A stretch of DNA of 64,000 nt from an uncultured Gammaproteobacteria bacterium (GTDB lineage Bacteria > Pseudomonadota > Gammaproteobacteria > Steroidobacterales > SZUA-146): contig CAWUKD010000003.1 in NCBI GenBank assembly GCA_963922815.1, forward strand, positions 1,718 to 65,717. The letters run 5' to 3'. Shown here piece by piece: positions 1-64,000 of the stretch (its first letter is position 1; each line of letters begins with the position of its first letter). A program made the translations under genes and the position numbers. The notes below the pieces were generated by a model. The model ran no database searches. It saw nothing but the letters and a program-made list of their open reading frames with translations, and was not told the DNA's origin.

Positions 1-2
1 AG

Positions 3-275
3 ATCGCTCTGGATACCCCGGCCACTCCGAACCCAAGCGACACTAACGTGCGACACAGCATCGAGGACCTGATGGCAGGGCTGCCAACGGGCGACGAGTT
101 TACAGAAACGTCGACCCGCGATACCGAGGATTTCTATCATCTGGAGGCGTCGAGCATCATGAATGTGGACGCGCTGGAGTTTGAAAAAGACGCCGACGAC
201 GAAACCAACATTCTGCGTTTCCGGCAGCGGAACATTCGCACCGGAACCGACGATGGCTCCGGGGACGAAGACTAG
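3..275 (+). CDS. 3' end of an unidentified CDS entering from upstream of the window (very acidic C-terminal tail)
   Basis: Frame 3 is open from base 3 with no stop until TAG 273-275. The track's M at 48 is an internal GTG. It is followed by a strong terminator hairpin. Family not recognised. Confidence 0.5.
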   Translation: MALDTPATPNPSDTNVRHSIEDLMAGLPTGDEFTETSTRDTEDFYHLEASSIMNVDALEFEKDADDETNILRFRQRNIRTGTDDGSGDED

Positions 276-300
276 GAGACTGCCGCCGGCGTCACCAAAC

Positions 301-328
301 AAAAAAACCGGCCATGGCCGGTTTTTTT
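301..328. terminator. Bidirectional Rho-independent terminator
   Basis: A7-CCGGCCATGGCCGG-T7: a perfect palindromic GC stem flanked by an A-run and a T-run. It lies between convergent CDS ends at 275 and 368. Confidence 0.85.
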
Positions 329-367
329 ATTGTTGGAACACGATGCAGTATTGAGTCCGGCATTAGC

Positions 368-2623
368 CTAGTCTTTGACCAGTACGCTAAGCCGGGTCAC
401 CTTGCGATAGTTTTTCGAAAGCAGCGAGCCCCGACGTCCGCGTTGACCAATGTAGTGCTCCTGATCAGCAGGTTTAATGGACATTACACGATCCCCGCAG
501 TGCACCCGCAGCACGTCATCACCCACGAGGATGACCATACTCATCATGAACTCTTCGCCGGACGCTACGCGTTTCGGTGGTATCGACAGAATCTTGTTGC
601 CTTTGCCGCGGGTAAGCTCCGGAAGCTCTTCCAAAGGAAAGATCAGCAGGCGTCCTTCATTACTAACGGCAGCCAGCCAGCACTCCTCGTCGGGCTCTAC
701 CGGACAGGCAGGCACAACCGTCGCCCCTTTGGGTACGGTTAGTACGGACTTGCCGGCCTTGTTGCGCGAATAAAAATCTTCGAGCTTGCCTACGAATCCG
801 TAGCCGGCGCTGCTTGCCAGCACATAGCGCTGTTCCGGATCGCCGGTCATTACCGATCTGAATTGCGCACCGTCTGCCGGCCTGAATCGTCCGGCCAAAG
901 GCTCGCCCTGCCCCCGCGCAGATGGCAACGTATGGGATATCGACGTGTAAGCCTTGCCTCGACTATCCAGAAAAACCGCGTTCTGGTTACTCTTGCCCTT
1001 CGAAGCCGCGAGGAAGGTGTCCCCGGCTTTGTACGACAGCTGAGTCGGATCAACCTCATGCCCTTTGGCGGCCCGGGCAAAACCTCGCTCACTCAGAACC
1101 ACCGTCACCGGTTCGCTGGGAATCAGCTGCGTTTCGTCTATGGCTTTGGCAACCGGGCGATCAACAATCACACTGCGCCGGTCGTCACCATACTTTTCAA
1201 CGTCATGCACCAGCTCTTCACGAATCAGTTTGCGTAGCTTCGCTTTGCTGTTGAGAATTCCTTTCAGGATTTTACGTTCGGCCTCGAGCTCTTTTTGCTC
1301 GCCCTTGATCTTCATTTCCTCAAGCTTGGCCAGGTGACGCAGCTTAAGTTCAAGTATGGCTTCGGCCTGCAGATCGCTGATCTTGAAGCGCTTCATGAGG
1401 ACCGGCTTGGGATCATCGTGTTTGCGAATAATGGCGATCACTTCGTCAATATTCAAAAACGCAACGAGCAAACCCTCGAGCTGCTCCAATCGAAATTCGA
1501 CTTTATCCAAACGGAAATTCAGGCGCCGTGTGACCGTGTCTTTGCGGAACGTTAACCACGCCTGCAGCATAGACTTGAGATCCATCACTCTGGGCTTGCC
1601 ATCAAGCCCGATCACGTTGAAATTGACCCTGGCCGTTTTCTCAAGATCTGTCGTCGCGAATAAATGAGACATCAGCGCCTCTTTATCGACCCGATTGGAA
1701 CGCGGAATAATCACAATTCGAATGGCGCTTTCGTGATCAGATTCGTCGCGCAGGTCATCCACCATCGGCAGTTTCTTGGCACGCATTTGCGACGCAATCT
1801 GCTCGAGAACCTTGCCCGGTGAAATCTGGTAAGGAAGCTCGCTGACGACAATATTGCCATCCTCAATGGTATACACGCCCCGCATACGCACGGTACCGGT
1901 ACCGGTCGCGTACATCTCGCGCAGCTCTTCTTCCGAATTGATAATCTCGCCGCCACTGGGATAGTCCGGACCTTTGACCAGCGTGCACAGGTCATCGAGT
2001 GACGTGCGCGGCGCGTCCAGTAATTTCACACAGGCAGCAACCACTTCCCTCATGTTGTGAGGCGCGATATCGGTAGACATACCCACGGCAATGCCGCTGG
2101 CCCCATTGAGCAAGACGTTTGGCAGTCGCGCGGGCAGCAACAGCGGTTCTTTTAGCGTGCCATCAAAGTTGGGCTGCCAGTCTGTTGTGCCCTGGGCCAA
2201 CTCGCTTAGCAACGTGGCCGCATAAGGCATCAGCTTGGATTCGGTGTAGCGCATGGCCGCAAATGACTTGGGATCATCAGGCGATCCCCAGTTTCCCTGA
2301 CCGTCAACGATAGGGTAGCGATACGAAAACGGCTGTGCCATGTGCACCATGGCTTCATAGCACGCCGAATCGCCGTGAGGGTGAAACTTGCCGATCACGT
2401 CACCCACAGTACGCGCCGATTTCTTGTGCTTGGAGCTGGCCGACAGACCGAGCTCGCTCATAGCGTAAATAATGCGTCGCTGCACCGGCTTAAGCCCGTC
2501 ACAGACGTGCGGCAGCGCGCGATCGAGCACGACGTACATCGAGTAATCGAGATAGGCCTGCTCGGTAAAGTCCTTGATCGGGCGAGACTCTAACGACTGA
2601 AAATCAAATTCCTGATTCTTCAT
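368..2623 (-). CDS. parC: DNA topoisomerase IV subunit A
   Basis: 751 aa. Type IIA topoisomerase A-subunit motifs are present (HPHGD, catalytic-Tyr motif AAMRYTE). The size fits ParC rather than GyrA. It lies 21 nt downstream of parE. Confidence 0.93.
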
Positions 2624-2644
2624 GAATACAACCGGGTGTTACCG

Positions 2645-4534
2645 TTAAAAGATATCGGCGAGATCGCCTTTTTTCTGCAGCCAGGTCTTGCGATCGCCAG
2701 CGCGTTTCTTGGATAGCAGCATGTCGAACATTTTGTCTGCCCCGTCTTTGGAATCGATCGTCAATCGAACCAGACGACGCGTGTCCGCGTGCATTGCAGT
2801 TTCCCGCAGTTGTTTCGGATTCATCTCGCCCAGTCCTTTAAATCGGGTGACCGAGACCTTTCCTTTCATTTTCTCTTGTTCAATGCGTGCAAGAATGTGT
2901 TCACGTTCGGCGTCATCCAGCGCGTAAAACACCTGCTTGCCAACGTCTACCCTGAACAGCGGCGGCATGGCCACGAAAATGTGCCCGTTCTCCACCAGTG
3001 GTCGGAAGTGCCTGAGGAAGAGCGCGCACAGCAGGGCCGCAATATGCAGTCCGTCGGAGTCGGCGTCGGCGAGAATACAGATCTTGTGATATCGCAATCC
3101 GCCGATGTCTGATGCCCCCGGTTCTACGCCAATCGCCACGCTGATGTCGTGGACCTCCTGGGAACCCAGCACCTGATTAACCGATACTTCCCAGGTATTC
3201 AGGATCTTGCCACGCAAAGGCATGATGGCCTGCGTCTCGCGGTCACGCGCCTGTTTGGCCGATCCGCCGGCCGAGTCCCCTTCCACCAGGAACAGCTCGG
3301 ATAACTCGGGAGCCTGACTGGTACAGTCCGCCAGTTTGCCCGGCAACGCAGGGCCCGTCGTGATTTTCTTGCGAACAACTTTCTTGCTGGCCTGAATCCG
3401 TCGCTGAGCCTTGGCAATAACCATGGTAGCAATGGCATCGCCGGTTTCGACGTGCTGATTCAACCACAAACTGAAGTCGTCCTTGATAATGGAAGAGACA
3501 AAGCCTGCGACTTCACGAGACGAGAGCCTGTCCTTGGTCTGACCGGTAAACTGTGGCTCGCGAACCTTAACGGACAGCACAAAACTCAACCGGTCCCAAA
3601 CGTCTTCCGGCGATATACGAATGCCACGCGGCACCAGCGAACGCAAATCGGCATAATCGCGAATCGCTTCCGTCAAACCGGTCCGCATGCCATTGACGTG
3701 GGTGCCACCCTGATGCGTCGGAATCAGATTCACATAGCTCTCAATGACCGGATCACCCTGATCTTCGAGCCAGCACAGCGCCCACTCGGCTTCTTCGCCT
3801 TCTTTGCTGACGTCGCCTGAATACAAGCCCGCCGGCAGTCGCTTGGGTGTATCCAGAGCCTCGTGCAGGTAGTCGTTTAACCCATCCGCGTATTTCCAGG
3901 TTTCCGTCTCACCGGTTTTCTCGTCGGTAAACGACACTTCCAGGCCGTGGCACAGCACCGCTTTGGCCCGAAGTACGTGCTTCAGACGCGGTATGGAAAA
4001 CTTCGGGGAGTCAAAGTATTTGGGATCCGGCCAGAATTGAATGGTCGTGCCGGTATTGCGCTGACCAACGCTATCGACAACTTCAAGCTTCGACGCTACG
4101 TTGCCACCCTTGAACGCCATGTTGTGCTCTTTGCCATGACGCTTGACCCAGACTTCCAGATGCTTTGACAGGGCGTTAACCACGGACACGCCGACGCCGT
4201 GCAAGCCACCTGAAAATTTGTAATTGTCTCCGGAGAACTTACCGCCAGCGTGTAGCCGGGTGAGAATAAGCTCAACGCCCGGGATCTTCATCTTCGGATG
4301 CTTATCGACCGGCATGCCGCGCCCGTTGTCAGCTACTTCGAGTCCGCCGTCCTTCAGCAGAGTCACATCTATCTTGCTGCAGTGACCTTCCAGCGCCTCA
4401 TCAACACTGTTATCAATGACTTCCTGAGCCAGGTGGTTTGGGCGGGAGGTGTCGGTGTACATGCCCGGGCGGTGGCGCACCGGGTCGAGGCCGCTAAGGA
4501 CCTCAATGTTTGACGCATCGTAAGTTTTTGCCAT
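2645..4534 (-). CDS. parE: DNA topoisomerase IV subunit B
   Basis: About 629 aa with an N-terminal GHKL ATPase and Toprim motifs (EGDSAGGSAKQ, PLRGKILN). The size fits ParE, not GyrB. I prefer the ATG at 4534 over the upstream TTG at 4543 used by the track; the start is uncertain. Confidence 0.92.
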   Translation of the reverse strand: MAKTYDASNIEVLSGLDPVRHRPGMYTDTSRPNHLAQEVIDNSVDEALEGHCSKIDVTLLKDGGLEVADNGRGMPVDKHPKMKIPGVELILTRLHAGGKFSGDNYKFSGGLHGVGVSVVNALSKHLEVWVKRHGKEHNMAFKGGNVASKLEVVDSVGQRNTGTTIQFWPDPKYFDSPKFSIPRLKHVLRAKAVLCHGLEVSFTDEKTGETETWKYADGLNDYLHEALDTPKRLPAGLYSGDVSKEGEEAEWALCWLEDQGDPVIESYVNLIPTHQGGTHVNGMRTGLTEAIRDYADLRSLVPRGIRISPEDVWDRLSFVLSVKVREPQFTGQTKDRLSSREVAGFVSSIIKDDFSLWLNQHVETGDAIATMVIAKAQRRIQASKKVVRKKITTGPALPGKLADCTSQAPELSELFLVEGDSAGGSAKQARDRETQAIMPLRGKILNTWEVSVNQVLGSQEVHDISVAIGVEPGASDIGGLRYHKICILADADSDGLHIAALLCALFLRHFRPLVENGHIFVAMPPLFRVDVGKQVFYALDDAEREHILARIEQEKMKGKVSVTRFKGLGEMNPKQLRETAMHADTRRLVRLTIDSKDGADKMFDMLLSKKRAGDRKTWLQKKGDLADIF

Positions 4535-4635
4535 GAGTTCCAACAGGGGGCTGATAAGTTTCGCCGGAAGTGTAGCGAACTCAGGGCCAATTTACGAGAT
4601 GTGCAAAGTCCGTGTGCCGCTCAGGGCACGGGCCG

Positions 4636-5220
4636 TCAGGCCAGGTCGGAGGCCAGCGACCCTCGTACTTCCGGAGACAGCTCCACGGGAGCCACGGGAT
4701 AGCGCGGATGGCTTGTTCCAAAACTCACGGGCGCACCGGATTTTACCGCTGCGATGACGTCTTCGGGCAGCTGGAACCTGAGGAAATGAACCGCTGACGT
4801 CTTCTTGTCGTCTGCGCGACTCAGGTCTTCGTCCGCGATCGCAATGACTTTTTCGCAGTCGCCAACCTGAACCCATATCTGATTTTCGATATCGAACAGC
4901 TCCACCAGCTTGGCCCGACGCTCTTCCACATCATCGTACTGGATCATCATGGTGGCCTTCCAGTTATCCCCATCCGGAATCAAAGGGTTGTACGACTCGA
5001 GCTCCTCCTCAATACCGTCGGCTTCGAAGATCTTCTCAATCCGCAGCATTTCCTGGATCTGGTATTGAATGGTGAGCCTGTTCTCGAACAACAGCAGAAC
5101 GTGATCACCCAGGTACACATCCCGGCGCTTCTTGAGGTCAAGAACCCTGGCTCGGAACGCCGGGCGTTCTTCGGCGTATTGCTCAAGTGACATTAGCGAA
5201 CTTCGTTCCAGATGGGTCAT
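4636..5220 (-). CDS. DUF3501 family protein
   Basis: 194 aa. The N-terminal LMSLEQYAEERPAFRARV...LLFENRLTIQYQIQEML pattern matches my recollection of DUF3501. It sits in the typical context next to a CCG Fe-S protein and a rubrerythrin. Confidence 0.7.
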   Translation of the reverse strand: MTHLERSSLMSLEQYAEERPAFRARVLDLKKRRDVYLGDHVLLLFENRLTIQYQIQEMLRIEKIFEADGIEEELESYNPLIPDGDNWKATMMIQYDDVEERRAKLVELFDIENQIWVQVGDCEKVIAIADEDLSRADDKKTSAVHFLRFQLPEDVIAAVKSGAPVSFGTSHPRYPVAPVELSPEVRGSLASDLA

Positions 5221-5253
5221 ACGTAAATTCCTGTTAACAGTGACTCGTAATAC

Positions 5254-6594
5254 CTAGATACCGTACGCGGTGCGCAACAGTTTCAGCGGATGAGTCGGAG
5301 GGGTCTTTTCTTTCATCACACTCTCGATCTGATGTCCGGCCATCGGACAGTCAGAGGCATAGTGATCCGGATCGGCTTTATTGATTCGGGTGACGACCGG
5401 TCGGCAAATCTTGACCGCCGCTTCACGAAACTCCTTTTTGACACCATAGGTGCCATCGTGTCCGGAGCAACGCTCGATAACCTCAACCGTGGTATCCGGA
5501 ACCAGCGCCAGCATATCGCGCGTTTTTAGCCCGATATTCTGTACGCGCAGATGGCAGGCAGCGTGGTAGGCCACCTTTCCGAGGGGTTTTGCAAAATTTG
5601 TATTCAGATGACCCGACTTGTGTCTGAGCAACAGGTACTCAAACGGATCAAACATGGCTTTCTGAACCTTGAGCACCAGCGGATCGTCCGGAAACATCAG
5701 CGGCAGCTCCTGTTTGAACATCAGCACGCAGGATGGAACCGGTCCCACAATGTCGTACCCCTGATCAACCAGTGCCGCCAACGCCGGCACGTTGACGTCC
5801 TTGGCTCTGGCAACACTCTCGAGGTCACCCAGTTCAAATTTGGGCATGCCGCAGCACTGTTCTTTATCGGCCAGCGTAACTTCAATGCCGTTGTGCTCGA
5901 ATATGGCCTTGAGATCATGTCCCAGATCCGGCTCGTTGCGGTTGCCGTAACACGTGGCAAACAGCGCCACTTTGCCGGTGGTGGTGTCGTTGGCAACAGG
6001 AGCCGAAGTTGGACCTGGTGATTTCACCGCCGTTTTTCTAAACGACCTGGAATGATATTCCGGCACCGGAGCGTCCTGAGCAATACCCAGCGTCTTATCG
6101 AGAAGCTTGCGCCCGACACCCGTCTTGTTAAACGCGTTAACCGTCTGCGCAATTACCGGAATGCCTGCCAGACTGCCCACTTTGTCGGTACTCGCCAGAA
6201 TGCGATTGCGACGCGATGTGCCTTCGGCTTTGAACTTGAACGCCTTGGCACGAAGCATTAAGTGAGGGAAATCAACGTTCCATTCATGCGGTGGCACGTA
6301 TGGACACTTGGACATGTAACACATGTCGCACAGGAAACAGTGATCAACTACATCCCAGTAGACCGGCTTTGGAACGCCGTCTACTTCCATCGTGTCCGAC
6401 TCATCCACCGCATCAAACAACGTGGGGAATGAATTACACAAGTTAAAGCAACGACGGCAGCCGTGACAAATATCGAACACCCGTTCAAGTTCATTGAACA
6501 AGCTTTCTTCGTTATAAAACTCGTCGTCCTTCCACTTCAGTGGATGACGCGTTGGTGCTTCCAGACTGCCCTCACGGCGATGTGAGCCTGACAT
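5254..6594 (-). CDS. (Fe-S)-binding protein, HdrD/GlpC-like (two ferredoxin-type 4Fe-4S motifs + CCG cysteine-rich domains)
   Basis: 446 aa. It has CHGCRRCFNLC and CFLCDMCYMSKCP cluster motifs, and downstream Cys-rich segments (QCCGMP, PSCVLM, RCSGHDG) typical of CCG domains. Confidence 0.8.
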   Translation of the reverse strand: MSGSHRREGSLEAPTRHPLKWKDDEFYNEESLFNELERVFDICHGCRRCFNLCNSFPTLFDAVDESDTMEVDGVPKPVYWDVVDHCFLCDMCYMSKCPYVPPHEWNVDFPHLMLRAKAFKFKAEGTSRRNRILASTDKVGSLAGIPVIAQTVNAFNKTGVGRKLLDKTLGIAQDAPVPEYHSRSFRKTAVKSPGPTSAPVANDTTTGKVALFATCYGNRNEPDLGHDLKAIFEHNGIEVTLADKEQCCGMPKFELGDLESVARAKDVNVPALAALVDQGYDIVGPVPSCVLMFKQELPLMFPDDPLVLKVQKAMFDPFEYLLLRHKSGHLNTNFAKPLGKVAYHAACHLRVQNIGLKTRDMLALVPDTTVEVIERCSGHDGTYGVKKEFREAAVKICRPVVTRINKADPDHYASDCPMAGHQIESVMKEKTPPTHPLKLLRTAYGI

Positions 6595-6674
6595 ACACGA
6601 CCCCTAACGTTGTACCGGCGATTCGGCCGGTGTAAATCCGATACTTTTAGAATGCGCTGAGCCTGTCTTAATCA

Positions 6675-6701
6675 AGAACGGGTGGCTGCGCCACCCGTTC
6701 T
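6675..6701 (-). terminator. Perfect 10-11 bp hairpin between the rubrerythrin and Fe-S genes (possible terminator or attenuator)
   Basis: GAACGGGTGG-ctgcg-CCACCCGTTC. On the minus strand it is followed by TTGATTAAG, only a weak U-tract. Confidence 0.45.
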
Positions 6702-6781
6702 CAAGGACTTTAGCCGGGTCCTGCGCTTTCGCTCAGAGGCCCGACTCGACTCATCCAGGAAGTCTCACGAAAGGAGACTAC

Positions 6782-7201
6782 TCAGGCGTCCAGATTGTCC
6801 AATGCTTTCTGGAAGCGATTGGCGTGCGAGCGCTCGGCTTTTGCCAGCGTTTCGAACCAGTCGGCAATTTCGTCAAAGCCTTCATCACGAGCGGCTTTGG
6901 CCATGCCCGGATACATATCGGTGTATTCGTGGGTTTCTCCGGCAATAGCCGCTTTGAGGTTGTCTGCCGTCATACCGATGGGCAAACCAGTCGCCGGATC
7001 ACCGGTTTCTTCCAGATACTCGAGGTGCCCGTGCGCGTGGCCCGTTTCGCCTTCAGCAGTCGAACGGAACACGGTGGCAACGTCGTTATACCCTTCGACG
7101 TCGGCTTTTGCCGCGAAATAAAGGTATCGGCGATTAGCCTGAGATTCACCTGAAAACGCGTCTTTAAGATTTTGTTCAGTCTTGCTACCGCTAAGGGACA
7201 T
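6782..7201 (-). CDS. Rubrerythrin-family diiron protein lacking the rubredoxin-like domain
   Basis: 139 aa. It has two ExxH diiron motifs (EGETGH, AERSH) plus the paired Glu residues (GESQA, GETHE). The protein contains no cysteine, so there is no FeCys4 domain. Confidence 0.85.
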
Positions 7202-7227
7202 GTCGTAATCCTCTGTTGCTATCTACA

Positions 7228-7270
7228 AATGGCCATTACATAATGGTCTTAGATAGGTTCTAAGCCTATC
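7228..7270. promoter_or_regulatory. Cluster of inverted repeats in the rubrerythrin/xseB divergent promoter region (candidate operator)
   Basis: Three elements: AATGGCCATT (7228-7237, perfect palindrome); overlapping CCATTA-ca-TAATGG (7233-7246); and GATAGG-n7-CCTATC (7252-7270). Confidence 0.4.
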
Positions 7271-7374
7271 TTAAGTCCAAGATTCAATCAATCAGTTTAC
7301 ACTCTATCTATGCGCAATTGACCCCCGAATGCGGGCTGTGTAGTTTAGTCGCGCATCAACGTGGAGATTGGTCT

Positions 7375-7608
7375 GTGGCAGCAAAAAACACAACGAAAAA
7401 ACCCGAGTTCGAACAATCGCTTAAAAAACTTGAAGGGATTGTCGAACAACTTGAGAGCGGAGACTTGCCGCTGGAGAAGGCGGTAAAACAGTGGGAAGAA
7501 GGTATGAAGCTGCGCGATTCCTGCGAAAAAATATTGGCGAAGACTCAACAAAAAGTAGACGTACTGCTTAACAAGAGCGGCGATACCGAGCCTTTCGACA
7601 ACGACTAG
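7375..7608 (+). CDS. xseB: Exodeoxyribonuclease VII small subunit
   Basis: The [26 protein letters not shown] motif is typical of XseB. I prefer the GTG at 7375, preceded by GGAG at 7363-7366, over the track start at 7318. Confidence 0.85.
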
Positions 7609-7636
7609 GCGGACGCGTTATTTCAGAGCAAAACAT

Positions 7637-8437
7637 ATGACCACCAAATCGACCGACATTGAAGACGTTCAGAACCGGGCGGACACCCGCCAGATACCCA
7701 TCCACAAAGTGGGTATCAAGGATATTGAACACCCGGTTCGCGTGCTGGACCGCAGTGGTGGCGAACAGTCCACCGTTGCAAGATTCAACATGTTCGTGGA
7801 GCTGCCTCATAACTTCAAGGGCACTCACATGTCGAGGTTCGTGGAAATTCTCGAAGAAAACGACACGGAAATATCCGTCCACTCGTTCCGCGATATCGTA
7901 ACCCGCATGCGCGATCGACTCGAAGCCGCTCGCGGCCATCTGGAAATGACTTTCCCGTATTTTATGAAGAAAAGCGCACCTGTATCCGGCGTGCAAAGCC
8001 TCATGAACTATCAGGTTACATTGATTGGCGACTGTAGCGAAAACCGCTGCGACATCACCACCAAGGTAACCGTACCTGTGACAAGCCTCTGCCCGTGCTC
8101 GAAAGGTATTTCAGACTACGGTGCCCACAATCAGCGTTCGCACATTACGATTTCTGCGCAAACCAGTGAATTCGTCTGGCTCGAGGAGTTTGTTGATATC
8201 GCTGAACGCCAGGCCTCCAGCGAACTGTACGGCATCCTGAAACGCCCCGACGAGAAACTGGTGACCGAACGCGCCTACGACAACCCGAAGTTTGTCGAAG
8301 ATCTGGTACGGGATATTGCGGTTGAATTGAATAACGATACGCGAATTATTGCGTATACGGTAGAAGCCGAAAACTTCGAGTCGATCCACAATCATTCAGC
8401 CTATGCGCTGATTGAACGGGACAAGCGCACCGACTAA
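7637..8437 (+). CDS. folE2: GTP cyclohydrolase IB (FolE2 type)
   Basis: 266 aa. The N-terminal [25 protein letters not shown] and GTHMSRF motifs are as in FolE2/MptA-family enzymes. Confidence 0.85.
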
Positions 8438-8623
8438 ACGGCCGGGCACGAACCAGCACCGACAATAAGACGGCGACCCTGAAATCAGGTGTGAAATTTG
8501 ACGATCTCTCGCTCGCGAGGGCGTCTGGGGTGAAACACCATCGCCTATCAGTCTGGCTATCACCAGGCGTGGCCCGGCATCTGACCGAAAACCCGTTTCA
8601 GCGTATCTAAAACGGCTACCTAA

Positions 8624-9925
8624 CTACCCCGCTGCCGCGCGCTCTTTTTCCAGGCGTGTAATGGTCGCTTCCTGTCGTGCGGCTCGCTGCAATCGCTCAA
8701 TAAGTGCGCGCAGGAACGTTTTGGTGAAGTGCAGCTGACATGCCGTTGACACTTGTTCAAGCAATGTTGAACTTACGCGAAGCAGGGTTACCTGGTCGTG
8801 CGCCGAAATTGACGCCGTGCGACGAGCGGCCGTGACGTAGCTGGTCTCACCAAAACAGTCGCCCTTGTGTAACGAGCCCACCGTGTTGCCGCTTTGCTGA
8901 ACGTCGACTTGCCCTTCCACGATTATATAGAAGCGATCATCGAGCTCGCCCTCCCGAACAATTTCCTGCCCGGCCCCGTAAGTACGCCAGTCGCTGGCAC
9001 GCAATACTTCCCATATTTCTGCGTGAGAAAATTCATGAAAGAACGACAGCTGTCGCAGCAGCTCAAAGCGCTCCTGTTTGTCAATTCGATCTTCGTCATC
9101 CTTGAGCTCTTGAAACGCCTTAGTCAGTGCAGCCGCAAATTCTTTTCCGTTCGCAAAACGCTTTCCCGGTTCCTTATGCATGGCTTTGGCGACGATCTGC
9201 TCAAGAATCTCGGGAACGTCAGGTCTAATCGTGTGCATTGGCTGCGCCGTTGCGTAAACGATTTGATGCAACAGTTTGGTCAGGTTTGACGCGCGGAACG
9301 GTCGAACACCCGTCAGCAGCTCATACATGACCGCGCCGAGTGAATAGACGTCCGATGCCGTAGTGATTTCGGCAGACTGCACCTGCTCCGGAGACATGTA
9401 ACTCGGGGAACCGGCAATACCGCGGATCTGGGAATGTTCGGCATTCTTAACGATGGCGATACCAAAATCGATGATGCGTACATCGCTGTTAGTCGTCAGC
9501 ATGATATTGCTTGGCTTGATATCGCGATGCACTACTCCGCGACTGGCCGAATACTGAAGCGCCTTGGCACATTTGAATATGATCTGAACAACATCGTTAA
9601 CGCGAAGCAGGTTATCTGGCTTGCAGTAGGCTGAGAGCGTGCGGGCACCGTGAATATGTTCCATGACAACATAGTAGTTGCCGTCTTCCTCGCCGGCATC
9701 ATAGATTGGCAGGATATTGGGGTGCTGCAACATGCCAACGATATTGGCTTCGTTAAAAAACATCTTGCGGGAAACAGCTGCGTCTTCTTCGCTTTGAGAC
9801 GAATTGTTGTAAACTTTGATGGCAACGTCGCGCCCATAGAACGGATCATGCGACAAATAAACATTTCCAGTGCTACCACGACCAACTTCTTTGATGATCA
9901 TGTATTTGCCGATTTTGTCCAACAT
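8624..9925 (-). CDS. Hanks-type Ser/Thr protein kinase with C-terminal cyclic-nucleotide-binding domain
   Basis: 433 aa. Kinase motifs are GRGSTGNVY (G-loop), AIK, HRDIKPSN, DFG and SPE. The C-terminal cNMP domain has FGE...RRTAS (phosphate-binding-cassette-like). Confidence 0.85.
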   Translation of the reverse strand: MLDKIGKYMIIKEVGRGSTGNVYLSHDPFYGRDVAIKVYNNSSQSEEDAAVSRKMFFNEANIVGMLQHPNILPIYDAGEEDGNYYVVMEHIHGARTLSAYCKPDNLLRVNDVVQIIFKCAKALQYSASRGVVHRDIKPSNIMLTTNSDVRIIDFGIAIVKNAEHSQIRGIAGSPSYMSPEQVQSAEITTASDVYSLGAVMYELLTGVRPFRASNLTKLLHQIVYATAQPMHTIRPDVPEILEQIVAKAMHKEPGKRFANGKEFAAALTKAFQELKDDEDRIDKQERFELLRQLSFFHEFSHAEIWEVLRASDWRTYGAGQEIVREGELDDRFYIIVEGQVDVQQSGNTVGSLHKGDCFGETSYVTAARRTASISAHDQVTLLRVSSTLLEQVSTACQLHFTKTFLRALIERLQRAARQEATITRLEKERAAAG

Positions 9926-9949
9926 AGGAATCTCGATGCGTTAGTATAT

Positions 9950-10453
9950 TTAGATTAGCGTCGCCCCCCATGAGAGACCCGCCAGGCACAGAGCCGCGAA
10001 CAGCGCTGCTACAACGTCATCAAGCATAATCCCCAATCCGCCGTGTAGTCTGTGATCCAATTCGCGAATTGGCCAAGGTTTTACGATGTCAAAAAACCGG
10101 AAAAAACCAAACCCGAGTAACCACCACAGCCACGTATCCGGAACAAATGCGACGGCGATCACATAGCCGACAATTTCATCCCAGACTATTCCGCCGTGAT
10201 CGTGTACACCAAGCTTTTTTGTGGCGTAACCGCAGATAAAAATACCGGCAATTGACATAACCAGGATGATGGTCCATTCCTGTACGGCCGTGAGCCCACT
10301 TAACATAAATGCGAAGGGAATGCCGATGAGCGTGCCGGCGGTTCCCGGTGCTTTTGGCGCAAGTCCGGTTCCGAATCCAAACGCCAGTATCATGATCGGA
10401 TCGGTGAACACCTCACGCGGCGCAACCGGGCGGTTTGTTTTCTTTTCACTCAC
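9950..10453 (-). CDS. pgpA: Phosphatidylglycerophosphatase A
   Basis: 167-aa membrane protein with FGFGTGLAPKAPGTAGT and DIVKPWPI motifs, in the canonical thiL-pgpA context. Confidence 0.88.
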   Translation of the reverse strand: MSEKKTNRPVAPREVFTDPIMILAFGFGTGLAPKAPGTAGTLIGIPFAFMLSGLTAVQEWTIILVMSIAGIFICGYATKKLGVHDHGGIVWDEIVGYVIAVAFVPDTWLWWLLGFGFFRFFDIVKPWPIRELDHRLHGGLGIMLDDVVAALFAALCLAGLSWGATLI

Positions 10454-10462
10454 GGTGTGCGC

Positions 10463-11416
10463 TTAGCTTTCAGTCGCGAAATGGTCGTGACCATGAACAT
10501 TTACCGCATGGGGTTTGCCATCCAGCGTAAAGTTTAGCCCGGACCCTTCGTTGATGACGCCGATACACTGACACCTGACGACAAGGTTGTCGCAAACGTC
10601 TTCGAATTCTTCTGCATTATCCGGAGGCACGGTGACACACAGTTCGTAATCGTCGCCACCGCACAGGGCCAGATAACGGGCTTCGCCTGGCGAAAAGCCA
10701 TTGCGTAAAATCGAGGACATCGGCAAATCTTCAAGTACGACCTGCGCACCCACATCGGACGCCTGTAATAAGTGTCCAAGATCCTGGCCCAGACCATCCG
10801 AGACGTCGATTGAAGCGGTTACCAGGTTACGAACCGCAGCGCCCAGAGCAACTCGCGGTTCCGGATAGAGAAAGCGATCAATAAGAAAACTATGCCCGTC
10901 ACCCCGCGTCATCGCTCGCAGCCCCGCGGCCGCGTCACCCAGGGTTCCTGTGATGTAAATCCGGTCCCCGGGACGGGCGCCAGTGCGCAGCGTGTGCGCG
11001 TGCGTATCGACGTGGCCGGTCACATGCACCGTGACGACCAAAGGACCGCTGACCGTATCGCCACCCACCAGGCTGACACCGTGTGCCTGGGCGCATTCGC
11101 TAAACCCCGCCGCGAAGTCGGCCAACCAGGCGTGATCAAGATGCGGCATCGACAGGCTCAAACTGGCCCAGGCCGGATCCGCACCCATAGCGGCGATATC
11201 GCTAAGATTTACCGCCAGAGAACGATGCCCCACGGATCGCGCCGGCGTGTTTACGGGAAAGTGGATGGATTCGACCAGCGTGTCCATCACGCTGACAAGG
11301 TTTCTTGACTCGGGAGGCTCCAACAGAGCGCCATCATCACCGACGCCAACCAGAACATCAGAGCGTGGCGCTCCAATGTCGCGAAAATAATCTCGAATCA
11401 GATCAAACTCGCCCAT
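10463..11416 (-). CDS. thiL: Thiamine-monophosphate kinase
   Basis: 317 aa. It has the GEFDLI N-terminus and AIR-synthase-like fold motifs, in the nusB-thiL context. Confidence 0.9.
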   Translation of the reverse strand: MGEFDLIRDYFRDIGAPRSDVLVGVGDDGALLEPPESRNLVSVMDTLVESIHFPVNTPARSVGHRSLAVNLSDIAAMGADPAWASLSLSMPHLDHAWLADFAAGFSECAQAHGVSLVGGDTVSGPLVVTVHVTGHVDTHAHTLRTGARPGDRIYITGTLGDAAAGLRAMTRGDGHSFLIDRFLYPEPRVALGAAVRNLVTASIDVSDGLGQDLGHLLQASDVGAQVVLEDLPMSSILRNGFSPGEARYLALCGGDDYELCVTVPPDNAEEFEDVCDNLVVRCQCIGVINEGSGLNFTLDGKPHAVNVHGHDHFATES

Positions 11417-11439
11417 TCGTTCTCTCCCGTCAGTAGGTG

Positions 11440-11886
11440 TTAGCGTTTCTCGTGTACACGCAGCTCAGCCGCTGCACGGTCCAGAATGGCATTGACATAC
11501 TTGTGCCCGTCGGTTGCACCAAATCGCTGCGCCAGTTCGACCGCTTCGTTGATAACCACCTTGTACGGAACATCAATGCGATGACGCATCTCGGTTAACG
11601 CCACCATGATGATAGACATCTCCAGCGGATCAAGCTGTGATACGTCGCGATCGGCGTGACTGGTGATACACGCGTGGTTCGCTTCGACGTCTTTAAGCGC
11701 CTTGCTCAACAGCTCATCAAAATAGTCCGGATCGGCGTCGGCGTATTCACGCTTTTCCATATACTGGCGCTTCAGCTCGCTGACCGTTTCAGGGTTTACG
11801 TGCCATTGATAGAGCGCCTGCATGGCCAGGCGACGAGCCCGGCTCCGCTTGCGAATAACCCGCTGCTGATCCGTTTTTCCCGACAT
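11440..11886 (-). CDS. nusB: Transcription antitermination factor NusB
   Basis: 148 aa with ARRLAMQALYQW and INEAVELAQRFG motifs. It lies downstream of ribH. Confidence 0.93.
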   Translation of the reverse strand: MSGKTDQQRVIRKRSRARRLAMQALYQWHVNPETVSELKRQYMEKREYADADPDYFDELLSKALKDVEANHACITSHADRDVSQLDPLEMSIIMVALTEMRHRIDVPYKVVINEAVELAQRFGATDGHKYVNAILDRAAAELRVHEKR

Positions 11887-12359
11887 CAGTCGTGCAACTG
11901 ATCGAGCATGTTGAGCATTTCCAGCGCCACCATTGCGGCCTCAGCACCTTTGTTCCCGGCCTTGCCCCCGGAACGCTCAACGGCCTGATCCACCGTGTCG
12001 GTGGTCAAGACGCCCATCACCGCAGGCTTGCCGGTATCGAGCTGCACTTTCTGCAAGCCGGCCGCGCACTGACCGGCGACGTAGTCAAAGTGAGGCGTTG
12101 CGCCACGAATAACCGCACCGAGGCAAATAGCTGCTGCGTAGCTTTCTTTCGCCAGCACGGCTTTCGCTGCCAGTGGAATCTCAAAAGCCCCCGGAACCTT
12201 GATCAAATCGATGTTTTGCTCGCGCATACCATGCCGTATCAGCGCATCTTTTGCGCCTTCGACCAGAGCGTTCACAATCACCTCGTTAAACCGTCCGGCT
12301 ACGATGGCAATACGCACATCCCTCGCCACCAGATCGCCTTCAATAACCTTCACATTCAT
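11886..12359 (-). CDS. ribH: 6,7-dimethyl-8-ribityllumazine synthase
   Basis: 157 aa with IVAGRFNE and VPGAFEIP motifs. Its stop overlaps the nusB start. Confidence 0.93.
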   Translation of the reverse strand: MNVKVIEGDLVARDVRIAIVAGRFNEVIVNALVEGAKDALIRHGMREQNIDLIKVPGAFEIPLAAKAVLAKESYAAAICLGAVIRGATPHFDYVAGQCAAGLQKVQLDTGKPAVMGVLTTDTVDQAVERSGGKAGNKGAEAAMVALEMLNMLDQLHD

Positions 12360-12405
12360 CTCCCGTACGTGCCTTTGCAGGTTTCGTATTTAATCGTGGC
12401 CCCGA

Positions 12406-13518
12406 TTATCCCACATACTCGACCACTTCAAGACCAAATCCTGAAATGGCAGCCATATTTTTTGGCGCGCTGAGTACGCGCATCTTGCGAACGCCAAGAT
12501 CACGCAGTATCTGTGCACCTATTCCATACGTCCGCAAATCGGCAATTTCTTCGGTACTGGCCTTCTTCGGCGGGCTTAGTCCGCGCTCACCCGCATCGAT
12601 CCGGGCCAGAAGAGTACGTGGATCATCATTTCCACGTAGTACGATTATCACGCCCCGCCCTTCATCACTGATGCGTTTCATGGCATCACGCAGTGGCCAG
12701 CCCAGGCTTGGCCAGGTGACACCGAGCACATCGCTCAGCGTATCCTGAAGATGCACACGCACGAGCGCCGGTTCTTCTTCGGCCAATTTACCTTTGACCA
12801 GCGCGAGATGAACCGACTTGTTCACGTGATCCTCATAGCTGATCAATTCGAATGCTCCGAACTCCGTCGGCACGGTCGACTGCGCAATGCGCTCAACCGA
12901 CTCTTCCTTCGACAGTCGGTAGCTGATCAGGTCGGCAATCGTGCCGATCCTGAGACTGTGCTCGCGGGCAAACTCGAGCAGGTGTTCGCGCCGGGCCATG
13001 GTGCCGTCGTCGTTCAGAATCTCGACAATGACCGCCGCAGGCTCACATTCGGCCAACCGCGCCAGATCGCATCCGGCCTCGGTATGGCCGGCACGGGTCA
13101 GAACGCCGCCCGGCTGGGCCATAATTGGAAACACATGTCCCGGCTGGCACAGGTCTTCAGGCACCGCATCGGGAGCCACGGCCTTCTTTACCGTTTCGGC
13201 ACGATCATGGGCTGAAATGCCGGTAGTCACTCCTTCCGAGGCTTCAATGGAAACCGTGAAATTGGTGGAATGATCGACGTCCGTCCCCGTCACCATCAAA
13301 GGCAGCCTTAATTGCCGGCACCGCTCACGCGTCAGCGTCAGGCAGATCAGGCCCCGGCCAAAGCGCGCCATGAAATTGATGTCCTCAGGCCGGCAGTGAC
13401 TTGCAGCCATGATCAGATCACCTTCGTTCTCGCGATCTTCATCATCCAATACAATGACCATGCGACCGTTGCGCATGTCTTCAAGTATGTCTTCAATGGA
13501 ATCGAATTTAATAGTCAT
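12406..13518 (-). CDS. ribBA: 3,4-dihydroxy-2-butanone-4-phosphate synthase fused to a degenerate GTP cyclohydrolase II-like domain (RibBA/RibBX type)
   Basis: 370 aa. The N-terminal DHBP synthase domain looks intact (DDEDRENEGDL). The C-terminal GCH-II-like domain reads RVHLQDTLSDVLGVTWPSLGW and lacks the zinc-binding cysteines. Confidence 0.85.
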   Translation of the reverse strand: MTIKFDSIEDILEDMRNGRMVIVLDDEDRENEGDLIMAASHCRPEDINFMARFGRGLICLTLTRERCRQLRLPLMVTGTDVDHSTNFTVSIEASEGVTTGISAHDRAETVKKAVAPDAVPEDLCQPGHVFPIMAQPGGVLTRAGHTEAGCDLARLAECEPAAVIVEILNDDGTMARREHLLEFAREHSLRIGTIADLISYRLSKEESVERIAQSTVPTEFGAFELISYEDHVNKSVHLALVKGKLAEEEPALVRVHLQDTLSDVLGVTWPSLGWPLRDAMKRISDEGRGVIIVLRGNDDPRTLLARIDAGERGLSPPKKASTEEIADLRTYGIGAQILRDLGVRKMRVLSAPKNMAAISGFGLEVVEYVG

Positions 13519-13567
13519 AGCGCTTGTCGTGATGGAGCTGTCTCACTCCGAGAGGCAATGAGACAGA

Positions 13568-14161
13568 TTATTGTTTGCCGAGAAGGCGAGCCGTGTATCG
13601 AGCCACCAGATCCACTTCAAGATTAACCAGTGAGCCGACCCGATAGTGCTGAAACAGGGTCTGGGTGAACGTATGGGGGATGATATTGACACCAAAATCG
13701 GACGCGGTCACGTCATTTACCGTCAGACTGACACCGTCGACGGTAATGCTGCCCTTGGCCGCCACAAAATGTGCCAGATCGGACGGGAGCTCTATCCTCA
13801 CACGCCATGAACGGCCATCGTTGTGCAGACTCCTGACCTTCGCCACAGCGTCCACGTGTCCCGTAACGAGGTGGCCGTCGAGACCATCTCCCATGCGTAG
13901 CGACGGCTCCAGATTGACCGACGTACCCGCTCGCGCCTGACTCAGTGAGGTCACCGCCAGGGTTTCCCTGGAAACGTCCGCACTAAACTGCTGCCCGGCA
14001 GGATCAAGCACCGTGAGACAGGCACCGTTAACCGCCACGCTGTCGCCAACCTGAGCCCGGCTCATGTCCAGCGTCGAGGTCGCAATGGTTAACCGCACAT
14101 CGCCGCCGCGTTCGACAACGCGGGCAATTTTGCCAAGATCCTGAATGATGCCAGTAAACAT
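13568..14161 (-). CDS. ribE: Riboflavin synthase (alpha chain)
   Basis: 197 aa with the MFTGII N-terminus and duplicated lumazine-binding repeats (NGACLTV / DGVSLTV). Confidence 0.92.
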   Translation of the reverse strand: MFTGIIQDLGKIARVVERGGDVRLTIATSTLDMSRAQVGDSVAVNGACLTVLDPAGQQFSADVSRETLAVTSLSQARAGTSVNLEPSLRMGDGLDGHLVTGHVDAVAKVRSLHNDGRSWRVRIELPSDLAHFVAAKGSITVDGVSLTVNDVTASDFGVNIIPHTFTQTLFQHYRVGSLVNLEVDLVARYTARLLGKQ

Positions 14162-14173
14162 AGCTGCCTCTTC

Positions 14174-15319
14174 TTAACTCGTTGTTGGGTTAGTGTCGCG
14201 GTCTTTGGATTCGACGCCCCGCGCCCGGGTTTCAAACACCATCCTGGTGCACGTGCCAACGCGAGTGGCTTCGAGCAACTCAAGGTCAATAACCTGATCC
14301 ATCGACGTGATCTCGCCAAGGTCCACCATGCCACGCGCACCCTGCCCCATGAGTCTGGGAGCCTGGTAGACGACGATCTGATCTGCCAGCCCCGCACGAA
14401 TAAACGCACCGCTCAATTGCGGGCCCGCTTCCACCATCACCTCGTTAATCTGACGGCGACCGAGGTCGTCCAGCAGCGCCGCCAGATTCAATCCTGTGCC
14501 GCTGTCATCCGCTGGCAAACTTGCATGTTCGAATTCCACGCCGTCAGGAACGGTGGCTGACAGCGCCGTATACACCAGTGAACGGCGTTGAAAGACCTGG
14601 GCGCTCAGCGGGCTGCGAAGCGTACTGTCCAGTACCACAGCGCGGGGCTGGGTCACCTCCAGATCCGGCGCAAGCCCGCGCGCGGTCAGCTGCGGATCGT
14701 CCGCAATGACGGTGCCGGCACCGGTCACTACCACATCGCTGGCTGCCCGCAGTTCATGCACATCAGCGCGCGCCTGCGCACACGTGATCCATTTACTCTT
14801 GCCGTTGGCCAACGCCGTAGCGCCATCAAGACTTGCAGCAATTTTGACGCGGACCAGGGGACGTCCCGTCACCTGCCGGTGAATGAAACCCCGGTGCAGT
14901 TTTCGCGCCTCATCGGCAAGCAGTCCGATCTCAACGTCAATCCCTGCGTCTCGCAGGCGTGCGAAACCCTGACCGCTGACTTGTGGAAACGGATCTTCAA
15001 TTGCCGCAACTACCCGACTGACTCCGGCCTCGATCAGCGCATCACAGCAGGGGCCGGTTCGCCCCCGATGCGCGCAGGGCTCAAGCGTTACGTAGGCGGT
15101 GGTCCCAACAGGGTCAGAACAGGATGCCAGCGCCATGATTTCCGCGTGTGGTTCGCCGGGCCGCTGAGTCCACCCCTCTCCAATAATACGGGAATCCCGA
15201 ACCAGTACGCAGCCGACGCTGGGGTTGGGCGACGCCGAGTAGCTACCGCGAGTCGCCAATTCAAGCGCGCGACGCATAAAGCCGAACATGGCATCGGTAT
15301 ATATCGGGTCCGTGGGCAT
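14174..15319 (-). CDS. ribD: Bifunctional diaminohydroxyphosphoribosylaminopyrimidine deaminase / 5-amino-6-(5-phosphoribosylamino)uracil reductase
   Basis: It has the deaminase HAE...PCAHRGRTGPC zinc motif and a C-terminal reductase domain. I chose the ATG at 15319 (MPTDPIY...); the track's longer ORF to 15460 would overlap nrdR. Confidence 0.9.
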   Translation of the reverse strand: MPTDPIYTDAMFGFMRRALELATRGSYSASPNPSVGCVLVRDSRIIGEGWTQRPGEPHAEIMALASCSDPVGTTAYVTLEPCAHRGRTGPCCDALIEAGVSRVVAAIEDPFPQVSGQGFARLRDAGIDVEIGLLADEARKLHRGFIHRQVTGRPLVRVKIAASLDGATALANGKSKWITCAQARADVHELRAASDVVVTGAGTVIADDPQLTARGLAPDLEVTQPRAVVLDSTLRSPLSAQVFQRRSLVYTALSATVPDGVEFEHASLPADDSGTGLNLAALLDDLGRRQINEVMVEAGPQLSGAFIRAGLADQIVVYQAPRLMGQGARGMVDLGEITSMDQVIDLELLEATRVGTCTRMVFETRARGVESKDRDTNPTTS

Positions 15320-15323
15320 GGTT

Positions 15324-15821
15324 TTATTTCTGCGTCGGCAGCAGCGGAAGCTGTTCGTCGGCCGTCGTGCTGCTTTCCTGCAACCGTTCGACCTCTTCAG
15401 CAAATTCAGCGGCATCCTGGAAGCGTCGATAGACCGAGGCGAACCGTACGTAGGCCACATCGTCCAGTTTGCGCAGTTCGTTCATTACCAGCTCGCCAAC
15501 GCGTCGCGAAGGCAGTTCCCGCTCGCCCGCTGTGCGCAGCTCGTGAGTGATGCGGTTTACCGCCACCTCGATTTCGGACGCAGGAACCGGCCGCTTTTCA
15601 AGGGCTTTTACAATCCCGGAACGCAGTTTCTGCTCATTAAACGGCTCGCGACGCCCATCGCTCTTGACGAGATAGGGCATAACGAGTTCAGCGGTTTCGA
15701 ACGTTGTAAAGCGCTCAGCGCAGGCCAGGCACTCTCTTCTGCGCCGCACCTGATTGCCTTCGGCGGCCAGGCGCGAATCGTTCACTTTGGTCTCGAGGTT
15801 GCCGCAAAATGGACAGTGCAT
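15324..15821 (-). CDS. nrdR: Transcriptional repressor NrdR
   Basis: 165 aa with an MHCPFCG...[12 protein letters not shown] zinc ribbon and an ATP-cone. Confidence 0.93.
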
Positions 15822-15848
15822 GACAGAGTACCGGAGCTCTTGATCGCC

Positions 15849-17117
15849 CTAGCGAGGACCGTAAACCGGATAACTCGCGCAAAGCGTCGCCACTTCTGCC
15901 CTGACCCGCACAATTTCATCGCTCGCATCACCAGTCTTGAGGGCATCGATTACATCGGCAATCCAGTCGGCGATTTGTTCAGACTCCACGGTCTTGAAAC
16001 CGCGCGTGGTAATTGCCGGCGTACCGATGCGCAGTCCGCTGGTGACAAACGGCGATCTTGGATCGTTAGGTACGGTATTCATATTCACCGTTATGTTGGC
16101 TTCACCGAGCGCATTGCTCGCATCCTTACCAGTGACGTCGGCACCAATGAGGTCCACCAGAAACAGATGATTGTCAGTGCCGCCCGAGACAATCTTGTAA
16201 CCGCGCTTCTGAAACCGGGTAGCCATCGCCTGTGCATTGGCCACAACAGCTTTCTGATAATCGACAAAGCCTGGATCCTGCGCTTCTTTAAAGGCCACCG
16301 CCTTGGCGGCAATCACGTGCATCAGAGGGCCACCCTGGGTACCGGGAAACACGAGAGAATTAAACTTCTTGGTCAGTGTTTCGTCAGCGTTCGACAGAAT
16401 CAGACCGCCTCGTGGACCGCGCAGCGTTTTGTGGGTCGTCGTGGTACACACATGCGCATGGGGTAACGGGTTCGGATAGACGCCCGCCGCGACCAAACCG
16501 GCCACGTGCGCCATGTCCACCATCAGATAGGCGCCCACGGAGTCGGCAATCGCCCTGAACCGGGCCCAGTCCATCGTACGTGAGTAGGCCGAAAATCCTG
16601 CAATGATCATTTTCGGCTGGTGCTCTTTGGCGAGCGCTTCTATCGCATCGTAGTCGACCAGCCCGCTGTCATCCCGAACACCGTACTGAACGGCATTGAA
16701 CAGCTTGCCCGAAAAGTTGACGCTGGCCCCGTGGGTCAGATGACCGCCGTGAGCCAGGCTCATGCCCAGAATCGTGTCGCCAGGCTCCAGCAGAGCAAAG
16801 TAGACCGCCGCATTGGCCTGTGAGCCGCTGTGAGGCTGTACATTGGCGTAGCTGGCACCAAACAGTGCCTTGGCGCGCTCAATGGCCAGGTGCTCAGCCA
16901 CGTCCACGTGCTCACACCCACCGTAGTAGCGCTTTCCCGGGTAACCTTCGGCGTACTTATTGGTTAAAACCGAACCCTGAAGCTCCATGACCCGCGGGCT
17001 GGCGTAGTTTTCAGACGCAATCAGCTCGATATGGGCTTCCTGACGAGCCTGCTCGTCATCAATGGCTTTGATCAGTTCCGGGTCGAAATCGCGGACATTT
17101 GAGGTTTCGCTTAGCAT
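15849..17117 (-). CDS. glyA: Serine hydroxymethyltransferase
   Basis: It has ELIASENY and the PLP-Lys motif [15 protein letters not shown] chose the ATG at 17117 (MLSETS...) instead of the track start at 17156. Confidence 0.93.
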
Positions 17118-17281
17118 GGTGTCTCTCTTGTTTCCTGTATTCAGGCAGTAATTCAATGGCGGAACAATGTGTTGTCCGCCCTAACGACAGGGCCTCTCAC
17201 AGACTTCGATAACGCAGCTATTGGCAAGGCCCGGAATATTGCGAATAATGCCACACATCGTTACCCGCAACAGGCAAAATA

Positions 17282-18952
17282 ATGGCCCAATTCATTTACA
17301 CCATGAACCGCGTATCCAAGATCGTGCCACCAAAACGCACGATTCTCCGGGACATCTCACTGAGTTTCTTTCCCGGCGCCAAAATCGGGGTCCTCGGGCT
17401 CAACGGAGCCGGGAAGTCGACGCTGCTCAAAATCATGGCGGGCCTGGACACCGAATTTGACGGCGAGGCCCGGCCGCAACCCGGTATTCGCATAGGGTTT
17501 TTGCAGCAGGAGCCGGGTCTGGACGAGTCCAAAGACGTCCGTGGCAACGTCGAGGAAGGCGTCGCTGAAACGGCCGATTTGCTCAAGAAATTCGAAGAGG
17601 TGAGCCTCAAATTCGGCGAAGACATGACCGATTCCGAGATGGAAGACCTGATGGCGGAACAAGGCCGGCTCCAGGACGCTATCGAGGCCTGCGATGGCTG
17701 GGAGCTGGAACGCAAGCTGGACGTTGCCGCTGACGCGCTCCGACTGCCGCCGTGGGACGCGAATGTCACCCACCTGTCGGGCGGAGAAAAACGCCGCGTC
17801 GCGCTCTGCCGACTGCTGCTGTCTGAGCCGGACATGCTCCTGCTCGATGAGCCTACCAACCACCTCGACGCCCAGTCGGTCGCCTGGCTGGAGCGGTTTC
17901 TGGAGGAGTATCCGGGCACCGTTATTGCGGTAACACACGATCGCTATTTCCTGGACAACGTCGCCGGGTGGATCCTCGAACTGGACCGCGGCCACGGAAT
18001 TCCCTGGGAAGGCAATTACTCTTCGTGGCTGGAACAGAAAGAAAACCGCCTGAAAAACGAAGACAAACAGCAGGACGCACGACGCAAGGCCATGCAGGCT
18101 GAACTCGAGTGGGTTCGCTCCAATGCCAAGGGCCGCCAGTCCAAATCCAAAGCGCGTCTGAAGCAATTTGCGGAAATGTCATCGAAAGAGTTTCAGGAAC
18201 GCAATGAAACCCACGAGATCTATATTCCGCCCGGTCCCCGACTCGGTGATGTCGTGGTCGTTGCAGACAACGTCAGCAAAGCCTTCGACGACCGCGTTTT
18301 GTTCGACGATATGAACTTTAACCTGCCTCCCGGAGGCATCGTTGGCGTCATTGGGCCGAACGGCGCAGGTAAGACAACGCTGTTCAAGATGATGATGGGC
18401 ATAGAACAGCCCGATGGTGGCTCCATTCGTATTGGTGACAGCGTGGAACTGGCTTACGTTGACCAGAGCCGGGACGCACTCGACGACAGCAAAACGGTCT
18501 TCGAAGAGATCTCGGATGGACAGGACATTATTACCGTGGGCAATTACGAAACGCCTGCGCGCGCCTACTGTGGCCGATTCAATTTCAAGGGCTCCGGGCA
18601 GCAGCAAAAAATCAGCACCCTGTCCGGCGGCGAACGCAATCGGGTTCACCTGGCAAAACTGCTGAAGTCCGGTGGCAACGTTCTGCTGCTCGACGAACCT
18701 ACCAACGATCTCGATGTCGAAACGCTGCGTGCACTGGAAGAAGCGTTGCTCGTCTTTCCCGGATGCGCCGTCGTAATTTCGCACGACAGGTGGTTTCTGG
18801 ATCGCATCGCCACGCACATTCTCGCCTTCGAGGGCGACAGCCACGTCGAATGGTTTGAAGGCAACTACGCCGACTACACCGAAGACCTCAAGCGACGAAA
18901 AGGCAAGGATGCGGAAGGCCCGAAACGCATCAAGTACAAGCGGCTCAGCTAG
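17282..18952 (+). CDS. ettA: Energy-dependent translational throttle protein EttA (ABC-F ATPase)
   Basis: 556 aa with the [14 protein letters not shown]-terminus, two ABC cassettes ([18 protein letters not shown]) and LSGGE signatures. Confidence 0.92.
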
Positions 18953-18960
18953 TCGTAAAC

Positions 18961-18999
18961 CCGGCAGCAGCGGTTGCGACGACCGCAACGCGCTGCCGG
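18961..18999. other. Long GC-rich hairpin downstream of ettA (terminator without U-tract, or REP-like element)
   Basis: The outer stem is CCGGCAGC...GCTGCCGG. The inner stem is GTTGCG-acgac-CGCAAC. No T-run follows. Confidence 0.4.
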
Positions 19000-19030
19000 C
19001 CATATTGACGCACTACACAGGCATCTATTA

Positions 19031-20161
19031 ATGACTCGACTACTGGCAGCAATTTTGATCGGATTGGTGCTTGCGTGTGGTGCGCAGGCACAGACCGCCA
19101 GCTCGGAAACCCACACGGTGGGCCCTGGCGACTCGCTCTACGGCATCGTAGCCATCAATTACCCGGAGCGTATGGCGCGATGGACCGACGTTGCCGCCGA
19201 TCTCGTCGCATTGAATCCGGAAGCGTTTCCCAATGGCCTCGATACCGTACTCAGGCTGGGAGATGAGCTGGTCCTGGTCGATTACTCCGTACCTGACACA
19301 CCAACCAGCGCCAGCGAACAAAGCGTTTCCGAAAGCACCTCCGGGGCGACAGCGCCACAACCCGCTGCTGCAGCTCCGGTGCAAAGAGAAGCTGAGGCCG
19401 ATCGTGCCGACGATTCTGCACAACCAGGCAGTGGACGAACGGTCACACGCGAAGGCACAACTTCAGCCAGCGATACCAGCGCAACGCCATCCGAAGATAA
19501 CCGTGCAATTGGCTACGTCGCTTCAGTCACGTCCCAGGCTATCGCTACTGACCACCAGAACCAGCAGCGCACGCTATCCAGAAACGATCGCATCTATTTT
19601 GGCGACGCGGTCAGCACCATTGACGAGTCGGCCATAACGCTTCGCATGCTCGACGACGCGGAGTACCAGCTGCAGGCATCGAGCCGGCTCATGTTTGAAC
19701 GCTATCAGTATGAACCCGACACGCAAAACGGCAGCGCCGTACTCACTCTTGTGAAGGGCGGGTTTCGCTCGAAAACCGGGCTACTGAGTCAGCATCAGCC
19801 GACGGCCGTTGCCATCAACACCGCGGTGGCAACAGTGGGCGTTCCCGGAACCGAATTCGCTCTCAGGGTGTGTGCACGGAACACCTGCCGGTCAACGCCA
19901 AACGCCGCCGCACTGGATCCGGGTCTATACACGGGCGTGCTGGAAGGTCGTATTGTGATCAGTAATAACACCGGTGACCTGACCACGGGCCGCGGCGAGT
20001 TTTATCACATTGCGGCGCCTAACACCGTCCCTGAAGCCACGCCGGACGCAGCCATGCTGTTATTCAACAAACAGGAACTGGCTCAGCTTGACGTCGTTGT
20101 CGAAGAAGAGAAGCCGCTGAGCTTTCTTGAGTGGCTGTCACACAAGCTCTTTGGTGACTGA
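19031..20161 (+). CDS. Secreted LysM domain / FecR domain protein
   Basis: Four regions are visible: signal peptide MTRLLAAILIGLVLACGAQAQ; a LysM-like HTVGPGDSLYGIV segment; a Ser/Thr/Ala-rich linker; and a FecR-like core (DRIYFGDAV...LTLVKGGFR). I chose the ATG at 19031. Confidence 0.6.
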   Translation: MTRLLAAILIGLVLACGAQAQTASSETHTVGPGDSLYGIVAINYPERMARWTDVAADLVALNPEAFPNGLDTVLRLGDELVLVDYSVPDTPTSASEQSVSESTSGATAPQPAAAAPVQREAEADRADDSAQPGSGRTVTREGTTSASDTSATPSEDNRAIGYVASVTSQAIATDHQNQQRTLSRNDRIYFGDAVSTIDESAITLRMLDDAEYQLQASSRLMFERYQYEPDTQNGSAVLTLVKGGFRSKTGLLSQHQPTAVAINTAVATVGVPGTEFALRVCARNTCRSTPNAAALDPGLYTGVLEGRIVISNNTGDLTTGRGEFYHIAAPNTVPEATPDAAMLLFNKQELAQLDVVVEEEKPLSFLEWLSHKLFGD

Positions 20162-20206
20162 GGAAGTCGGCCGGTCCCGGCTGTCGGGCAGGCCATTCCC
20201 CTGATT

Positions 20207-23200
20207 TCAATCGACCCAGACTCTCGCGTTTCTAAACATTCTCATCCATGGGCCGTCCTCGCCCCAGTCTGCCGGGCTCCATGAATTCTGCACGGTTCTG
20301 AACACGCGTTCGGGATGCGGCATCATGATTGTCACCCTTCCGTCCTCGCTGCAGAACCCTGCCGACGCCATCTCCGATCCGTTTGGATTCGCCGGGAAGC
20401 GCTGGGTTGCCTGTCCGAGATTGTCAACATAGTGGGCCACAGCCAGTCCGGACGCCGCCTGTCGCTGCTGATCGCTTACAAACGAAGCTCTGCCTTCGCC
20501 GTGAGACACCACCACCGGAATAACCGAGTCCTGCATACCCTCCATCAGGATGGACGGCGTTGAAGCCACTTTGAGATTCACCACGCGGGCCTCGTACTGC
20601 TCTGACTGATTGGTTAAAAACCGCGGCCAGTGACCGGCGCCGGGCACAATGTCACGAAGCGTCGACAGCATCTGACATCCGTTACAGACGCCGAGCGCAA
20701 ACGTGTTGGCATTGGTAAAAAAGTCTGCGAATGCCGCTCGTACGCTTTCGTTGTAGAGGACCGACTTGGCCCAGCCTTCACCTGCGCCAAGTACATCGCC
20801 ATAAGAGAATCCACCGCAGGCAGCCAGGCCTGCAAAACCGGTTAACGCGGTGCCGCCGGCCAGATCACTCATGTGCACGTCAACGCAGTCGAACCCGGCG
20901 CGCGTAAACGCGGCCGCCATTTCGATCTGGCCGTTAACTCCCTGCTCGCGCAGAATTGCCACTTTCGGTTTGGCTCCTGTGTTGACCATACCGGCACAAA
21001 TGTCTTCAGACTGATCAAAGGTCAGGTGCGCCTGCAGCCCGGGATCGTACTGGTCAAACCGCGCGAATTCCTGTTCAGCACACTCCGGATTGTCACGCAG
21101 CTTTTGCATCTGATAACTCGTGGCCGACCACGTGCGCTGCAGATCCAGAAGCGATCGTTCGTAAACCACAGAATCTTTGCAGCCCAGTCGAATCATATGA
21201 TCATCCCGACAAGACGCTACGCGGTGGAGGATATGAGTCACATCATGTCGCGCACAGATACTGACAATCCGGTCTACATCGGCCCGGTCGACCTGGAACA
21301 GGCAGCCAAGCTCTTCATTAAACAGAAACTGCAACCGCTCCCGGTGATCTTCAGGCACTTCGATATCCAGTCCGATGCGGCTAGCGAAACTCATTTCTGC
21401 AAGAGCGGCAAACAGGCCGCCGTCAGACCGGTCGTGATAGGCATGAATGTACCCGGCCCGACGCATGTCGCGCAGGGCGTCAAAAACCGCCAGAATCAAA
21501 TCGGGATCCGGAGTGTCGGGCGTCGCGCCGCCTAACTGCCCATAAACCTGCGCCAGCGCCGAACCGCCCATGCGCTTGCGGCCGTCGCCAAGGTCCAGTA
21601 ACAGCACTTCGGTGTCACCATCCCGCCTGAGCTCAGGGGTAAGCGTCCTGCGAACATCGTTAACGCTTGCGAATCCTGAAACGATCAGCGAAACAGGCGC
21701 AACCACTTCATGGGATTCGCCGTCAGGACTGTTCCAGGAACTCTTCATAGACAGAGAGTCCTTGCCCACCGGAACTGCAATCCCAAGCGCCGGGCAAAGC
21801 TCTTCACCAATGGCCTTCACGGTGGCATAAAGGTCGGCATCGTCCTCAGCATGATTGGCCGCCGCCATCCAGTTCGCTGACAGGCAGATGTCGCTGACGG
21901 ACCCAAGGTCCGCGGCCATCATGTTGGTGATGGTTTCCGCTACGGCCATACGGCCTGACGCCGCAGGGTTCGCTGACGCAATCGGTGTTCGTTCGCCCAT
22001 CGCCATGGCTTCACCGGCATAGCCTTCAAAATCGGCGCACGTTACCGCCACGTCGGCCACTGGCACCTGCCAGGGACCTACCATCTGGTCACGACTGCAC
22101 AGCCCGCCGACAGAACGATCACCAATGGTAATCAGAAACGACTTGTCGGCAACGGCCGGCAACGAAAGAACGCGATCAATCGAGTCCGTCAGATCCATAG
22201 AAGCGGCGTCGAACTCACCGCGGCCGCGAGGCGTTCGCGTGGTGTCACGAGAGGTCTGTGGCGTTTTACCAAGCAGCACTTCCATCGGCATGTTTACCGG
22301 CGTGTTATCAAACTGCGGATCATTCAGTACCAGCATGCGCTCGCTGGTGGTCGTACCCAGCAGCACCGACGGGCAGCGCTCTCGCTGGCAGATCGCATCA
22401 AACGCTTCCTGGTTTTCCGGCGCAATAATCAGCACGTAGCGCTCCTGCGCCTCGTTGCACCAGATCTCCATAGGCGACATGCCCGGATCAAGATTGGGCA
22501 CCTCACGCAGATTGAGAATGCCGCCGAGACCGCTGTGATCAATACTCTCGGGAACCGCGTTGGAAAGCCCGCCCGCGCCAACATCGTGGATCAGCAATAT
22601 GGGATTGTCCTCACCCATTGCCCAGCATCGGTCAATGACCTCCTGCGCACGACGTTCCATTTCAGGATTACCGCGCTGCACGGATGCGAAATCGAGATCC
22701 TCTTCGCTCTGCCCCGAACTCATCGACGAAGCTGCACCGCCTCCAAGGCCGATCAACATAGCCGGTCCACCAATGACCAGTACGTTTGACTCGGGAGGTA
22801 TGTCCAGCTTGTTCACGTCACTGGCGCGAACGTTGCCAAGACCGCCCGCAATCATGATCGGTTTGTGATAGCCGCGCACCGTGCCGTTGCCGTCGAGCTG
22901 CTCCTGCGTACGAAAATAACCCGCCAGGTTCGGACGCCCGAATTCGTTGTTAAACGCCGCGCCACCGATGGGCCCTTCCAGCATGATTTGCAGTGGCGAC
23001 GCAATGCGATCCGACTTGTGCTCTTCGCTCTCCCAGGGCTGGGCCAGCTCGGGAATACGCAAGTGCGACACCGAGAACCCGGTAAGTCCGGCTTTGGGTT
23101 TGGCACCGCGGCCCGTCGCCCCTTCGTCGCGAATCTCTCCCCCGTTACCGGTTGCCGCACCGGGAAAGGGCGAGATAGCCGTTGGATGGTTATGCGTTTC

Positions 23201-24076
23201 GACCTTCATCAGGATGTGAATGTCTTCTTCGACCGCGCGATAAACCCGCGACGATGGCTCGGCAAAAAAACGATGACCCTTGCTGCCCTCCATCACCGCG
23301 GCGTTGTCTTTGTAGGCTGACAGCACGCCCTCGGGAGCGCGCTCGTGGGTATTACGAATCATCTGGAACAACGTTTTGGGCTGTTCAACGCCGTTGATTT
23401 TCCAGTCGGCGTTAAAAATCTTGTGCCGGCAGTGTTCCGAATTTGCCTGGGCAAACATCATGAGCTCTACGTCGGTCGGATTGCGCTGCATCGACGTAAA
23501 ATGCGTCACCAGGTACTCAATCTCATCCGGCGAAAGCGCGAGACCGAGCTCGCGGTTGGCTTTTTCAAGCGCCCCCGCCCCGTCTTCCATCAGGGGAACG
23601 GCAGAGAGTGGCCTGGGTTCGGCATGCGCAAACAGATGGTCCGCCTGAACTGCCACCATCACCACCGTTTCGGTCATGCGGTCATGCAGGCAGGCCGACA
23701 GTTGTCCAACCATTTGAGCGTCGCCCCCGACCCCGCCGAGAACGTATTCAATCCCTCGTTCTACCCTCAGGACTTTTTTCAGGCCACAGTTAATGGCGAT
23801 GTCGGTTGCCTTGCTCGACCACGGCGATATGGTTCCAAGCCGCGGCAATACGGTCAGCGTAGGTGCCTCGGCCTGTTCGCTCTGATGGTTGTCTCCGTAC
23901 GTCAGCAGTCGCTCAAGCACGTCGTGCTCCGACGACGTCAACGCGCTGCTGGTGTCGACAAAGTGCACATACCGGGCGCTTTTTACGGACACACCAGACA
24001 CTGCCTGATCAAGCCTGCGGTTCAGTTTGTCCTTGCGAAAGGCCGAAAGCGCAGGCGCGCCGTGAATCGTTAACAT
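20207..24076 (-). CDS. purL: Phosphoribosylformylglycinamidine synthase (large single-chain form)
   Basis: About 1289 aa with the typical [15 protein letters not shown]-terminus and a C-terminal glutaminase domain (GVCNGCQM). I chose the ATG at 24076. Confidence 0.95.
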
Positions 24077-24106
24077 GCTGTACTCCACGCCACCGGGCGC
24101 CAATAT

Positions 24107-24898
24107 TTAGAGTGTAATAGCACCGGGCGCAGACAGTGTCTGTAAACACCACCACGGGGTACCGTCTTGCTGATCGGCCAGTTTAACCTGCGGCCTGTGA
24201 TCTTTTAATGCATCTGTAAGTGCGGCCTGCACCAGCTTGTGGCAGTTGTTTTTCTCACTGATGTGTACGGCAAGCACCATTTTTAACCGCTTGAAGTCAA
24301 CCTGTCCGAGCAGCGCTGCGGCCTGATGATTGTTCAGGTGGCCATAGTTACCGCCAACTCTTTGCTTCAGCCGCGGCGGATACGGGCCCGACTGCAGCAT
24401 CGACGTATCGTGATTGCACTCAACCACCAGCGCGTCGCAGCGACCGTAGTGGCGCTGGATGTGCGGCGTGACGTGTCCCACGTCCGTCAGGATCCCGAGG
24501 CGCAATCCATTGTGACTGAACACGTACTGGCATGGCTCCTTGGCGTCATGCGGCACGGGTACTGGCTGCACCTCCAGAGAACCCAGTCGAAACGCACTGT
24601 GACTGTTCACCAGGTTGAGATGCGGCAGCTCGCCGGCTCTATTGGTCGCGAACGTTCCAGGGGTCATGTAAACGGGCAAATCGTATTTTCGCGCCAGCCC
24701 GCCAATGCCGGCAATATGATCGGAGTGCTCGTGGGTGACGATCAGCGCATGAAGGTCTGAGGGGCTCAATTCAAGCCGCGTCATTCGTCGCTCGGTTTCC
24801 TTGATGGAAAATCCGCAGTCCAGCAATACGCGCGTGCCGTCGGCCTCGATCACGCAAGCGTTCCCCTTACTCCCGCTACCCAGATAAGCAAAGCGCAT
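24107..24898 (-). CDS. MBL-fold metallo-hydrolase
   Basis: 263 aa with the THEHSDH metal-binding motif. It lies 30 nt upstream of purL on the same strand. Confidence 0.8.
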   Translation of the reverse strand: MRFAYLGSGSKGNACVIEADGTRVLLDCGFSIKETERRMTRLELSPSDLHALIVTHEHSDHIAGIGGLARKYDLPVYMTPGTFATNRAGELPHLNLVNSHSAFRLGSLEVQPVPVPHDAKEPCQYVFSHNGLRLGILTDVGHVTPHIQRHYGRCDALVVECNHDTSMLQSGPYPPRLKQRVGGNYGHLNNHQAAALLGQVDFKRLKMVLAVHISEKNNCHKLVQAALTDALKDHRPQVKLADQQDGTPWWCLQTLSAPGAITL

Positions 24899-24920
24899 TG
24901 CCTACACCACTCGTTGCCGG

Positions 24921-25256
24921 TCAGTCACTTTTGTCACCGCCGGGTGTATACAAAGGCACCGGGAACGGAGACACGTTGTCTGAGCTGCCCTGGGTGATCT
25001 TGCTCACGCCCGTTTTGTTCACTTCATCGATACGTATGATGGCGTGCATCGGGACAAAACTGCGCTTTACGTTGGCAAATTCTGATTTGATCTTTTCTTC
25101 CGCCGGGTCCACGACAACGCTCGAACGTTCGCCAAACACCAGCTCTTCAATCATGACGAATCCGAACAGCTCGCCGTGCTCGACGTTGCGGGCATAGACT
25201 TCGTAGGTTTTCCCCTGTGATGCAAAGGTGACTCTGTAAAGTATCTTGTCAGCCAT
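24921..25256 (-). CDS. DUF1820 family protein
   Basis: 111 aa. The YRVTFASQGKTYEVYARNV...GFVMIEELVF pattern matches my recollection of DUF1820. Confidence 0.55.
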   Translation of the reverse strand: MADKILYRVTFASQGKTYEVYARNVEHGELFGFVMIEELVFGERSSVVVDPAEEKIKSEFANVKRSFVPMHAIIRIDEVNKTGVSKITQGSSDNVSPFPVPLYTPGGDKSD

Positions 25257-25271
25257 TTTGTCAGGAACGTA

Positions 25272-26012
25272 CTAAGCGGAATCGGTAATGGACAGGAAGT
25301 CGATAACCGCTACCGAAATGTTGTCGCCGCCACCACCGCGCAGTGCCAGTTCAACCAGCCGCTTGCAGGCCCGCTCCGGGTCGCTCTGATTCATGCCTTC
25401 CAGAATGTCATTGTCTTTGAGGTCTTTGTAAAGGCCATCGCTGCACAACATGATGCGATCGCGATTTTTAAGCGGTTGCAGGTTGGCGTCCAGATTCAGG
25501 GTGCTTGAGCCGCCAACGGCCCGCGTGATCACGTTGGCCATGGGATGTGATTCGGCGTCTTCTCTCGGGATTTCCCCCAGCGCAATCAGCTCTTCAACCT
25601 GACTGTGATCCCGGGTGATCTGTTCGAGCTTGCCGTCACGCAGCCGGTAGACCCGGCTGTCGCCGGCCCACAGGCACAGGCAGTAACGACGAAACGCCAG
25701 CAGCGCAACCACTGTGCTGCCGATGGTGCTGGATGAGCTTTGCGCTTTTTCAAACAGGGCCGTGTTAACGTCTTGCAACCGGTTCTCTACAGTCGCCAGA
25801 AAGACATCAGGTTCTGCGTCGCTTTTGACCTCGCCGAGCTGCTCCACAATCAGGCGGCTCGCGTAGTCTCCGGCCTGGTGACCACCCATGCCGTCTGCGA
25901 CCACCCACAGGCCCAGATGCGGGGCATCAAGAAAAGCGTCTTCGTTGACCTTTCGGACCAGACCAGGATCGGTCAGGGCCGCAGAACGCCACTCAAACGA
26001 TTCGACAATCAT
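25272..26012 (-). CDS. PP2C-family Ser/Thr protein phosphatase
   Basis: 246 aa with NEDAF, ADGMGGH and the C-terminal GGGDNISV metal-binding motifs. Confidence 0.88.
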   Translation of the reverse strand: MIVESFEWRSAALTDPGLVRKVNEDAFLDAPHLGLWVVADGMGGHQAGDYASRLIVEQLGEVKSDAEPDVFLATVENRLQDVNTALFEKAQSSSSTIGSTVVALLAFRRYCLCLWAGDSRVYRLRDGKLEQITRDHSQVEELIALGEIPREDAESHPMANVITRAVGGSSTLNLDANLQPLKNRDRIMLCSDGLYKDLKDNDILEGMNQSDPERACKRLVELALRGGGGDNISVAVIDFLSITDSA

Positions 26013-26152
26013 GCGAAACGATCAGGCGAGGCAGACTGGGGATATCGCCCAAAACGACATCCGGCAGCTAAAACTGAACTTAGAACGGTTATCTGCATCG
26101 TATGATGTACGCCTAGTTTTTTGATTTAGTTAATATTGTCAAATCATTGCAT

Positions 26153-26248
<96 letters not shown>

Positions 26249-26332
26249 GTGACCGTGTCGGGGGGTCCCTGCTTCCCGATCGGGTATGATATGCAATGAA
26301 GGGGGGATAGGAAAGACCGTAACCCGCTCTAT

Positions 26333-27811
26333 TTGCCTTATTTTGTAACTATTTTCCAATCGGGCCCATCTATTTTGAGATTCGCGCTTGTACTACTGTT
26401 GATGAATGCCTGTGCCTTCCTGAGCACGTGCAGTCAGATGCCGTCCGCACTTGAGCAAGTGCTCGATGCAGGAACGCTCAAAGTGGTCACGCGCAATGCC
26501 TCAACGACCTACTATTTCGGCAAGTCGGGCCCGACAGGCCTCGAATTCGACCTGGCCCAGGGGTTTGCGGATTATCTCGGCGTAGACCTTGAGCTGTACA
26601 ACGCCGAGGAATTCACCGATATCCTGGGCGATGTGGCTTCATGGCGCGCCGATATGGCCGCTGCCGGTCTGACCATTACGCCCGCACGGGCAGCGCAGTA
26701 CGCGTTTACGGATCCCTACCACACGGTCGATCAGGTTCTGGTTTACCGCATGGGTAAACGTCGCCCCCGATCCATTGAAGACGTTCTCGACGGACAGCTG
26801 GCAGTCACCGGTGGCAGCAGCTATGTAGAAACCCTGATGGCGCTGCAGCTCGCCAGCCCGGAGCTTCAATGGACAGAAATGGCCGACGCGGCATCGGCCG
26901 AAGAATTACTGCAGCGGGTTGCCAGTCGCGAGCTCGACTATACGGTTGTGGATAGCAACGACCTGAGTATCAATCAGAATTTCTTCCCGTCGCTCAGAGT
27001 CGGATTCAAGCTGGCCGAAAACGAACAGCTGGGATGGGCCTTCCGGCCCGTGCCCGATACCAGCCTGCTGGACGCGGCCAATGAGTACCTGGCCATGATC
27101 CGGGAAAGCGGCCGGCTCGACGAGCTGAAAGCCCGCTATTTCGACCGGGATCATTCGCTGGACTACGTGGGAACGCGAAAGTTTATCCGTCATGTCAAAG
27201 ACCGGCTGCTGCGATACCAGTCGCTGTTTGAAGAGGCCGGAGAAACCTATGACGTGGACTGGCACCTGCTCGCCGCACAAGGCTATCAGGAGTCTCACTG
27301 GAATCCGGATGCGGTGTCTCCCACAGGCGTGCGCGGCCTGATGATGCTTACCCAGGCGACTGCCCGGCAGCTTGGCGTAGCCGACCGGACGGACCCTCGC
27401 GAGTCGATCATGGGCGGAGCCCGATACCTGATGCGCCTTAAAAGCCGGATGCCGGAGCGCATCAAAGACCCGGACCGCACCTACTTTGCCCTCGCGGCCT
27501 ACAACGTAGGATTCCTGCACCTTGAGGACGCCCGCATCCTTACCCAGCGCGCCGGACGCAATCCGGATCTGTGGGAAGACGTACGTAAGCATTTGCCGCT
27601 TCTGGCTCAGCAGAAATGGTACAGCCAGACCAAGCGTGGCTACGCCCGGGGCTGGGAGCCGGTCATTTATGTCGACAATATTCGCAGCTACTACGGCATT
27701 CTTGAATGGGCCATGTCGGACCGAAATCCCAGCGCGCGCTGGTTCGATCAGCAGCGCGACCTGTCAGACGACGGTGACAGCGGCGCCGGTGAAATCAGCG
27801 CCCTGCCCTGA
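26333..27811 (+). CDS. mltF: Membrane-bound lytic murein transglycosylase F
   Basis: It has an N-terminal periplasmic solute-binding-like domain and a C-terminal SLT domain (QESHWNP...GLMMLT). Synteny purL/mltF/tadA matches E. coli. The start is uncertain: TTG at 26333, or TTG 26375, or ATG 26402. Confidence 0.85.
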   Translation: MPYFVTIFQSGPSILRFALVLLLMNACAFLSTCSQMPSALEQVLDAGTLKVVTRNASTTYYFGKSGPTGLEFDLAQGFADYLGVDLELYNAEEFTDILGDVASWRADMAAAGLTITPARAAQYAFTDPYHTVDQVLVYRMGKRRPRSIEDVLDGQLAVTGGSSYVETLMALQLASPELQWTEMADAASAEELLQRVASRELDYTVVDSNDLSINQNFFPSLRVGFKLAENEQLGWAFRPVPDTSLLDAANEYLAMIRESGRLDELKARYFDRDHSLDYVGTRKFIRHVKDRLLRYQSLFEEAGETYDVDWHLLAAQGYQESHWNPDAVSPTGVRGLMMLTQATARQLGVADRTDPRESIMGGARYLMRLKSRMPERIKDPDRTYFALAAYNVGFLHLEDARILTQRAGRNPDLWEDVRKHLPLLAQQKWYSQTKRGYARGWEPVIYVDNIRSYYGILEWAMSDRNPSARWFDQQRDLSDDGDSGAGEISALP

Positions 27812-27838
27812 ACGCCATCAGGATGACCCCGGAGCAGG

Positions 27839-28321
27839 CTACCTCCTGGACTTGAAAAAAGTTTTAAGAAGCCCGGACGCCTCTGACTCGCACACCCCCG
27901 ATGACACCAGCACCCGGTGATTCAGTGCCGAATGGTCCACCACATCCAGCACGCTTCCGGCCGCTCCGGCCTTTGGATCATCAACCGCATACACCAGTCG
28001 CTCGATGCGGGCATGGAGCATCGCGCCAGCGCACATCGTGCACGGCTCCAGCGTGCAGTAAAGCGTCGCACCCGGAAAACGGTGGTTGCCGGTTTGGGCA
28101 CCGGCGTCACGCAAGGCCAGAATTTCAGCATGCGCTGAACAGTCGTGCAGAGCAATAGTCTGATTAAAACCTCGCCCAACAATCGCACCGTCAATGACTA
28201 ACAGGGCTCCCACGGGAACTTCCCCCCGGTCCGACGCCTGTTGCGCAAGGACCAGAGCCTCCTGCATAAAAATTTTATCCTGTTCACGATTCACAGCTGC
28301 CTCCCGGCGGCCATAAAACAT
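27839..28321 (-). CDS. tadA: tRNA adenosine(34) deaminase
   Basis: It has the CDA-fold HAE...PCTMCAGA zinc motif, is about 150-160 aa, and has conserved adjacency to mltF. Confidence 0.9.
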   Translation of the reverse strand: MFYGRREAAVNREQDKIFMQEALVLAQQASDRGEVPVGALLVIDGAIVGRGFNQTIALHDCSAHAEILALRDAGAQTGNHRFPGATLYCTLEPCTMCAGAMLHARIERLVYAVDDPKAGAAGSVLDVVDHSALNHRVLVSSGVCESEASGLLKTFFKSRR

Positions 28322-28419
28322 GACGCTTCCAAACGAATTGATTCATGTTGTTCATACGTTCGGCACCCGTCGCTCTTTGAGATCGAATCAACCATAAATT
28401 CACCGCCGACGCGCGAAGC

Positions 28420-28770
28420 TCAGAAGGTGCGCTCTACGGTGACACCGGCTTCGTCGGCATTGCTGATCGCCTGAGGTTTGCCAACCTTGACGACGATTTT
28501 CGACAACTCGAATCTTCCGGTGAGCAGTTCGCAAATCGAATTGGCCAGCTTCTCAACCAGCAGGAACTCAGAGTTTTGCACGAATTCGGTGACCAGTTCG
28601 GCGACAGTCTGGTAATCAAGCGCGTCATCAATTTCGTCACTGTCTTCAGTGATTTCCTGCTTTGGATAGAGCTTGAGCGAAATCCGGATGGTTTGCCTGT
28701 TATTCCTCTCCCACTCGTGAATCCCGATAATGGCTTCGACACTCAGGTTTTTTAAATATACGTACAGCAT
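28420..28770 (-). CDS. folB: Dihydroneopterin aldolase family protein
   Basis: 116 aa. It aligns by eye to FolB: IIGIHEWER, ALDYQ, LVEKLA and VGKPQA, so the catalytic Glu/Tyr/Glu/Lys positions are all present. A FolX-type epimerase cannot be excluded. Confidence 0.8.
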   Translation of the reverse strand: MLYVYLKNLSVEAIIGIHEWERNNRQTIRISLKLYPKQEITEDSDEIDDALDYQTVAELVTEFVQNSEFLLVEKLANSICELLTGRFELSKIVVKVGKPQAISNADEAGVTVERTF

Positions 28771-28783
28771 CTTGTCACCTCTC

Positions 28784-31528
28784 TCAGCCAGCTGATTTAT
28801 CCATGATCGCCAGGTTAATTGGAACGCCCGTCAGGAATGTTTCTCGTCTGTTCGCGTCATGTATCGACTCGGACTTGCGAATGACCTCGGCACGCGCCCT
28901 GGCAAAGTACGACGTGGCCTCCTGCTCTTTTCCTGCTGCGTGTAACACGCGCCCATAGTGAAACAAAATTTCTTCCTGTCGCAGCGCAGGCATCTGGCCT
29001 TCGGATTCTACCAGCTCGATGGCTTCTTTCCCGAACAGCAGCGCGGCATCGACATTACCAATTCGCAGCTGATATCGACTCATCAGACTCAGTGCCATCA
29101 CTTCACTGCGCACCAAACCGGACTCTCTGGATTTGGTAATACTTCGATACAGCACGCTGAACGCCTTGTCCGATTCAAACGGCGTTACGGCCTCGTCGAT
29201 CAAATACTCAGCGTACTGGTTTCGCACCAGCGACACGAGATCCTCCTGATCCAGCTTTTCACTCAGCACCTCACCGCGTGCCAGCCATTTTTGAGCGTTA
29301 CCTACATCGCGTTTTTCCAGGTAAAGCTTGCCGAGCAACGCCATATTGCAGGCAATCCATGGATGACTCAGATCCTTTTTATTCGTCTTGGTAACGCCGT
29401 CCAGCAATATTTGTTCAGCCTCATCAAACCTTCCTTCGACGATGAGTAATTGCGACAGGTAGTTTTGCGCCTGAATCAGGTCGTTCTCCATTTGCATGTC
29501 GAGCAATCCATCGAATCCCTTTCGAAGATAGTCCTCCGCAACATCAAACTCGCCGCTATCGAATTCTCCTACTCCGACGTAAACCAGCAAGAGATTAAAG
29601 TAACGCTTAACATCTACCGAATCGGCGTCCTTCATGGCAGGCGCCAGCTCTTTCTCATACACCTCCAGAGCCTGTCTTCGCACGGTCAGGCTTTCACGAA
29701 GATTCTCCTTTGCCAGTTGACTACCCAGTTGCAGCATGGTGAAAACCAGGGTCGTTGGGTCGTCGACCTGTTCGGCAATATGTACCGCTTCGCGAAGATG
29801 GCCCATCGCTTTGGCCGTCTCGCCAATACCGACCAGCAGATGGCCGTGCAATGCCTTGAGGTTGGCAAGTGCGATGGTGTCTTCCAGTTCGGCAGCAACT
29901 CTTTCTGCCGTGGATGCCACATCAATGCGTTTCAGGCGATTTTCGCGGTCCCCGGACCCTTTGGCAGCCAGCAGCAGCAGCAATGACAACTCAACCGTCA
30001 GCCGTGACGTCTGGTCACCGTCAGAAAGCTGCTGCAGCGATGCGAGACCTTTGTGACACAGATTCACGGCCTCCTGAACAGCACCATCCTTATACGAGGA
30101 TCTTGCCGCAATACGATAAAAATCTGCCGCGGATTCGTGTTGTAGCCCCTGCTCAAAATGATGCGCAATGTCGATCAGAAGCTTGCGAGGAGCGCGGCCC
30201 TTGTCATGCCAGGTTTGCTGCAGAGCTTCGGCGACTTCCTGATGATAGAGAATTTTCTGACGTGGCGTTAATCTCGCATAAAGAGCCTGGTGCAGCAGAA
30301 CGTGTTCAAACATATAAAGCTCAGACTTGTTCTGCACCCAGTCTTCGCCATCCTGCACCGAAATGAGATTGTGCCGGTCTCGAACCCGGCGAAGCCGCGT
30401 GAGGACATCGTGTTCGCGACTGTCCAGCAGTCTGGCAAGCACAACGGAGAGAAACTTTGGTCCCTGTACGGCGCCAATCTCCAGCAGCTCTCTTTCATCA
30501 TCCAGAAGCTGGGAAATGCGCTGTTCGACCAGGGCCTCGACGCTTTCAGGCACAGGCAGCGCAGCCAGCTCACCCTGAACGGACCACTCTTCGCCATCGA
30601 CTGATATTTCTCCTGCGAGTTTGAAGTGTCCATCTTTGGTACTGACGATCTTTTCAAGTTCCAGCAGACTCAGGTATTGCTCGACGAACATGGGATGACC
30701 CGATGAGATATGCATTAACCAGCCAATAAACTCATCCGGCACGTGTGGCCCGTATCGTTTCTTCGTGTACCGCTCAACTTCGGCTCTTGGCAGCACGTTC
30801 AGCTGTATATTATTCGCGTGGCCACGTGTCACAGCTTCCAGAATTGCGGCGCGAAGCCGATGGTTTTCGCCAACGTGAGTGGCTCGGTACGTAACCACCA
30901 GGACCACGTTCTGAGACAGAATTTTGGGAATCAGCCGGCGCACTAACTGGCAGGACGTCTCGTCAATCCAGTGCGCGTCTTCAACCATGAGTACGAGCAC
31001 ATCATGCTCTTGCGCGATTCTCGCCACCGTATTGCAATACTGTGTGGACATGGTCTCGATCTGCTCTTCCGCACTCTTCTTCAACAGCAGCTCGCTGGTC
31101 AGTTTCGCGGTTCTGTATGTCGCGCCAATGGTAGAGCCCACAAAAGGAATGACCTGCAGCCAGTCGGCTGCCGTTTCAGACGCAATTTTCTTAAGCAGGT
31201 TACCGGAGTCCGGTTTGAGGTTCTTGGTCGCCAGCGTCTCAAATATCTCGAGCAAAGGCTGATAGGCGCTGGTTTCGCCCGTTTGTTCGTAGCAGTAGCC
31301 AATCGCCACATTCTCGTGAGTACACAGACCTTGCGCTACCGCCTCACTGATGGCCTCTGCGACAAGTGAGGACTTACCGATCCCTGGCGGACCGTCCAGG
31401 AAAACCGTGCTGCCCTGCTGGTTTCGGGCTTGCCCTATGCGCGCCACAAGATCTTTGATCTCTTGCTCTCTGCCAACGTATAGCGAATCACCCACGACTA
31501 CCCCCCTTCTCTTTACGATTGCGCGCAC
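28784..31528 (-). CDS. AAA_16-type P-loop NTPase with long C-terminal TPR/helical-repeat region (STAND-like, no recognisable output domain)
   Basis: 914 aa. It has Walker A GPPGIGKSS near residue 46, a Walker-B-like VLVLMVEDAHWID, the VTYR segment typical of AAA_16, and then about 600 aa of TPR-like repeats. The gap to folB is 13 nt. Confidence 0.8.
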   Translation of the reverse strand: MRAIVKRRGVVVGDSLYVGREQEIKDLVARIGQARNQQGSTVFLDGPPGIGKSSLVAEAISEAVAQGLCTHENVAIGYCYEQTGETSAYQPLLEIFETLATKNLKPDSGNLLKKIASETAADWLQVIPFVGSTIGATYRTAKLTSELLLKKSAEEQIETMSTQYCNTVARIAQEHDVLVLMVEDAHWIDETSCQLVRRLIPKILSQNVVLVVTYRATHVGENHRLRAAILEAVTRGHANNIQLNVLPRAEVERYTKKRYGPHVPDEFIGWLMHISSGHPMFVEQYLSLLELEKIVSTKDGHFKLAGEISVDGEEWSVQGELAALPVPESVEALVEQRISQLLDDERELLEIGAVQGPKFLSVVLARLLDSREHDVLTRLRRVRDRHNLISVQDGEDWVQNKSELYMFEHVLLHQALYARLTPRQKILYHQEVAEALQQTWHDKGRAPRKLLIDIAHHFEQGLQHESAADFYRIAARSSYKDGAVQEAVNLCHKGLASLQQLSDGDQTSRLTVELSLLLLLAAKGSGDRENRLKRIDVASTAERVAAELEDTIALANLKALHGHLLVGIGETAKAMGHLREAVHIAEQVDDPTTLVFTMLQLGSQLAKENLRESLTVRRQALEVYEKELAPAMKDADSVDVKRYFNLLLVYVGVGEFDSGEFDVAEDYLRKGFDGLLDMQMENDLIQAQNYLSQLLIVEGRFDEAEQILLDGVTKTNKKDLSHPWIACNMALLGKLYLEKRDVGNAQKWLARGEVLSEKLDQEDLVSLVRNQYAEYLIDEAVTPFESDKAFSVLYRSITKSRESGLVRSEVMALSLMSRYQLRIGNVDAALLFGKEAIELVESEGQMPALRQEEILFHYGRVLHAAGKEQEATSYFARARAEVIRKSESIHDANRRETFLTGVPINLAIMDKSAG

Positions 31529-31681
31529 TGATTTCCAGGCGCCGTAAAATCTGGCTTATGGTGTATTAGTGGCCACCGACCAACCGTCGAAACGCGTGGT
31601 CGGGTCCTGTTTGCACCAGCTTGAATCCCAAGCATAGATCACTTGGCGGACAAAAACCGGGCCGATGAGCCTGTATGCCGC

Positions 31682-31722
31682 GACCGGGCGCTGCTTTACA
31701 GAAGCGCGCCGGGTCTTTGTTT
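31682..31722 (+). terminator. Orphan intrinsic-terminator-like hairpin + U-tract on the plus strand
   Basis: GACCgGGCGC..(inner GCTT/AAGC)..GCGCCgGGTC gives about 13 bp with one mismatch and one bulge, followed by TTTGTTT. Both flanking genes are on the minus strand. Confidence 0.5.
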
Positions 31723-31841
31723 ACGGAAATCCAGGGTTCTCGCTCAACGCCAATAAGCGGGCAAAGCCGGTCGCGTCAGCTACAGGTCATGATGAAGGGC
31801 CACGAAAACGCCCGGCGTTTCCGGCAATAGATCGAGTGGTG

Positions 31842-33419
31842 TTATTCCCACTCGATCGTGGCAGGAGGCTTGCTGGAAATATCGTAGGTCACGCGACTGA
31901 CGCCGTCTACTTCGTTGATGATGCGGCGAGAAACGTGTTCCAGAAATTCATACGGCAGGCGCGAACAGTGCGCCGTCATAAAATCAATGGTATTGACGCT
32001 GCGCAACGAGATGACCCATTCGTAGCGACGATAGTCGCCGACAACTCCAACCGATCTGACCGGCAGGAAAACCGCAAACGCCTGGCTCACCTCGTCATAC
32101 AAACCATGGGCCCGCAGTTCACTAATAAATATGTGATCCGCTCGTCGCAATATATCGGCAAATTCCGCTTTGACCTCGCCAAGAATACGCACGCCAAGTC
32201 CGGGACCTGGAAATGGATGCCGCATAACCATTTCCTGAGGCAGGCCCAGTTCCAGGCCCAACCGGCGCACTTCATCCTTGAACAGCTCACGAAGCGGCTC
32301 CACCAGCTTCAGATTCATTTTCTCCGGCAGACCGCCGACGTTGTGGTGAGACTTGATCACTTTGGCTTTACCTGTTTTGGATCCGGCCGATTCAATCACA
32401 TCCGGATAGATCGTTCCTTGAGCAAGCCATTTAACGCCGTCAATTTTCTTCGCTTCTTCGTCAAAAACCTCAATGAAGCAGCGCCCGATCACTTTGCGTT
32501 TGTCTTCCGGATCGGTTACGCCGGCAAGTTCGCCGAAGAAACGTTCGCTGGCATCAACGCGAATCACTTTAACGCCCATGTTCCTGGCAAACGTTTCCAT
32601 GACCTGGTCGCCTTCCTGGTACCGCAACAATCCGGTATCCACGAAAACGCACGTGAGCTGATCGCCAATAGCGCGAGCGAGCAACGCCGCCACAACCGAC
32701 GAATCGACGCCGCCTGACAGTCCCAGCAGCACATGATCGTCGCCCACCTGCCCGCGGACATGCGTGATGCTGTCTTCAATAATGTTCGCCGGTGTCCACA
32801 GGGCCCGGCATTCGCACAGATCGGTGATGAAACGGGACAGTATTTCCTGGCCCTGTTTGGTATGCGTGACTTCAGGATGAAACTGAACGCCAAAGTATCT
32901 GCGCGACTCATTCCACATGGCCGCAATCGGCGCATTATCCGAACTACCCACGGTAACAAACCCGTCCGGCAGCGCCGTGACCCGATCGCCGTGGCTCATC
33001 CACACATCGAGCGCCGGAGCCTTTGCTGAATCGGAATCGTCAAGCCCGTCGAGCAGTGGACACGACCCGGTGACCGCCAGTTCTGCGTAGCCAAATTCGG
33101 CGTCATGCCCGCCTTCCACGCTACCGCCCAGCTGCGTCGCCATGGTTTGCATGCCGTAGCAAATACCCAGAATCGGCACGCCCGCGCGAAACACGGCTTC
33201 CGGTGCGAACGGCGCATCGTCGCCAATCGCCGATTCCGGTCCGCCCGACAGGATGATCCCGGCCGGAGCAAAATCAACGATATCCTGATCATCGACATCC
33301 CAGGGATGGATTTCACAGTAGACGCCGGCTTCCCTGACGCGTCGCGCGATGAGCTGGGTGTACTGACCGCCGAAATCCAGAATCAGAAGCCGGGATGCGT
33401 GAATATCAGGATGAGTCAT
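31842..33419 (-). CDS. guaA: GMP synthase (glutamine-hydrolysing)
   Basis: 525 aa with a GATase domain (GICYGMQ), the ATP-PPase SGGVDSS motif and the C-terminal ATIEWE. Confidence 0.96.
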
Positions 33420-33430
33420 GCAAGGTGTCC

Positions 33431-34900
33431 TTAGCGGTTGGAGCGATAGTTCGGCGCTTCTTTAGTGATTGTGACGTCATGAACGTGGCTTTCCTGCACG
33501 CCGGCATTGGTGATGCGAACAAAACGAGGCTTGGTGCGCATTTCTTCAATCGTATGACTACCGGTGTACCCCATCGCAGATCGCACCCCGCCGAGCAGCT
33601 GGTGAATGATGCCAAGCAGGGAACCTTTGTACGGCACACGACCTTCAATGCCTTCAGGAACAAGCTTTTCCACTTCGTCCGTTTTGTCCTGGAAGTAGCG
33701 GTCGGAAGAACCGTGTATTTCAGCCATGGCCCCGAGAGACCCCATGCCGCGATACGACTTGTATGAACGTCCCTGAAACAGTTCAACCTGTCCCGGAGAT
33801 TCATCGGTACCGGCAAACAGCCCACCCAGCATGACCGAATGCGCTCCGGCCGCCAGGGCTTTGGCTATGTCGCCCGAGTAGCGAATACCGCCGTCGGCAA
33901 TCAGCGGAATGCCGCTTCGTTCCAGCTCGGCCGCTACATTGGACACGGCAGACACCTGCGGCACGCCCACACCAGCGACCATCCGGGTCGTGCAAATTGA
34001 ACCTGGCCCTATGCCTACCTTCACGGCATTCGCCCCGGCCGTAACCAGCGCGCGCGCCGCCTCGGCCGTCACGATGTTGCCACCTACAATCTGCAGGTCG
34101 CTGTAGGTGCCGCGAATACGCTTGATGGTGTCCAGCACGCCGCGCGTGTGTCCGTGACTGGTGTCAACAATCACCACGTCCACGCCCGCATCGACCAACG
34201 CACCAACGCGATCCATCGTATCCGCGGCGGTACCCACGGCTGCACCCACTCGCAGACTGCCTTCGCTGTCTTTACAGGCGCTTGGGAACTCCGAGGCTTT
34301 TTCAAAATCTTTTACGGTGATCATGCCGCTAAGTTCAAAGTTGTCGTTGACGACCAGCACTTTTTCGATGCGATGCTTGTGCAGCAACGCCAGCACTTCT
34401 TCCTTGGGTGCGTTTTCACTCACGGTGATCAGGTCGTCTTTGCCCGTCATGACGGAAGTGATGGGCACATCCAGCTCGGTTACAAAGCGCAGGTCACGGC
34501 GAGTGACAATACCCACCGTGTCCTTGCCGTCCACTACCGGCAGTCCGGAAATATTGTGCTTGCGGGTCAGCTTCAATACTTCGCGAACGGTATGCTTCGG
34601 TGTGACCGTAATCGGGTCGGTGATGACGCCGCTCTCGAATTTCTTGACCCTGGATACCTCCAGCGCCTGGGCTTCGATCGACATGTTTTTGTGCACAATA
34701 CCGATACCGCCTTCCTGAGCCAGAGCAATGGCCAGGCGTGCCTCGGTCACCGTATCCATGGCCGCGGACAGCAGCGGAACGTTCAGCGAAATATCGGTGG
34801 TGAGCTTGGTAACGAGACTGACATCCCTGGGCAGCACGTCTGAATAGGCGGGCTGAAGCAGGACGTCGTCAAAAGTAAGGGCTTCTTCTTCTAGGCGCAT
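33431..34900 (-). CDS. guaB: IMP dehydrogenase
   Basis: About 489 aa with LTFDDVLL, the catalytic [11 protein letters not shown] loop and CBS pair. I chose the ATG at 34900 instead of the track start at 34939. Confidence 0.96.
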
Positions 34901-35112
34901 TTCGATCTCTCCAGTTTCACCCTCCGCGCAAAAGGCCACAGCGGCCAGACGGGGAGAACGAATATGGCGGCCCCGCGCGGCTCAGGCCGCGGACCAACTA
35001 TGGGGAGAATGCGGCGCAGATACGGCGCGCTGCCGGGTAAAATTAGCCCGCGACTATACCCATAAGCACTCATCAGGTAAACCAACCTTTGGCCTTTGCC
35101 TCGCCCCGGAGT

Positions 35113-36498
35113 ATGATGCGCAGGATGGACAAATATGGCCTCAAACCCACACCTGAGCGTAAAGTCCTGAGCGTCAGCCAGCTCAACCGCGAAGCCCGTC
35201 GATTGCTTGAGACCGGGCTTTCCATGACCTGGGTAGAGGGAGAGCTGTCCAACATCGCCCGACCCGCCTCCGGACACTGGTATTTCACCCTCAAGGACCA
35301 GGGCGCGCAGATTCGCTGCGCCATGTTCCGCAACCGCAACCGATATGCGCAAATTGAGCCGAAGGACGGCATGCACGTGGTCGTGCGCGGCCGCGTGAGC
35401 CTCTATGAGGCACGGGGCGACTATCAGCTCATTGCCGAAAACATGCAGGACGCGGGCGTAGGCGCGCTACAGCGCCAGTTTGAAGAGCTCAAACGCCGGC
35501 TCAGCGAAGAAGGTCTGTTTTCCGACGACCACAAAAAGCCGCTGCCCGCGTTACCGGGACGCATCGGCGTGGTCACATCACCGAGCGGCGCGGCGATCAG
35601 AGACATCCTCAACGTACTGAACCGCCGCTTTCCGGGGATTCCGGTGCGCATTTACCCCGTGGCTGTGCAGGGCGAACAGGCGGCCGGGCAGATTGTCAGC
35701 GCCCTGGCGCTGGCCGAAGAGCGTCGGGACTGCGATTTGCTCATTCTGGCGCGCGGTGGCGGCTCTATCGAAGACCTGTGGCCGTTTAATGAAGAAGCCG
35801 TGGCCCGAGCTATTTATCGCTGCGCGATCCCGATTGTTTGCGGTGTCGGCCATGAAACCGACGTTACCATCGCCGACTTTGTTGCCGATTTACGTGCGCC
35901 CACGCCGTCCGCTGCCGCCGAGCTGGTGGTTCCCGACGCCCAGGAATGGATCGCCGGTCTGCAGAGCCTGGGACGCCGCCTGCGGCGCAGCCTGCTCAGT
36001 ACCGTAGGCAATGCCAGCGAGACCTTGCGCTGGCTGGCTGGCCGCCATCATCAGGTGCGCCCGGAGCGCCAGATTGCACAGCACCTGCTGCGCCTCGATG
36101 ACCTCGAGGGAAGACTGCGCTCACTGATCAGAATCCAGTTGTCGGAGCGGGCACAGCGTATTTCACGCCTGACGACCCGACTGGACTCGCGCTCCCCGGA
36201 ACAGGCGCTGCTGCGGCTGTCCTCCTCGCTTGAGCGAGCCGGACACCGGCTGGGTCAGGCGATTCGGAGGCAAACGGAACACGCCGAAACACGCCTCCAG
36301 CTCGCGTCGGCCAAGCTCAACAGCGTAGGGCCCCAGGCAACGCTCGAACGCGGCTATGCGATTGTCATGCGGGGCGACGAACTCATGAGCGACGCGTCAC
36401 GACTATCCAGCGGTGATGAAGTCACCATGCGATTTGCAGAAGGTATGGCCGAGGCGAGCGTGACCCGCGTCGGAAGCAGGAAAGGCAAGAAAACCTGA
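35113..36498 (+). CDS. xseA: Exodeoxyribonuclease VII large subunit
   Basis: It has an OB-fold N-terminus (VLSVSQLN...VEGELSN) and the catalytic region (VVTSPSGAAIRD, RGGGS). It is divergent from guaBA as in E. coli. The start is ambiguous among ATG 35113, 35116 and 35125. Confidence 0.9.
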   Translation: MMRRMDKYGLKPTPERKVLSVSQLNREARRLLETGLSMTWVEGELSNIARPASGHWYFTLKDQGAQIRCAMFRNRNRYAQIEPKDGMHVVVRGRVSLYEARGDYQLIAENMQDAGVGALQRQFEELKRRLSEEGLFSDDHKKPLPALPGRIGVVTSPSGAAIRDILNVLNRRFPGIPVRIYPVAVQGEQAAGQIVSALALAEERRDCDLLILARGGGSIEDLWPFNEEAVARAIYRCAIPIVCGVGHETDVTIADFVADLRAPTPSAAAELVVPDAQEWIAGLQSLGRRLRRSLLSTVGNASETLRWLAGRHHQVRPERQIAQHLLRLDDLEGRLRSLIRIQLSERAQRISRLTTRLDSRSPEQALLRLSSSLERAGHRLGQAIRRQTEHAETRLQLASAKLNSVGPQATLERGYAIVMRGDELMSDASRLSSGDEVTMRFAEGMAEASVTRVGSRKGKKT

Positions 36499-36696
36499 CG
36501 GGAATGCGCCCTTCAATAAGGGCAGCAGTGAACGGCGTCCGCGAACGCAGTATCAGACTACGGCTATCGGACGTCCAGCGGCCTGCCAACAATCCGTTTC
36601 GCCGGCCAGTGTCCACGGGAGGGTTGATCGCGAGACCTTCGGCGCCATGACTCGCGTCATGACCAAAACACCAGAACATTATTCAGGAGTAGCACG

Positions 36697-38886
36697 TTGC
36701 AGCATCCAAACCGAATAACCACCGCATTGACAACCCTGGCACTTCTTTGTGCGTGTGGACAGAGTGACCCCGGACAGCCTGCACCCGCCAGCGAAACCGC
36801 GCATCAGCAAACGGCAAGCGAGGCCTCCGGCGCGAAAACTTCGACTGGCGTTAGTGCCCGCACCATTATTCAGGCCAACGACACCCCGGGAGAATGGCTG
36901 ACACATGGCCGCACCTATTCGGAGCAGCGCCATTCTCCGCTGGATGCCATTACTACCGGGAACGTCAGCAACCTAGGGCTCGACTGGTCGTTTGATCTCG
37001 GCGTTAGCCGCGGTATTGAGGCCACGCCGATTGTTCATGATGGCGTCATGTACGTCACCGCCACCTGGAACAAGGTTTACGCGCTCAACGCCAGAACCGG
37101 AGAACTGATCTGGTCGTACGATCCCGAGGTCGACAAATCGCGCGGCCAGTACCTGTGCTGTGATGCCGTCAACCGCGGAGTCGCGCTGTGGGGCAACCAG
37201 ATATTCACCGGGACGATCGACGGCCGCCTGATCGCACTCGACAAAAATACCGGAAAGGAAAACTGGGACATTCTCACGGTGGACCTGTCTTTGCCCTATT
37301 CCATTACCGGCGCTCCCCGCGTCATCAAAGGCAAGGTTGTCATTGGTAACGGCGGCGCCGAATTCGGCGTTCGTGGGTACGTGTCGGCTTATGACGCCGA
37401 CACCGGCGACATGGCCTGGCGTTTTTACACCGTACCCGGCAACCCGGCCGACGGATTTGAAAACGACGCCATGAAAATGGCCGCCGACAGCTGGAACGGC
37501 GAATGGTGGAAAGCCGGTGGAGGCGGTACCGCCTGGGACTCCATGGCCTATGACCCCCAGCTGGATTTACTGTACATCGGTGTAGGCAATGGCTCGCCGT
37601 GGAATCACGAACTGCGCAGTCCGGGAGGCGGTGACAACCTGTTTCTGTCGTCGATCGTTGCGGTGAAACCCGACACCGGCGAGTACGTCTGGCACTACCA
37701 GACGACGCCCGGCGAAACGTGGGACTACACCGCTACGCAGCACATGATTCTGGCTGACCTTGAGATTGACGGCGCCACTCGCAAAGTCATTATGCAGGCA
37801 CCCAAGAACGGCTTTTTCTACGTCATCGACCGTGAAAACGGTGAGTTTCTCTCAGCCAGTAATTTTGTGCCCGTAAACTGGGCCACACATATCGACGTTG
37901 AATCCGGACGCCCCGTCGAAGTGGCCGATGCACGCTGGCCCGGAAAGAAACCCTACTTCCAGCTCCCGGGACCTTTTGGAGGCCACAACTGGCACCCGAT
38001 GGCTTTCAACCCGCAAACGGGCCTTGTGTATATCCCGGCCAATGAGGTTCCGTTCGCCTACAGCGACGATCCTCAGTACAACTATCAGGTAGGCAAATGG
38101 AATACCGGCGCCAACCTTGGCCTCGCGTCCCTGCCGTCTGATGCCGCCACGTTCAAGGCCGTCCGCGCCATGCTCAAAGGTCGCATCGTGGCCTGGGATC
38201 CCGTCAAACAGGAGGCCGCGTGGTCGTTCGAACACAAAGCCCCGTGGAACGGCGGCATGCTATCAACCTCGGGCGGGCTGGTTTTTCAGGGCACCGCCGA
38301 CGCACATTTCGCGGCGTATGACGCAGCCACCGGTGAGCAGCTCTGGAAGTACTTCACCCAGACCGGCATTGTGGCGGCGCCCATAAGCTATGCGCTGGAC
38401 GGTGAACAATATATTGCCGTCGCCTCGGGCTGGGGCGGCTCGTTTGCGCTGGGCTACGGCGGCGTCATCGCGACGGAAAGTGCGCCCAAGGTTGGCCGCG
38501 TGCTCACCTTCAAACTCGGTGCCAGTGCCAGCCTGCCTGAACTGCCGGAAACGCTGGTCAGTCTTCCGACGCCGCCTCCGGCCACCGCGTCTGCAGACGT
38601 TGTTGCCAGGGGTGCGCAGGCTTACATGGTCTACTGCGTGACCTGCCACGGCGATCACGCGCAATCTTACGGATCAGTTCCGAATCTGCGCCACTCCGCG
38701 TTTCTGCAATCAGAGACAGCCTGGAACAGCGTCGTACGGGAAGGCGCGCTGACAGAGCGCGGCATGGGTAACTTCGGAGAGTTTCTGGATACTGAAACGT
38801 CGAACGCCGTTCGTGCATTCGTCATCTCGGAGGCGAACAGTGAACGCGGCGCCGACTTCTATCAGGACGCCAGACCGCAACAGTAG
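36697..38886 (+). CDS. Quinohemoprotein (type II) PQQ-dependent alcohol dehydrogenase with C-terminal cytochrome c domain
   Basis: 729 aa. It has an eight-bladed PQQ propeller with the vicinal CC (QYLCCDAVNRG) and W-docking repeats, and a C-terminal CVTCHG heme c motif. The start is TTG, preceded by AGGAG at 36684-36688. The N-terminus looks like a signal or lipobox sequence (LALLCACG). Confidence 0.88.
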   Translation: MQHPNRITTALTTLALLCACGQSDPGQPAPASETAHQQTASEASGAKTSTGVSARTIIQANDTPGEWLTHGRTYSEQRHSPLDAITTGNVSNLGLDWSFDLGVSRGIEATPIVHDGVMYVTATWNKVYALNARTGELIWSYDPEVDKSRGQYLCCDAVNRGVALWGNQIFTGTIDGRLIALDKNTGKENWDILTVDLSLPYSITGAPRVIKGKVVIGNGGAEFGVRGYVSAYDADTGDMAWRFYTVPGNPADGFENDAMKMAADSWNGEWWKAGGGGTAWDSMAYDPQLDLLYIGVGNGSPWNHELRSPGGGDNLFLSSIVAVKPDTGEYVWHYQTTPGETWDYTATQHMILADLEIDGATRKVIMQAPKNGFFYVIDRENGEFLSASNFVPVNWATHIDVESGRPVEVADARWPGKKPYFQLPGPFGGHNWHPMAFNPQTGLVYIPANEVPFAYSDDPQYNYQVGKWNTGANLGLASLPSDAATFKAVRAMLKGRIVAWDPVKQEAAWSFEHKAPWNGGMLSTSGGLVFQGTADAHFAAYDAATGEQLWKYFTQTGIVAAPISYALDGEQYIAVASGWGGSFALGYGGVIATESAPKVGRVLTFKLGASASLPELPETLVSLPTPPPATASADVVARGAQAYMVYCVTCHGDHAQSYGSVPNLRHSAFLQSETAWNSVVREGALTERGMGNFGEFLDTETSNAVRAFVISEANSERGADFYQDARPQQ

Positions 38887-38940
38887 GTACGGTTTTACGC
38901 ACGGTCACTCAGCCTGGCCCACATCTTGGCGAGCTTGCGA

Positions 38941-38967
38941 GCAACACGGCCGGTGTCGGCCGGTTGC
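38941..38967. other. GC-rich hairpin between convergent ADH and symporter genes (possible terminator, no U-tract)
   Basis: GCAAC-a-CGGCCG-gtgt-CGGCCG-GTTGC. Confidence 0.35.
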
Positions 38968-39081
38968 TCGCAGCGCCAATGCTCTGTCACACCGGGCAGC
39001 CCGGATGTTTAATTAGCAGTGCGGCTTCAGCGCGAGTTCTTAAAACCCGCCACCCGTCAGTACTGCCAACTGATCCGCACG

Positions 39082-40656
39082 CTACTCCGAGGAACCCGCT
39101 TTACGGTCTTCCCAGAACTTTGCATTCTTGATCCCGAGCTTCACCGGATCAAAACTGTAGGAGGAAACACCGGCATTGCGCTGCTGCTCGTAATCTTTCA
39201 GCGCCTTGAGTGCCGGCCTGCTAAGCGCAAACAGAATCAGGATGGCTATAACGTTAAGCCAGGCCATCATGCCCACGCCCAGATCGCCAAGCGCCCAGGC
39301 CAGGTTGGCCGTTCGTACAGTGCCATAAAATACCGCACCCAGAAGCACGATCTTAAGCACCAGCAGCTCGCCGGGTATGCGCAGCGTACGCCGGATATAG
39401 GCAACGTTGGTCTCTGCAATATAGTAGTACGCCAGCAGGGTCGTAAACGCGAAGAAGAACAACGCGACGGCGACAAACGGCTTGCCCACACCGGGCATCA
39501 TGCTTTCGACCGCAAACTGCGTAAACGCCGGACTGTTGGCAGCGAGACCAGGGCCCAGATTCTGAATCAGAAAGCCACCGCCGCTCGGATCGTGAACGTT
39601 ATACGCACCTGTGATCAGAATCATAAGTGCCGTGGCAGTGCATACCAGCAGCGTGTCTATGTAAACCGAAAACGCCTGCACGAGACCTTGCTGCGCAGGG
39701 TGGTCAACTTCGGAGGCCGCGGCCGCGTGAGGTCCCGTACCCTGCCCGGCTTCGTTGGAATACACGCCGCGCTTGACGCCCCAGCCAATCGCCGCGCCGA
39801 GACCCGCCATGGGTGTAAACGCATCGGAAATGATCATGCCCAGAATTTCAGGCACCTTGCTGGCATTCAGAGCCACGATGACAAGAGCAGTCATGATGTA
39901 GGCAAACGCCATGAACGGCACAACAACCTGGGTGACCTGCGCGATACGCTTCACTCCGCCAAAGATAATGAAACCGAGCAAAGTCACCACTACTGTGCCG
40001 GTAATCAGCTTGGTGGAGCTGATATCTCCGGCCATGGTCTGAATGACCTGTCCTGGCCCCATGGCCACTTCGACCGCATTACCGATGGCATTGGATTGCA
40101 CACCGGGCAGCAACACGCCGCAGGAAAAAATGGTGACCAGTGCAAATATCCACGCGTACCATTTTTGGCCCATCGCTTTTTCGATGTAGTACGCCGGACC
40201 ACCGCGATACTGGCCTTCATCTTCCTCTTTATAGATCTGACCCAGCGTCGACTCAATGTACGCGGTAGCCGAACCGAGGAACGCCACTACCCACATCCAG
40301 AACACGGCGCCCGGGCCACCAAACCCAATGGCCGCGGCTACGCCGGCGATGTTGCCGGTACCTACGCGCCCTGAGAGCGACACTGCGAGTGCCTGGAATG
40401 ATGAAATACCTTTATCGGAACTTTGGTTGCTGAACAGCAGCCGAATCATTTCGCCGAACATTCTCACCTGTACGAAGCGAGTCACAACGGAGAAAAACAG
40501 GCCTGCACCGAGCAGCAGGTAGACGAGGAGTGGACTCCAGATGATGTTGGTTAAGGTATCGATGACAAGCTCCCGGACAAGGTTAGATATCGAATAATGG
40601 CAGCAAAAGTACCACGGCAGGGCCGCCTGAAACCAGCCGACCAACCTGTCCGGCAA
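39082..40656 (-). CDS. Alanine/glycine:cation symporter (AGCS family)
   Basis: About 520-aa polytopic protein with the AGCS signature SLSGRVGTGNIAGVA. The N-terminal start (TTG 40656 or 40644) is uncertain. Confidence 0.85.
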   Translation of the reverse strand: MPDRLVGWFQAALPWYFCCHYSISNLVRELVIDTLTNIIWSPLLVYLLLGAGLFFSVVTRFVQVRMFGEMIRLLFSNQSSDKGISSFQALAVSLSGRVGTGNIAGVAAAIGFGGPGAVFWMWVVAFLGSATAYIESTLGQIYKEEDEGQYRGGPAYYIEKAMGQKWYAWIFALVTIFSCGVLLPGVQSNAIGNAVEVAMGPGQVIQTMAGDISSTKLITGTVVVTLLGFIIFGGVKRIAQVTQVVVPFMAFAYIMTALVIVALNASKVPEILGMIISDAFTPMAGLGAAIGWGVKRGVYSNEAGQGTGPHAAAASEVDHPAQQGLVQAFSVYIDTLLVCTATALMILITGAYNVHDPSGGGFLIQNLGPGLAANSPAFTQFAVESMMPGVGKPFVAVALFFFAFTTLLAYYYIAETNVAYIRRTLRIPGELLVLKIVLLGAVFYGTVRTANLAWALGDLGVGMMAWLNVIAILILFALSRPALKALKDYEQQRNAGVSSYSFDPVKLGIKNAKFWEDRKAGSSE

Positions 40657-40731
40657 CGAGCCTGGCCGTCAGACTCACGAATCAAGCGGACGTCGCTACG
40701 AATCGGCGGCCACGCGATTGTCGTATATCGG

Positions 40732-42471
40732 CTAGGATACGGGCTCGCCTGCACCCTCTGGCAAACGATGTTCTCGATCGATCGCAAGATCGACAAACAC
40801 TTCCCGGTACCCGCTCGACCAGTAAACGGTCACTGACACAACGTGAGAATCGGTATCCCCAAGGCCCGTCAGAATACGCACGTCGCTGGCGCTGGCATAG
40901 CTGCCATCGCTATGCGCGCGTCGCCATGTTGCAAGGCCATCTTCGGTCGAAACGGCAACACGGGTTCCTTGCGCATCCTGCGGAGATGCCTTGCCTTCCA
41001 GCACGAGCCTGATCCAGCGGTGACTCTGCCCTGATTCGTTGAGTAGCAGGCGCACCGGGCCATTGTTGTTGGTCAGCAGCACATCCATATCACCATCATT
41101 GTCGATGTCGCCAAAGGCAGCACCGCGACTCACCTCCGGCATTTCCATGGCGGCGCCTGCTTGCATACTCACGTCGGTGAAGCGGCCGTTTCCGGTGTTC
41201 TTGAACAGCTGATTGGTTTCTTCGTACGGAAAATCCGACACTGCCCGGCGCTCCATCAGGCTCATCACCGCACCGTTTGCAACAAACAGGTCGAGGTGAC
41301 CATCGTTATCGTAATCAAACCAGGACGAGCCAAAACCCGTAAATCGCATGCTGGCAGCACCGAGATTGGCACGCTCCGTTCCATCGGAAAAATTGCCATA
41401 GCCATCGTTTACGTACAGCGTATTGGTCTCTGATGACAGATGCGTCATGAACAGATCGTCGTCGCCATCGCCATCAAAATCACCAGCGGTCACACCCATA
41501 CTGGCCTCAACGGCACCGCGACCGTTATAGGCCGCCCCGGCACGCAGACCCGTTTCCGTAAAAACACCGTCCGGGGAATTCATCCACAAGTGGTTGGCCT
41601 CCTGATCGTTGGCCACATAAAAATCCGTCAATCCATCGTCGTTAAAATCGGCGGCGATAACGCCAAGCCCGGGCCCGGACATAGCGCTGATTCCGGCATC
41701 GTCCGACACATCCAGGAACGTACCGCTACCGTCGTTACGAAACAGACGATCATGAACCGGCGAATAGTTATTCGGAGAACAATAGTCACGCAGGCCGGCA
41801 TTGTTGGTGCATGCAATGTCCTGATCAATGCTCCAGTCTACGTAGTTGGCAACGAACAGGTCGAGGTCGCCATCGCCGTCATAGTCTGCAAAACTTCCGC
41901 TCACGCTCCACTCGGAAGCCTCGGTGCCGGAGAACTCTGTGACATCGGCAAACACGCCGCCATCATTTCGATACAGCCGATTACTACCTGCATTCATTAC
42001 GTAGAGATCAACATCCCCATCATTGTCGTAGTCCGCCGCCGCGACTCCCATGCCATAGCCCTGATCACCAACGCCCGTCTCGTTAGTTACATCTTCAAAC
42101 CGAAGTTCACCTGCCGGAACAAGCAAATTGCGAAACAGCCGGTTGCCCGTCGACGGAACCGCGTTTTCACTGGCGCCAGACAGGTGTCCACCCTGGACCA
42201 GATAAACGTCCAGATCGCCGTCGCCATCGTAGTCAAGCAAGGCACCGCCTGCCCCGACGATTTCAGGAAAGTAAAACTGGCCGTCGCCGCCGTTTCGATG
42301 AGTAAATTCGAGCCCGACCCGGGTCGAGTTTTCCTGAAAAACGGAAACCGGCTCTGATTCGAGAACTCTGGACTGCGCTATGTCATCCTGAACCGGAGCT
42401 TCGCACGCGAACAGCGCGCTCGAGACTGACAGAGCCAACACCTGCCATCGCCGTGCGCCAGAACGATTCAC
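40732..42471 (-). CDS. CRTAC1-family lipoprotein (FG-GAP/VCBS repeats + C-terminal ASPIC/UnbV domain)
   Basis: 579 aa with the lipobox ALFAC, repeated DxDGDGDLD FG-GAP-type Ca-binding motifs and a C-terminal UnbV-like segment (GTRVAV...GSYASASD...GLG). The GTG start overlaps the upstream stop (GTGA). Confidence 0.8.
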   Translation of the reverse strand: MNRSGARRWQVLALSVSSALFACEAPVQDDIAQSRVLESEPVSVFQENSTRVGLEFTHRNGGDGQFYFPEIVGAGGALLDYDGDGDLDVYLVQGGHLSGASENAVPSTGNRLFRNLLVPAGELRFEDVTNETGVGDQGYGMGVAAADYDNDGDVDLYVMNAGSNRLYRNDGGVFADVTEFSGTEASEWSVSGSFADYDGDGDLDLFVANYVDWSIDQDIACTNNAGLRDYCSPNNYSPVHDRLFRNDGSGTFLDVSDDAGISAMSGPGLGVIAADFNDDGLTDFYVANDQEANHLWMNSPDGVFTETGLRAGAAYNGRGAVEASMGVTAGDFDGDGDDDLFMTHLSSETNTLYVNDGYGNFSDGTERANLGAASMRFTGFGSSWFDYDNDGHLDLFVANGAVMSLMERRAVSDFPYEETNQLFKNTGNGRFTDVSMQAGAAMEMPEVSRGAAFGDIDNDGDMDVLLTNNNGPVRLLLNESGQSHRWIRLVLEGKASPQDAQGTRVAVSTEDGLATWRRAHSDGSYASASDVRILTGLGDTDSHVVSVTVYWSSGYREVFVDLAIDREHRLPEGAGEPVS

Positions 42472-43910
42472 CGGCGACCTCTGGCTTGTTGCAATGCCTG
42501 CAGGCCCGCACGCAGATTTGGCAGCAAGTCGTCACGGCCCGTGTTTCCGGCGATCGTCACCGCACGCTGAAGCGCCGCTTCGGCCGCCTCGATATTTCGC
42601 GTACCCGTATAGGCGACCGCCAGTGACCGGAGGTACTCGGGTGTGCGACCGTCTTCCGGCTCCAGTATCCGTGAAAATTGCTCTATCGCCTGGCGGTGAT
42701 TGCCCATATTCAAATAAGCGTTTCCAAGGTGAAAACCAGCGGTGCGATTTAACGGATCGCCCTCAATCGCCTTTTTATACTGCCTTATCGCCTCACTGCG
42801 TTTACCTGATAGCTCAAGAGCCGCACCCAGATTCACATAGGCGTCCGTATAGTCCGGATCAATCCCCACGGCATCCCGAAACGCGCGAGCCGCCTCGTCA
42901 TAGCGACGCTGCCTGAGACGCAGCGTACCGAGGTTGTTGTGCAGCTGAACCAGCTCAGGATCCAGCGCGATACCCTGCCGAAAATGCGATTCGGCCTGTT
43001 CAATGTTGCCCATCATTCCATGCGCGGTGATCAACAGACTGTGGGTATTTGCGTTTGAGGCATCGCGGGCGAGTGCGCGCTCCAGATCGTCGATTGCCCT
43101 GCTCACCCGGCCCTGCGCTATATTTCGCTGACCGCGATTGATGAGCCCCTGCTTGCTGCTATTCAGATTCTGCATTTCCTCGACCAGCGTGTCAGTCACC
43201 TCGGGCACCCGCGTCCTGAACGTCTCGAAGAAAGCGAGCTGTCTGTCAGTTTTTTCGAGGTCGCCCCGCTGGCGATAAGCTTCGGCCAAAGCGTAGTGGG
43301 CAGCGCCATATGGCCCTCTGCGATTGACCGCTGCCACAAGCAGCTCGATTCGCTTGTCGCTCGACTCGTCGGGAACAAGCTGACTTAGCCCGAACAGCGC
43401 CTGCGGAAGATTGGGATCACTTTCGAGTAACGTTTCGTAGGCTTCCCGACTCTCGTCATTCTGCCCTGCATCCGCAAGCGTTTCCGCCAGCCTGATCGCA
43501 GCCGGCAAGTACTGTGGATCAAGCACCACCGCTCGCCGCAGGGCTTCAATAGCGTCATCCCGCTCCCCAAGATTGAGTAGCACAAGGGCGTGTAAGTAGG
43601 CCCAGCGAAACTCATCGGGTGCCAGCAGGCGCGCCCTTTGGTAGTAAACCGAAGCGGTAGGGTACTGCAGATAGGTGTGCAGCAGCATGGCCAGAGCACC
43701 ATTGGTTTGCGAAGTCCGGGGCGCCGCTTCCCACTGCCCGTACGCCAGCTGAATCTGTTGGGATACGGCCGTCTCAAAACCATCCAGCACCAGAGCGGGC
43801 CCTTCCGGCAGCTGGCCCTTGTCGACGGACAAAGGACAACCGGTGATCGCAATCGCGAGCACGACTATCGATAGCACTTGTGTAAAAAATCGCCACATTC
43901 GAGACGTCAT
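42468..43910 (-). CDS. TPR-repeat lipoprotein
   Basis: 480 aa with the lipobox AITGC and multiple 34-residue TPR-like repeats (A..Y..A/L..P patterns). It is translationally coupled to the CRTAC1 gene. Confidence 0.75.
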   Translation of the reverse strand: MTSRMWRFFTQVLSIVVLAIAITGCPLSVDKGQLPEGPALVLDGFETAVSQQIQLAYGQWEAAPRTSQTNGALAMLLHTYLQYPTASVYYQRARLLAPDEFRWAYLHALVLLNLGERDDAIEALRRAVVLDPQYLPAAIRLAETLADAGQNDESREAYETLLESDPNLPQALFGLSQLVPDESSDKRIELLVAAVNRRGPYGAAHYALAEAYRQRGDLEKTDRQLAFFETFRTRVPEVTDTLVEEMQNLNSSKQGLINRGQRNIAQGRVSRAIDDLERALARDASNANTHSLLITAHGMMGNIEQAESHFRQGIALDPELVQLHNNLGTLRLRQRRYDEAARAFRDAVGIDPDYTDAYVNLGAALELSGKRSEAIRQYKKAIEGDPLNRTAGFHLGNAYLNMGNHRQAIEQFSRILEPEDGRTPEYLRSLAVAYTGTRNIEAAEAALQRAVTIAGNTGRDDLLPNLRAGLQALQQARGRR

Positions 43911-44569
43911 AGATAACTACCATTAGTGCGTGAACAGCCAGGGCGCGCTATTCCTGATCTGCCGCCTGGTGAGATGCCGGCAATACGCGTACGCCCCCAC
44001 CATCGAAGAGCGCTTCAGCGTCGAATCATAACCAATAATCCTGCCATTATTGAATCGGCGTCGGCTCTGGTCAGATAGGGCGCATCGAATGGATTAACGC
44101 TCGAAATCGCACTAGGGCAACTATCCATGATAGGCGGACCCGGCGATACCCCGCAGATCCCACTCAATTAACGTGAAGAGCCGGTTTCAGATTGGAAAAA
44201 CCGCGGTTGCCCGTCGTTTTTACTCCAATCCCGCGCAAAATAACCACAATATTCCTGAAGGCAATAACAGTGTTTGCCACTGCGTGTCCCGGGCTACAAC
44301 ATTACATAATCACACGACTCAGCTCGGCCGCTGGAGTCCATGCTCTCAAACCAAGTAATACGCAGGGCGTTCGATTACGCAAACACTTTTCCGGAGCACG
44401 CAATTTTTCAGTTATGTTAACTCACATTAACTGCGGGCCAGATCCGTGGCGCGACAATTCTCAGAGATTCTCGCATCTTGCACCCGCTAATGTATTATGT
44501 CGCAGCAAGTTATAACTACCGCAGTAAAAAAATAGTTAACTAAAAATCATTTGGGGAGCTCAAATACTA

Positions 44570-45154
44570 ATGAATGTCTCTACAAAATCGGCCATAGCAT
44601 TGGCCATATCTGCAGCTTTTGCAGCACCGATGGCCTCTGCTGACGTCGTCAGCTTTGACGTCACGGGCATTAACAGCTGGGACGACGCTACCGATCCATT
44701 CGGTGCGAACGAATCGTATGTTTTTGACGTTGCGGCAGCGCTGGGTCTGGCATCCGGTACGGCTGTGACCATTACGGGAATCGGCTGGGACGTATCCATC
44801 GAAACCGTGGGTGCCTCGTGGCTCAGCGAAGCTTCAGTTGGCATAAACGGGGAAATCACACTCGCACCGGGTGCTGGTGATGATGCTCCTGGCGTAGCTT
44901 CGTACACCAGCGGCGGAATCATTGATCTGGCATCAATCCCACTGCCTGACCTGCTACTGGCCGATGGCCTGCTCGTTCTGGACTTCTTCGAAGGCTATGA
45001 CGATGTGGTTGGCGCGATCGACGCGACCTGGACCGGAGGCACTCTGGACTTTGATGCGTTTGAAGCCGCACCCATACCACTGCCAGCGGCGTTCCCGCTG
45101 CTGCTCACCGGCCTCGTCGGTTTGTTTGCAGCACGACGTCGTCGTGTAGCCTGA
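44570..45154 (+). CDS. Secreted protein with VPLPA-CTERM-type (PEP-CTERM-like) sorting signal
   Basis: 194 aa with a signal peptide ending AAPMASA. The C-terminus IPLPAAFPLLLTGLVGLFAARRRRVA gives motif + TM helix + Arg cluster. It has its own terminator at 45199-45238. Confidence 0.7.
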   Translation: MNVSTKSAIALAISAAFAAPMASADVVSFDVTGINSWDDATDPFGANESYVFDVAAALGLASGTAVTITGIGWDVSIETVGASWLSEASVGINGEITLAPGAGDDAPGVASYTSGGIIDLASIPLPDLLLADGLLVLDFFEGYDDVVGAIDATWTGGTLDFDAFEAAPIPLPAAFPLLLTGLVGLFAARRRRVA

Positions 45155-45198
45155 TCCTGCTTGACGACCTGCTACCGCAGGTTCGATAACGATCTGGG

Positions 45199-45238
45199 CA
45201 GGCCAGAGGCGGATTTTCCGTCTCTGGCCTGTTTCGTT
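45199..45238 (+). terminator. Rho-independent terminator of the VPLPA-CTERM gene
   Basis: A perfect 10-bp stem CAGGCCAGAG...CTCTGGCCTG followed by TTTCGTT. Confidence 0.8.
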
Positions 45239-45368
45239 GGGCCACAAAAAACTGAATATTACTTCTTAAAAATCGCCGCCTGAGTCCAATGTGTCAGACC
45301 TCACAGCCTGCCTCGATTACAGGTATCATCAGGCCCACAAACAGAGCGAATATCCAAGGCATGACGCA

Positions 45369-46820
45369 ATGACCCCTGAAAAAAATCTCGAAGCGACTTT
45401 TCGCGCGGGCCATCATGCGCACGCGCGCCAGATGGCGGTCGCGATGTTACAGCGCAATCCCAGGAACAAAACCGCTCTGCAGGTCCTTGCGCATATTGCC
45501 CTGATCATAGGCGTGACCGGTGAAGCGCTCACGATTGCCACCCGAGCGATAGAACAGGACGACAAAGACCCTCGAACAAACCTGCTATTGGCTGAAATAC
45601 ACGGCGCCCGGGGACACACGGAAACGGCCCTGTCTTATTGCGACCGCGTCCTGAAAACGCACCCGAAGGATGTTTCGGCGCTCCAGATCGGCGCGCGACT
45701 GCTCGAGCGCGCCGGCATGCCGGATGAGGCCATGCAGCTGCTGCATCCTCTGACCACACTCTCACCGAAACCGCATTTAGTCTCGCTGACTCTGGCACGC
45801 TGCTGGATGCGTACAGGTCGACATGACGATGCGCTCAAACTGCTGGATGAAGCACTGGCAGAGAACACGGGCAAGACGCCAGCCGCGCTTCAGCAGCAAA
45901 GCGCGCTTAAGAAACTCAAGGCACGCGTACTTGACCGTACCGGGCAGTACGATGACGCCTGGCGGGAAGCTGCAGAAGCCAACGCCCTGCTGCAACTCAA
46001 GTACAACCCCCAGACATTTACTGATGAAGTCGATGCGTTGATTAACTGGTTCACCAAAGAACGCTTGGAAAACCTGGCGCAAGCTAAGGCCACGGAGACC
46101 AGACACGTATTTATCGTGGGCATGCCGCGATCAGGCACGACGCTGGTGGAACAAATTCTCGACGCGCACCCGGCCGCTACAGGGCTCGGCGAAATCAAGG
46201 ATCTCGATGTGCTTGCACGCATGCTGCCGCAGTCACTTAAAATCAAGCAACCGCTGCCGGACATTATCGAACACGTTGATGCAAACCGGTTGAACCAAAT
46301 GGTCGCCAGCTATGAACGAAGCATTCAGGAACAGGGATTTAACAGCGCCGGACTATGTGTCAACAAGAATCTGCGCAACGTGTTTTTGCTGGGTCTGATT
46401 GCCATGCTGTTCCCGAGCGCAAAAGTCATCCTGTGCTCAAGAGACCTGCGCGACGTGGGAGTATCAAGCTTCATGGCCAGCATGAATGCGGGCTTGTTTC
46501 CGCATCTGTTTAATACTGAGCACATGAGCCAGGCGATGCGCGACTATCAGCGGCTTATTGAGCACTGGCGGAAAGTATTGCCGCTGTCGTTTCTGGAGGT
46601 CAGCTACGAAGAGCTGGTCGGTGATCAGGAAGCACAAACACGACGCCTGCTGGATTTTTGCGAACTCGACTGGAACCCGGCATGTCTGAATTTCTGGGAA
46701 TCGGAGCGTACCGTGATGACCTTAAGCTATGCCCAGGTAACGCGACCTATGTACACAAACTCCATTGGCCGGCATCAGCACTATACCGACCACCTGGGGC
46801 CACTGCTTGAACTGCGGTAG
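45369..46820 (+). CDS. TPR-repeat-containing sulfotransferase family protein
   Basis: It has N-terminal TPR repeats. The C-terminal sulfotransferase has a PAPS 5'-phosphosulfate loop (GMPRSGTTL) and CSRDLRDVGVSS. I chose the ATG at 45369. Confidence 0.8.
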   Translation: MTPEKNLEATFRAGHHAHARQMAVAMLQRNPRNKTALQVLAHIALIIGVTGEALTIATRAIEQDDKDPRTNLLLAEIHGARGHTETALSYCDRVLKTHPKDVSALQIGARLLERAGMPDEAMQLLHPLTTLSPKPHLVSLTLARCWMRTGRHDDALKLLDEALAENTGKTPAALQQQSALKKLKARVLDRTGQYDDAWREAAEANALLQLKYNPQTFTDEVDALINWFTKERLENLAQAKATETRHVFIVGMPRSGTTLVEQILDAHPAATGLGEIKDLDVLARMLPQSLKIKQPLPDIIEHVDANRLNQMVASYERSIQEQGFNSAGLCVNKNLRNVFLLGLIAMLFPSAKVILCSRDLRDVGVSSFMASMNAGLFPHLFNTEHMSQAMRDYQRLIEHWRKVLPLSFLEVSYEELVGDQEAQTRRLLDFCELDWNPACLNFWESERTVMTLSYAQVTRPMYTNSIGRHQHYTDHLGPLLELR

Positions 46821-46875
46821 CCACTAAGACCAACGGCCTGGTTACTGCCACACACTGGCTAACGGAATACACATC

Positions 46876-47484
46876 ATGCCAACCTTTCGCCTACTGTTAT
46901 CCCTGCTGTTTCTGCTTACCGCGTGCGGTGGCGGCGGCCCACAGCTGCCGCCGCTGACGAGTGATGCGGTGATCCTGGCCTTCGGAGACAGCCTGACCTA
47001 CGGGACCGGCGCCAAAGATCACGAGGCGTATCCTCAGGTGCTCGCAGCAGCCACCGGCCTTACGGTCATCAGCCAGGGCATACCCGGCGAGGAGAGCAAC
47101 GCCGGACTGGCCAGACTGCCGGCGATACTCGACGACGTAAAACCGGACCTGGTAATTCTGGGTCACGGCGGCAATGATATGCTGCGCAATCGAAACCTGG
47201 ACCAGACCAAAACCAACCTTCGGAAAATGGCCGAACTGGCTGAAGCCAGCGGCGCGTCTGTCGTCCTCATGGGCATTCCAAAACCCGGCCTGTTCCTCGG
47301 AACCCACCCGATGTACGAAGAGCTGAGCGAAGAACTCAATGTTCCTCTGGAAGATGACGCACTGGCCGATATTCTGGGCGAGCCAGATCTGAAAGCCGAT
47401 CGCGTTCACCCAAACGCAGCAGGCTATGCCCAACTGGCAGCGGCCATGCACGTACTGCTGCGCCAAAGCGGAGCGCTGGACTGA
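46876..47484 (+). CDS. SGNH/GDSL hydrolase (arylesterase / TesA-like) lipoprotein
   Basis: 202 aa with the lipobox LLTAC, the block I motif FGDSLTYG, GGND, and a C-terminal D..H (DRVHPN). Confidence 0.82.
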   Translation: MPTFRLLLSLLFLLTACGGGGPQLPPLTSDAVILAFGDSLTYGTGAKDHEAYPQVLAAATGLTVISQGIPGEESNAGLARLPAILDDVKPDLVILGHGGNDMLRNRNLDQTKTNLRKMAELAEASGASVVLMGIPKPGLFLGTHPMYEELSEELNVPLEDDALADILGEPDLKADRVHPNAAGYAQLAAAMHVLLRQSGALD

Positions 47485-47563
47485 GAGCCTCGCTCAAACT
47501 CTGAGCAAGGCCACGGTCCGCTAATCGATTCTACTCGCCGGTGCGTGTACAGATGCCCGTACT

Positions 47564-48541
47564 TTATTCACCGGCGGTTTTTTCTGACATGGCCGCCTGC
47601 AGCATTTCGACCAGCTCTGCTTCGCTGTAGCTGTAAGGACCCCACTCATTCAACTGCACGAGCTGCTCTATTTTCGTGCGGATTGTCATGGCCTGCTCGT
47701 CACTATTGGGAACAACCATGTAGCGACGCAGTGGCTTTTCATCAAACAATGCGTGCATGAACGCCGCAGACACTTCATGAGGCAGCTTGAACGACAGCTC
47801 ACGTTCTTCCGTTGCTTTGTATTGTGCTTTCATTTCATCGGTAATTTCCCCGCCGGCCGCCTTGACGCTCTCGAAAGCTCTGAGTACGCTGCTCCGGCGA
47901 ATAAATGACTGGTAGTTACCGGGCTCAATCACGCTCACTGACACGCCATGAGGCGCCATTTCGGCGGCCAGGGCATCCGTATACGCTTCAATCCAGTGCT
48001 TGCTGCCACTGTAGGCACTGCCGCCGGCCCAGGCCAGCGTTCCGGCAATGGAACCGGTTGTCGCAATGCGTCCTCCGGATTCGATAATCAGTGGCGCGAA
48101 CGCTTTGGTCACGCGGTAAACGCCTTCTACATTGACGTCGTAAACAAAGGTCTGACCTTCGATGGGCGTATCAACAACGGGGCCGCCACCGCCAACGCCA
48201 GCGTTATTAACAAGACCGTACAGACCTGTTCCCTTCTCCTGGATCATCGTAACCACCGCGTCGATCTGATCCTGGCGAGTGACATCCAGCCGGACCGCCG
48301 TGATGTTCTCAATGGCGTTCAGGTCAGCCATGTCTTTGTCTTTTCGCGCGCCGGCGTACACGTGATAACCGCTGCGAGCCAGCGTTTCCGCCAGATTTCG
48401 GCCAATCCCGGTACTGGTGCCGGTAACCAGCACATACTTCTTGTCACTGGTCTTGTGGTCGTCCGCGCGGACAGCCTGCGATGCGCCTGACGCCATACTG
48501 AAGGCCAGGACCAGGCAGAGCGTCTGTAATATTCGGTTCAT
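47564..48541 (-). CDS. Short-chain dehydrogenase/reductase with N-terminal signal-peptide-like sequence
   Basis: 325 aa with TGTSTGIG (cofactor), NNAG and S...YSGSK (catalytic). The N-terminal LCLVLAFSMASGASQA resembles a cleavable signal peptide. Confidence 0.82.
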   Translation of the reverse strand: MNRILQTLCLVLAFSMASGASQAVRADDHKTSDKKYVLVTGTSTGIGRNLAETLARSGYHVYAGARKDKDMADLNAIENITAVRLDVTRQDQIDAVVTMIQEKGTGLYGLVNNAGVGGGGPVVDTPIEGQTFVYDVNVEGVYRVTKAFAPLIIESGGRIATTGSIAGTLAWAGGSAYSGSKHWIEAYTDALAAEMAPHGVSVSVIEPGNYQSFIRRSSVLRAFESVKAAGGEITDEMKAQYKATEERELSFKLPHEVSAAFMHALFDEKPLRRYMVVPNSDEQAMTIRTKIEQLVQLNEWGPYSYSEAELVEMLQAAMSEKTAGE

Positions 48542-48594
48542 GTGTAAATTCCTGAGTGTAAATGGCTGAGAGTAAATGGCTGAGTGTAAATAGC
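48539..48594. repeat. Tandem 14-bp repeat, about 4 copies, abutting the SDR start codon
   Basis: The plus strand reads catgtgtaaattcc / tgagtgtaaatggc / tgagagtaaatggc / tgagtgtaaatagc. The promoter-distal three copies differ by 1 nt each. The copy next to the gene contains the ATG, and the junction forms the AGGA Shine-Dalgarno. Confidence 0.85.
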
Positions 48595-48873
48595 TGACGT
48601 GAGACTAGCACAGGTTTTGTAGCGCTCGCGCCAGGTGTCAACAAATGGTTTGCTCAAAAGCTTACATTGAATGACGTGAAGAGCTGAGCAGGCCAGCCTT
48701 GAACGGCTGAAAAATCACTCGGGAGTCTTCGGCCGGCTTCACGTACTTTCGAAAACGCGAGAGCTAATCTGTACAATGGTCTGCAGCCTGCAATGTTCGG
48801 ATGATGATTCAGCTTCCGACACAGAAGCCACAAAAGAATCTGACCCATCCACCGGATTCCAACAGGAAATCGC

Positions 48874-49092
48874 ATGCCAACGCTCGAACTTAACATCTCG
48901 CTGACTGCTCAGCAGGTCAAGACCATCTACGAAGGTCAGACCCGCTTTATTCTGGCGACTTCCAGCGACGGTCTGAAAGTGCAGCTGCCGGCGTTGAATT
49001 TTCGCCCGTTCGTAACCCTGAATGGAATTCATGGCCGCTTTCGTGTTTCGGTCGATGCTAACAACAAGATCCGGAAACTGGAGAAACTGTAG
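48874..49092 (+). CDS. DUF2835 family protein
   Basis: 72 aa. The pattern ...LPALNFRPFVTLNGIHGRFRVSVDANNKIRKLEKL matches my recollection of DUF2835. Confidence 0.6.
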   Translation: MPTLELNISLTAQQVKTIYEGQTRFILATSSDGLKVQLPALNFRPFVTLNGIHGRFRVSVDANNKIRKLEKL

Positions 49093-49220
49093 CCCGACAC
49101 GGGTCCGATCAGCCATGGTTGATACGCCATCCTGGTGGCTTCGGGCGCTCATTCGATACTCAAAAAAATTGCGCTAACGGCGCGCCTCCCGGCTAATTCC
49201 ACAATCCAAAGGGAACAAAG

Positions 49221-49655
49221 TCACGCATCGAAACCTGGCTTACGCCTCTGAGACTTGGTCTGTCCGCGCTGTTTTTTAACGTCGACCCGTTTACGTCTCG
49301 CGTTGCGGCTGGGTTTGGTCGGGATACGTTTTTTCGGCACCTGGGAGGCGAGATGGACCATCTGCTCCAGTCGGCTCAGCGCGTCTTTACGATTCTTCAG
49401 CTGCGACCGGAATGTGTCAGCCTGAATAACCAGCTGGCCGTGTTTGTTAATTTTTCCGCGCTGCTGATCCAGCAACCGTTGTGTCACGTCCGCGTGCAGG
49501 CGCAGGGCACTTACAGTGACCCTTAACTCAACAGCGGTAGAGGTTTTGTTGACATGCTGACCGCCCGGACCGGAAGCCTGCACAAAGCGAAACTCCAGTG
49601 CATCTTCAGGAAATTGTGATGCCACACTCACCTCGCTGGTACAGCAAACCGCCAC
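49221..49655 (-). CDS. arfB: Alternative ribosome-rescue factor ArfB (peptidyl-tRNA hydrolase, YaeJ-like)
   Basis: About 140 aa with the GGQ motif (ASGPGGQHVNKTSTAVEL) and a basic C-terminal tail (KKRIPTKPSRNARRKRVDVKKQRGQTKSQRRK). The start is GTG. A small GCGC hairpin plus a T7 run lies downstream at 49162-49183. Confidence 0.88.
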   Translation of the reverse strand: MAVCCTSEVSVASQFPEDALEFRFVQASGPGGQHVNKTSTAVELRVTVSALRLHADVTQRLLDQQRGKINKHGQLVIQADTFRSQLKNRKDALSRLEQMVHLASQVPKKRIPTKPSRNARRKRVDVKKQRGQTKSQRRKPGFDA

Positions 49656-49765
49656 CCCGTACAGGCGGTCCGCACCGAATCAGACGCTCTGAATGAAGAG
49701 CGCTCTCTTAATGCACGTCTGCTGCTGTCCACAACATACACTGACATAAGCGTAAACACGGAGCA

Positions 49766-50341
49766 TCAGGTGTCGATAATACCGACAGAACCCAGACTGA
49801 TGAAGCTGCCTAACAGAATGAGCCAGGCAATCGGTAACGCCACGTGCACGCGCCGACTGGAACTGGCGATCCCAACAATCGCCAAAAAGAGCATACTGGC
49901 TACAAAAATATAATAGCGCGGCGGCATATTGCGAAGCCCGGCCAACTCTTTACCCAGGGTCTCGGGAATATCAAGCAGCCATGCGATTATCATAAGACTA
50001 AAAAACCATACCCGGTTTCCGAAGAAATACGCTTCCATGTCAATGTCTTTGTCCATATCGTAGGGGTATAACATCGCGGACATCAAAAACAGCACAAGCG
50101 CGTAGCTGGTAATACCCAAATAGTACAGCGCAGACCATTGCTCCAGACCGCTCCACCAGAACATGCTCCACCAGATCATGAGCATCTGCAGCAGAATATT
50201 GAACGTCCAGAGCGCATGGGGCAGACACAGCCGGGTCGTCTCGCGATTTTGAATCAGCTTGCTCGCGCCAACGGCGAGGTGCGTGATTCCAAGCCCCATG
50301 ATTACTGAAATCAGCACACCAATGTATTCAAATACGCCCAT
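49766..50341 (-). CDS. Hypothetical polytopic membrane protein
   Basis: 191 aa with about 6 hydrophobic helices, rich in Trp/Met. No family recognised. Confidence 0.5.
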   Translation of the reverse strand: MGVFEYIGVLISVIMGLGITHLAVGASKLIQNRETTRLCLPHALWTFNILLQMLMIWWSMFWWSGLEQWSALYYLGITSYALVLFLMSAMLYPYDMDKDIDMEAYFFGNRVWFFSLMIIAWLLDIPETLGKELAGLRNMPPRYYIFVASMLFLAIVGIASSSRRVHVALPIAWLILLGSFISLGSVGIIDT

Positions 50342-50479
50342 TTACCCAGCATAGGGAAATTTGCCGTTCGGGTCGAGCGAATTGGTTTAATGTCCACACC
50401 CCTGTGACGTTTCAGAGCGGTTTATACCCTGCGCCGTTCCTAGTACCATCGAGTTACTTCTTAAGATCATGGTGTCGAC

Positions 50480-51568
50480 ATGCCCTATTCAAGCGCCCAA
50501 CTCATTCGTGTTCTACCTTGGGTGTTTTCATGCCTGGCTATGTGCTTAATCGCCGGCTGCAGCAGCGTTTCCGAAACCAGCGTCAGTAAGGAACCGGTCA
50601 CCAGTTCCACAACCGGTACCGGCACACCAGAGAACACCAGCCAGAAGCAACAACAACCGCAAATACCAGCTGGCAAAGAACAAACCGCAAACACCCGACT
50701 ATTGAAAAACCCCCAGCTGTCCGGCAAAGCCGGACCGCTGGCTCAGGTGAGGCCTCCCAGGGGCTATGCGATCTCAACGTCATATCCGCGCCCCGTGCGG
50801 GAACACGCCCTGCCGCCACATTCACCGGTGCCGGGCGGTATTGCCCTTCTCAAGGTCGGCTCCATTGATTCACCGGCACCGGAAGTTACCTTTGAGAAAT
50901 CCCCCGTCTACGTCACCCGACGCGGTAGCGACTGGGTCGCTGCGGTAGGCGTTCCGCTAAAAGCCGAAACCGGTGAACACACGGTAACGATCGTACGCGA
51001 CGGACAAACGACAGAGCGATTGCAGTTTACCGTTATCGAGACGGAGTACGAAACGCAATCGCTCACGATTGCCAACAAACGCAAGGTCAACCCCAATCCC
51101 GATGACCAGGCGCGCATTGAACGGGACTGGGTTCAGATTCAAAAAGCAAAGACTACGTTCAGTGAGCATGCGCAGCCTGATCTGGTGTTGGGATGGCCGC
51201 TCAAAGGGCGCATTAGCAGCCAGTTTGGGCTGCGCCGAATTTACAATGGACAACCTCGGAGCCCTCATAGCGGACTGGATATCGCCGCACCGACCGGCAC
51301 ACCGATTGTGGCACCGGCAGACGGCAAGGTCATCGAAACCGGTGACTTCTTTTTCAATGGCCAGACCGCGTTTGTTGATCACGGACACGGGCTGATTACG
51401 ATGTACTGCCACATGAGCAAGACAAACGTCGCCGTCGGAGACACGCTGAGCAAAGGCGACACCATTGGTCTTGTTGGTGCTACCGGCAGAGTTACCGGCC
51501 CGCACTTGCATCTGGGCGTGTTGCTCAACGGACAGATGGTTAACCCGACGCTATTACTGAGTGACTAG
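50480..51568 (+). CDS. M23 family metallopeptidase (lipoprotein)
   Basis: It has the lipobox LIAGC and the LytM-type motifs HSGLDIA and HGHGLITMYCHM...TGPHLH. Confidence 0.88.
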   Translation: MPYSSAQLIRVLPWVFSCLAMCLIAGCSSVSETSVSKEPVTSSTTGTGTPENTSQKQQQPQIPAGKEQTANTRLLKNPQLSGKAGPLAQVRPPRGYAISTSYPRPVREHALPPHSPVPGGIALLKVGSIDSPAPEVTFEKSPVYVTRRGSDWVAAVGVPLKAETGEHTVTIVRDGQTTERLQFTVIETEYETQSLTIANKRKVNPNPDDQARIERDWVQIQKAKTTFSEHAQPDLVLGWPLKGRISSQFGLRRIYNGQPRSPHSGLDIAAPTGTPIVAPADGKVIETGDFFFNGQTAFVDHGHGLITMYCHMSKTNVAVGDTLSKGDTIGLVGATGRVTGPHLHLGVLLNGQMVNPTLLLSD

Positions 51569-51695
51569 CAGCCTTGCGACCACCCCGGGAATACGGAGCG
51601 GTTAAACCTCTGTCCGCAGAATGACTGGCCACTCGTCGTCGCGATGACCGGCTGTTTGTACGCTGGCAATAGAAGGGGTTTTCCGGTGAATCCCG

Positions 51696-52031
51696 TCAGT
51701 AATCGCAGCGAAACTTTCGCGGGATCACGCTGTGCAAATCGGTCACAGGCTTGTGTTTTACGGTAAACAGCTCGCCACCGTCTGCCAGGTAGGCTGACAG
51801 CTCTTCAACCACAAATTTACGGGCTGCCTGTATCGATTCCGGAGCGGATGCACGCTCCAGATCGGCTTTGCGATGAAACAATCCGCTAATGTTTGCCGCA
51901 CACAGCCACTGGGAATCAACACACTCAAAGGGCTTGCGTATAACCGCCGAGACCGGGACGTCCTGTCCATCCACTTTCGCCAGAAGCCTGACTTCGTGCA
52001 AAGCATGAGCAAGAGGGTCTGTCATGGACAT
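51696..52031 (-). CDS. Hypothetical protein, translationally coupled to the MetX-like gene
   Basis: 111 aa. Its ATG overlaps the upstream TGA (TGATG at 52029-52033). No family recognised. Confidence 0.5.
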   Translation of the reverse strand: MSMTDPLAHALHEVRLLAKVDGQDVPVSAVIRKPFECVDSQWLCAANISGLFHRKADLERASAPESIQAARKFVVEELSAYLADGGELFTVKHKPVTDLHSVIPRKFRCDY

Positions 52032-53143
52032 CAGCTGTACTCCGGATCGAGCGCATGCAAATAGTCAGCGATAACAGGACGAAACCGATCCATGTCGACC
52101 AAAAACGAATCGTGGCCCTGAATGGAATCCAGGATGGAATAGGTGACGTCAATATTCTGTTCGCGCATGCGATCAGCCAGTTCCTGCTGCTGATGCGGTG
52201 GAAACAGCGCATCCGTCTCTACTCCAATGATCAACGTACTTTCGAGCTTCAGCAATTCGAAGCTGCACGCCAGACTGCCCCCGTGGTCGGCCGCGTCGTA
52301 GACGTCCATCGCCCGAGACAAATACAAATAGCAGTTGGGATCAAAGCTGCCAACAAACTTCGCCGCGTGCGCACTGAGGTAGGACTCCACTTCGAACTCG
52401 GCGCTGAACGCATAGTCGTTAGGCCTGGTCTGCGTAATGCGTTCACGCCCGAATCGCTTCTCCCATTCGGCCGCCGACCGATAGGTGATCATGCCGAGCT
52501 TGCGCGCCAGCGTCATGCCCGTCGCGGGCAAATCATCGTCGGAGTATTCACCCTGCTTCCACTTTGCATCGGCGCAGATCATTTCACGCTGCAGGGAACG
52601 AAGTGAAATGGCGTACGGAAGTGCCCGGCAGGAAGAAGAAATGGTGATCAGGTGACGCACATGATTTGGATACATCATGCAAAACGCGAGTGCGGTCATA
52701 CCACCCATGGAAGGTCCAACGGCGCAATGTAACGTCGCCACACCGAGATGCTCAATCAACAGCGCGCCGCAGTGCCCAATGTCGTCCAGTGACAGCACCG
52801 GAAAATCCAGTCCGTAGCGCTTGCCTGTTGCAGGATTAATGCTGGCAGGTCCCGTGGTTCCGAAACAGCTGCCCAGCGAATTAAAACATACGACAAAATA
52901 TCGATCGGTATCGATCGGCTTGCCGGGCCCCACCATATCTTCCCACCAGCCCGGGCTCTGGTCGAGCGTCGATGAGCTGGCGTGAGCCGAGGGGGACAGC
53001 CCCGTAAAAATCAGAACCGCGTTGTCCCGTTTGGCGGACAATTCGCCCCACGTTTCATAAACGATCTCGAGACCTTCAATTACGCCGCCGTGACGCATCC
53101 TGAAGGGCTGTTCATAGGTGTAAACTTGATGAGCTAAAGACAT
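52031..53143 (-). CDS. MetX-like alpha/beta hydrolase (homoserine O-acetyltransferase family, atypical)
   Basis: 370 aa with the nucleophile elbow GPSMGG and overall MetX-like layout. However, the N-terminal region reads FTGLSPSAHA where canonical MetX has a HALTG..H-type segment. No metW follows. Confidence 0.7.
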   Translation of the reverse strand: MSLAHQVYTYEQPFRMRHGGVIEGLEIVYETWGELSAKRDNAVLIFTGLSPSAHASSSTLDQSPGWWEDMVGPGKPIDTDRYFVVCFNSLGSCFGTTGPASINPATGKRYGLDFPVLSLDDIGHCGALLIEHLGVATLHCAVGPSMGGMTALAFCMMYPNHVRHLITISSSCRALPYAISLRSLQREMICADAKWKQGEYSDDDLPATGMTLARKLGMITYRSAAEWEKRFGRERITQTRPNDYAFSAEFEVESYLSAHAAKFVGSFDPNCYLYLSRAMDVYDAADHGGSLACSFELLKLESTLIIGVETDALFPPHQQQELADRMREQNIDVTYSILDSIQGHDSFLVDMDRFRPVIADYLHALDPEYS

Positions 53144-53237
53144 GATTCGAACGTCGACGCAAAAGAAACAGTGTAATGGATGCCCGGCCGTTCCCCAAGA
53201 CCGTTGGCCATCCTGGAATCACTCCGACCCGGCTTCC

Positions 53238-54119
53238 CTAGCCCGGGCAATTCTCTCGTCGCGTTTGTTCGGCCTCGCTCATCCACTCGTTAAACTGCTC
53301 GATACGGGTCTCGGGCGACGGGTGTGTCGACATGAATTCATTCGGCGTGCCCCCGCTTCGGTTTTCACCCATACGCTGCCACAGTGCCGGCGCTTCGGTC
53401 GGGTCATAGCAGGCCCGCGCCAGCAGCCTCAGGCCGATGTAGTCCGCCTCGGATTCATGTTTGCGCGAAAAAGGCAGCAGCACACCGTATTGACTGCCCA
53501 CACCGAGCGCCCCCTGAACCGCTCGTTGCGCCGAATAACCCATGTCTCCCACGACCACGGCGGCCACCATGCTGCCAAGTCGAACCAGCTTCTGGTAGGC
53601 CATGCGCTCTGCGCCATGTCGCGCAATGGCGTGAGCAATCTCATGCCCCATAATCGCGCTGAGTCCATCGGAGTTTTCCGCCACCGGAAGCAGTCCGGTA
53701 TACACGGCCACTTTGCCCCCGGGCAGCGCGAATGCGTTGGCCTGGTCGGAGCGAATCACATTAAATTCCCATTCGAAACCGGGATCAAGACCTTCTGCCC
53801 GCGCCGCTTCAACCAGCTTCCAGCCGATGGCCCTGACCTGCCTGACCACGTCGCTGTCCGACATGACGTTGCTGCGGCTCAGAATATCCTGGTAGGACTG
53901 CAGGCCCAGCGCCATTTCCTCATCACGCGACATATCCACGAGCTGGGAACGTCCGGTTACCGGGACGGTTTCCTGATTGGCCACCCAGTAGTAGGCAAGA
54001 TAGAGTGCAAACAGAACTATCGGAATCATCCGTACGCTGATGCCCTTTCCCGGACCAACGCGCAAGCTGCCCAGTCCGCTCCCGCGGCGTCTTCCAAACG
54101 GTGACCTGCGATACGCCAT
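53238..54119 (-). CDS. M48 family metallopeptidase
   Basis: 293 aa with an N-terminal TM helix and HEIAHAIARH (HExxH), plus the downstream E of the M48 pattern. Confidence 0.85.
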   Translation of the reverse strand: MAYRRSPFGRRRGSGLGSLRVGPGKGISVRMIPIVLFALYLAYYWVANQETVPVTGRSQLVDMSRDEEMALGLQSYQDILSRSNVMSDSDVVRQVRAIGWKLVEAARAEGLDPGFEWEFNVIRSDQANAFALPGGKVAVYTGLLPVAENSDGLSAIMGHEIAHAIARHGAERMAYQKLVRLGSMVAAVVVGDMGYSAQRAVQGALGVGSQYGVLLPFSRKHESEADYIGLRLLARACYDPTEAPALWQRMGENRSGGTPNEFMSTHPSPETRIEQFNEWMSEAEQTRRENCPG

Positions 54120-54131
54120 TCAATCCCCCAG

Positions 54132-54170
54132 ATAAGAAACCGGGCCAGCAAACTGTTGTTTGTGGCCCGG
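54132..54170 (-). terminator. Rho-independent terminator after the DUF937 gene
   Basis: CCGGGCCA-g-CAAAC-tgtt-GTTTG-TGGCCCGG gives a 13-bp stem with one bulge. On the minus strand it is followed by TTTCTTAT. Confidence 0.7.
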
Positions 54171-54213
54171 AGATAATACGTTTATCAACGCGTTAACGCT
54201 GTATGACGTACGG

Positions 54214-54813
54214 CTATTTCAAAAACTTGCCTGCCATACCCATCAGGTCATCGAGCATCGAACCGTCGTTGTCAGCGTCAAGTAGTCCGCCAAGAATACC
54301 GTCAATGCCGCTGGACTGGCGCTGTTGCGCGACGCCACCCGACAAAAGGCCACCGAGCAAACCACCGAGACCCGAATCTTTAGTCTGAGCCTGTTTACCG
54401 ATGCCACCCATGGTCATGGTCGCGACCATTGGCAACAGCTTCTTCAGAATTGACACGTCAATGCCGGTTTTCTGCGCAGCGTCGGCGGCAACCTGACGGC
54501 TAACATCCTTGGAACCCAGAATATGACCGAGGATGCTATTACCTTCCTTGATCGTAGCTTCCGGCGCCTGACCACCCTGTCCGAACAGCGATGGATCGTC
54601 AAGATAACGTGAGTGATTGCCCTGCTTGATGGCACCCAGCAGGCCTTCCAGCCCGTTGTCGGATTGAGCGTTCTTTTTCATGTGCTGAGTTAACGCTGGA
54701 AGCAAACTCCCAATGGCTTTCGTTGCCTGCGTGGAGTCAAGGCCAAAGTTGCCGCCAACTTGCTGGAGGATCTTTCCGCCTTGCGCTTCGATAATAGATT
54801 TCAACAGACTCAT
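54214..54813 (-). CDS. DUF937 domain protein (Gly-rich)
   Basis: About 199 aa. The MSLLKSIIEAQGG... N-terminus and the Gly-rich GLGGLLGGLL repeats match my recollection of DUF937. I chose the ATG at 54813. Confidence 0.55.
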   Translation of the reverse strand: MSLLKSIIEAQGGKILQQVGGNFGLDSTQATKAIGSLLPALTQHMKKNAQSDNGLEGLLGAIKQGNHSRYLDDPSLFGQGGQAPEATIKEGNSILGHILGSKDVSRQVAADAAQKTGIDVSILKKLLPMVATMTMGGIGKQAQTKDSGLGGLLGGLLSGGVAQQRQSSGIDGILGGLLDADNDGSMLDDLMGMAGKFLK

Positions 54814-55091
54814 TAATGGAGTTCCTTTCAATTCGTGTTCGGCCGATCATTATCTCAGAACGCGGATTAATGTCCTGTTGCAGTGCACAATACCCGTAAA
54901 GACATTGATCCAGCAAACACCACACTGATGCGCAAAAGCAAGCTATTTCAAGCGTTTACAGGCTTCTAGACAATTAAGGAGCGAAATACCATCGTTTTTG
55001 CGCAATGAAAGTTTGCAACTTTCCCTTAGACACCACTGACACGGCACCTCACATTGCCGGGGAAATGTCTGTCTCCGCAATGACGCAGAAT

Positions 55092-56447
55092 TTATTTGTC
55101 GCTGTCGCTCTGTGGCGTCAGGAATTGTTTCACCAGAATACGCATGAATCGTTCGTCGCCCCAGTAGTTGCTGTGACTCAATGGCGGACGCCACCAGGGT
55201 TTGATCAGAATATCCTGGATGCCGCTTGTCCCATCGTCGACCCGGCTCTGTGTAAACCATCTTCGACGACTCAAGCTCTTACCGACATAGTCGGCAACGC
55301 GGTAAATATTGATCCACCGGCCAAAACGGAACGCATCCTGGCTTTTCAACTGAGCGTAGAGATCCTCCGGATGCGGAATTCGCTGAGGCAGAAGCCGGTG
55401 AAGCGTGCGCTTGAGCGGCGAACCACAGGTAATGTATTCAAACATTACATGCCGTTGACCTTTGCGCTCCATGCGCTCCATCAATACTTCGGCCGTTATC
55501 GCCGTTCCCAGGCTGTGCGCCACGATCACAATGCGGTCTGAGCCCTGTTCGATGAGCTTGTCTATCCTGCTATGCAACTCGGCCTTGATGTCCAGCGTGT
55601 CCTGGTGTTCGCGCCCCTGATCATCAACCGCCAGGTAATGAATAACGTCCCGAAACAAATCCGCAGCAAACGCCAGCGCCTGAACCAGCACGTAGAATGG
55701 CAGAAACCCCAGTGGAAGCAGCAACAGCGAGCCGAATGACACCAGGTCGTGATCGACACCTATTACCTCGTCAATAAACACGAACACAATGGCGAAAGCG
55801 ATAACCAGAAAAATCCAGATATAGGACAGAAGCAAATTGCCAAGCGCGACGCCAAGCCATTGCGCCGCCCACCCTGTCATTTTGCCGTTTTTGATAAACA
55901 GCAAAAGTGCTATGGCCGCCGAAGGCACAAGCGTGCCAAACAGCAGCACCGCAAATACGGAATCCAGCGAGTCGATATCAAACCCGTCGATTTCCAGGTA
56001 CTCGTAAAAATCGGCCGCCAGTATCCACACGCTCATTAACATGATGACGAACAAACACAGCACCTGAAAACCGCCGAGCGTTTTTGCAAAGACGTGGCGT
56101 GCAGGCGATTTCGAACCCCAGGCGCCAAGCCCTGGCAAAAACCACAGTATGGAAACCAGGTATCTGAACGACGTGAGAAAATGGGTGCGACGAATTTTTC
56201 CTGCCAGACCTGACCAGTGAAACTCGGTCAGGTCGAGCTGAATTTGCTTCCACCGCAGTGATTGATACAGCAGTTTCGTTCGATCAGAGTCGCTGCTGAT
56301 GTCCTCGAGCCTGGTCTGCGTCGCGTCTGACAGCTGCCTGTGAATTTCCTTCACGGCCGGCTCGAGAACGCTGCCAGGCGCCGTATCTCCGATACCGTGC
56401 ACGAGCAGAACGCTCGCCCGTGTGTATGTGTGTGCTTTCTCTTCCAT
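55092..56447 (-). CDS. Membrane-embedded alpha/beta (serine) hydrolase-like protein with polytopic insertion
   Basis: LLVHGIG (oxyanion-type HG) lies near the N-terminus, and about 6 hydrophobic helices span roughly residues 95-270. Then come VAHSLGT (a GxSxG-like nucleophile elbow) and a C-terminal SHSNYW. I chose the ATG at 56447; the track used the GTG at 56471. Confidence 0.6.
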   Translation of the reverse strand: MEEKAHTYTRASVLLVHGIGDTAPGSVLEPAVKEIHRQLSDATQTRLEDISSDSDRTKLLYQSLRWKQIQLDLTEFHWSGLAGKIRRTHFLTSFRYLVSILWFLPGLGAWGSKSPARHVFAKTLGGFQVLCLFVIMLMSVWILAADFYEYLEIDGFDIDSLDSVFAVLLFGTLVPSAAIALLLFIKNGKMTGWAAQWLGVALGNLLLSYIWIFLVIAFAIVFVFIDEVIGVDHDLVSFGSLLLLPLGFLPFYVLVQALAFAADLFRDVIHYLAVDDQGREHQDTLDIKAELHSRIDKLIEQGSDRIVIVAHSLGTAITAEVLMERMERKGQRHVMFEYITCGSPLKRTLHRLLPQRIPHPEDLYAQLKSQDAFRFGRWINIYRVADYVGKSLSRRRWFTQSRVDDGTSGIQDILIKPWWRPPLSHSNYWGDERFMRILVKQFLTPQSDSDK

Positions 56448-56620
56448 AACGCCCTGTATTCCAAGCGGCACGGTGGTGCCTGAGAGAGGAACGGATCCGG
56501 ATGTCTGATCTATCCGCCTGTTCTATGGTCAAATGCCTGGTGGTGTGCGAGCAAGAATCCGGTTCTAAACAAACCTCCACACAAACCTGTCGGTTGAATC
56601 GCAACAGGCAGGTGGCTTCA

Positions 56621-56965
56621 TCAACGAACGGACCGATCAATCAGCTCAAGCAATCCGATATTCGCATCGTAATTTACGTTGGGTCGATTTGCATAAAAAC
56701 ACCGCCACCGAGTGAACCTCGAACCGATTGTTTGTTTATACACACAGTCAATGTGATCTTCTTTCTTTTGGACCGCGTTGTGCAAAGCGACGCGCTCTTT
56801 CACGTCGGCAGGATCAGCGCTCAGTGGATTCAGGCAGTGCACCACTTCCTGGGAGCCGTCCGTTTTCTCAATACACAAGAGGCCCGCCCGCTGTTTGGGC
56901 AACTCGGGTGACGTCGCGCACGCGCCAAGCAAACCGATCATAAAAGCAAGCAGTACTTTTTCCAT
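56621..56965 (-). CDS. Small hypothetical lipoprotein
   Basis: About 114 aa with the signal MEKVLLAFMIGLLGAC (lipobox LGAC) and four further Cys. I chose the ATG at 56965. Confidence 0.55.
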   Translation of the reverse strand: MEKVLLAFMIGLLGACATSPELPKQRAGLLCIEKTDGSQEVVHCLNPLSADPADVKERVALHNAVQKKEDHIDCVYKQTIGSRFTRWRCFYANRPNVNYDANIGLLELIDRSVR

Positions 56966-57132
56966 GTAGAACCATCCCTGTCCGAATTCAGGGTGCTCTC
57001 GCAACCCAAACTTTCAATACAACCAGCATACTCTTTTGAACGGCCCGTTCACAGCCAGACGATGTTTATACCGACAGCTTCCGCGAACTTCACCTGGCGC
57101 AAGCCCGGACAAGCACGGATCGACAACCCGCC

Positions 57133-58326
57133 CTAAGGCCTGGCGTAGTGTTCGGCAATGGCGCGAAACATTTCGATGGTTCGCATTCGCACACCAGGAT
57201 CGTTAAACGTGCGGTGCGCGGAATTCTTGACTACAACGACGCCCGCCGGTCGATTCACATAAATGTATTGACCGTAGATTCCGCCTGCAAAAAACTCACC
57301 GTTTGCATTGGGTGGTAACCACCACTGATAGCCATAACCCTGGCCCAGACTTTTCTTGCCGGGCGCGCTGTCAATGGTTGATTTGTAGGCCCAGGCTTTG
57401 GGAATTATCTGCTGGCCCTTCCAGTTGCCGCCCGTTCTGAACAATTCGCCAAACCGCGCGTAGTCTCGCGTTTGCATGTTGAGCCCGCCCAGCGCAAACG
57501 CCACGCCTTCGCCATCCGTCAGATAGTACGCATCACCATCGGTGCCCAGCGGCTGCCACAGTCGCTCTGATAAATAGTCGGTTAACGAAACTCCTGTAGC
57601 CGCGCGCAGCACCATCGCCAGCACGTGCGTGTCGATCGATACGTATTGCCACTGACTGCCCGCCGGCCGTTCCCGCTCAGTCAGGCTGGCCGCAAACTCA
57701 TCCATGGATGTGCCCAGTGCCAACACCCGCCCCATCTGGTTAATATCGCTGTCAAAGTCAAAGTAGTCTTCATTGAATGTGATACCACTGGACATGTGCA
57801 GCACGTCTTCGATCGCTACACCCGCATACGCCGAAGCGGACAGCGCGGGCACGTATTGATCAACGGGATCCCGCAAAGAGGCGATCTTGCCTTCATGCAC
57901 AGCAACGCCGAAAACGGCCGACAAGAATGACTTCGCCATAGACCACGATATGCGTAAGTCTTCCTGCGCCGTTCCCTGCCTGTACGATTCATTGACGATC
58001 GTGCCATTGCGAACCACTAGCAGCGCCGTCGTGGCCGTTTCATCGAGAAAGGCCTCAAGGCTTCCAACCTCACCCTCGTGGACAAAACTCACCGGCAGAG
58101 GAGCCACCTGCTTGTTCCAGGGGTCAGTAGGCTGGTTTCGCGACAGCGGCACCGAGAGCATGACATCGTCCATGTTGGAAAAGTTTTGGACGATCTTGTC
58201 GGCATCAAACAGAGTAATCACAGCGTAAAGACGCGTGAGTTTCTCGCGCTGAGTAAAACCGATGACCACACCCACCACCACAATCAGCAGCAAGGCGTAC
58301 GCCAGACCTTTCAGTAGCTTTTTCAT
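57133..58326 (-). CDS. Serine hydrolase, beta-lactamase/PBP4*-related family, N-terminally anchored
   Basis: 397 aa with an N-terminal TM helix and SWSMAKSF (an SxxK active-site motif). Confidence 0.8.
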   Translation of the reverse strand: MKKLLKGLAYALLLIVVVGVVIGFTQREKLTRLYAVITLFDADKIVQNFSNMDDVMLSVPLSRNQPTDPWNKQVAPLPVSFVHEGEVGSLEAFLDETATTALLVVRNGTIVNESYRQGTAQEDLRISWSMAKSFLSAVFGVAVHEGKIASLRDPVDQYVPALSASAYAGVAIEDVLHMSSGITFNEDYFDFDSDINQMGRVLALGTSMDEFAASLTERERPAGSQWQYVSIDTHVLAMVLRAATGVSLTDYLSERLWQPLGTDGDAYYLTDGEGVAFALGGLNMQTRDYARFGELFRTGGNWKGQQIIPKAWAYKSTIDSAPGKKSLGQGYGYQWWLPPNANGEFFAGGIYGQYIYVNRPAGVVVVKNSAHRTFNDPGVRMRTIEMFRAIAEHYARP

Positions 58327-58359
58327 ACACAGACTCCGGGCGACGTTTTTCAGGCGGTG

Positions 58360-59799
<1,440 letters not shown>

Positions 59800-59854
59800 T
59801 GAATATCAGGTCCTGATGCGGGAGCCGTGTCGACGATCCCGCGGACCGTTCGAG

Positions 59855-61036
59855 CTACGGTGTAGCCGGAGGGGTCGGGACTACGGCAGGCTTGGTAAAG
59901 GCGTAAAGCTCACCGCTGTCGTTTTGAACGTAAATCATGTCACCCATAACCAGCGGCGGCGCCGTGATGCCACTCTTGCCGGCGCGTGTGCGTGCCTGGA
60001 AGCTGCCGTCAATCGCGGAAATCCAGTGCAGATAACCTTCAAAATCCCCGACAACCACGGACGTGCCGAGTAGCGACGGTGCGCCCGCTGAGCGCCGTAT
60101 CAACTGATCCTGTTTCCAGTTCTGCACGCCGTTGCGCCGATCAAGCGCAATCAGTTCATCATCGATGGTCGTGACAAAGACCTGATTCCAGTCAACGGCC
60201 ACCGGGTAACGGCTCGACATATCCTGCGCCCACACCGGCTGCCCGGTCGGCAACGACATCAACATGGCGCGCCCCTGAAAACCAACTGCAAAGGCATCTT
60301 CACCGTTAATCGTAATACGTCCGTCGACATCGGCCAGTCGCTCAAACTCGTTGCGCCCGCGTCGCTCGGACACGGATCGCTCCCAGATAATCTGACCGGA
60401 CTGAATATCTACTGCCGCAATCTTGCCGTTATCGAAACCACTGACAACAGCACCCGACGCAAATACCGGTTCGGCATGACCGTAATAGGTAAGTCCCTGA
60501 ACCCGTCGATCTATATTCCACAGCTCCTGGCCGTTGCTGCCATCGAGTGCGGTGAGCTGGCCGTCGTTAGTACGCACAACAACCACTCGCGTGCTGACAG
60601 CTGGCGCCGCCAGTACCGAGCTGCTGACGTTGACTCGCCACACTGTGGACCCGTCGAGCAGCGACAACGCGATCACTTCGCCCTCCGCCGTGCCAACGGC
60701 AAGCAAATTGCCGCCGATTCCCGGACCACCCGATATCCCGGTGTTCTTGCCAAGGTCTGTTCGCCAGATCCGTTTTCCGGTGATTGCATCCAGCGCCGTG
60801 ATAACGCCATCGCTGGATGCTGCAAACACCCGCGCACCGTTACCGGCCGGAGCAAGCCCCGGGCGATTGATCGCTTTTGATCCACCCAACTTGGCGGACC
60901 AGGCCCTGGTCACCTCAATACTGGATTTGAGCGGTACGAGCTCCGCAGGTTCGAGTTCTATGTCCTTACTGTTTTGACACGCAGCGAGAGCCAGTGAAAT
61001 CAACAGAATCGACAATGACTTGTAAGCTGGTCTCAT
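59855..61036 (-). CDS. bamB: Outer membrane protein assembly factor BamB
   Basis: It has the lipobox LALAAC and PQQ-like beta-propeller repeats. The context is yfgM-bamB-der. Confidence 0.9.
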   Translation of the reverse strand: MRPAYKSLSILLISLALAACQNSKDIELEPAELVPLKSSIEVTRAWSAKLGGSKAINRPGLAPAGNGARVFAASSDGVITALDAITGKRIWRTDLGKNTGISGGPGIGGNLLAVGTAEGEVIALSLLDGSTVWRVNVSSSVLAAPAVSTRVVVVRTNDGQLTALDGSNGQELWNIDRRVQGLTYYGHAEPVFASGAVVSGFDNGKIAAVDIQSGQIIWERSVSERRGRNEFERLADVDGRITINGEDAFAVGFQGRAMLMSLPTGQPVWAQDMSSRYPVAVDWNQVFVTTIDDELIALDRRNGVQNWKQDQLIRRSAGAPSLLGTSVVVGDFEGYLHWISAIDGSFQARTRAGKSGITAPPLVMGDMIYVQNDSGELYAFTKPAVVPTPPATP

Positions 61037-61079
61037 AAACGCGTCTCAAATTATTCGAAAAAAAAGGCCCATGCCAACG

Positions 61080-61712
61080 CTAGTCGAGCGTCGCACCCAG
61101 GTCCTGCAATTTCATTTCAATAAAGCTGACATCGCCCAGTGGAACAGGATGATCCAGCGCCATCTTGTATTGCTCAACAGCCTTGTCGGTGTCACCGGCC
61201 GCCGCATACACGTCGCCCCGCAGCTCCTGATACAGCGGACTAAACTCGCCTTCGCTGCGCACGGTCAGTGTTGACGTCGCATCCTCAACCTTTCCGGCAG
61301 CCAGCTGAACTCTGGCCAGACGCAGTCGCGCTACGTGACCCAGCTCGGTGTTGCCCAGGCTGATCGCCTCTTTCAAAGTCGCAATAGCCGCGTCGTAATC
61401 TCCGGATTCGACGTGAACTTTAGCCAGCCCCAGCGCAGCCTGCGCGTCATAAGGGGTCGCAGAGTATTTGTCCTTCAGCTCGGAAGCCTTGGCGATTGCG
61501 GTGTCGCGATTGTTCTCGGTCACCGCAACTTTCAGCTCATCAAACACCGCCGAAGCCGTTGACGCACGTTCCTGCACAAAGTCCTTGTACCAGTTGTAGC
61601 CGAACAATATGCCGCCACCTGCTATAAGACCTGTGACAACAAATACCTTGTTGTCGTTCCACCAGTTCTTCAGCTTCTCAAATTCTTCTTCGTCTGTGTT
61701 GTATTCGCTCAC
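61080..61712 (-). CDS. yfgM: YfgM family (ancillary SecYEG translocon subunit-like) TPR protein
   Basis: 210 aa with an acidic N-terminus, a single TM helix (VFVVTGLIAGGGILFGY) and a TPR-like periplasmic domain. It lies between hisS and bamB. Confidence 0.85.
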   Translation of the reverse strand: MSEYNTDEEEFEKLKNWWNDNKVFVVTGLIAGGGILFGYNWYKDFVQERASTASAVFDELKVAVTENNRDTAIAKASELKDKYSATPYDAQAALGLAKVHVESGDYDAAIATLKEAISLGNTELGHVARLRLARVQLAAGKVEDATSTLTVRSEGEFSPLYQELRGDVYAAAGDTDKAVEQYKMALDHPVPLGDVSFIEMKLQDLGATLD

Positions 61713-61733
61713 GTCGTTCTTCCAGTTAATAGT

Positions 61734-63023
61734 CTAATCAGTGGTATCCGCGCCAAGCAGCGCCGACATATGTTGTTTGAGGTCGTCCCAGCCGACCAGC
61801 TCTTGTTCTTTCGCCGATGCTCTCAGCGGCTTTACCGCGACTTTGCGTTGTTCTACTTCGTCGTCGCCAAGTATCAGGGCAAATTCCGCCCCGCTTCGAT
61901 CCGCCGCACGCAGCTGGCTTTTGAAACTGCCAGCGGCTCCATGAGCCACCATGCGTACCGAAGGCAGCGCGTCCCTGAGTTTTTCCAGCAGTACGAAACC
62001 CGCGCGGGCGGCTGTTTCACCGACCGTCACGAGATACACCCTCGCGTCAGCGGTGGGGATTGTAGCATTGCTCAGGCTCAGGAGGGCGATCAAACGCTCC
62101 ATTCCCATGGCCCAGCCGATCGCAGGGGTGTCGCGCCCGCCCAGCTGCCCGACCAGGTGGTCATAACGCCCTCCGCCGCATACGGCGTTCTGCGCCCCGA
62201 GCTGATCGGTTTGCCACTCGAACACAACGCCCGTGTAGTAATCCAGCCCCCGTACGAGCCGCGGTTCCACCTCATAGGCGACCCCGGCGTCATCCAGTCG
62301 CGCCAGAACCGCGGCAAAATACGCCTGCTCTTCCTCAGTCAGAAAGTCCTGCATGCGCGGCGCCTGATTGATCAGTTCCTGCATTGACCCGGTCTTGCTA
62401 TCGAGGATGCGCAATGGATTGGTGTCCAGCCTTCGCAGGCTGTCCTCATCAAGCGCTTCCCGGTGTGCTCCGAAGTAGCGGCGCAGCTCTTCCGTGTAGC
62501 GCTTGCGACCGTCGCTGGCCCCGAGACAGTTGATTTTCAGGGCGAGCCCCTCCAGCTCAAGTTCGCCCCAGATCCGCGCCAGCATCAGCAGCATTTCAGC
62601 GTCGATATCCGGGCCTGCCAGTCCGTACGCCTCGGCACCTATCTGATAAAACTGTCGATAGCGGCCTTCCTGCGGTTTTTCGTACCGGAACATCGGCCCG
62701 TAGTAGTAAATTCGCCGGCGCTGATTGTGCAACAGCCCCCGGGTAATGCCTGCGCGGACGCAGCTCGCGGTAGCTTCGGGTCGTAAGCTGAGGCTCTCGC
62801 CTCCGCGGCTTTCAAACGTAAACATTTCCTTCGATACAATATCGGTCTCATCACCAATCGACCGTTTGAACAGCGCCGTCTTTTCCAGCATTGGCGTACG
62901 CAATTCATCGTATCCGTAGGACTCAAGAACACGCTTGATACGGGCTTCCGCCAGATGCCAGTACGGCATGTGCTCCGGCACAATATCGGGCATGCCTTTG
63001 ATCGGAGTAATTGCTTTGCTCAC
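61734..63023 (-). CDS. hisS: Histidine--tRNA ligase
   Basis: 429 aa with class II motifs (MFRYEKPQEGRYRQFYQ, GGGRYD). Confidence 0.95.
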   Translation of the reverse strand: MSKAITPIKGMPDIVPEHMPYWHLAEARIKRVLESYGYDELRTPMLEKTALFKRSIGDETDIVSKEMFTFESRGGESLSLRPEATASCVRAGITRGLLHNQRRRIYYYGPMFRYEKPQEGRYRQFYQIGAEAYGLAGPDIDAEMLLMLARIWGELELEGLALKINCLGASDGRKRYTEELRRYFGAHREALDEDSLRRLDTNPLRILDSKTGSMQELINQAPRMQDFLTEEEQAYFAAVLARLDDAGVAYEVEPRLVRGLDYYTGVVFEWQTDQLGAQNAVCGGGRYDHLVGQLGGRDTPAIGWAMGMERLIALLSLSNATIPTADARVYLVTVGETAARAGFVLLEKLRDALPSVRMVAHGAAGSFKSQLRAADRSGAEFALILGDDEVEQRKVAVKPLRASAKEQELVGWDDLKQHMSALLGADTTD

Positions 63024-63100
63024 CAGATGCGTCCTGACTGCGAATTATATAGGTTACTGCTGCCGGCCCTGTTGAATGACAGGCGCCGCAGGAAATGAAT

Positions 63101-63973
63101 TTATTGCGCCTGCTCGATTTGAAAACGCGCCGTGTTGCCCCTCATGGCGGTCACAGGAATGGCATAGGCCTCTCCGTTAACCTCAACGTCAACGGCACTC
63201 TGCCGACCGAGAAACACGTTTATCGGCGGCGGCCCGTTCAGGTATTTGACGGCCGCAGATTCTACCAGGCCGTACAGAAGCTTCTGTCGCTTGGCGTCGT
63301 AGACTTCGACCCATGAGTTGTCAGTAAAACGCAGCGTCACCGAGAGATTGTCGGTGGCCACTGCAACCGCACCAGACCCTTCTTCCTGCCTGACCTCAAC
63401 CGGCTCGGCCAGCTCGGGCGGAATCAACAGCGAATCCGCATTCGCTGCCGGTCCGTTCCGGGCAGGCGGCGCGTCAACCGCCGGGGCTTCAACCGGCTCC
63501 GGCGTTTCTACGTTGGTCGCCGCCAGAGCAGCCGATGCTGAAAAATTCAAATCGTCGCTGGATGCGCCAACGCTCGCCGGCTGTTCGGTGGGCTGCATAT
63601 ACCAGTAGATGATTCCACCAATGGCGCCAATCAGCGCGATGGCGATCAGCACGGGCACTACCCATCCCCAGGTTCGTTCATTGTGGTTTTGAGCCTGCAG
63701 CATCGAATCCGCCACCAAAGGAGGCTGTTCTCGCGACCCGCACACCTGATAGTAACCCACCATGAGATCGTCAGGCTCAATGCCCAGCAGTTTGGCGTAC
63801 TGGCGCAAATGCCCTTTTGCAAATACCGGGGCACCCAGCGCACTGTAGTCATCGCGTTCCAGCGCTTCGAGCATCCAGCGATCGAGATGCAGTTCTTTGC
63901 TGATCGCCTCCAGGGACTTGTCCTGGCTGTTGCGCGCTTTCTTCAGCGCTACACCGGGCGACAGATCATCCAC
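63101..63973 (-). CDS. rodZ: Cytoskeleton protein RodZ (HTH + TM + periplasmic domain)
   Basis: It has an N-terminal XRE-type HTH (LKKARNSQDKSLEAISKELHL), a central TM helix and a C-terminal DUF4115-like domain. It lies upstream of hisS. Confidence 0.8.
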   Translation of the reverse strand: MDDLSPGVALKKARNSQDKSLEAISKELHLDRWMLEALERDDYSALGAPVFAKGHLRQYAKLLGIEPDDLMVGYYQVCGSREQPPLVADSMLQAQNHNERTWGWVVPVLIAIALIGAIGGIIYWYMQPTEQPASVGASSDDLNFSASAALAATNVETPEPVEAPAVDAPPARNGPAANADSLLIPPELAEPVEVRQEEGSGAVAVATDNLSVTLRFTDNSWVEVYDAKRQKLLYGLVESAAVKYLNGPPPINVFLGRQSAVDVEVNGEAYAIPVTAMRGNTARFQIEQAQ

Positions 63974-64000
63974 AGCCTTTTTTTCAACCGAAGCTACGTC

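Follow-up and report, generated by a model that had tools for sequence, protein, structure and literature searches.

Does the kinase gene that closes a string of biosynthetic genes in this SZUA-146 organism encode a protein that carries its own cyclic-nucleotide sensor, and does its place at the end of that string mean anything for what the kinase does? We addressed these questions within a 64-kb window, that is, the whole stretch of DNA analyzed here; all coordinates are positions in this window and refer to the minus strand unless stated otherwise.

A soluble kinase with a C-terminal sensor domain

The open reading frame list and its translation place the gene at 8624..9925, where an ATG start opens a frame of 433 amino acids. 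With a TAA in the same frame five codons before it, this start is unambiguous, and the alignments of relatives to the protein begin at residue 1-4. Two Pfam domains were recovered, Pkinase (PF00069) at residues 8-258 (E 6.5e-51, 173.7 bits, cut-off 31.7) and cNMP_binding (PF00027) at residues 314-392 (E 5.1e-16, 58.9 bits, cut-off 27.5), and no further Pfam domain was found except weaker, overlapping kinase-fold matches (PK_Tyr_Ser-Thr, ABC1, APH, and Pkinase_fungal). The protein has no PASTA, FHA, or TPR domain in searches with the Pfam and NCBIfam profiles, and no transmembrane segment over its entire 433 residues (highest 19-residue Kyte-Doolittle mean, 1.24). [quoted passage not shown] An initial annotation, made from the sequence alone, had described a single soluble polypeptide with a complete Hanks catalytic core, a C-terminal CNB domain, and none of the accessory domains named above; the profile searches and structure prediction agree with it throughout.

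The kinase domain (residues 8-258, 9152..9904; delimited by Pfam, Foldseek, and phmmer) carries the complete Hanks signature: the GxGxxG loop (GRGSTGNV, with G15, G17, and G20), the VAIK lysine (K37), the alphaC glutamate (E59), HRDxKxxN (HRDIKPSN, with D135 and N140), DFG (153-155), and the APE-like motif SPE (178-180). The core that had been read from the translation (G-loop, AIK, HRDIKPSN, DFG, SPE) is thus not only present but also conserved: the G-loop and catalytic residues are unaltered in 192-193 of 193 relatives, and K37, E59, D135, K137, N140, and D153 are kept in all 193 and, in a set of 74 diverse cluster representatives, in 72-74. Given this invariance in the 193 relatives, we dropped the reading of the protein as a pseudokinase. 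The best phmmer matches of the domain are StkP, PknE, PknA, and PknB (E 1e-45 to 1e-37; about 30% identity over the catalytic domain). In the AF2 model the kinase fold is bilobal, and the best Foldseek matches of the full-length model are to the PknB kinase domain (TM(target) 0.84-0.90). AGC kinases are absent from the best 60 solved-structure sequence matches and from the top 50 fold matches. Judged by sequence and modelled fold, the kinase is of the PknB/StkP-like type and an AGC kinase is ruled out. Within the activation segment from DFG to SPE (residues 153-180, 9386..9469), S165 and the stretch 169-GIAGSPSYMSPEQ-181 are invariant in the 193 sequences, and of the 74 diverse representatives of the wider family, 46 have threonine and 6 serine at position 165. 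From a hand alignment with PknB, we take S165 to correspond to PknB T171, and we predict that autophosphorylation occurs at S165.

Position at the end of the rib-nusB-thiL-pgpA genes

The kinase gene is the last of ten co-directional genes, glyA-nrdR-ribD-ribE-ribBA-ribH-nusB-thiL-pgpA-kinase, separated by successive gaps of 27, 1, 12, 49, 46, -1, 23, 9, and 24 nt (with ribD taken from Met47 for this computation), exactly as the initial annotation had it with its 24-nt distance to pgpA and no gap above 49 nt. Directly upstream lies pgpA (9950..10453; Pfam PgpA, E 1.4e-40), preceded by thiL (10463..11416; Pfam AIRS and AIRS_C) and nusB (11440..11886; Pfam NusB, E 2.1e-28). A consensus scan found no promoter-like or terminator-like match inside the 24 nt that separate the pgpA stop from the start of the kinase gene (9926..9949). 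The scan did report a terminator-like hairpin that begins 9 nt past the kinase stop (8593..8615), with a 9-pair stem containing 4 G-C pairs and followed by GTTTTCGGTC, although this is a weak pattern match only. An Rfam scan gave no riboswitch or other RNA family in the operon, its only match being a tRNA-Ser elsewhere. On the other side of the kinase gene, folE2 (GTP cyclohydrolase IB, 7637..8437 on the plus strand; Pfam GCHY-1, E 2.8e-98) is convergent with it, and the same convergence is seen in many related loci.

We then compared this position across relatives. The order ribH-nusB-thiL-(pgpA)-kinase and the strand are kept in all 76 informative loci, which come from Woeseiaceae and Steroidobacteraceae metagenome-assembled genomes. 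The position after pgpA is also retained in P0012 (55% identity), P0126 (53%), P0140 (46%), and P0137 (44%), with pgpA-kinase gaps of 4-72 nt; for P0140 it had been forecast from a neighbour-joining tree and was then found at its locus. In P0144, the upstream gene overlaps the kinase start and is neither pgpA nor thiL. On the evidence of these loci, the kinase has stood at the tail of the rib-nusB-thiL-pgpA operon since before Woeseiaceae and Steroidobacteraceae split, and by the same comparison it was inherited vertically as the final gene of the glyA-nrdR-rib-nusB-thiL-pgpA string. In the SZUA-146 organism it is probably co-transcribed with this string, and the coupling to the upstream operon that had been suggested earlier gains plausibility from the short gap free of promoter or terminator matches, the hairpin past the stop, and the depth at which the position is conserved.

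The same conservation could, however, reflect inert synteny, with the kinase having its own promoter and regulon and no tie to rib, nusB, thiL, or pgpA. Specifically, nusB-thiL-pgpA facing dxs-ispA-xseB is a very stable neighbourhood in Gammaproteobacteria (as in E. coli), even where no kinase is present, and so the conserved position may owe more to inertia than to function. In loci that lack pgpA, the distance from thiL to the kinase is 81-322 nt, and a separate promoter may therefore be present there. Moreover, kinases of the same architecture occur elsewhere after a GGDEF-EAL gene, after moaC, adjoining pgi, and in other contexts. Against this reading, the 24-nt gap of the present locus contains neither a promoter-like match nor a terminator, other pgpA-linked relatives have gaps of 4-15 nt, and the upstream link is unbroken in the 76 loci while the downstream neighbour was replaced many times. 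We lean against inert synteny, although of the alternatives considered here it is the one that we take most seriously.

The CNB domain and its candidate ligand

A helical linker (residues 259-300, 9026..9151; AF2) leads from the kinase C-lobe to the CNB domain, with modelled helices at 260-278 and 282-292. Of the structured parts of the protein, this linker is conserved least, with a mean identity of 57.5% compared to 73.5% for the kinase domain. The CNB domain itself occupies 8750..9025 (Pfam, AF2, Foldseek, and phmmer). For the Foldseek search of this part we modelled residues 259-433 separately with AF2 (pLDDT 85.3). DSSP assignments of the AF2 models give a beta-barrel of eight strands with an N-terminal helix region and the alphaB/alphaC helices on its flanks. 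All of the top 50 Foldseek matches are CNB domains (E about 4e-9), the best being PfPKG CNB-D, PKA RIalpha CNB-B, MloK1, CNG, and HCN, and the closest are domains crystallised with cGMP or cAMP. A phmmer search against the PDB returned PfPKG CNB-D, PKA-R, PKG I, MloK1, and HCN2 (E 1e-31 to 1e-8). By both sequence and model, the sensor domain is of the PKA/PKG/MloK1-type CNB fold. It is followed by a long C-terminal helix (residues 393-433, 8627..8749; helix 394-432 in the AF2 models) that would form the alphaB/alphaC lid and possibly a dimerisation helix, and that is conserved to about residue 415 and variable in its tail (mean identity 66% for 393-415 and 17% for 416-433).

At about 70% amino-acid identity synonymous sites are saturated, and we therefore measured conservation per domain as amino-acid identity. 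In conservation the CNB domain comes close to the kinase domain, both among relatives (68% versus 73.5%) and in the wide family (36% versus 44%), and the conserved part of the C-terminal helix is on a par with it. Such conservation speaks for selection on the sensor and against its being a relic.

The phosphate-binding cassette spans residues 359-375 (GETSYVTAARRTASISA, 8801..8851). Reading the translation gives GDCFGE...ARRTAS at residues 355-372, the cassette length of 17 residues equals that of the canonical cassettes tabulated in PMC2246266, and the sequence fits the canonical Gly-Glu ... Arg-[AST]-A-[ST] pattern. Conservation, as computed over the 193 relatives, is high at G359 (193), E360 (193), R369 (189), T370 (159), A371 (192), and T/S372 (192), and among the 74 diverse representatives G359 is kept in 74, E360 in 68, and R369 in 61, so that the motif persists at 36-53% identity. 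The cassette had been called apparently intact, and on these counts it is both canonical and conserved. Some of its features are unusual: it reads GETSY-V..A-RR, compared to the usual GE[LM]AL...PR, and AF2 confidence is poor at residues 362-368 (below 50), which might be expected of an unliganded state. Since the cassette is atypical and the model unconfident there, affinity or specificity could be atypical as well. The threonine after the cassette arginine is uninformative for cAMP versus cGMP, as serine or threonine is usual at this place across the bacterial CNB classes and also in the cAMP-binding MloK1 (PMC2246266).

These features bear on a second alternative, in which the CNB-like domain senses neither cAMP nor cGMP. 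It might bind a nucleoside, as in trypanosomatid PKA, or a 2',3'-cNMP or a cyclic dinucleotide, or it might bind no ligand and act as a constitutive autoinhibitory or dimerisation module, a role that the long conserved C-terminal helix could serve. CNB domains have been re-purposed repeatedly: CooA binds haem and CprK chlorophenols (PMC2246266), and trypanosome PKA is reported to bind nucleosides (PMC10959531). The first half of the cassette (TSYV instead of LAL[IL]), the lack of a proline before the arginine, and the poor AF2 confidence all fit such a departure. Re-purposed CNB domains, however, are typically without the cassette arginine or the Gly-Glu pair (PMC2246266), whereas here G359, E360, and R369 are retained in all or nearly all of the 193 relatives and persist in more distant ones, and the nearest solved domains do bind cGMP or cAMP. 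We therefore regard a domain that senses neither nucleotide as unlikely.

The reading that we favour, with reasonable but not strong confidence, is that the protein is a cytoplasmic PknB/StkP-like Ser/Thr kinase whose C-terminal CNB domain is a built-in sensor of a 3',5'-cyclic mononucleotide. We propose that cAMP or cGMP would bind the cassette, with G359 and E360 contacting the ribose and R369 and T370 the cyclic phosphate. Binding would reposition the conserved N-terminal helical motif 295-FFHxFSxxEIWE-306 together with the likewise conserved alphaB/alphaC helix (393-415), and this allosteric movement could relieve an inhibitory contact with the kinase domain, alter dimerisation, or both. 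The activation loop would then be autophosphorylated at the invariant S165, and substrates would be phosphorylated in turn. While the domains, their folds, and the conservation of their catalytic and ligand-phosphate-binding residues come from computation, we infer ligand binding, the nucleotide concerned, the sense in which it regulates the kinase, and the substrates, and with them the gating of the kinase by a cNMP. A scan of roughly 55 large open reading frames of the 64-kb window recovered no cyclase domain, which has little bearing on the whole genome.

Origin and relation to known systems

One 60-nt line (9061-9120) had been counted by hand at 29/60 GC and taken as a hint of foreign origin. 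The count is correct, but the line is unremarkable, since the 60-nt lines across the gene span 25 to 39. The GC of the gene (0.518) does lie below that of the window (0.563), yet with a GC3 of 0.581 it deviates by only -1.2 sd in GC and -1.0 sd in GC3 from the window gene means (0.558 ± 0.032 and 0.628 ± 0.048, respectively), and the flanking pgpA (0.526) and folE2 (0.519) are equally low. Moreover, orthologues hold the identical position in two bacterial families and beyond. The suggestion of foreign origin thus does not stand, and a recent horizontal acquisition of the kinase gene is very improbable. We give even less credence to an anti-phage defence kinase akin to MADS MAD6 or BREX PglW and dropped both identities, as the partial NCBIfam matches (antiphage_MADS6, 165.6 bits; BREX_PglW, 91.1 bits) cover the generic kinase domain alone and fall far under their cut-offs (460 and 990), and the gene sits among housekeeping biosynthetic genes with no defence partners nearby. 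Two further candidates were rejected on similar grounds. The PASTA kinase profile (NF033483) scores 265.5 bits against a cut-off of 450 and matches the kinase part only, in a protein without transmembrane segment or PASTA domain; a CRP/FNR transcription factor is at odds with the lack of an HTH domain in Pfam and with a CRP NCBIfam score of 26.1 against a cut-off of 266.

One of the closest known systems is PKG, including Plasmodium PKG, which likewise has a kinase and a CNB sensor on one polypeptide. Both by sequence and by structure, the CNB domain is matched best by PfPKG CNB-D, and the R-T-A-[ST] motif of PKG cassettes (PMC2246266, table) is the one found here. However, the PKG kinase is an AGC kinase with a C-terminal AGC tail, preceded by two to four tandem N-terminal CNB domains, whereas here a PknB/StkP-like kinase comes first and is followed by a single CNB domain, and the leucine zipper, the N-terminal autoinhibitory segment, and the AGC C-tail of PKG have no counterpart in this protein. 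These differences in kinase group, domain order, and CNB number indicate that the fusion here arose independently and is convergent. The analogy to PKG drawn in the initial annotation accordingly stands as a convergent logic with reversed domain order, but it does not extend to the kinase, which is of the PknB/StkP type and not AGC. The PknB/StkP group itself is membrane-anchored and uses extracellular PASTA or other sensors, in contrast to the soluble protein with an intracellular CNB domain described here. PKA RI has a CNB domain of the same subfamily (E 1e-15 to 1e-14), and a common logic may be presumed by analogy, in which cNMP binding releases kinase activity; in PKA, however, sensor and kinase are separate subunits and the R pseudosubstrate inhibits, and an unsystematic look at the present protein identified no RRxS/A-type inhibitor sequence.

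In eukaryotic signalling it is a hallmark that cAMP or cGMP directly controls protein phosphorylation. Bacterial cNMP signals are known to act mainly via transcription factors of the CRP type, along with a few channels and a small number of enzymes. Among the latter, the Mycobacterium KATmt/Rv0998 is a cAMP-regulated acetyltransferase. Bdellovibrio Bd1971 is a cAMP-sensing EAL phosphodiesterase (PMC6717892). These proteins and the channels MloK1 and SthK resemble the present one in that a bacterial CNB domain exerts allosteric control over the output domain to which it is fused, and MloK1 is among the top sequence and structure matches of the CNB domain (30-33% identity); the output domain here is instead a Hanks kinase, and we found no characterised bacterial CNB-regulated protein with such an output in the literature. 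The architecture as such is already catalogued, since the 'Other_bacterial' CNB class of Kannan et al. (2007) lists CNB-kinase fusions (PMC2246266) and a census of Planctomycetota Ser/Thr kinases counts cNMP-linked ones (PMC11032199), and the proteins carry generic annotations. Both papers are censuses that give neither ligand, mechanism, nor genomic context, and the pgpA-linked clade and its conservation are absent from them; a search of the full-text literature for functional studies of a bacterial Hanks-kinase/CNB fusion returned only such censuses. At present the protein counts as an uncharacterised member of a catalogued architecture; the kind of system is not new.

Should biochemistry bear out the proposal, this large and strongly conserved family of soluble Hanks kinases, with its intact CNB sensor, would represent a counterpart of PKG or PKA that bacteria assembled independently. 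The boldest form of this idea is an ancient, vertically inherited, and convergent 'bacterial PKG', co-transcribed with rib-nusB-thiL-pgpA and coupling cAMP or cGMP to an output tied to this operon, which we consider decidedly improbable as a whole. Were it true, examples of the output would be a phosphorylated NusB, ThiL, PgpA, or riboflavin or folate enzyme, or alternatively growth-rate-linked synthesis of cofactors, ribosomes, or lipids, and this would hold across a clade of Gammaproteobacteria that are abundant in sediments and soils. In marine sediments, Woeseiaceae rank with the most abundant bacteria. The fixed position at the operon end and the small, soluble protein offer a concrete experimental handle, with Pelomicrobium, Woeseia, and Steroidobacter as cultured relatives. 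The architecture is shared by 73 of the best 150 cluster representatives (clusters at 50% identity), and matches were obtained in at least 595 species-level genomes.

Domain architecture of the kinase protein

We found that the kinase gene (8624-9925, minus strand) starts with ATG and specifies a product of 433 aa; the start is secure because an in-frame stop lies five codons upstream and the alignments of relatives begin at residue 1-4. Translation, Pfam searches, hydropathy and gap measurement bore out the ORF, the gene string and the lack of a membrane segment (top 19-residue hydropathy mean 1.24) described in the initial annotation, and every sequence motif quoted there was found in the translated protein. 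HMM search and structure prediction likewise agreed with its two domains: the Pfam protein-kinase match spans residues 8-258 (E 6.5e-51) and the cNMP_binding match residues 314-392 (E 5.1e-16), each well over its curated threshold, and both folds were matched in AlphaFold2 models. No other Pfam domain was found in the 433-aa protein besides weaker overlapping matches to families that share the kinase fold (PK_Tyr_Ser-Thr, ABC1, APH and Pkinase_fungal).

By sequence, the closest solved structures to the kinase half are StkP, PknE, PknA and PknB (E 1e-45 to 1e-37); eukaryotic kinases first appear at ~1e-31, with NEK-, PLK- and CAMK-type matches (NEK1, BRSK2, PLK4 and MARK), and no AGC kinase occurs among the best 60 solved-structure sequence matches. 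The top fold match of the full-length AlphaFold2 model (pLDDT 84.3, pTM 0.72) is the PknB catalytic domain, with a TM(target) of 0.84-0.90. Homology and predicted fold thus identify the N-terminal half as a bacterial Hanks kinase. For the C-terminal half, phmmer against PDB sequences returned Plasmodium PKG (CNB-D best), PKA regulatory subunits, PKG I, MloK1 and HCN2/4. A separate model of residues 259-433 (pLDDT 85.3) forms an eight-stranded barrel with flanking helices. It is structurally closest to PfPKG CNB-D with cGMP, PKA RIalpha CNB-B with cAMP, MloK1, and CNG and HCN channels, which assigns this half, as modelled, to the PKA/PKG/channel type of CNB domain and not to the CRP type. The proposed likeness to PKG with reversed domain order therefore holds for the order and for the principle of a sensor and a kinase that share a single chain, but the protein is not a PKG: its catalytic domain is StkP/PknB-like rather than AGC, and it has a single CNB domain. 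Pfam and NCBIfam profiles did not place it among PASTA kinases, CRP/FNR regulators or defence kinases.

Conservation and predicted control

To describe conservation, we aligned a close set of 193 relatives with identities of 61-93%, made up of 120 proteins from databases and 72 genes taken from genome loci. The kinase residues G15, G17, G20, K37, E59, H133, R134, D135, K137, N140, D153, F154, G155 and S165, and the stretch 169-GIAGSPSYMSPEQ-181, are unaltered in 192-193 of the 193. Within the cassette, F358, G359 and E360 are each kept in 193/193, R369 in 189/193, T370 in 159/193 and A371 in 192/193, and residue 372 is T or S in 192/193. Of the 150 top matches in a wide search across 1.84 billion cluster representatives, 73 were ~430-aa proteins aligning end to end at 36-69% identity. 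The diverse set retains K37 and N140 (74/74 each), D135 (72/74), G359 (74/74), E360 (68/74) and R369 (61/74). Mean conservation of the CNB domain versus the kinase domain is 68% versus 73.5% in the close set and 36% versus 44% in the wide set; the helix at 393-415 is equally conserved, and variation is free only in the last 18 residues. As the CNB domain is nearly as conserved as the kinase domain, both halves appear to be under purifying selection, including the residues that hold the cyclic phosphate in known CNB domains.

The phosphate-binding cassette, GETSYVTAARRTASISA, equals in length the canonical ones in the table of Kannan et al. (PMC2246266), and its Gly-Glu pair and closing Arg-[ST]-Ala-[ST] motif are retained. 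Its first half is atypical (TSYV, with no Pro preceding the Arg) and of low AlphaFold2 confidence, which favours the main alternative, namely that the CNB domain binds another ligand or none and acts as an inhibitory or dimerisation module. We consider this unlikely, since a CNB domain that has been re-purposed has usually lost its Arg or its Gly-Glu pair (PMC2246266), whereas the query keeps both. The evidence best fits a cytoplasmic Ser/Thr kinase that a cyclic mononucleotide would switch; that it binds such a ligand, in which direction it is controlled and what it phosphorylates are inferred. G359, E360, R369 and T370 would form the nucleotide-binding site, and the signal would pass through the alphaB/alphaC helix and the conserved helical motif at the N-terminal side of the CNB domain. 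The output would be activation-loop phosphorylation at S165, which we take, from a hand alignment, to be the counterpart of PknB T171; this column is Thr in 46 of the 74 diverse members. Bacterial CNB classes normally have Thr or Ser after the cassette Arg (PMC2246266). Sequence does not separate cAMP from cGMP as the ligand. Adenylate cyclases are common in Gammaproteobacteria, which makes cAMP the more likely ligand a priori.

Genomic position and descent

From glyA to the kinase gene, the string glyA-nrdR-ribD-ribE-ribBA-ribH-nusB-thiL-pgpA-kinase has gaps of 27, 1, 12, 49, 46, -1, 23, 9 and 24 nt. A consensus scan found no promoter-like and no terminator-like match in the 24-nt pgpA-kinase spacer, and a weak terminator-like hairpin begins 9 nt past the kinase stop codon, making co-transcription with the upstream operon likely in the window. 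From its first ATG, the ribD ORF (14174-15460, minus strand) overlaps nrdR by 137 nt; its conserved deaminase sequence starts near Met47 (15322), a start that would leave a 1-nt gap.

Scanning one genome per species, we detected a relative of the kinase in at least 595 species. The best 80 genome matches are MAGs labelled Woeseiaceae, Steroidobacteraceae or unclassified Gammaproteobacteria. The pgpA-adjacent position was only partly retained: in each of the 76 loci whose upstream sequence was usable, the kinase comes immediately after ribH-nusB-thiL on the same strand, but pgpA itself intervenes between thiL and the kinase in 32 and is absent there in 44. These pgpA-less loci (among L001-L080, the related genome loci) are mostly labelled Steroidobacteraceae and have instead an 81-322 nt thiL-kinase spacer, at which distance co-transcription is less certain. 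Downstream neighbours differ between loci, being folE2, a rubrerythrin-CCG-DUF3501 cluster, or 2-4 kb of other genes. Some more distant relatives occupy the same position, and the pgpA-kinase gap is 15 nt for P0012 (55% identity to the query), 72 nt for P0126 (53%), 4 nt for P0140 (46%) and 10 nt for P0137 (44%); the place of P0140 was forecast from a neighbour-joining tree and then found at its locus. P0012 (L081, 6001-7512) has 503 aa, with a ~65-residue insertion that splits its Pkinase match in two. Paralogous or translocated copies also exist: P0128, P0134, P0146, P0157 and P0144 have other surroundings, among them a preceding PAS-GGDEF-EAL gene, an adjacent pgi and a preceding moaC.

The deep synteny of the pgpA- and thiL-linked loci shows vertical descent. 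The line at 9061-9120 is indeed 29/60 G+C, but the foreign origin that this count had suggested is unsupported: the gene's GC of 0.518 and GC3 of 0.581 fall short of the averages for 54 window ORFs (GC 0.558 ± 0.032, GC3 0.628 ± 0.048) by 1.2 and 1.0 standard deviations, and its neighbours pgpA (0.526) and folE2 (0.519) are equally low in GC. In Gammaproteobacteria such as E. coli, nusB-thiL-pgpA opposite dxs-ispA-xseB is a long-standing and stable arrangement, so an inserted gene can persist there without a functional reason. In the related loci L082, L088 and L090, a convergent folE2-dxs-ispA-xseB block faces the kinase. In the window, xseB (7318-7608, plus strand) is directly followed by folE2 (7637-8437, plus strand), and the missing dxs and ispA indicate a probable local deletion or rearrangement. 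A rubrerythrin/CCG-domain (heterodisulfide-reductase-like)/DUF3501 trio (4636-7201, minus strand) lies downstream of the kinase region and recurs downstream of the kinase in many related loci, at variable distance.

Known fusions and other genes in the window

Bacterial CNB-kinase fusions are already listed in a 2007 CNB census ('Other_bacterial', PMC2246266), and CNB is among the STK-associated domains in a 2024 Planctomycetota census (PMC11032199). Database entries for the family are annotated merely as 'serine/threonine protein kinase', and we found no functional study of a bacterial Hanks-kinase/CNB fusion in the open-access literature. The protein thus belongs to an architecture that is catalogued but uncharacterised. 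The new points are that the family is large and tightly conserved, that its sensor looks fully competent, and that members of one clade have stood last in the rib-nusB-thiL-pgpA string through deep divergence. The kinase would gain in interest if gating by cNMP, or a functional link with the operon, were demonstrated. P0157 (L084, L085; 40% identical, same architecture) lies directly after moaC, beside soxYZ and a molybdopterin oxidoreductase operon, and its cluster includes WP_147799612.1 of Pelomicrobium methylotrophicum, a cultured, experimentally usable host.

Elsewhere in the window, no Pfam family was found at E<1e-4 in the ORFs at 53142-54104 (plus strand, 320 aa), 55092-56471 (minus, 459 aa), 44570-45154 (plus, 194 aa) and 49766-50341 (minus, 191 aa). 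Between folB and guaA, a 914-aa protein (28784-31528, minus strand) combines AAA_16 (STAND-like NTPase) with MalT-like TPR, with no effector or DNA-binding domain recognisable at E<1e-4. A gene for a 246-aa PP2C-family Ser/Thr phosphatase (25272-26012, minus strand) lies ~15 kb from the kinase, just downstream of tRNA-Ser(CGA) (26156-26248, minus strand) and upstream of DUF1820, an MBL-fold gene and purL; its product is a candidate partner phosphatase of the kinase.
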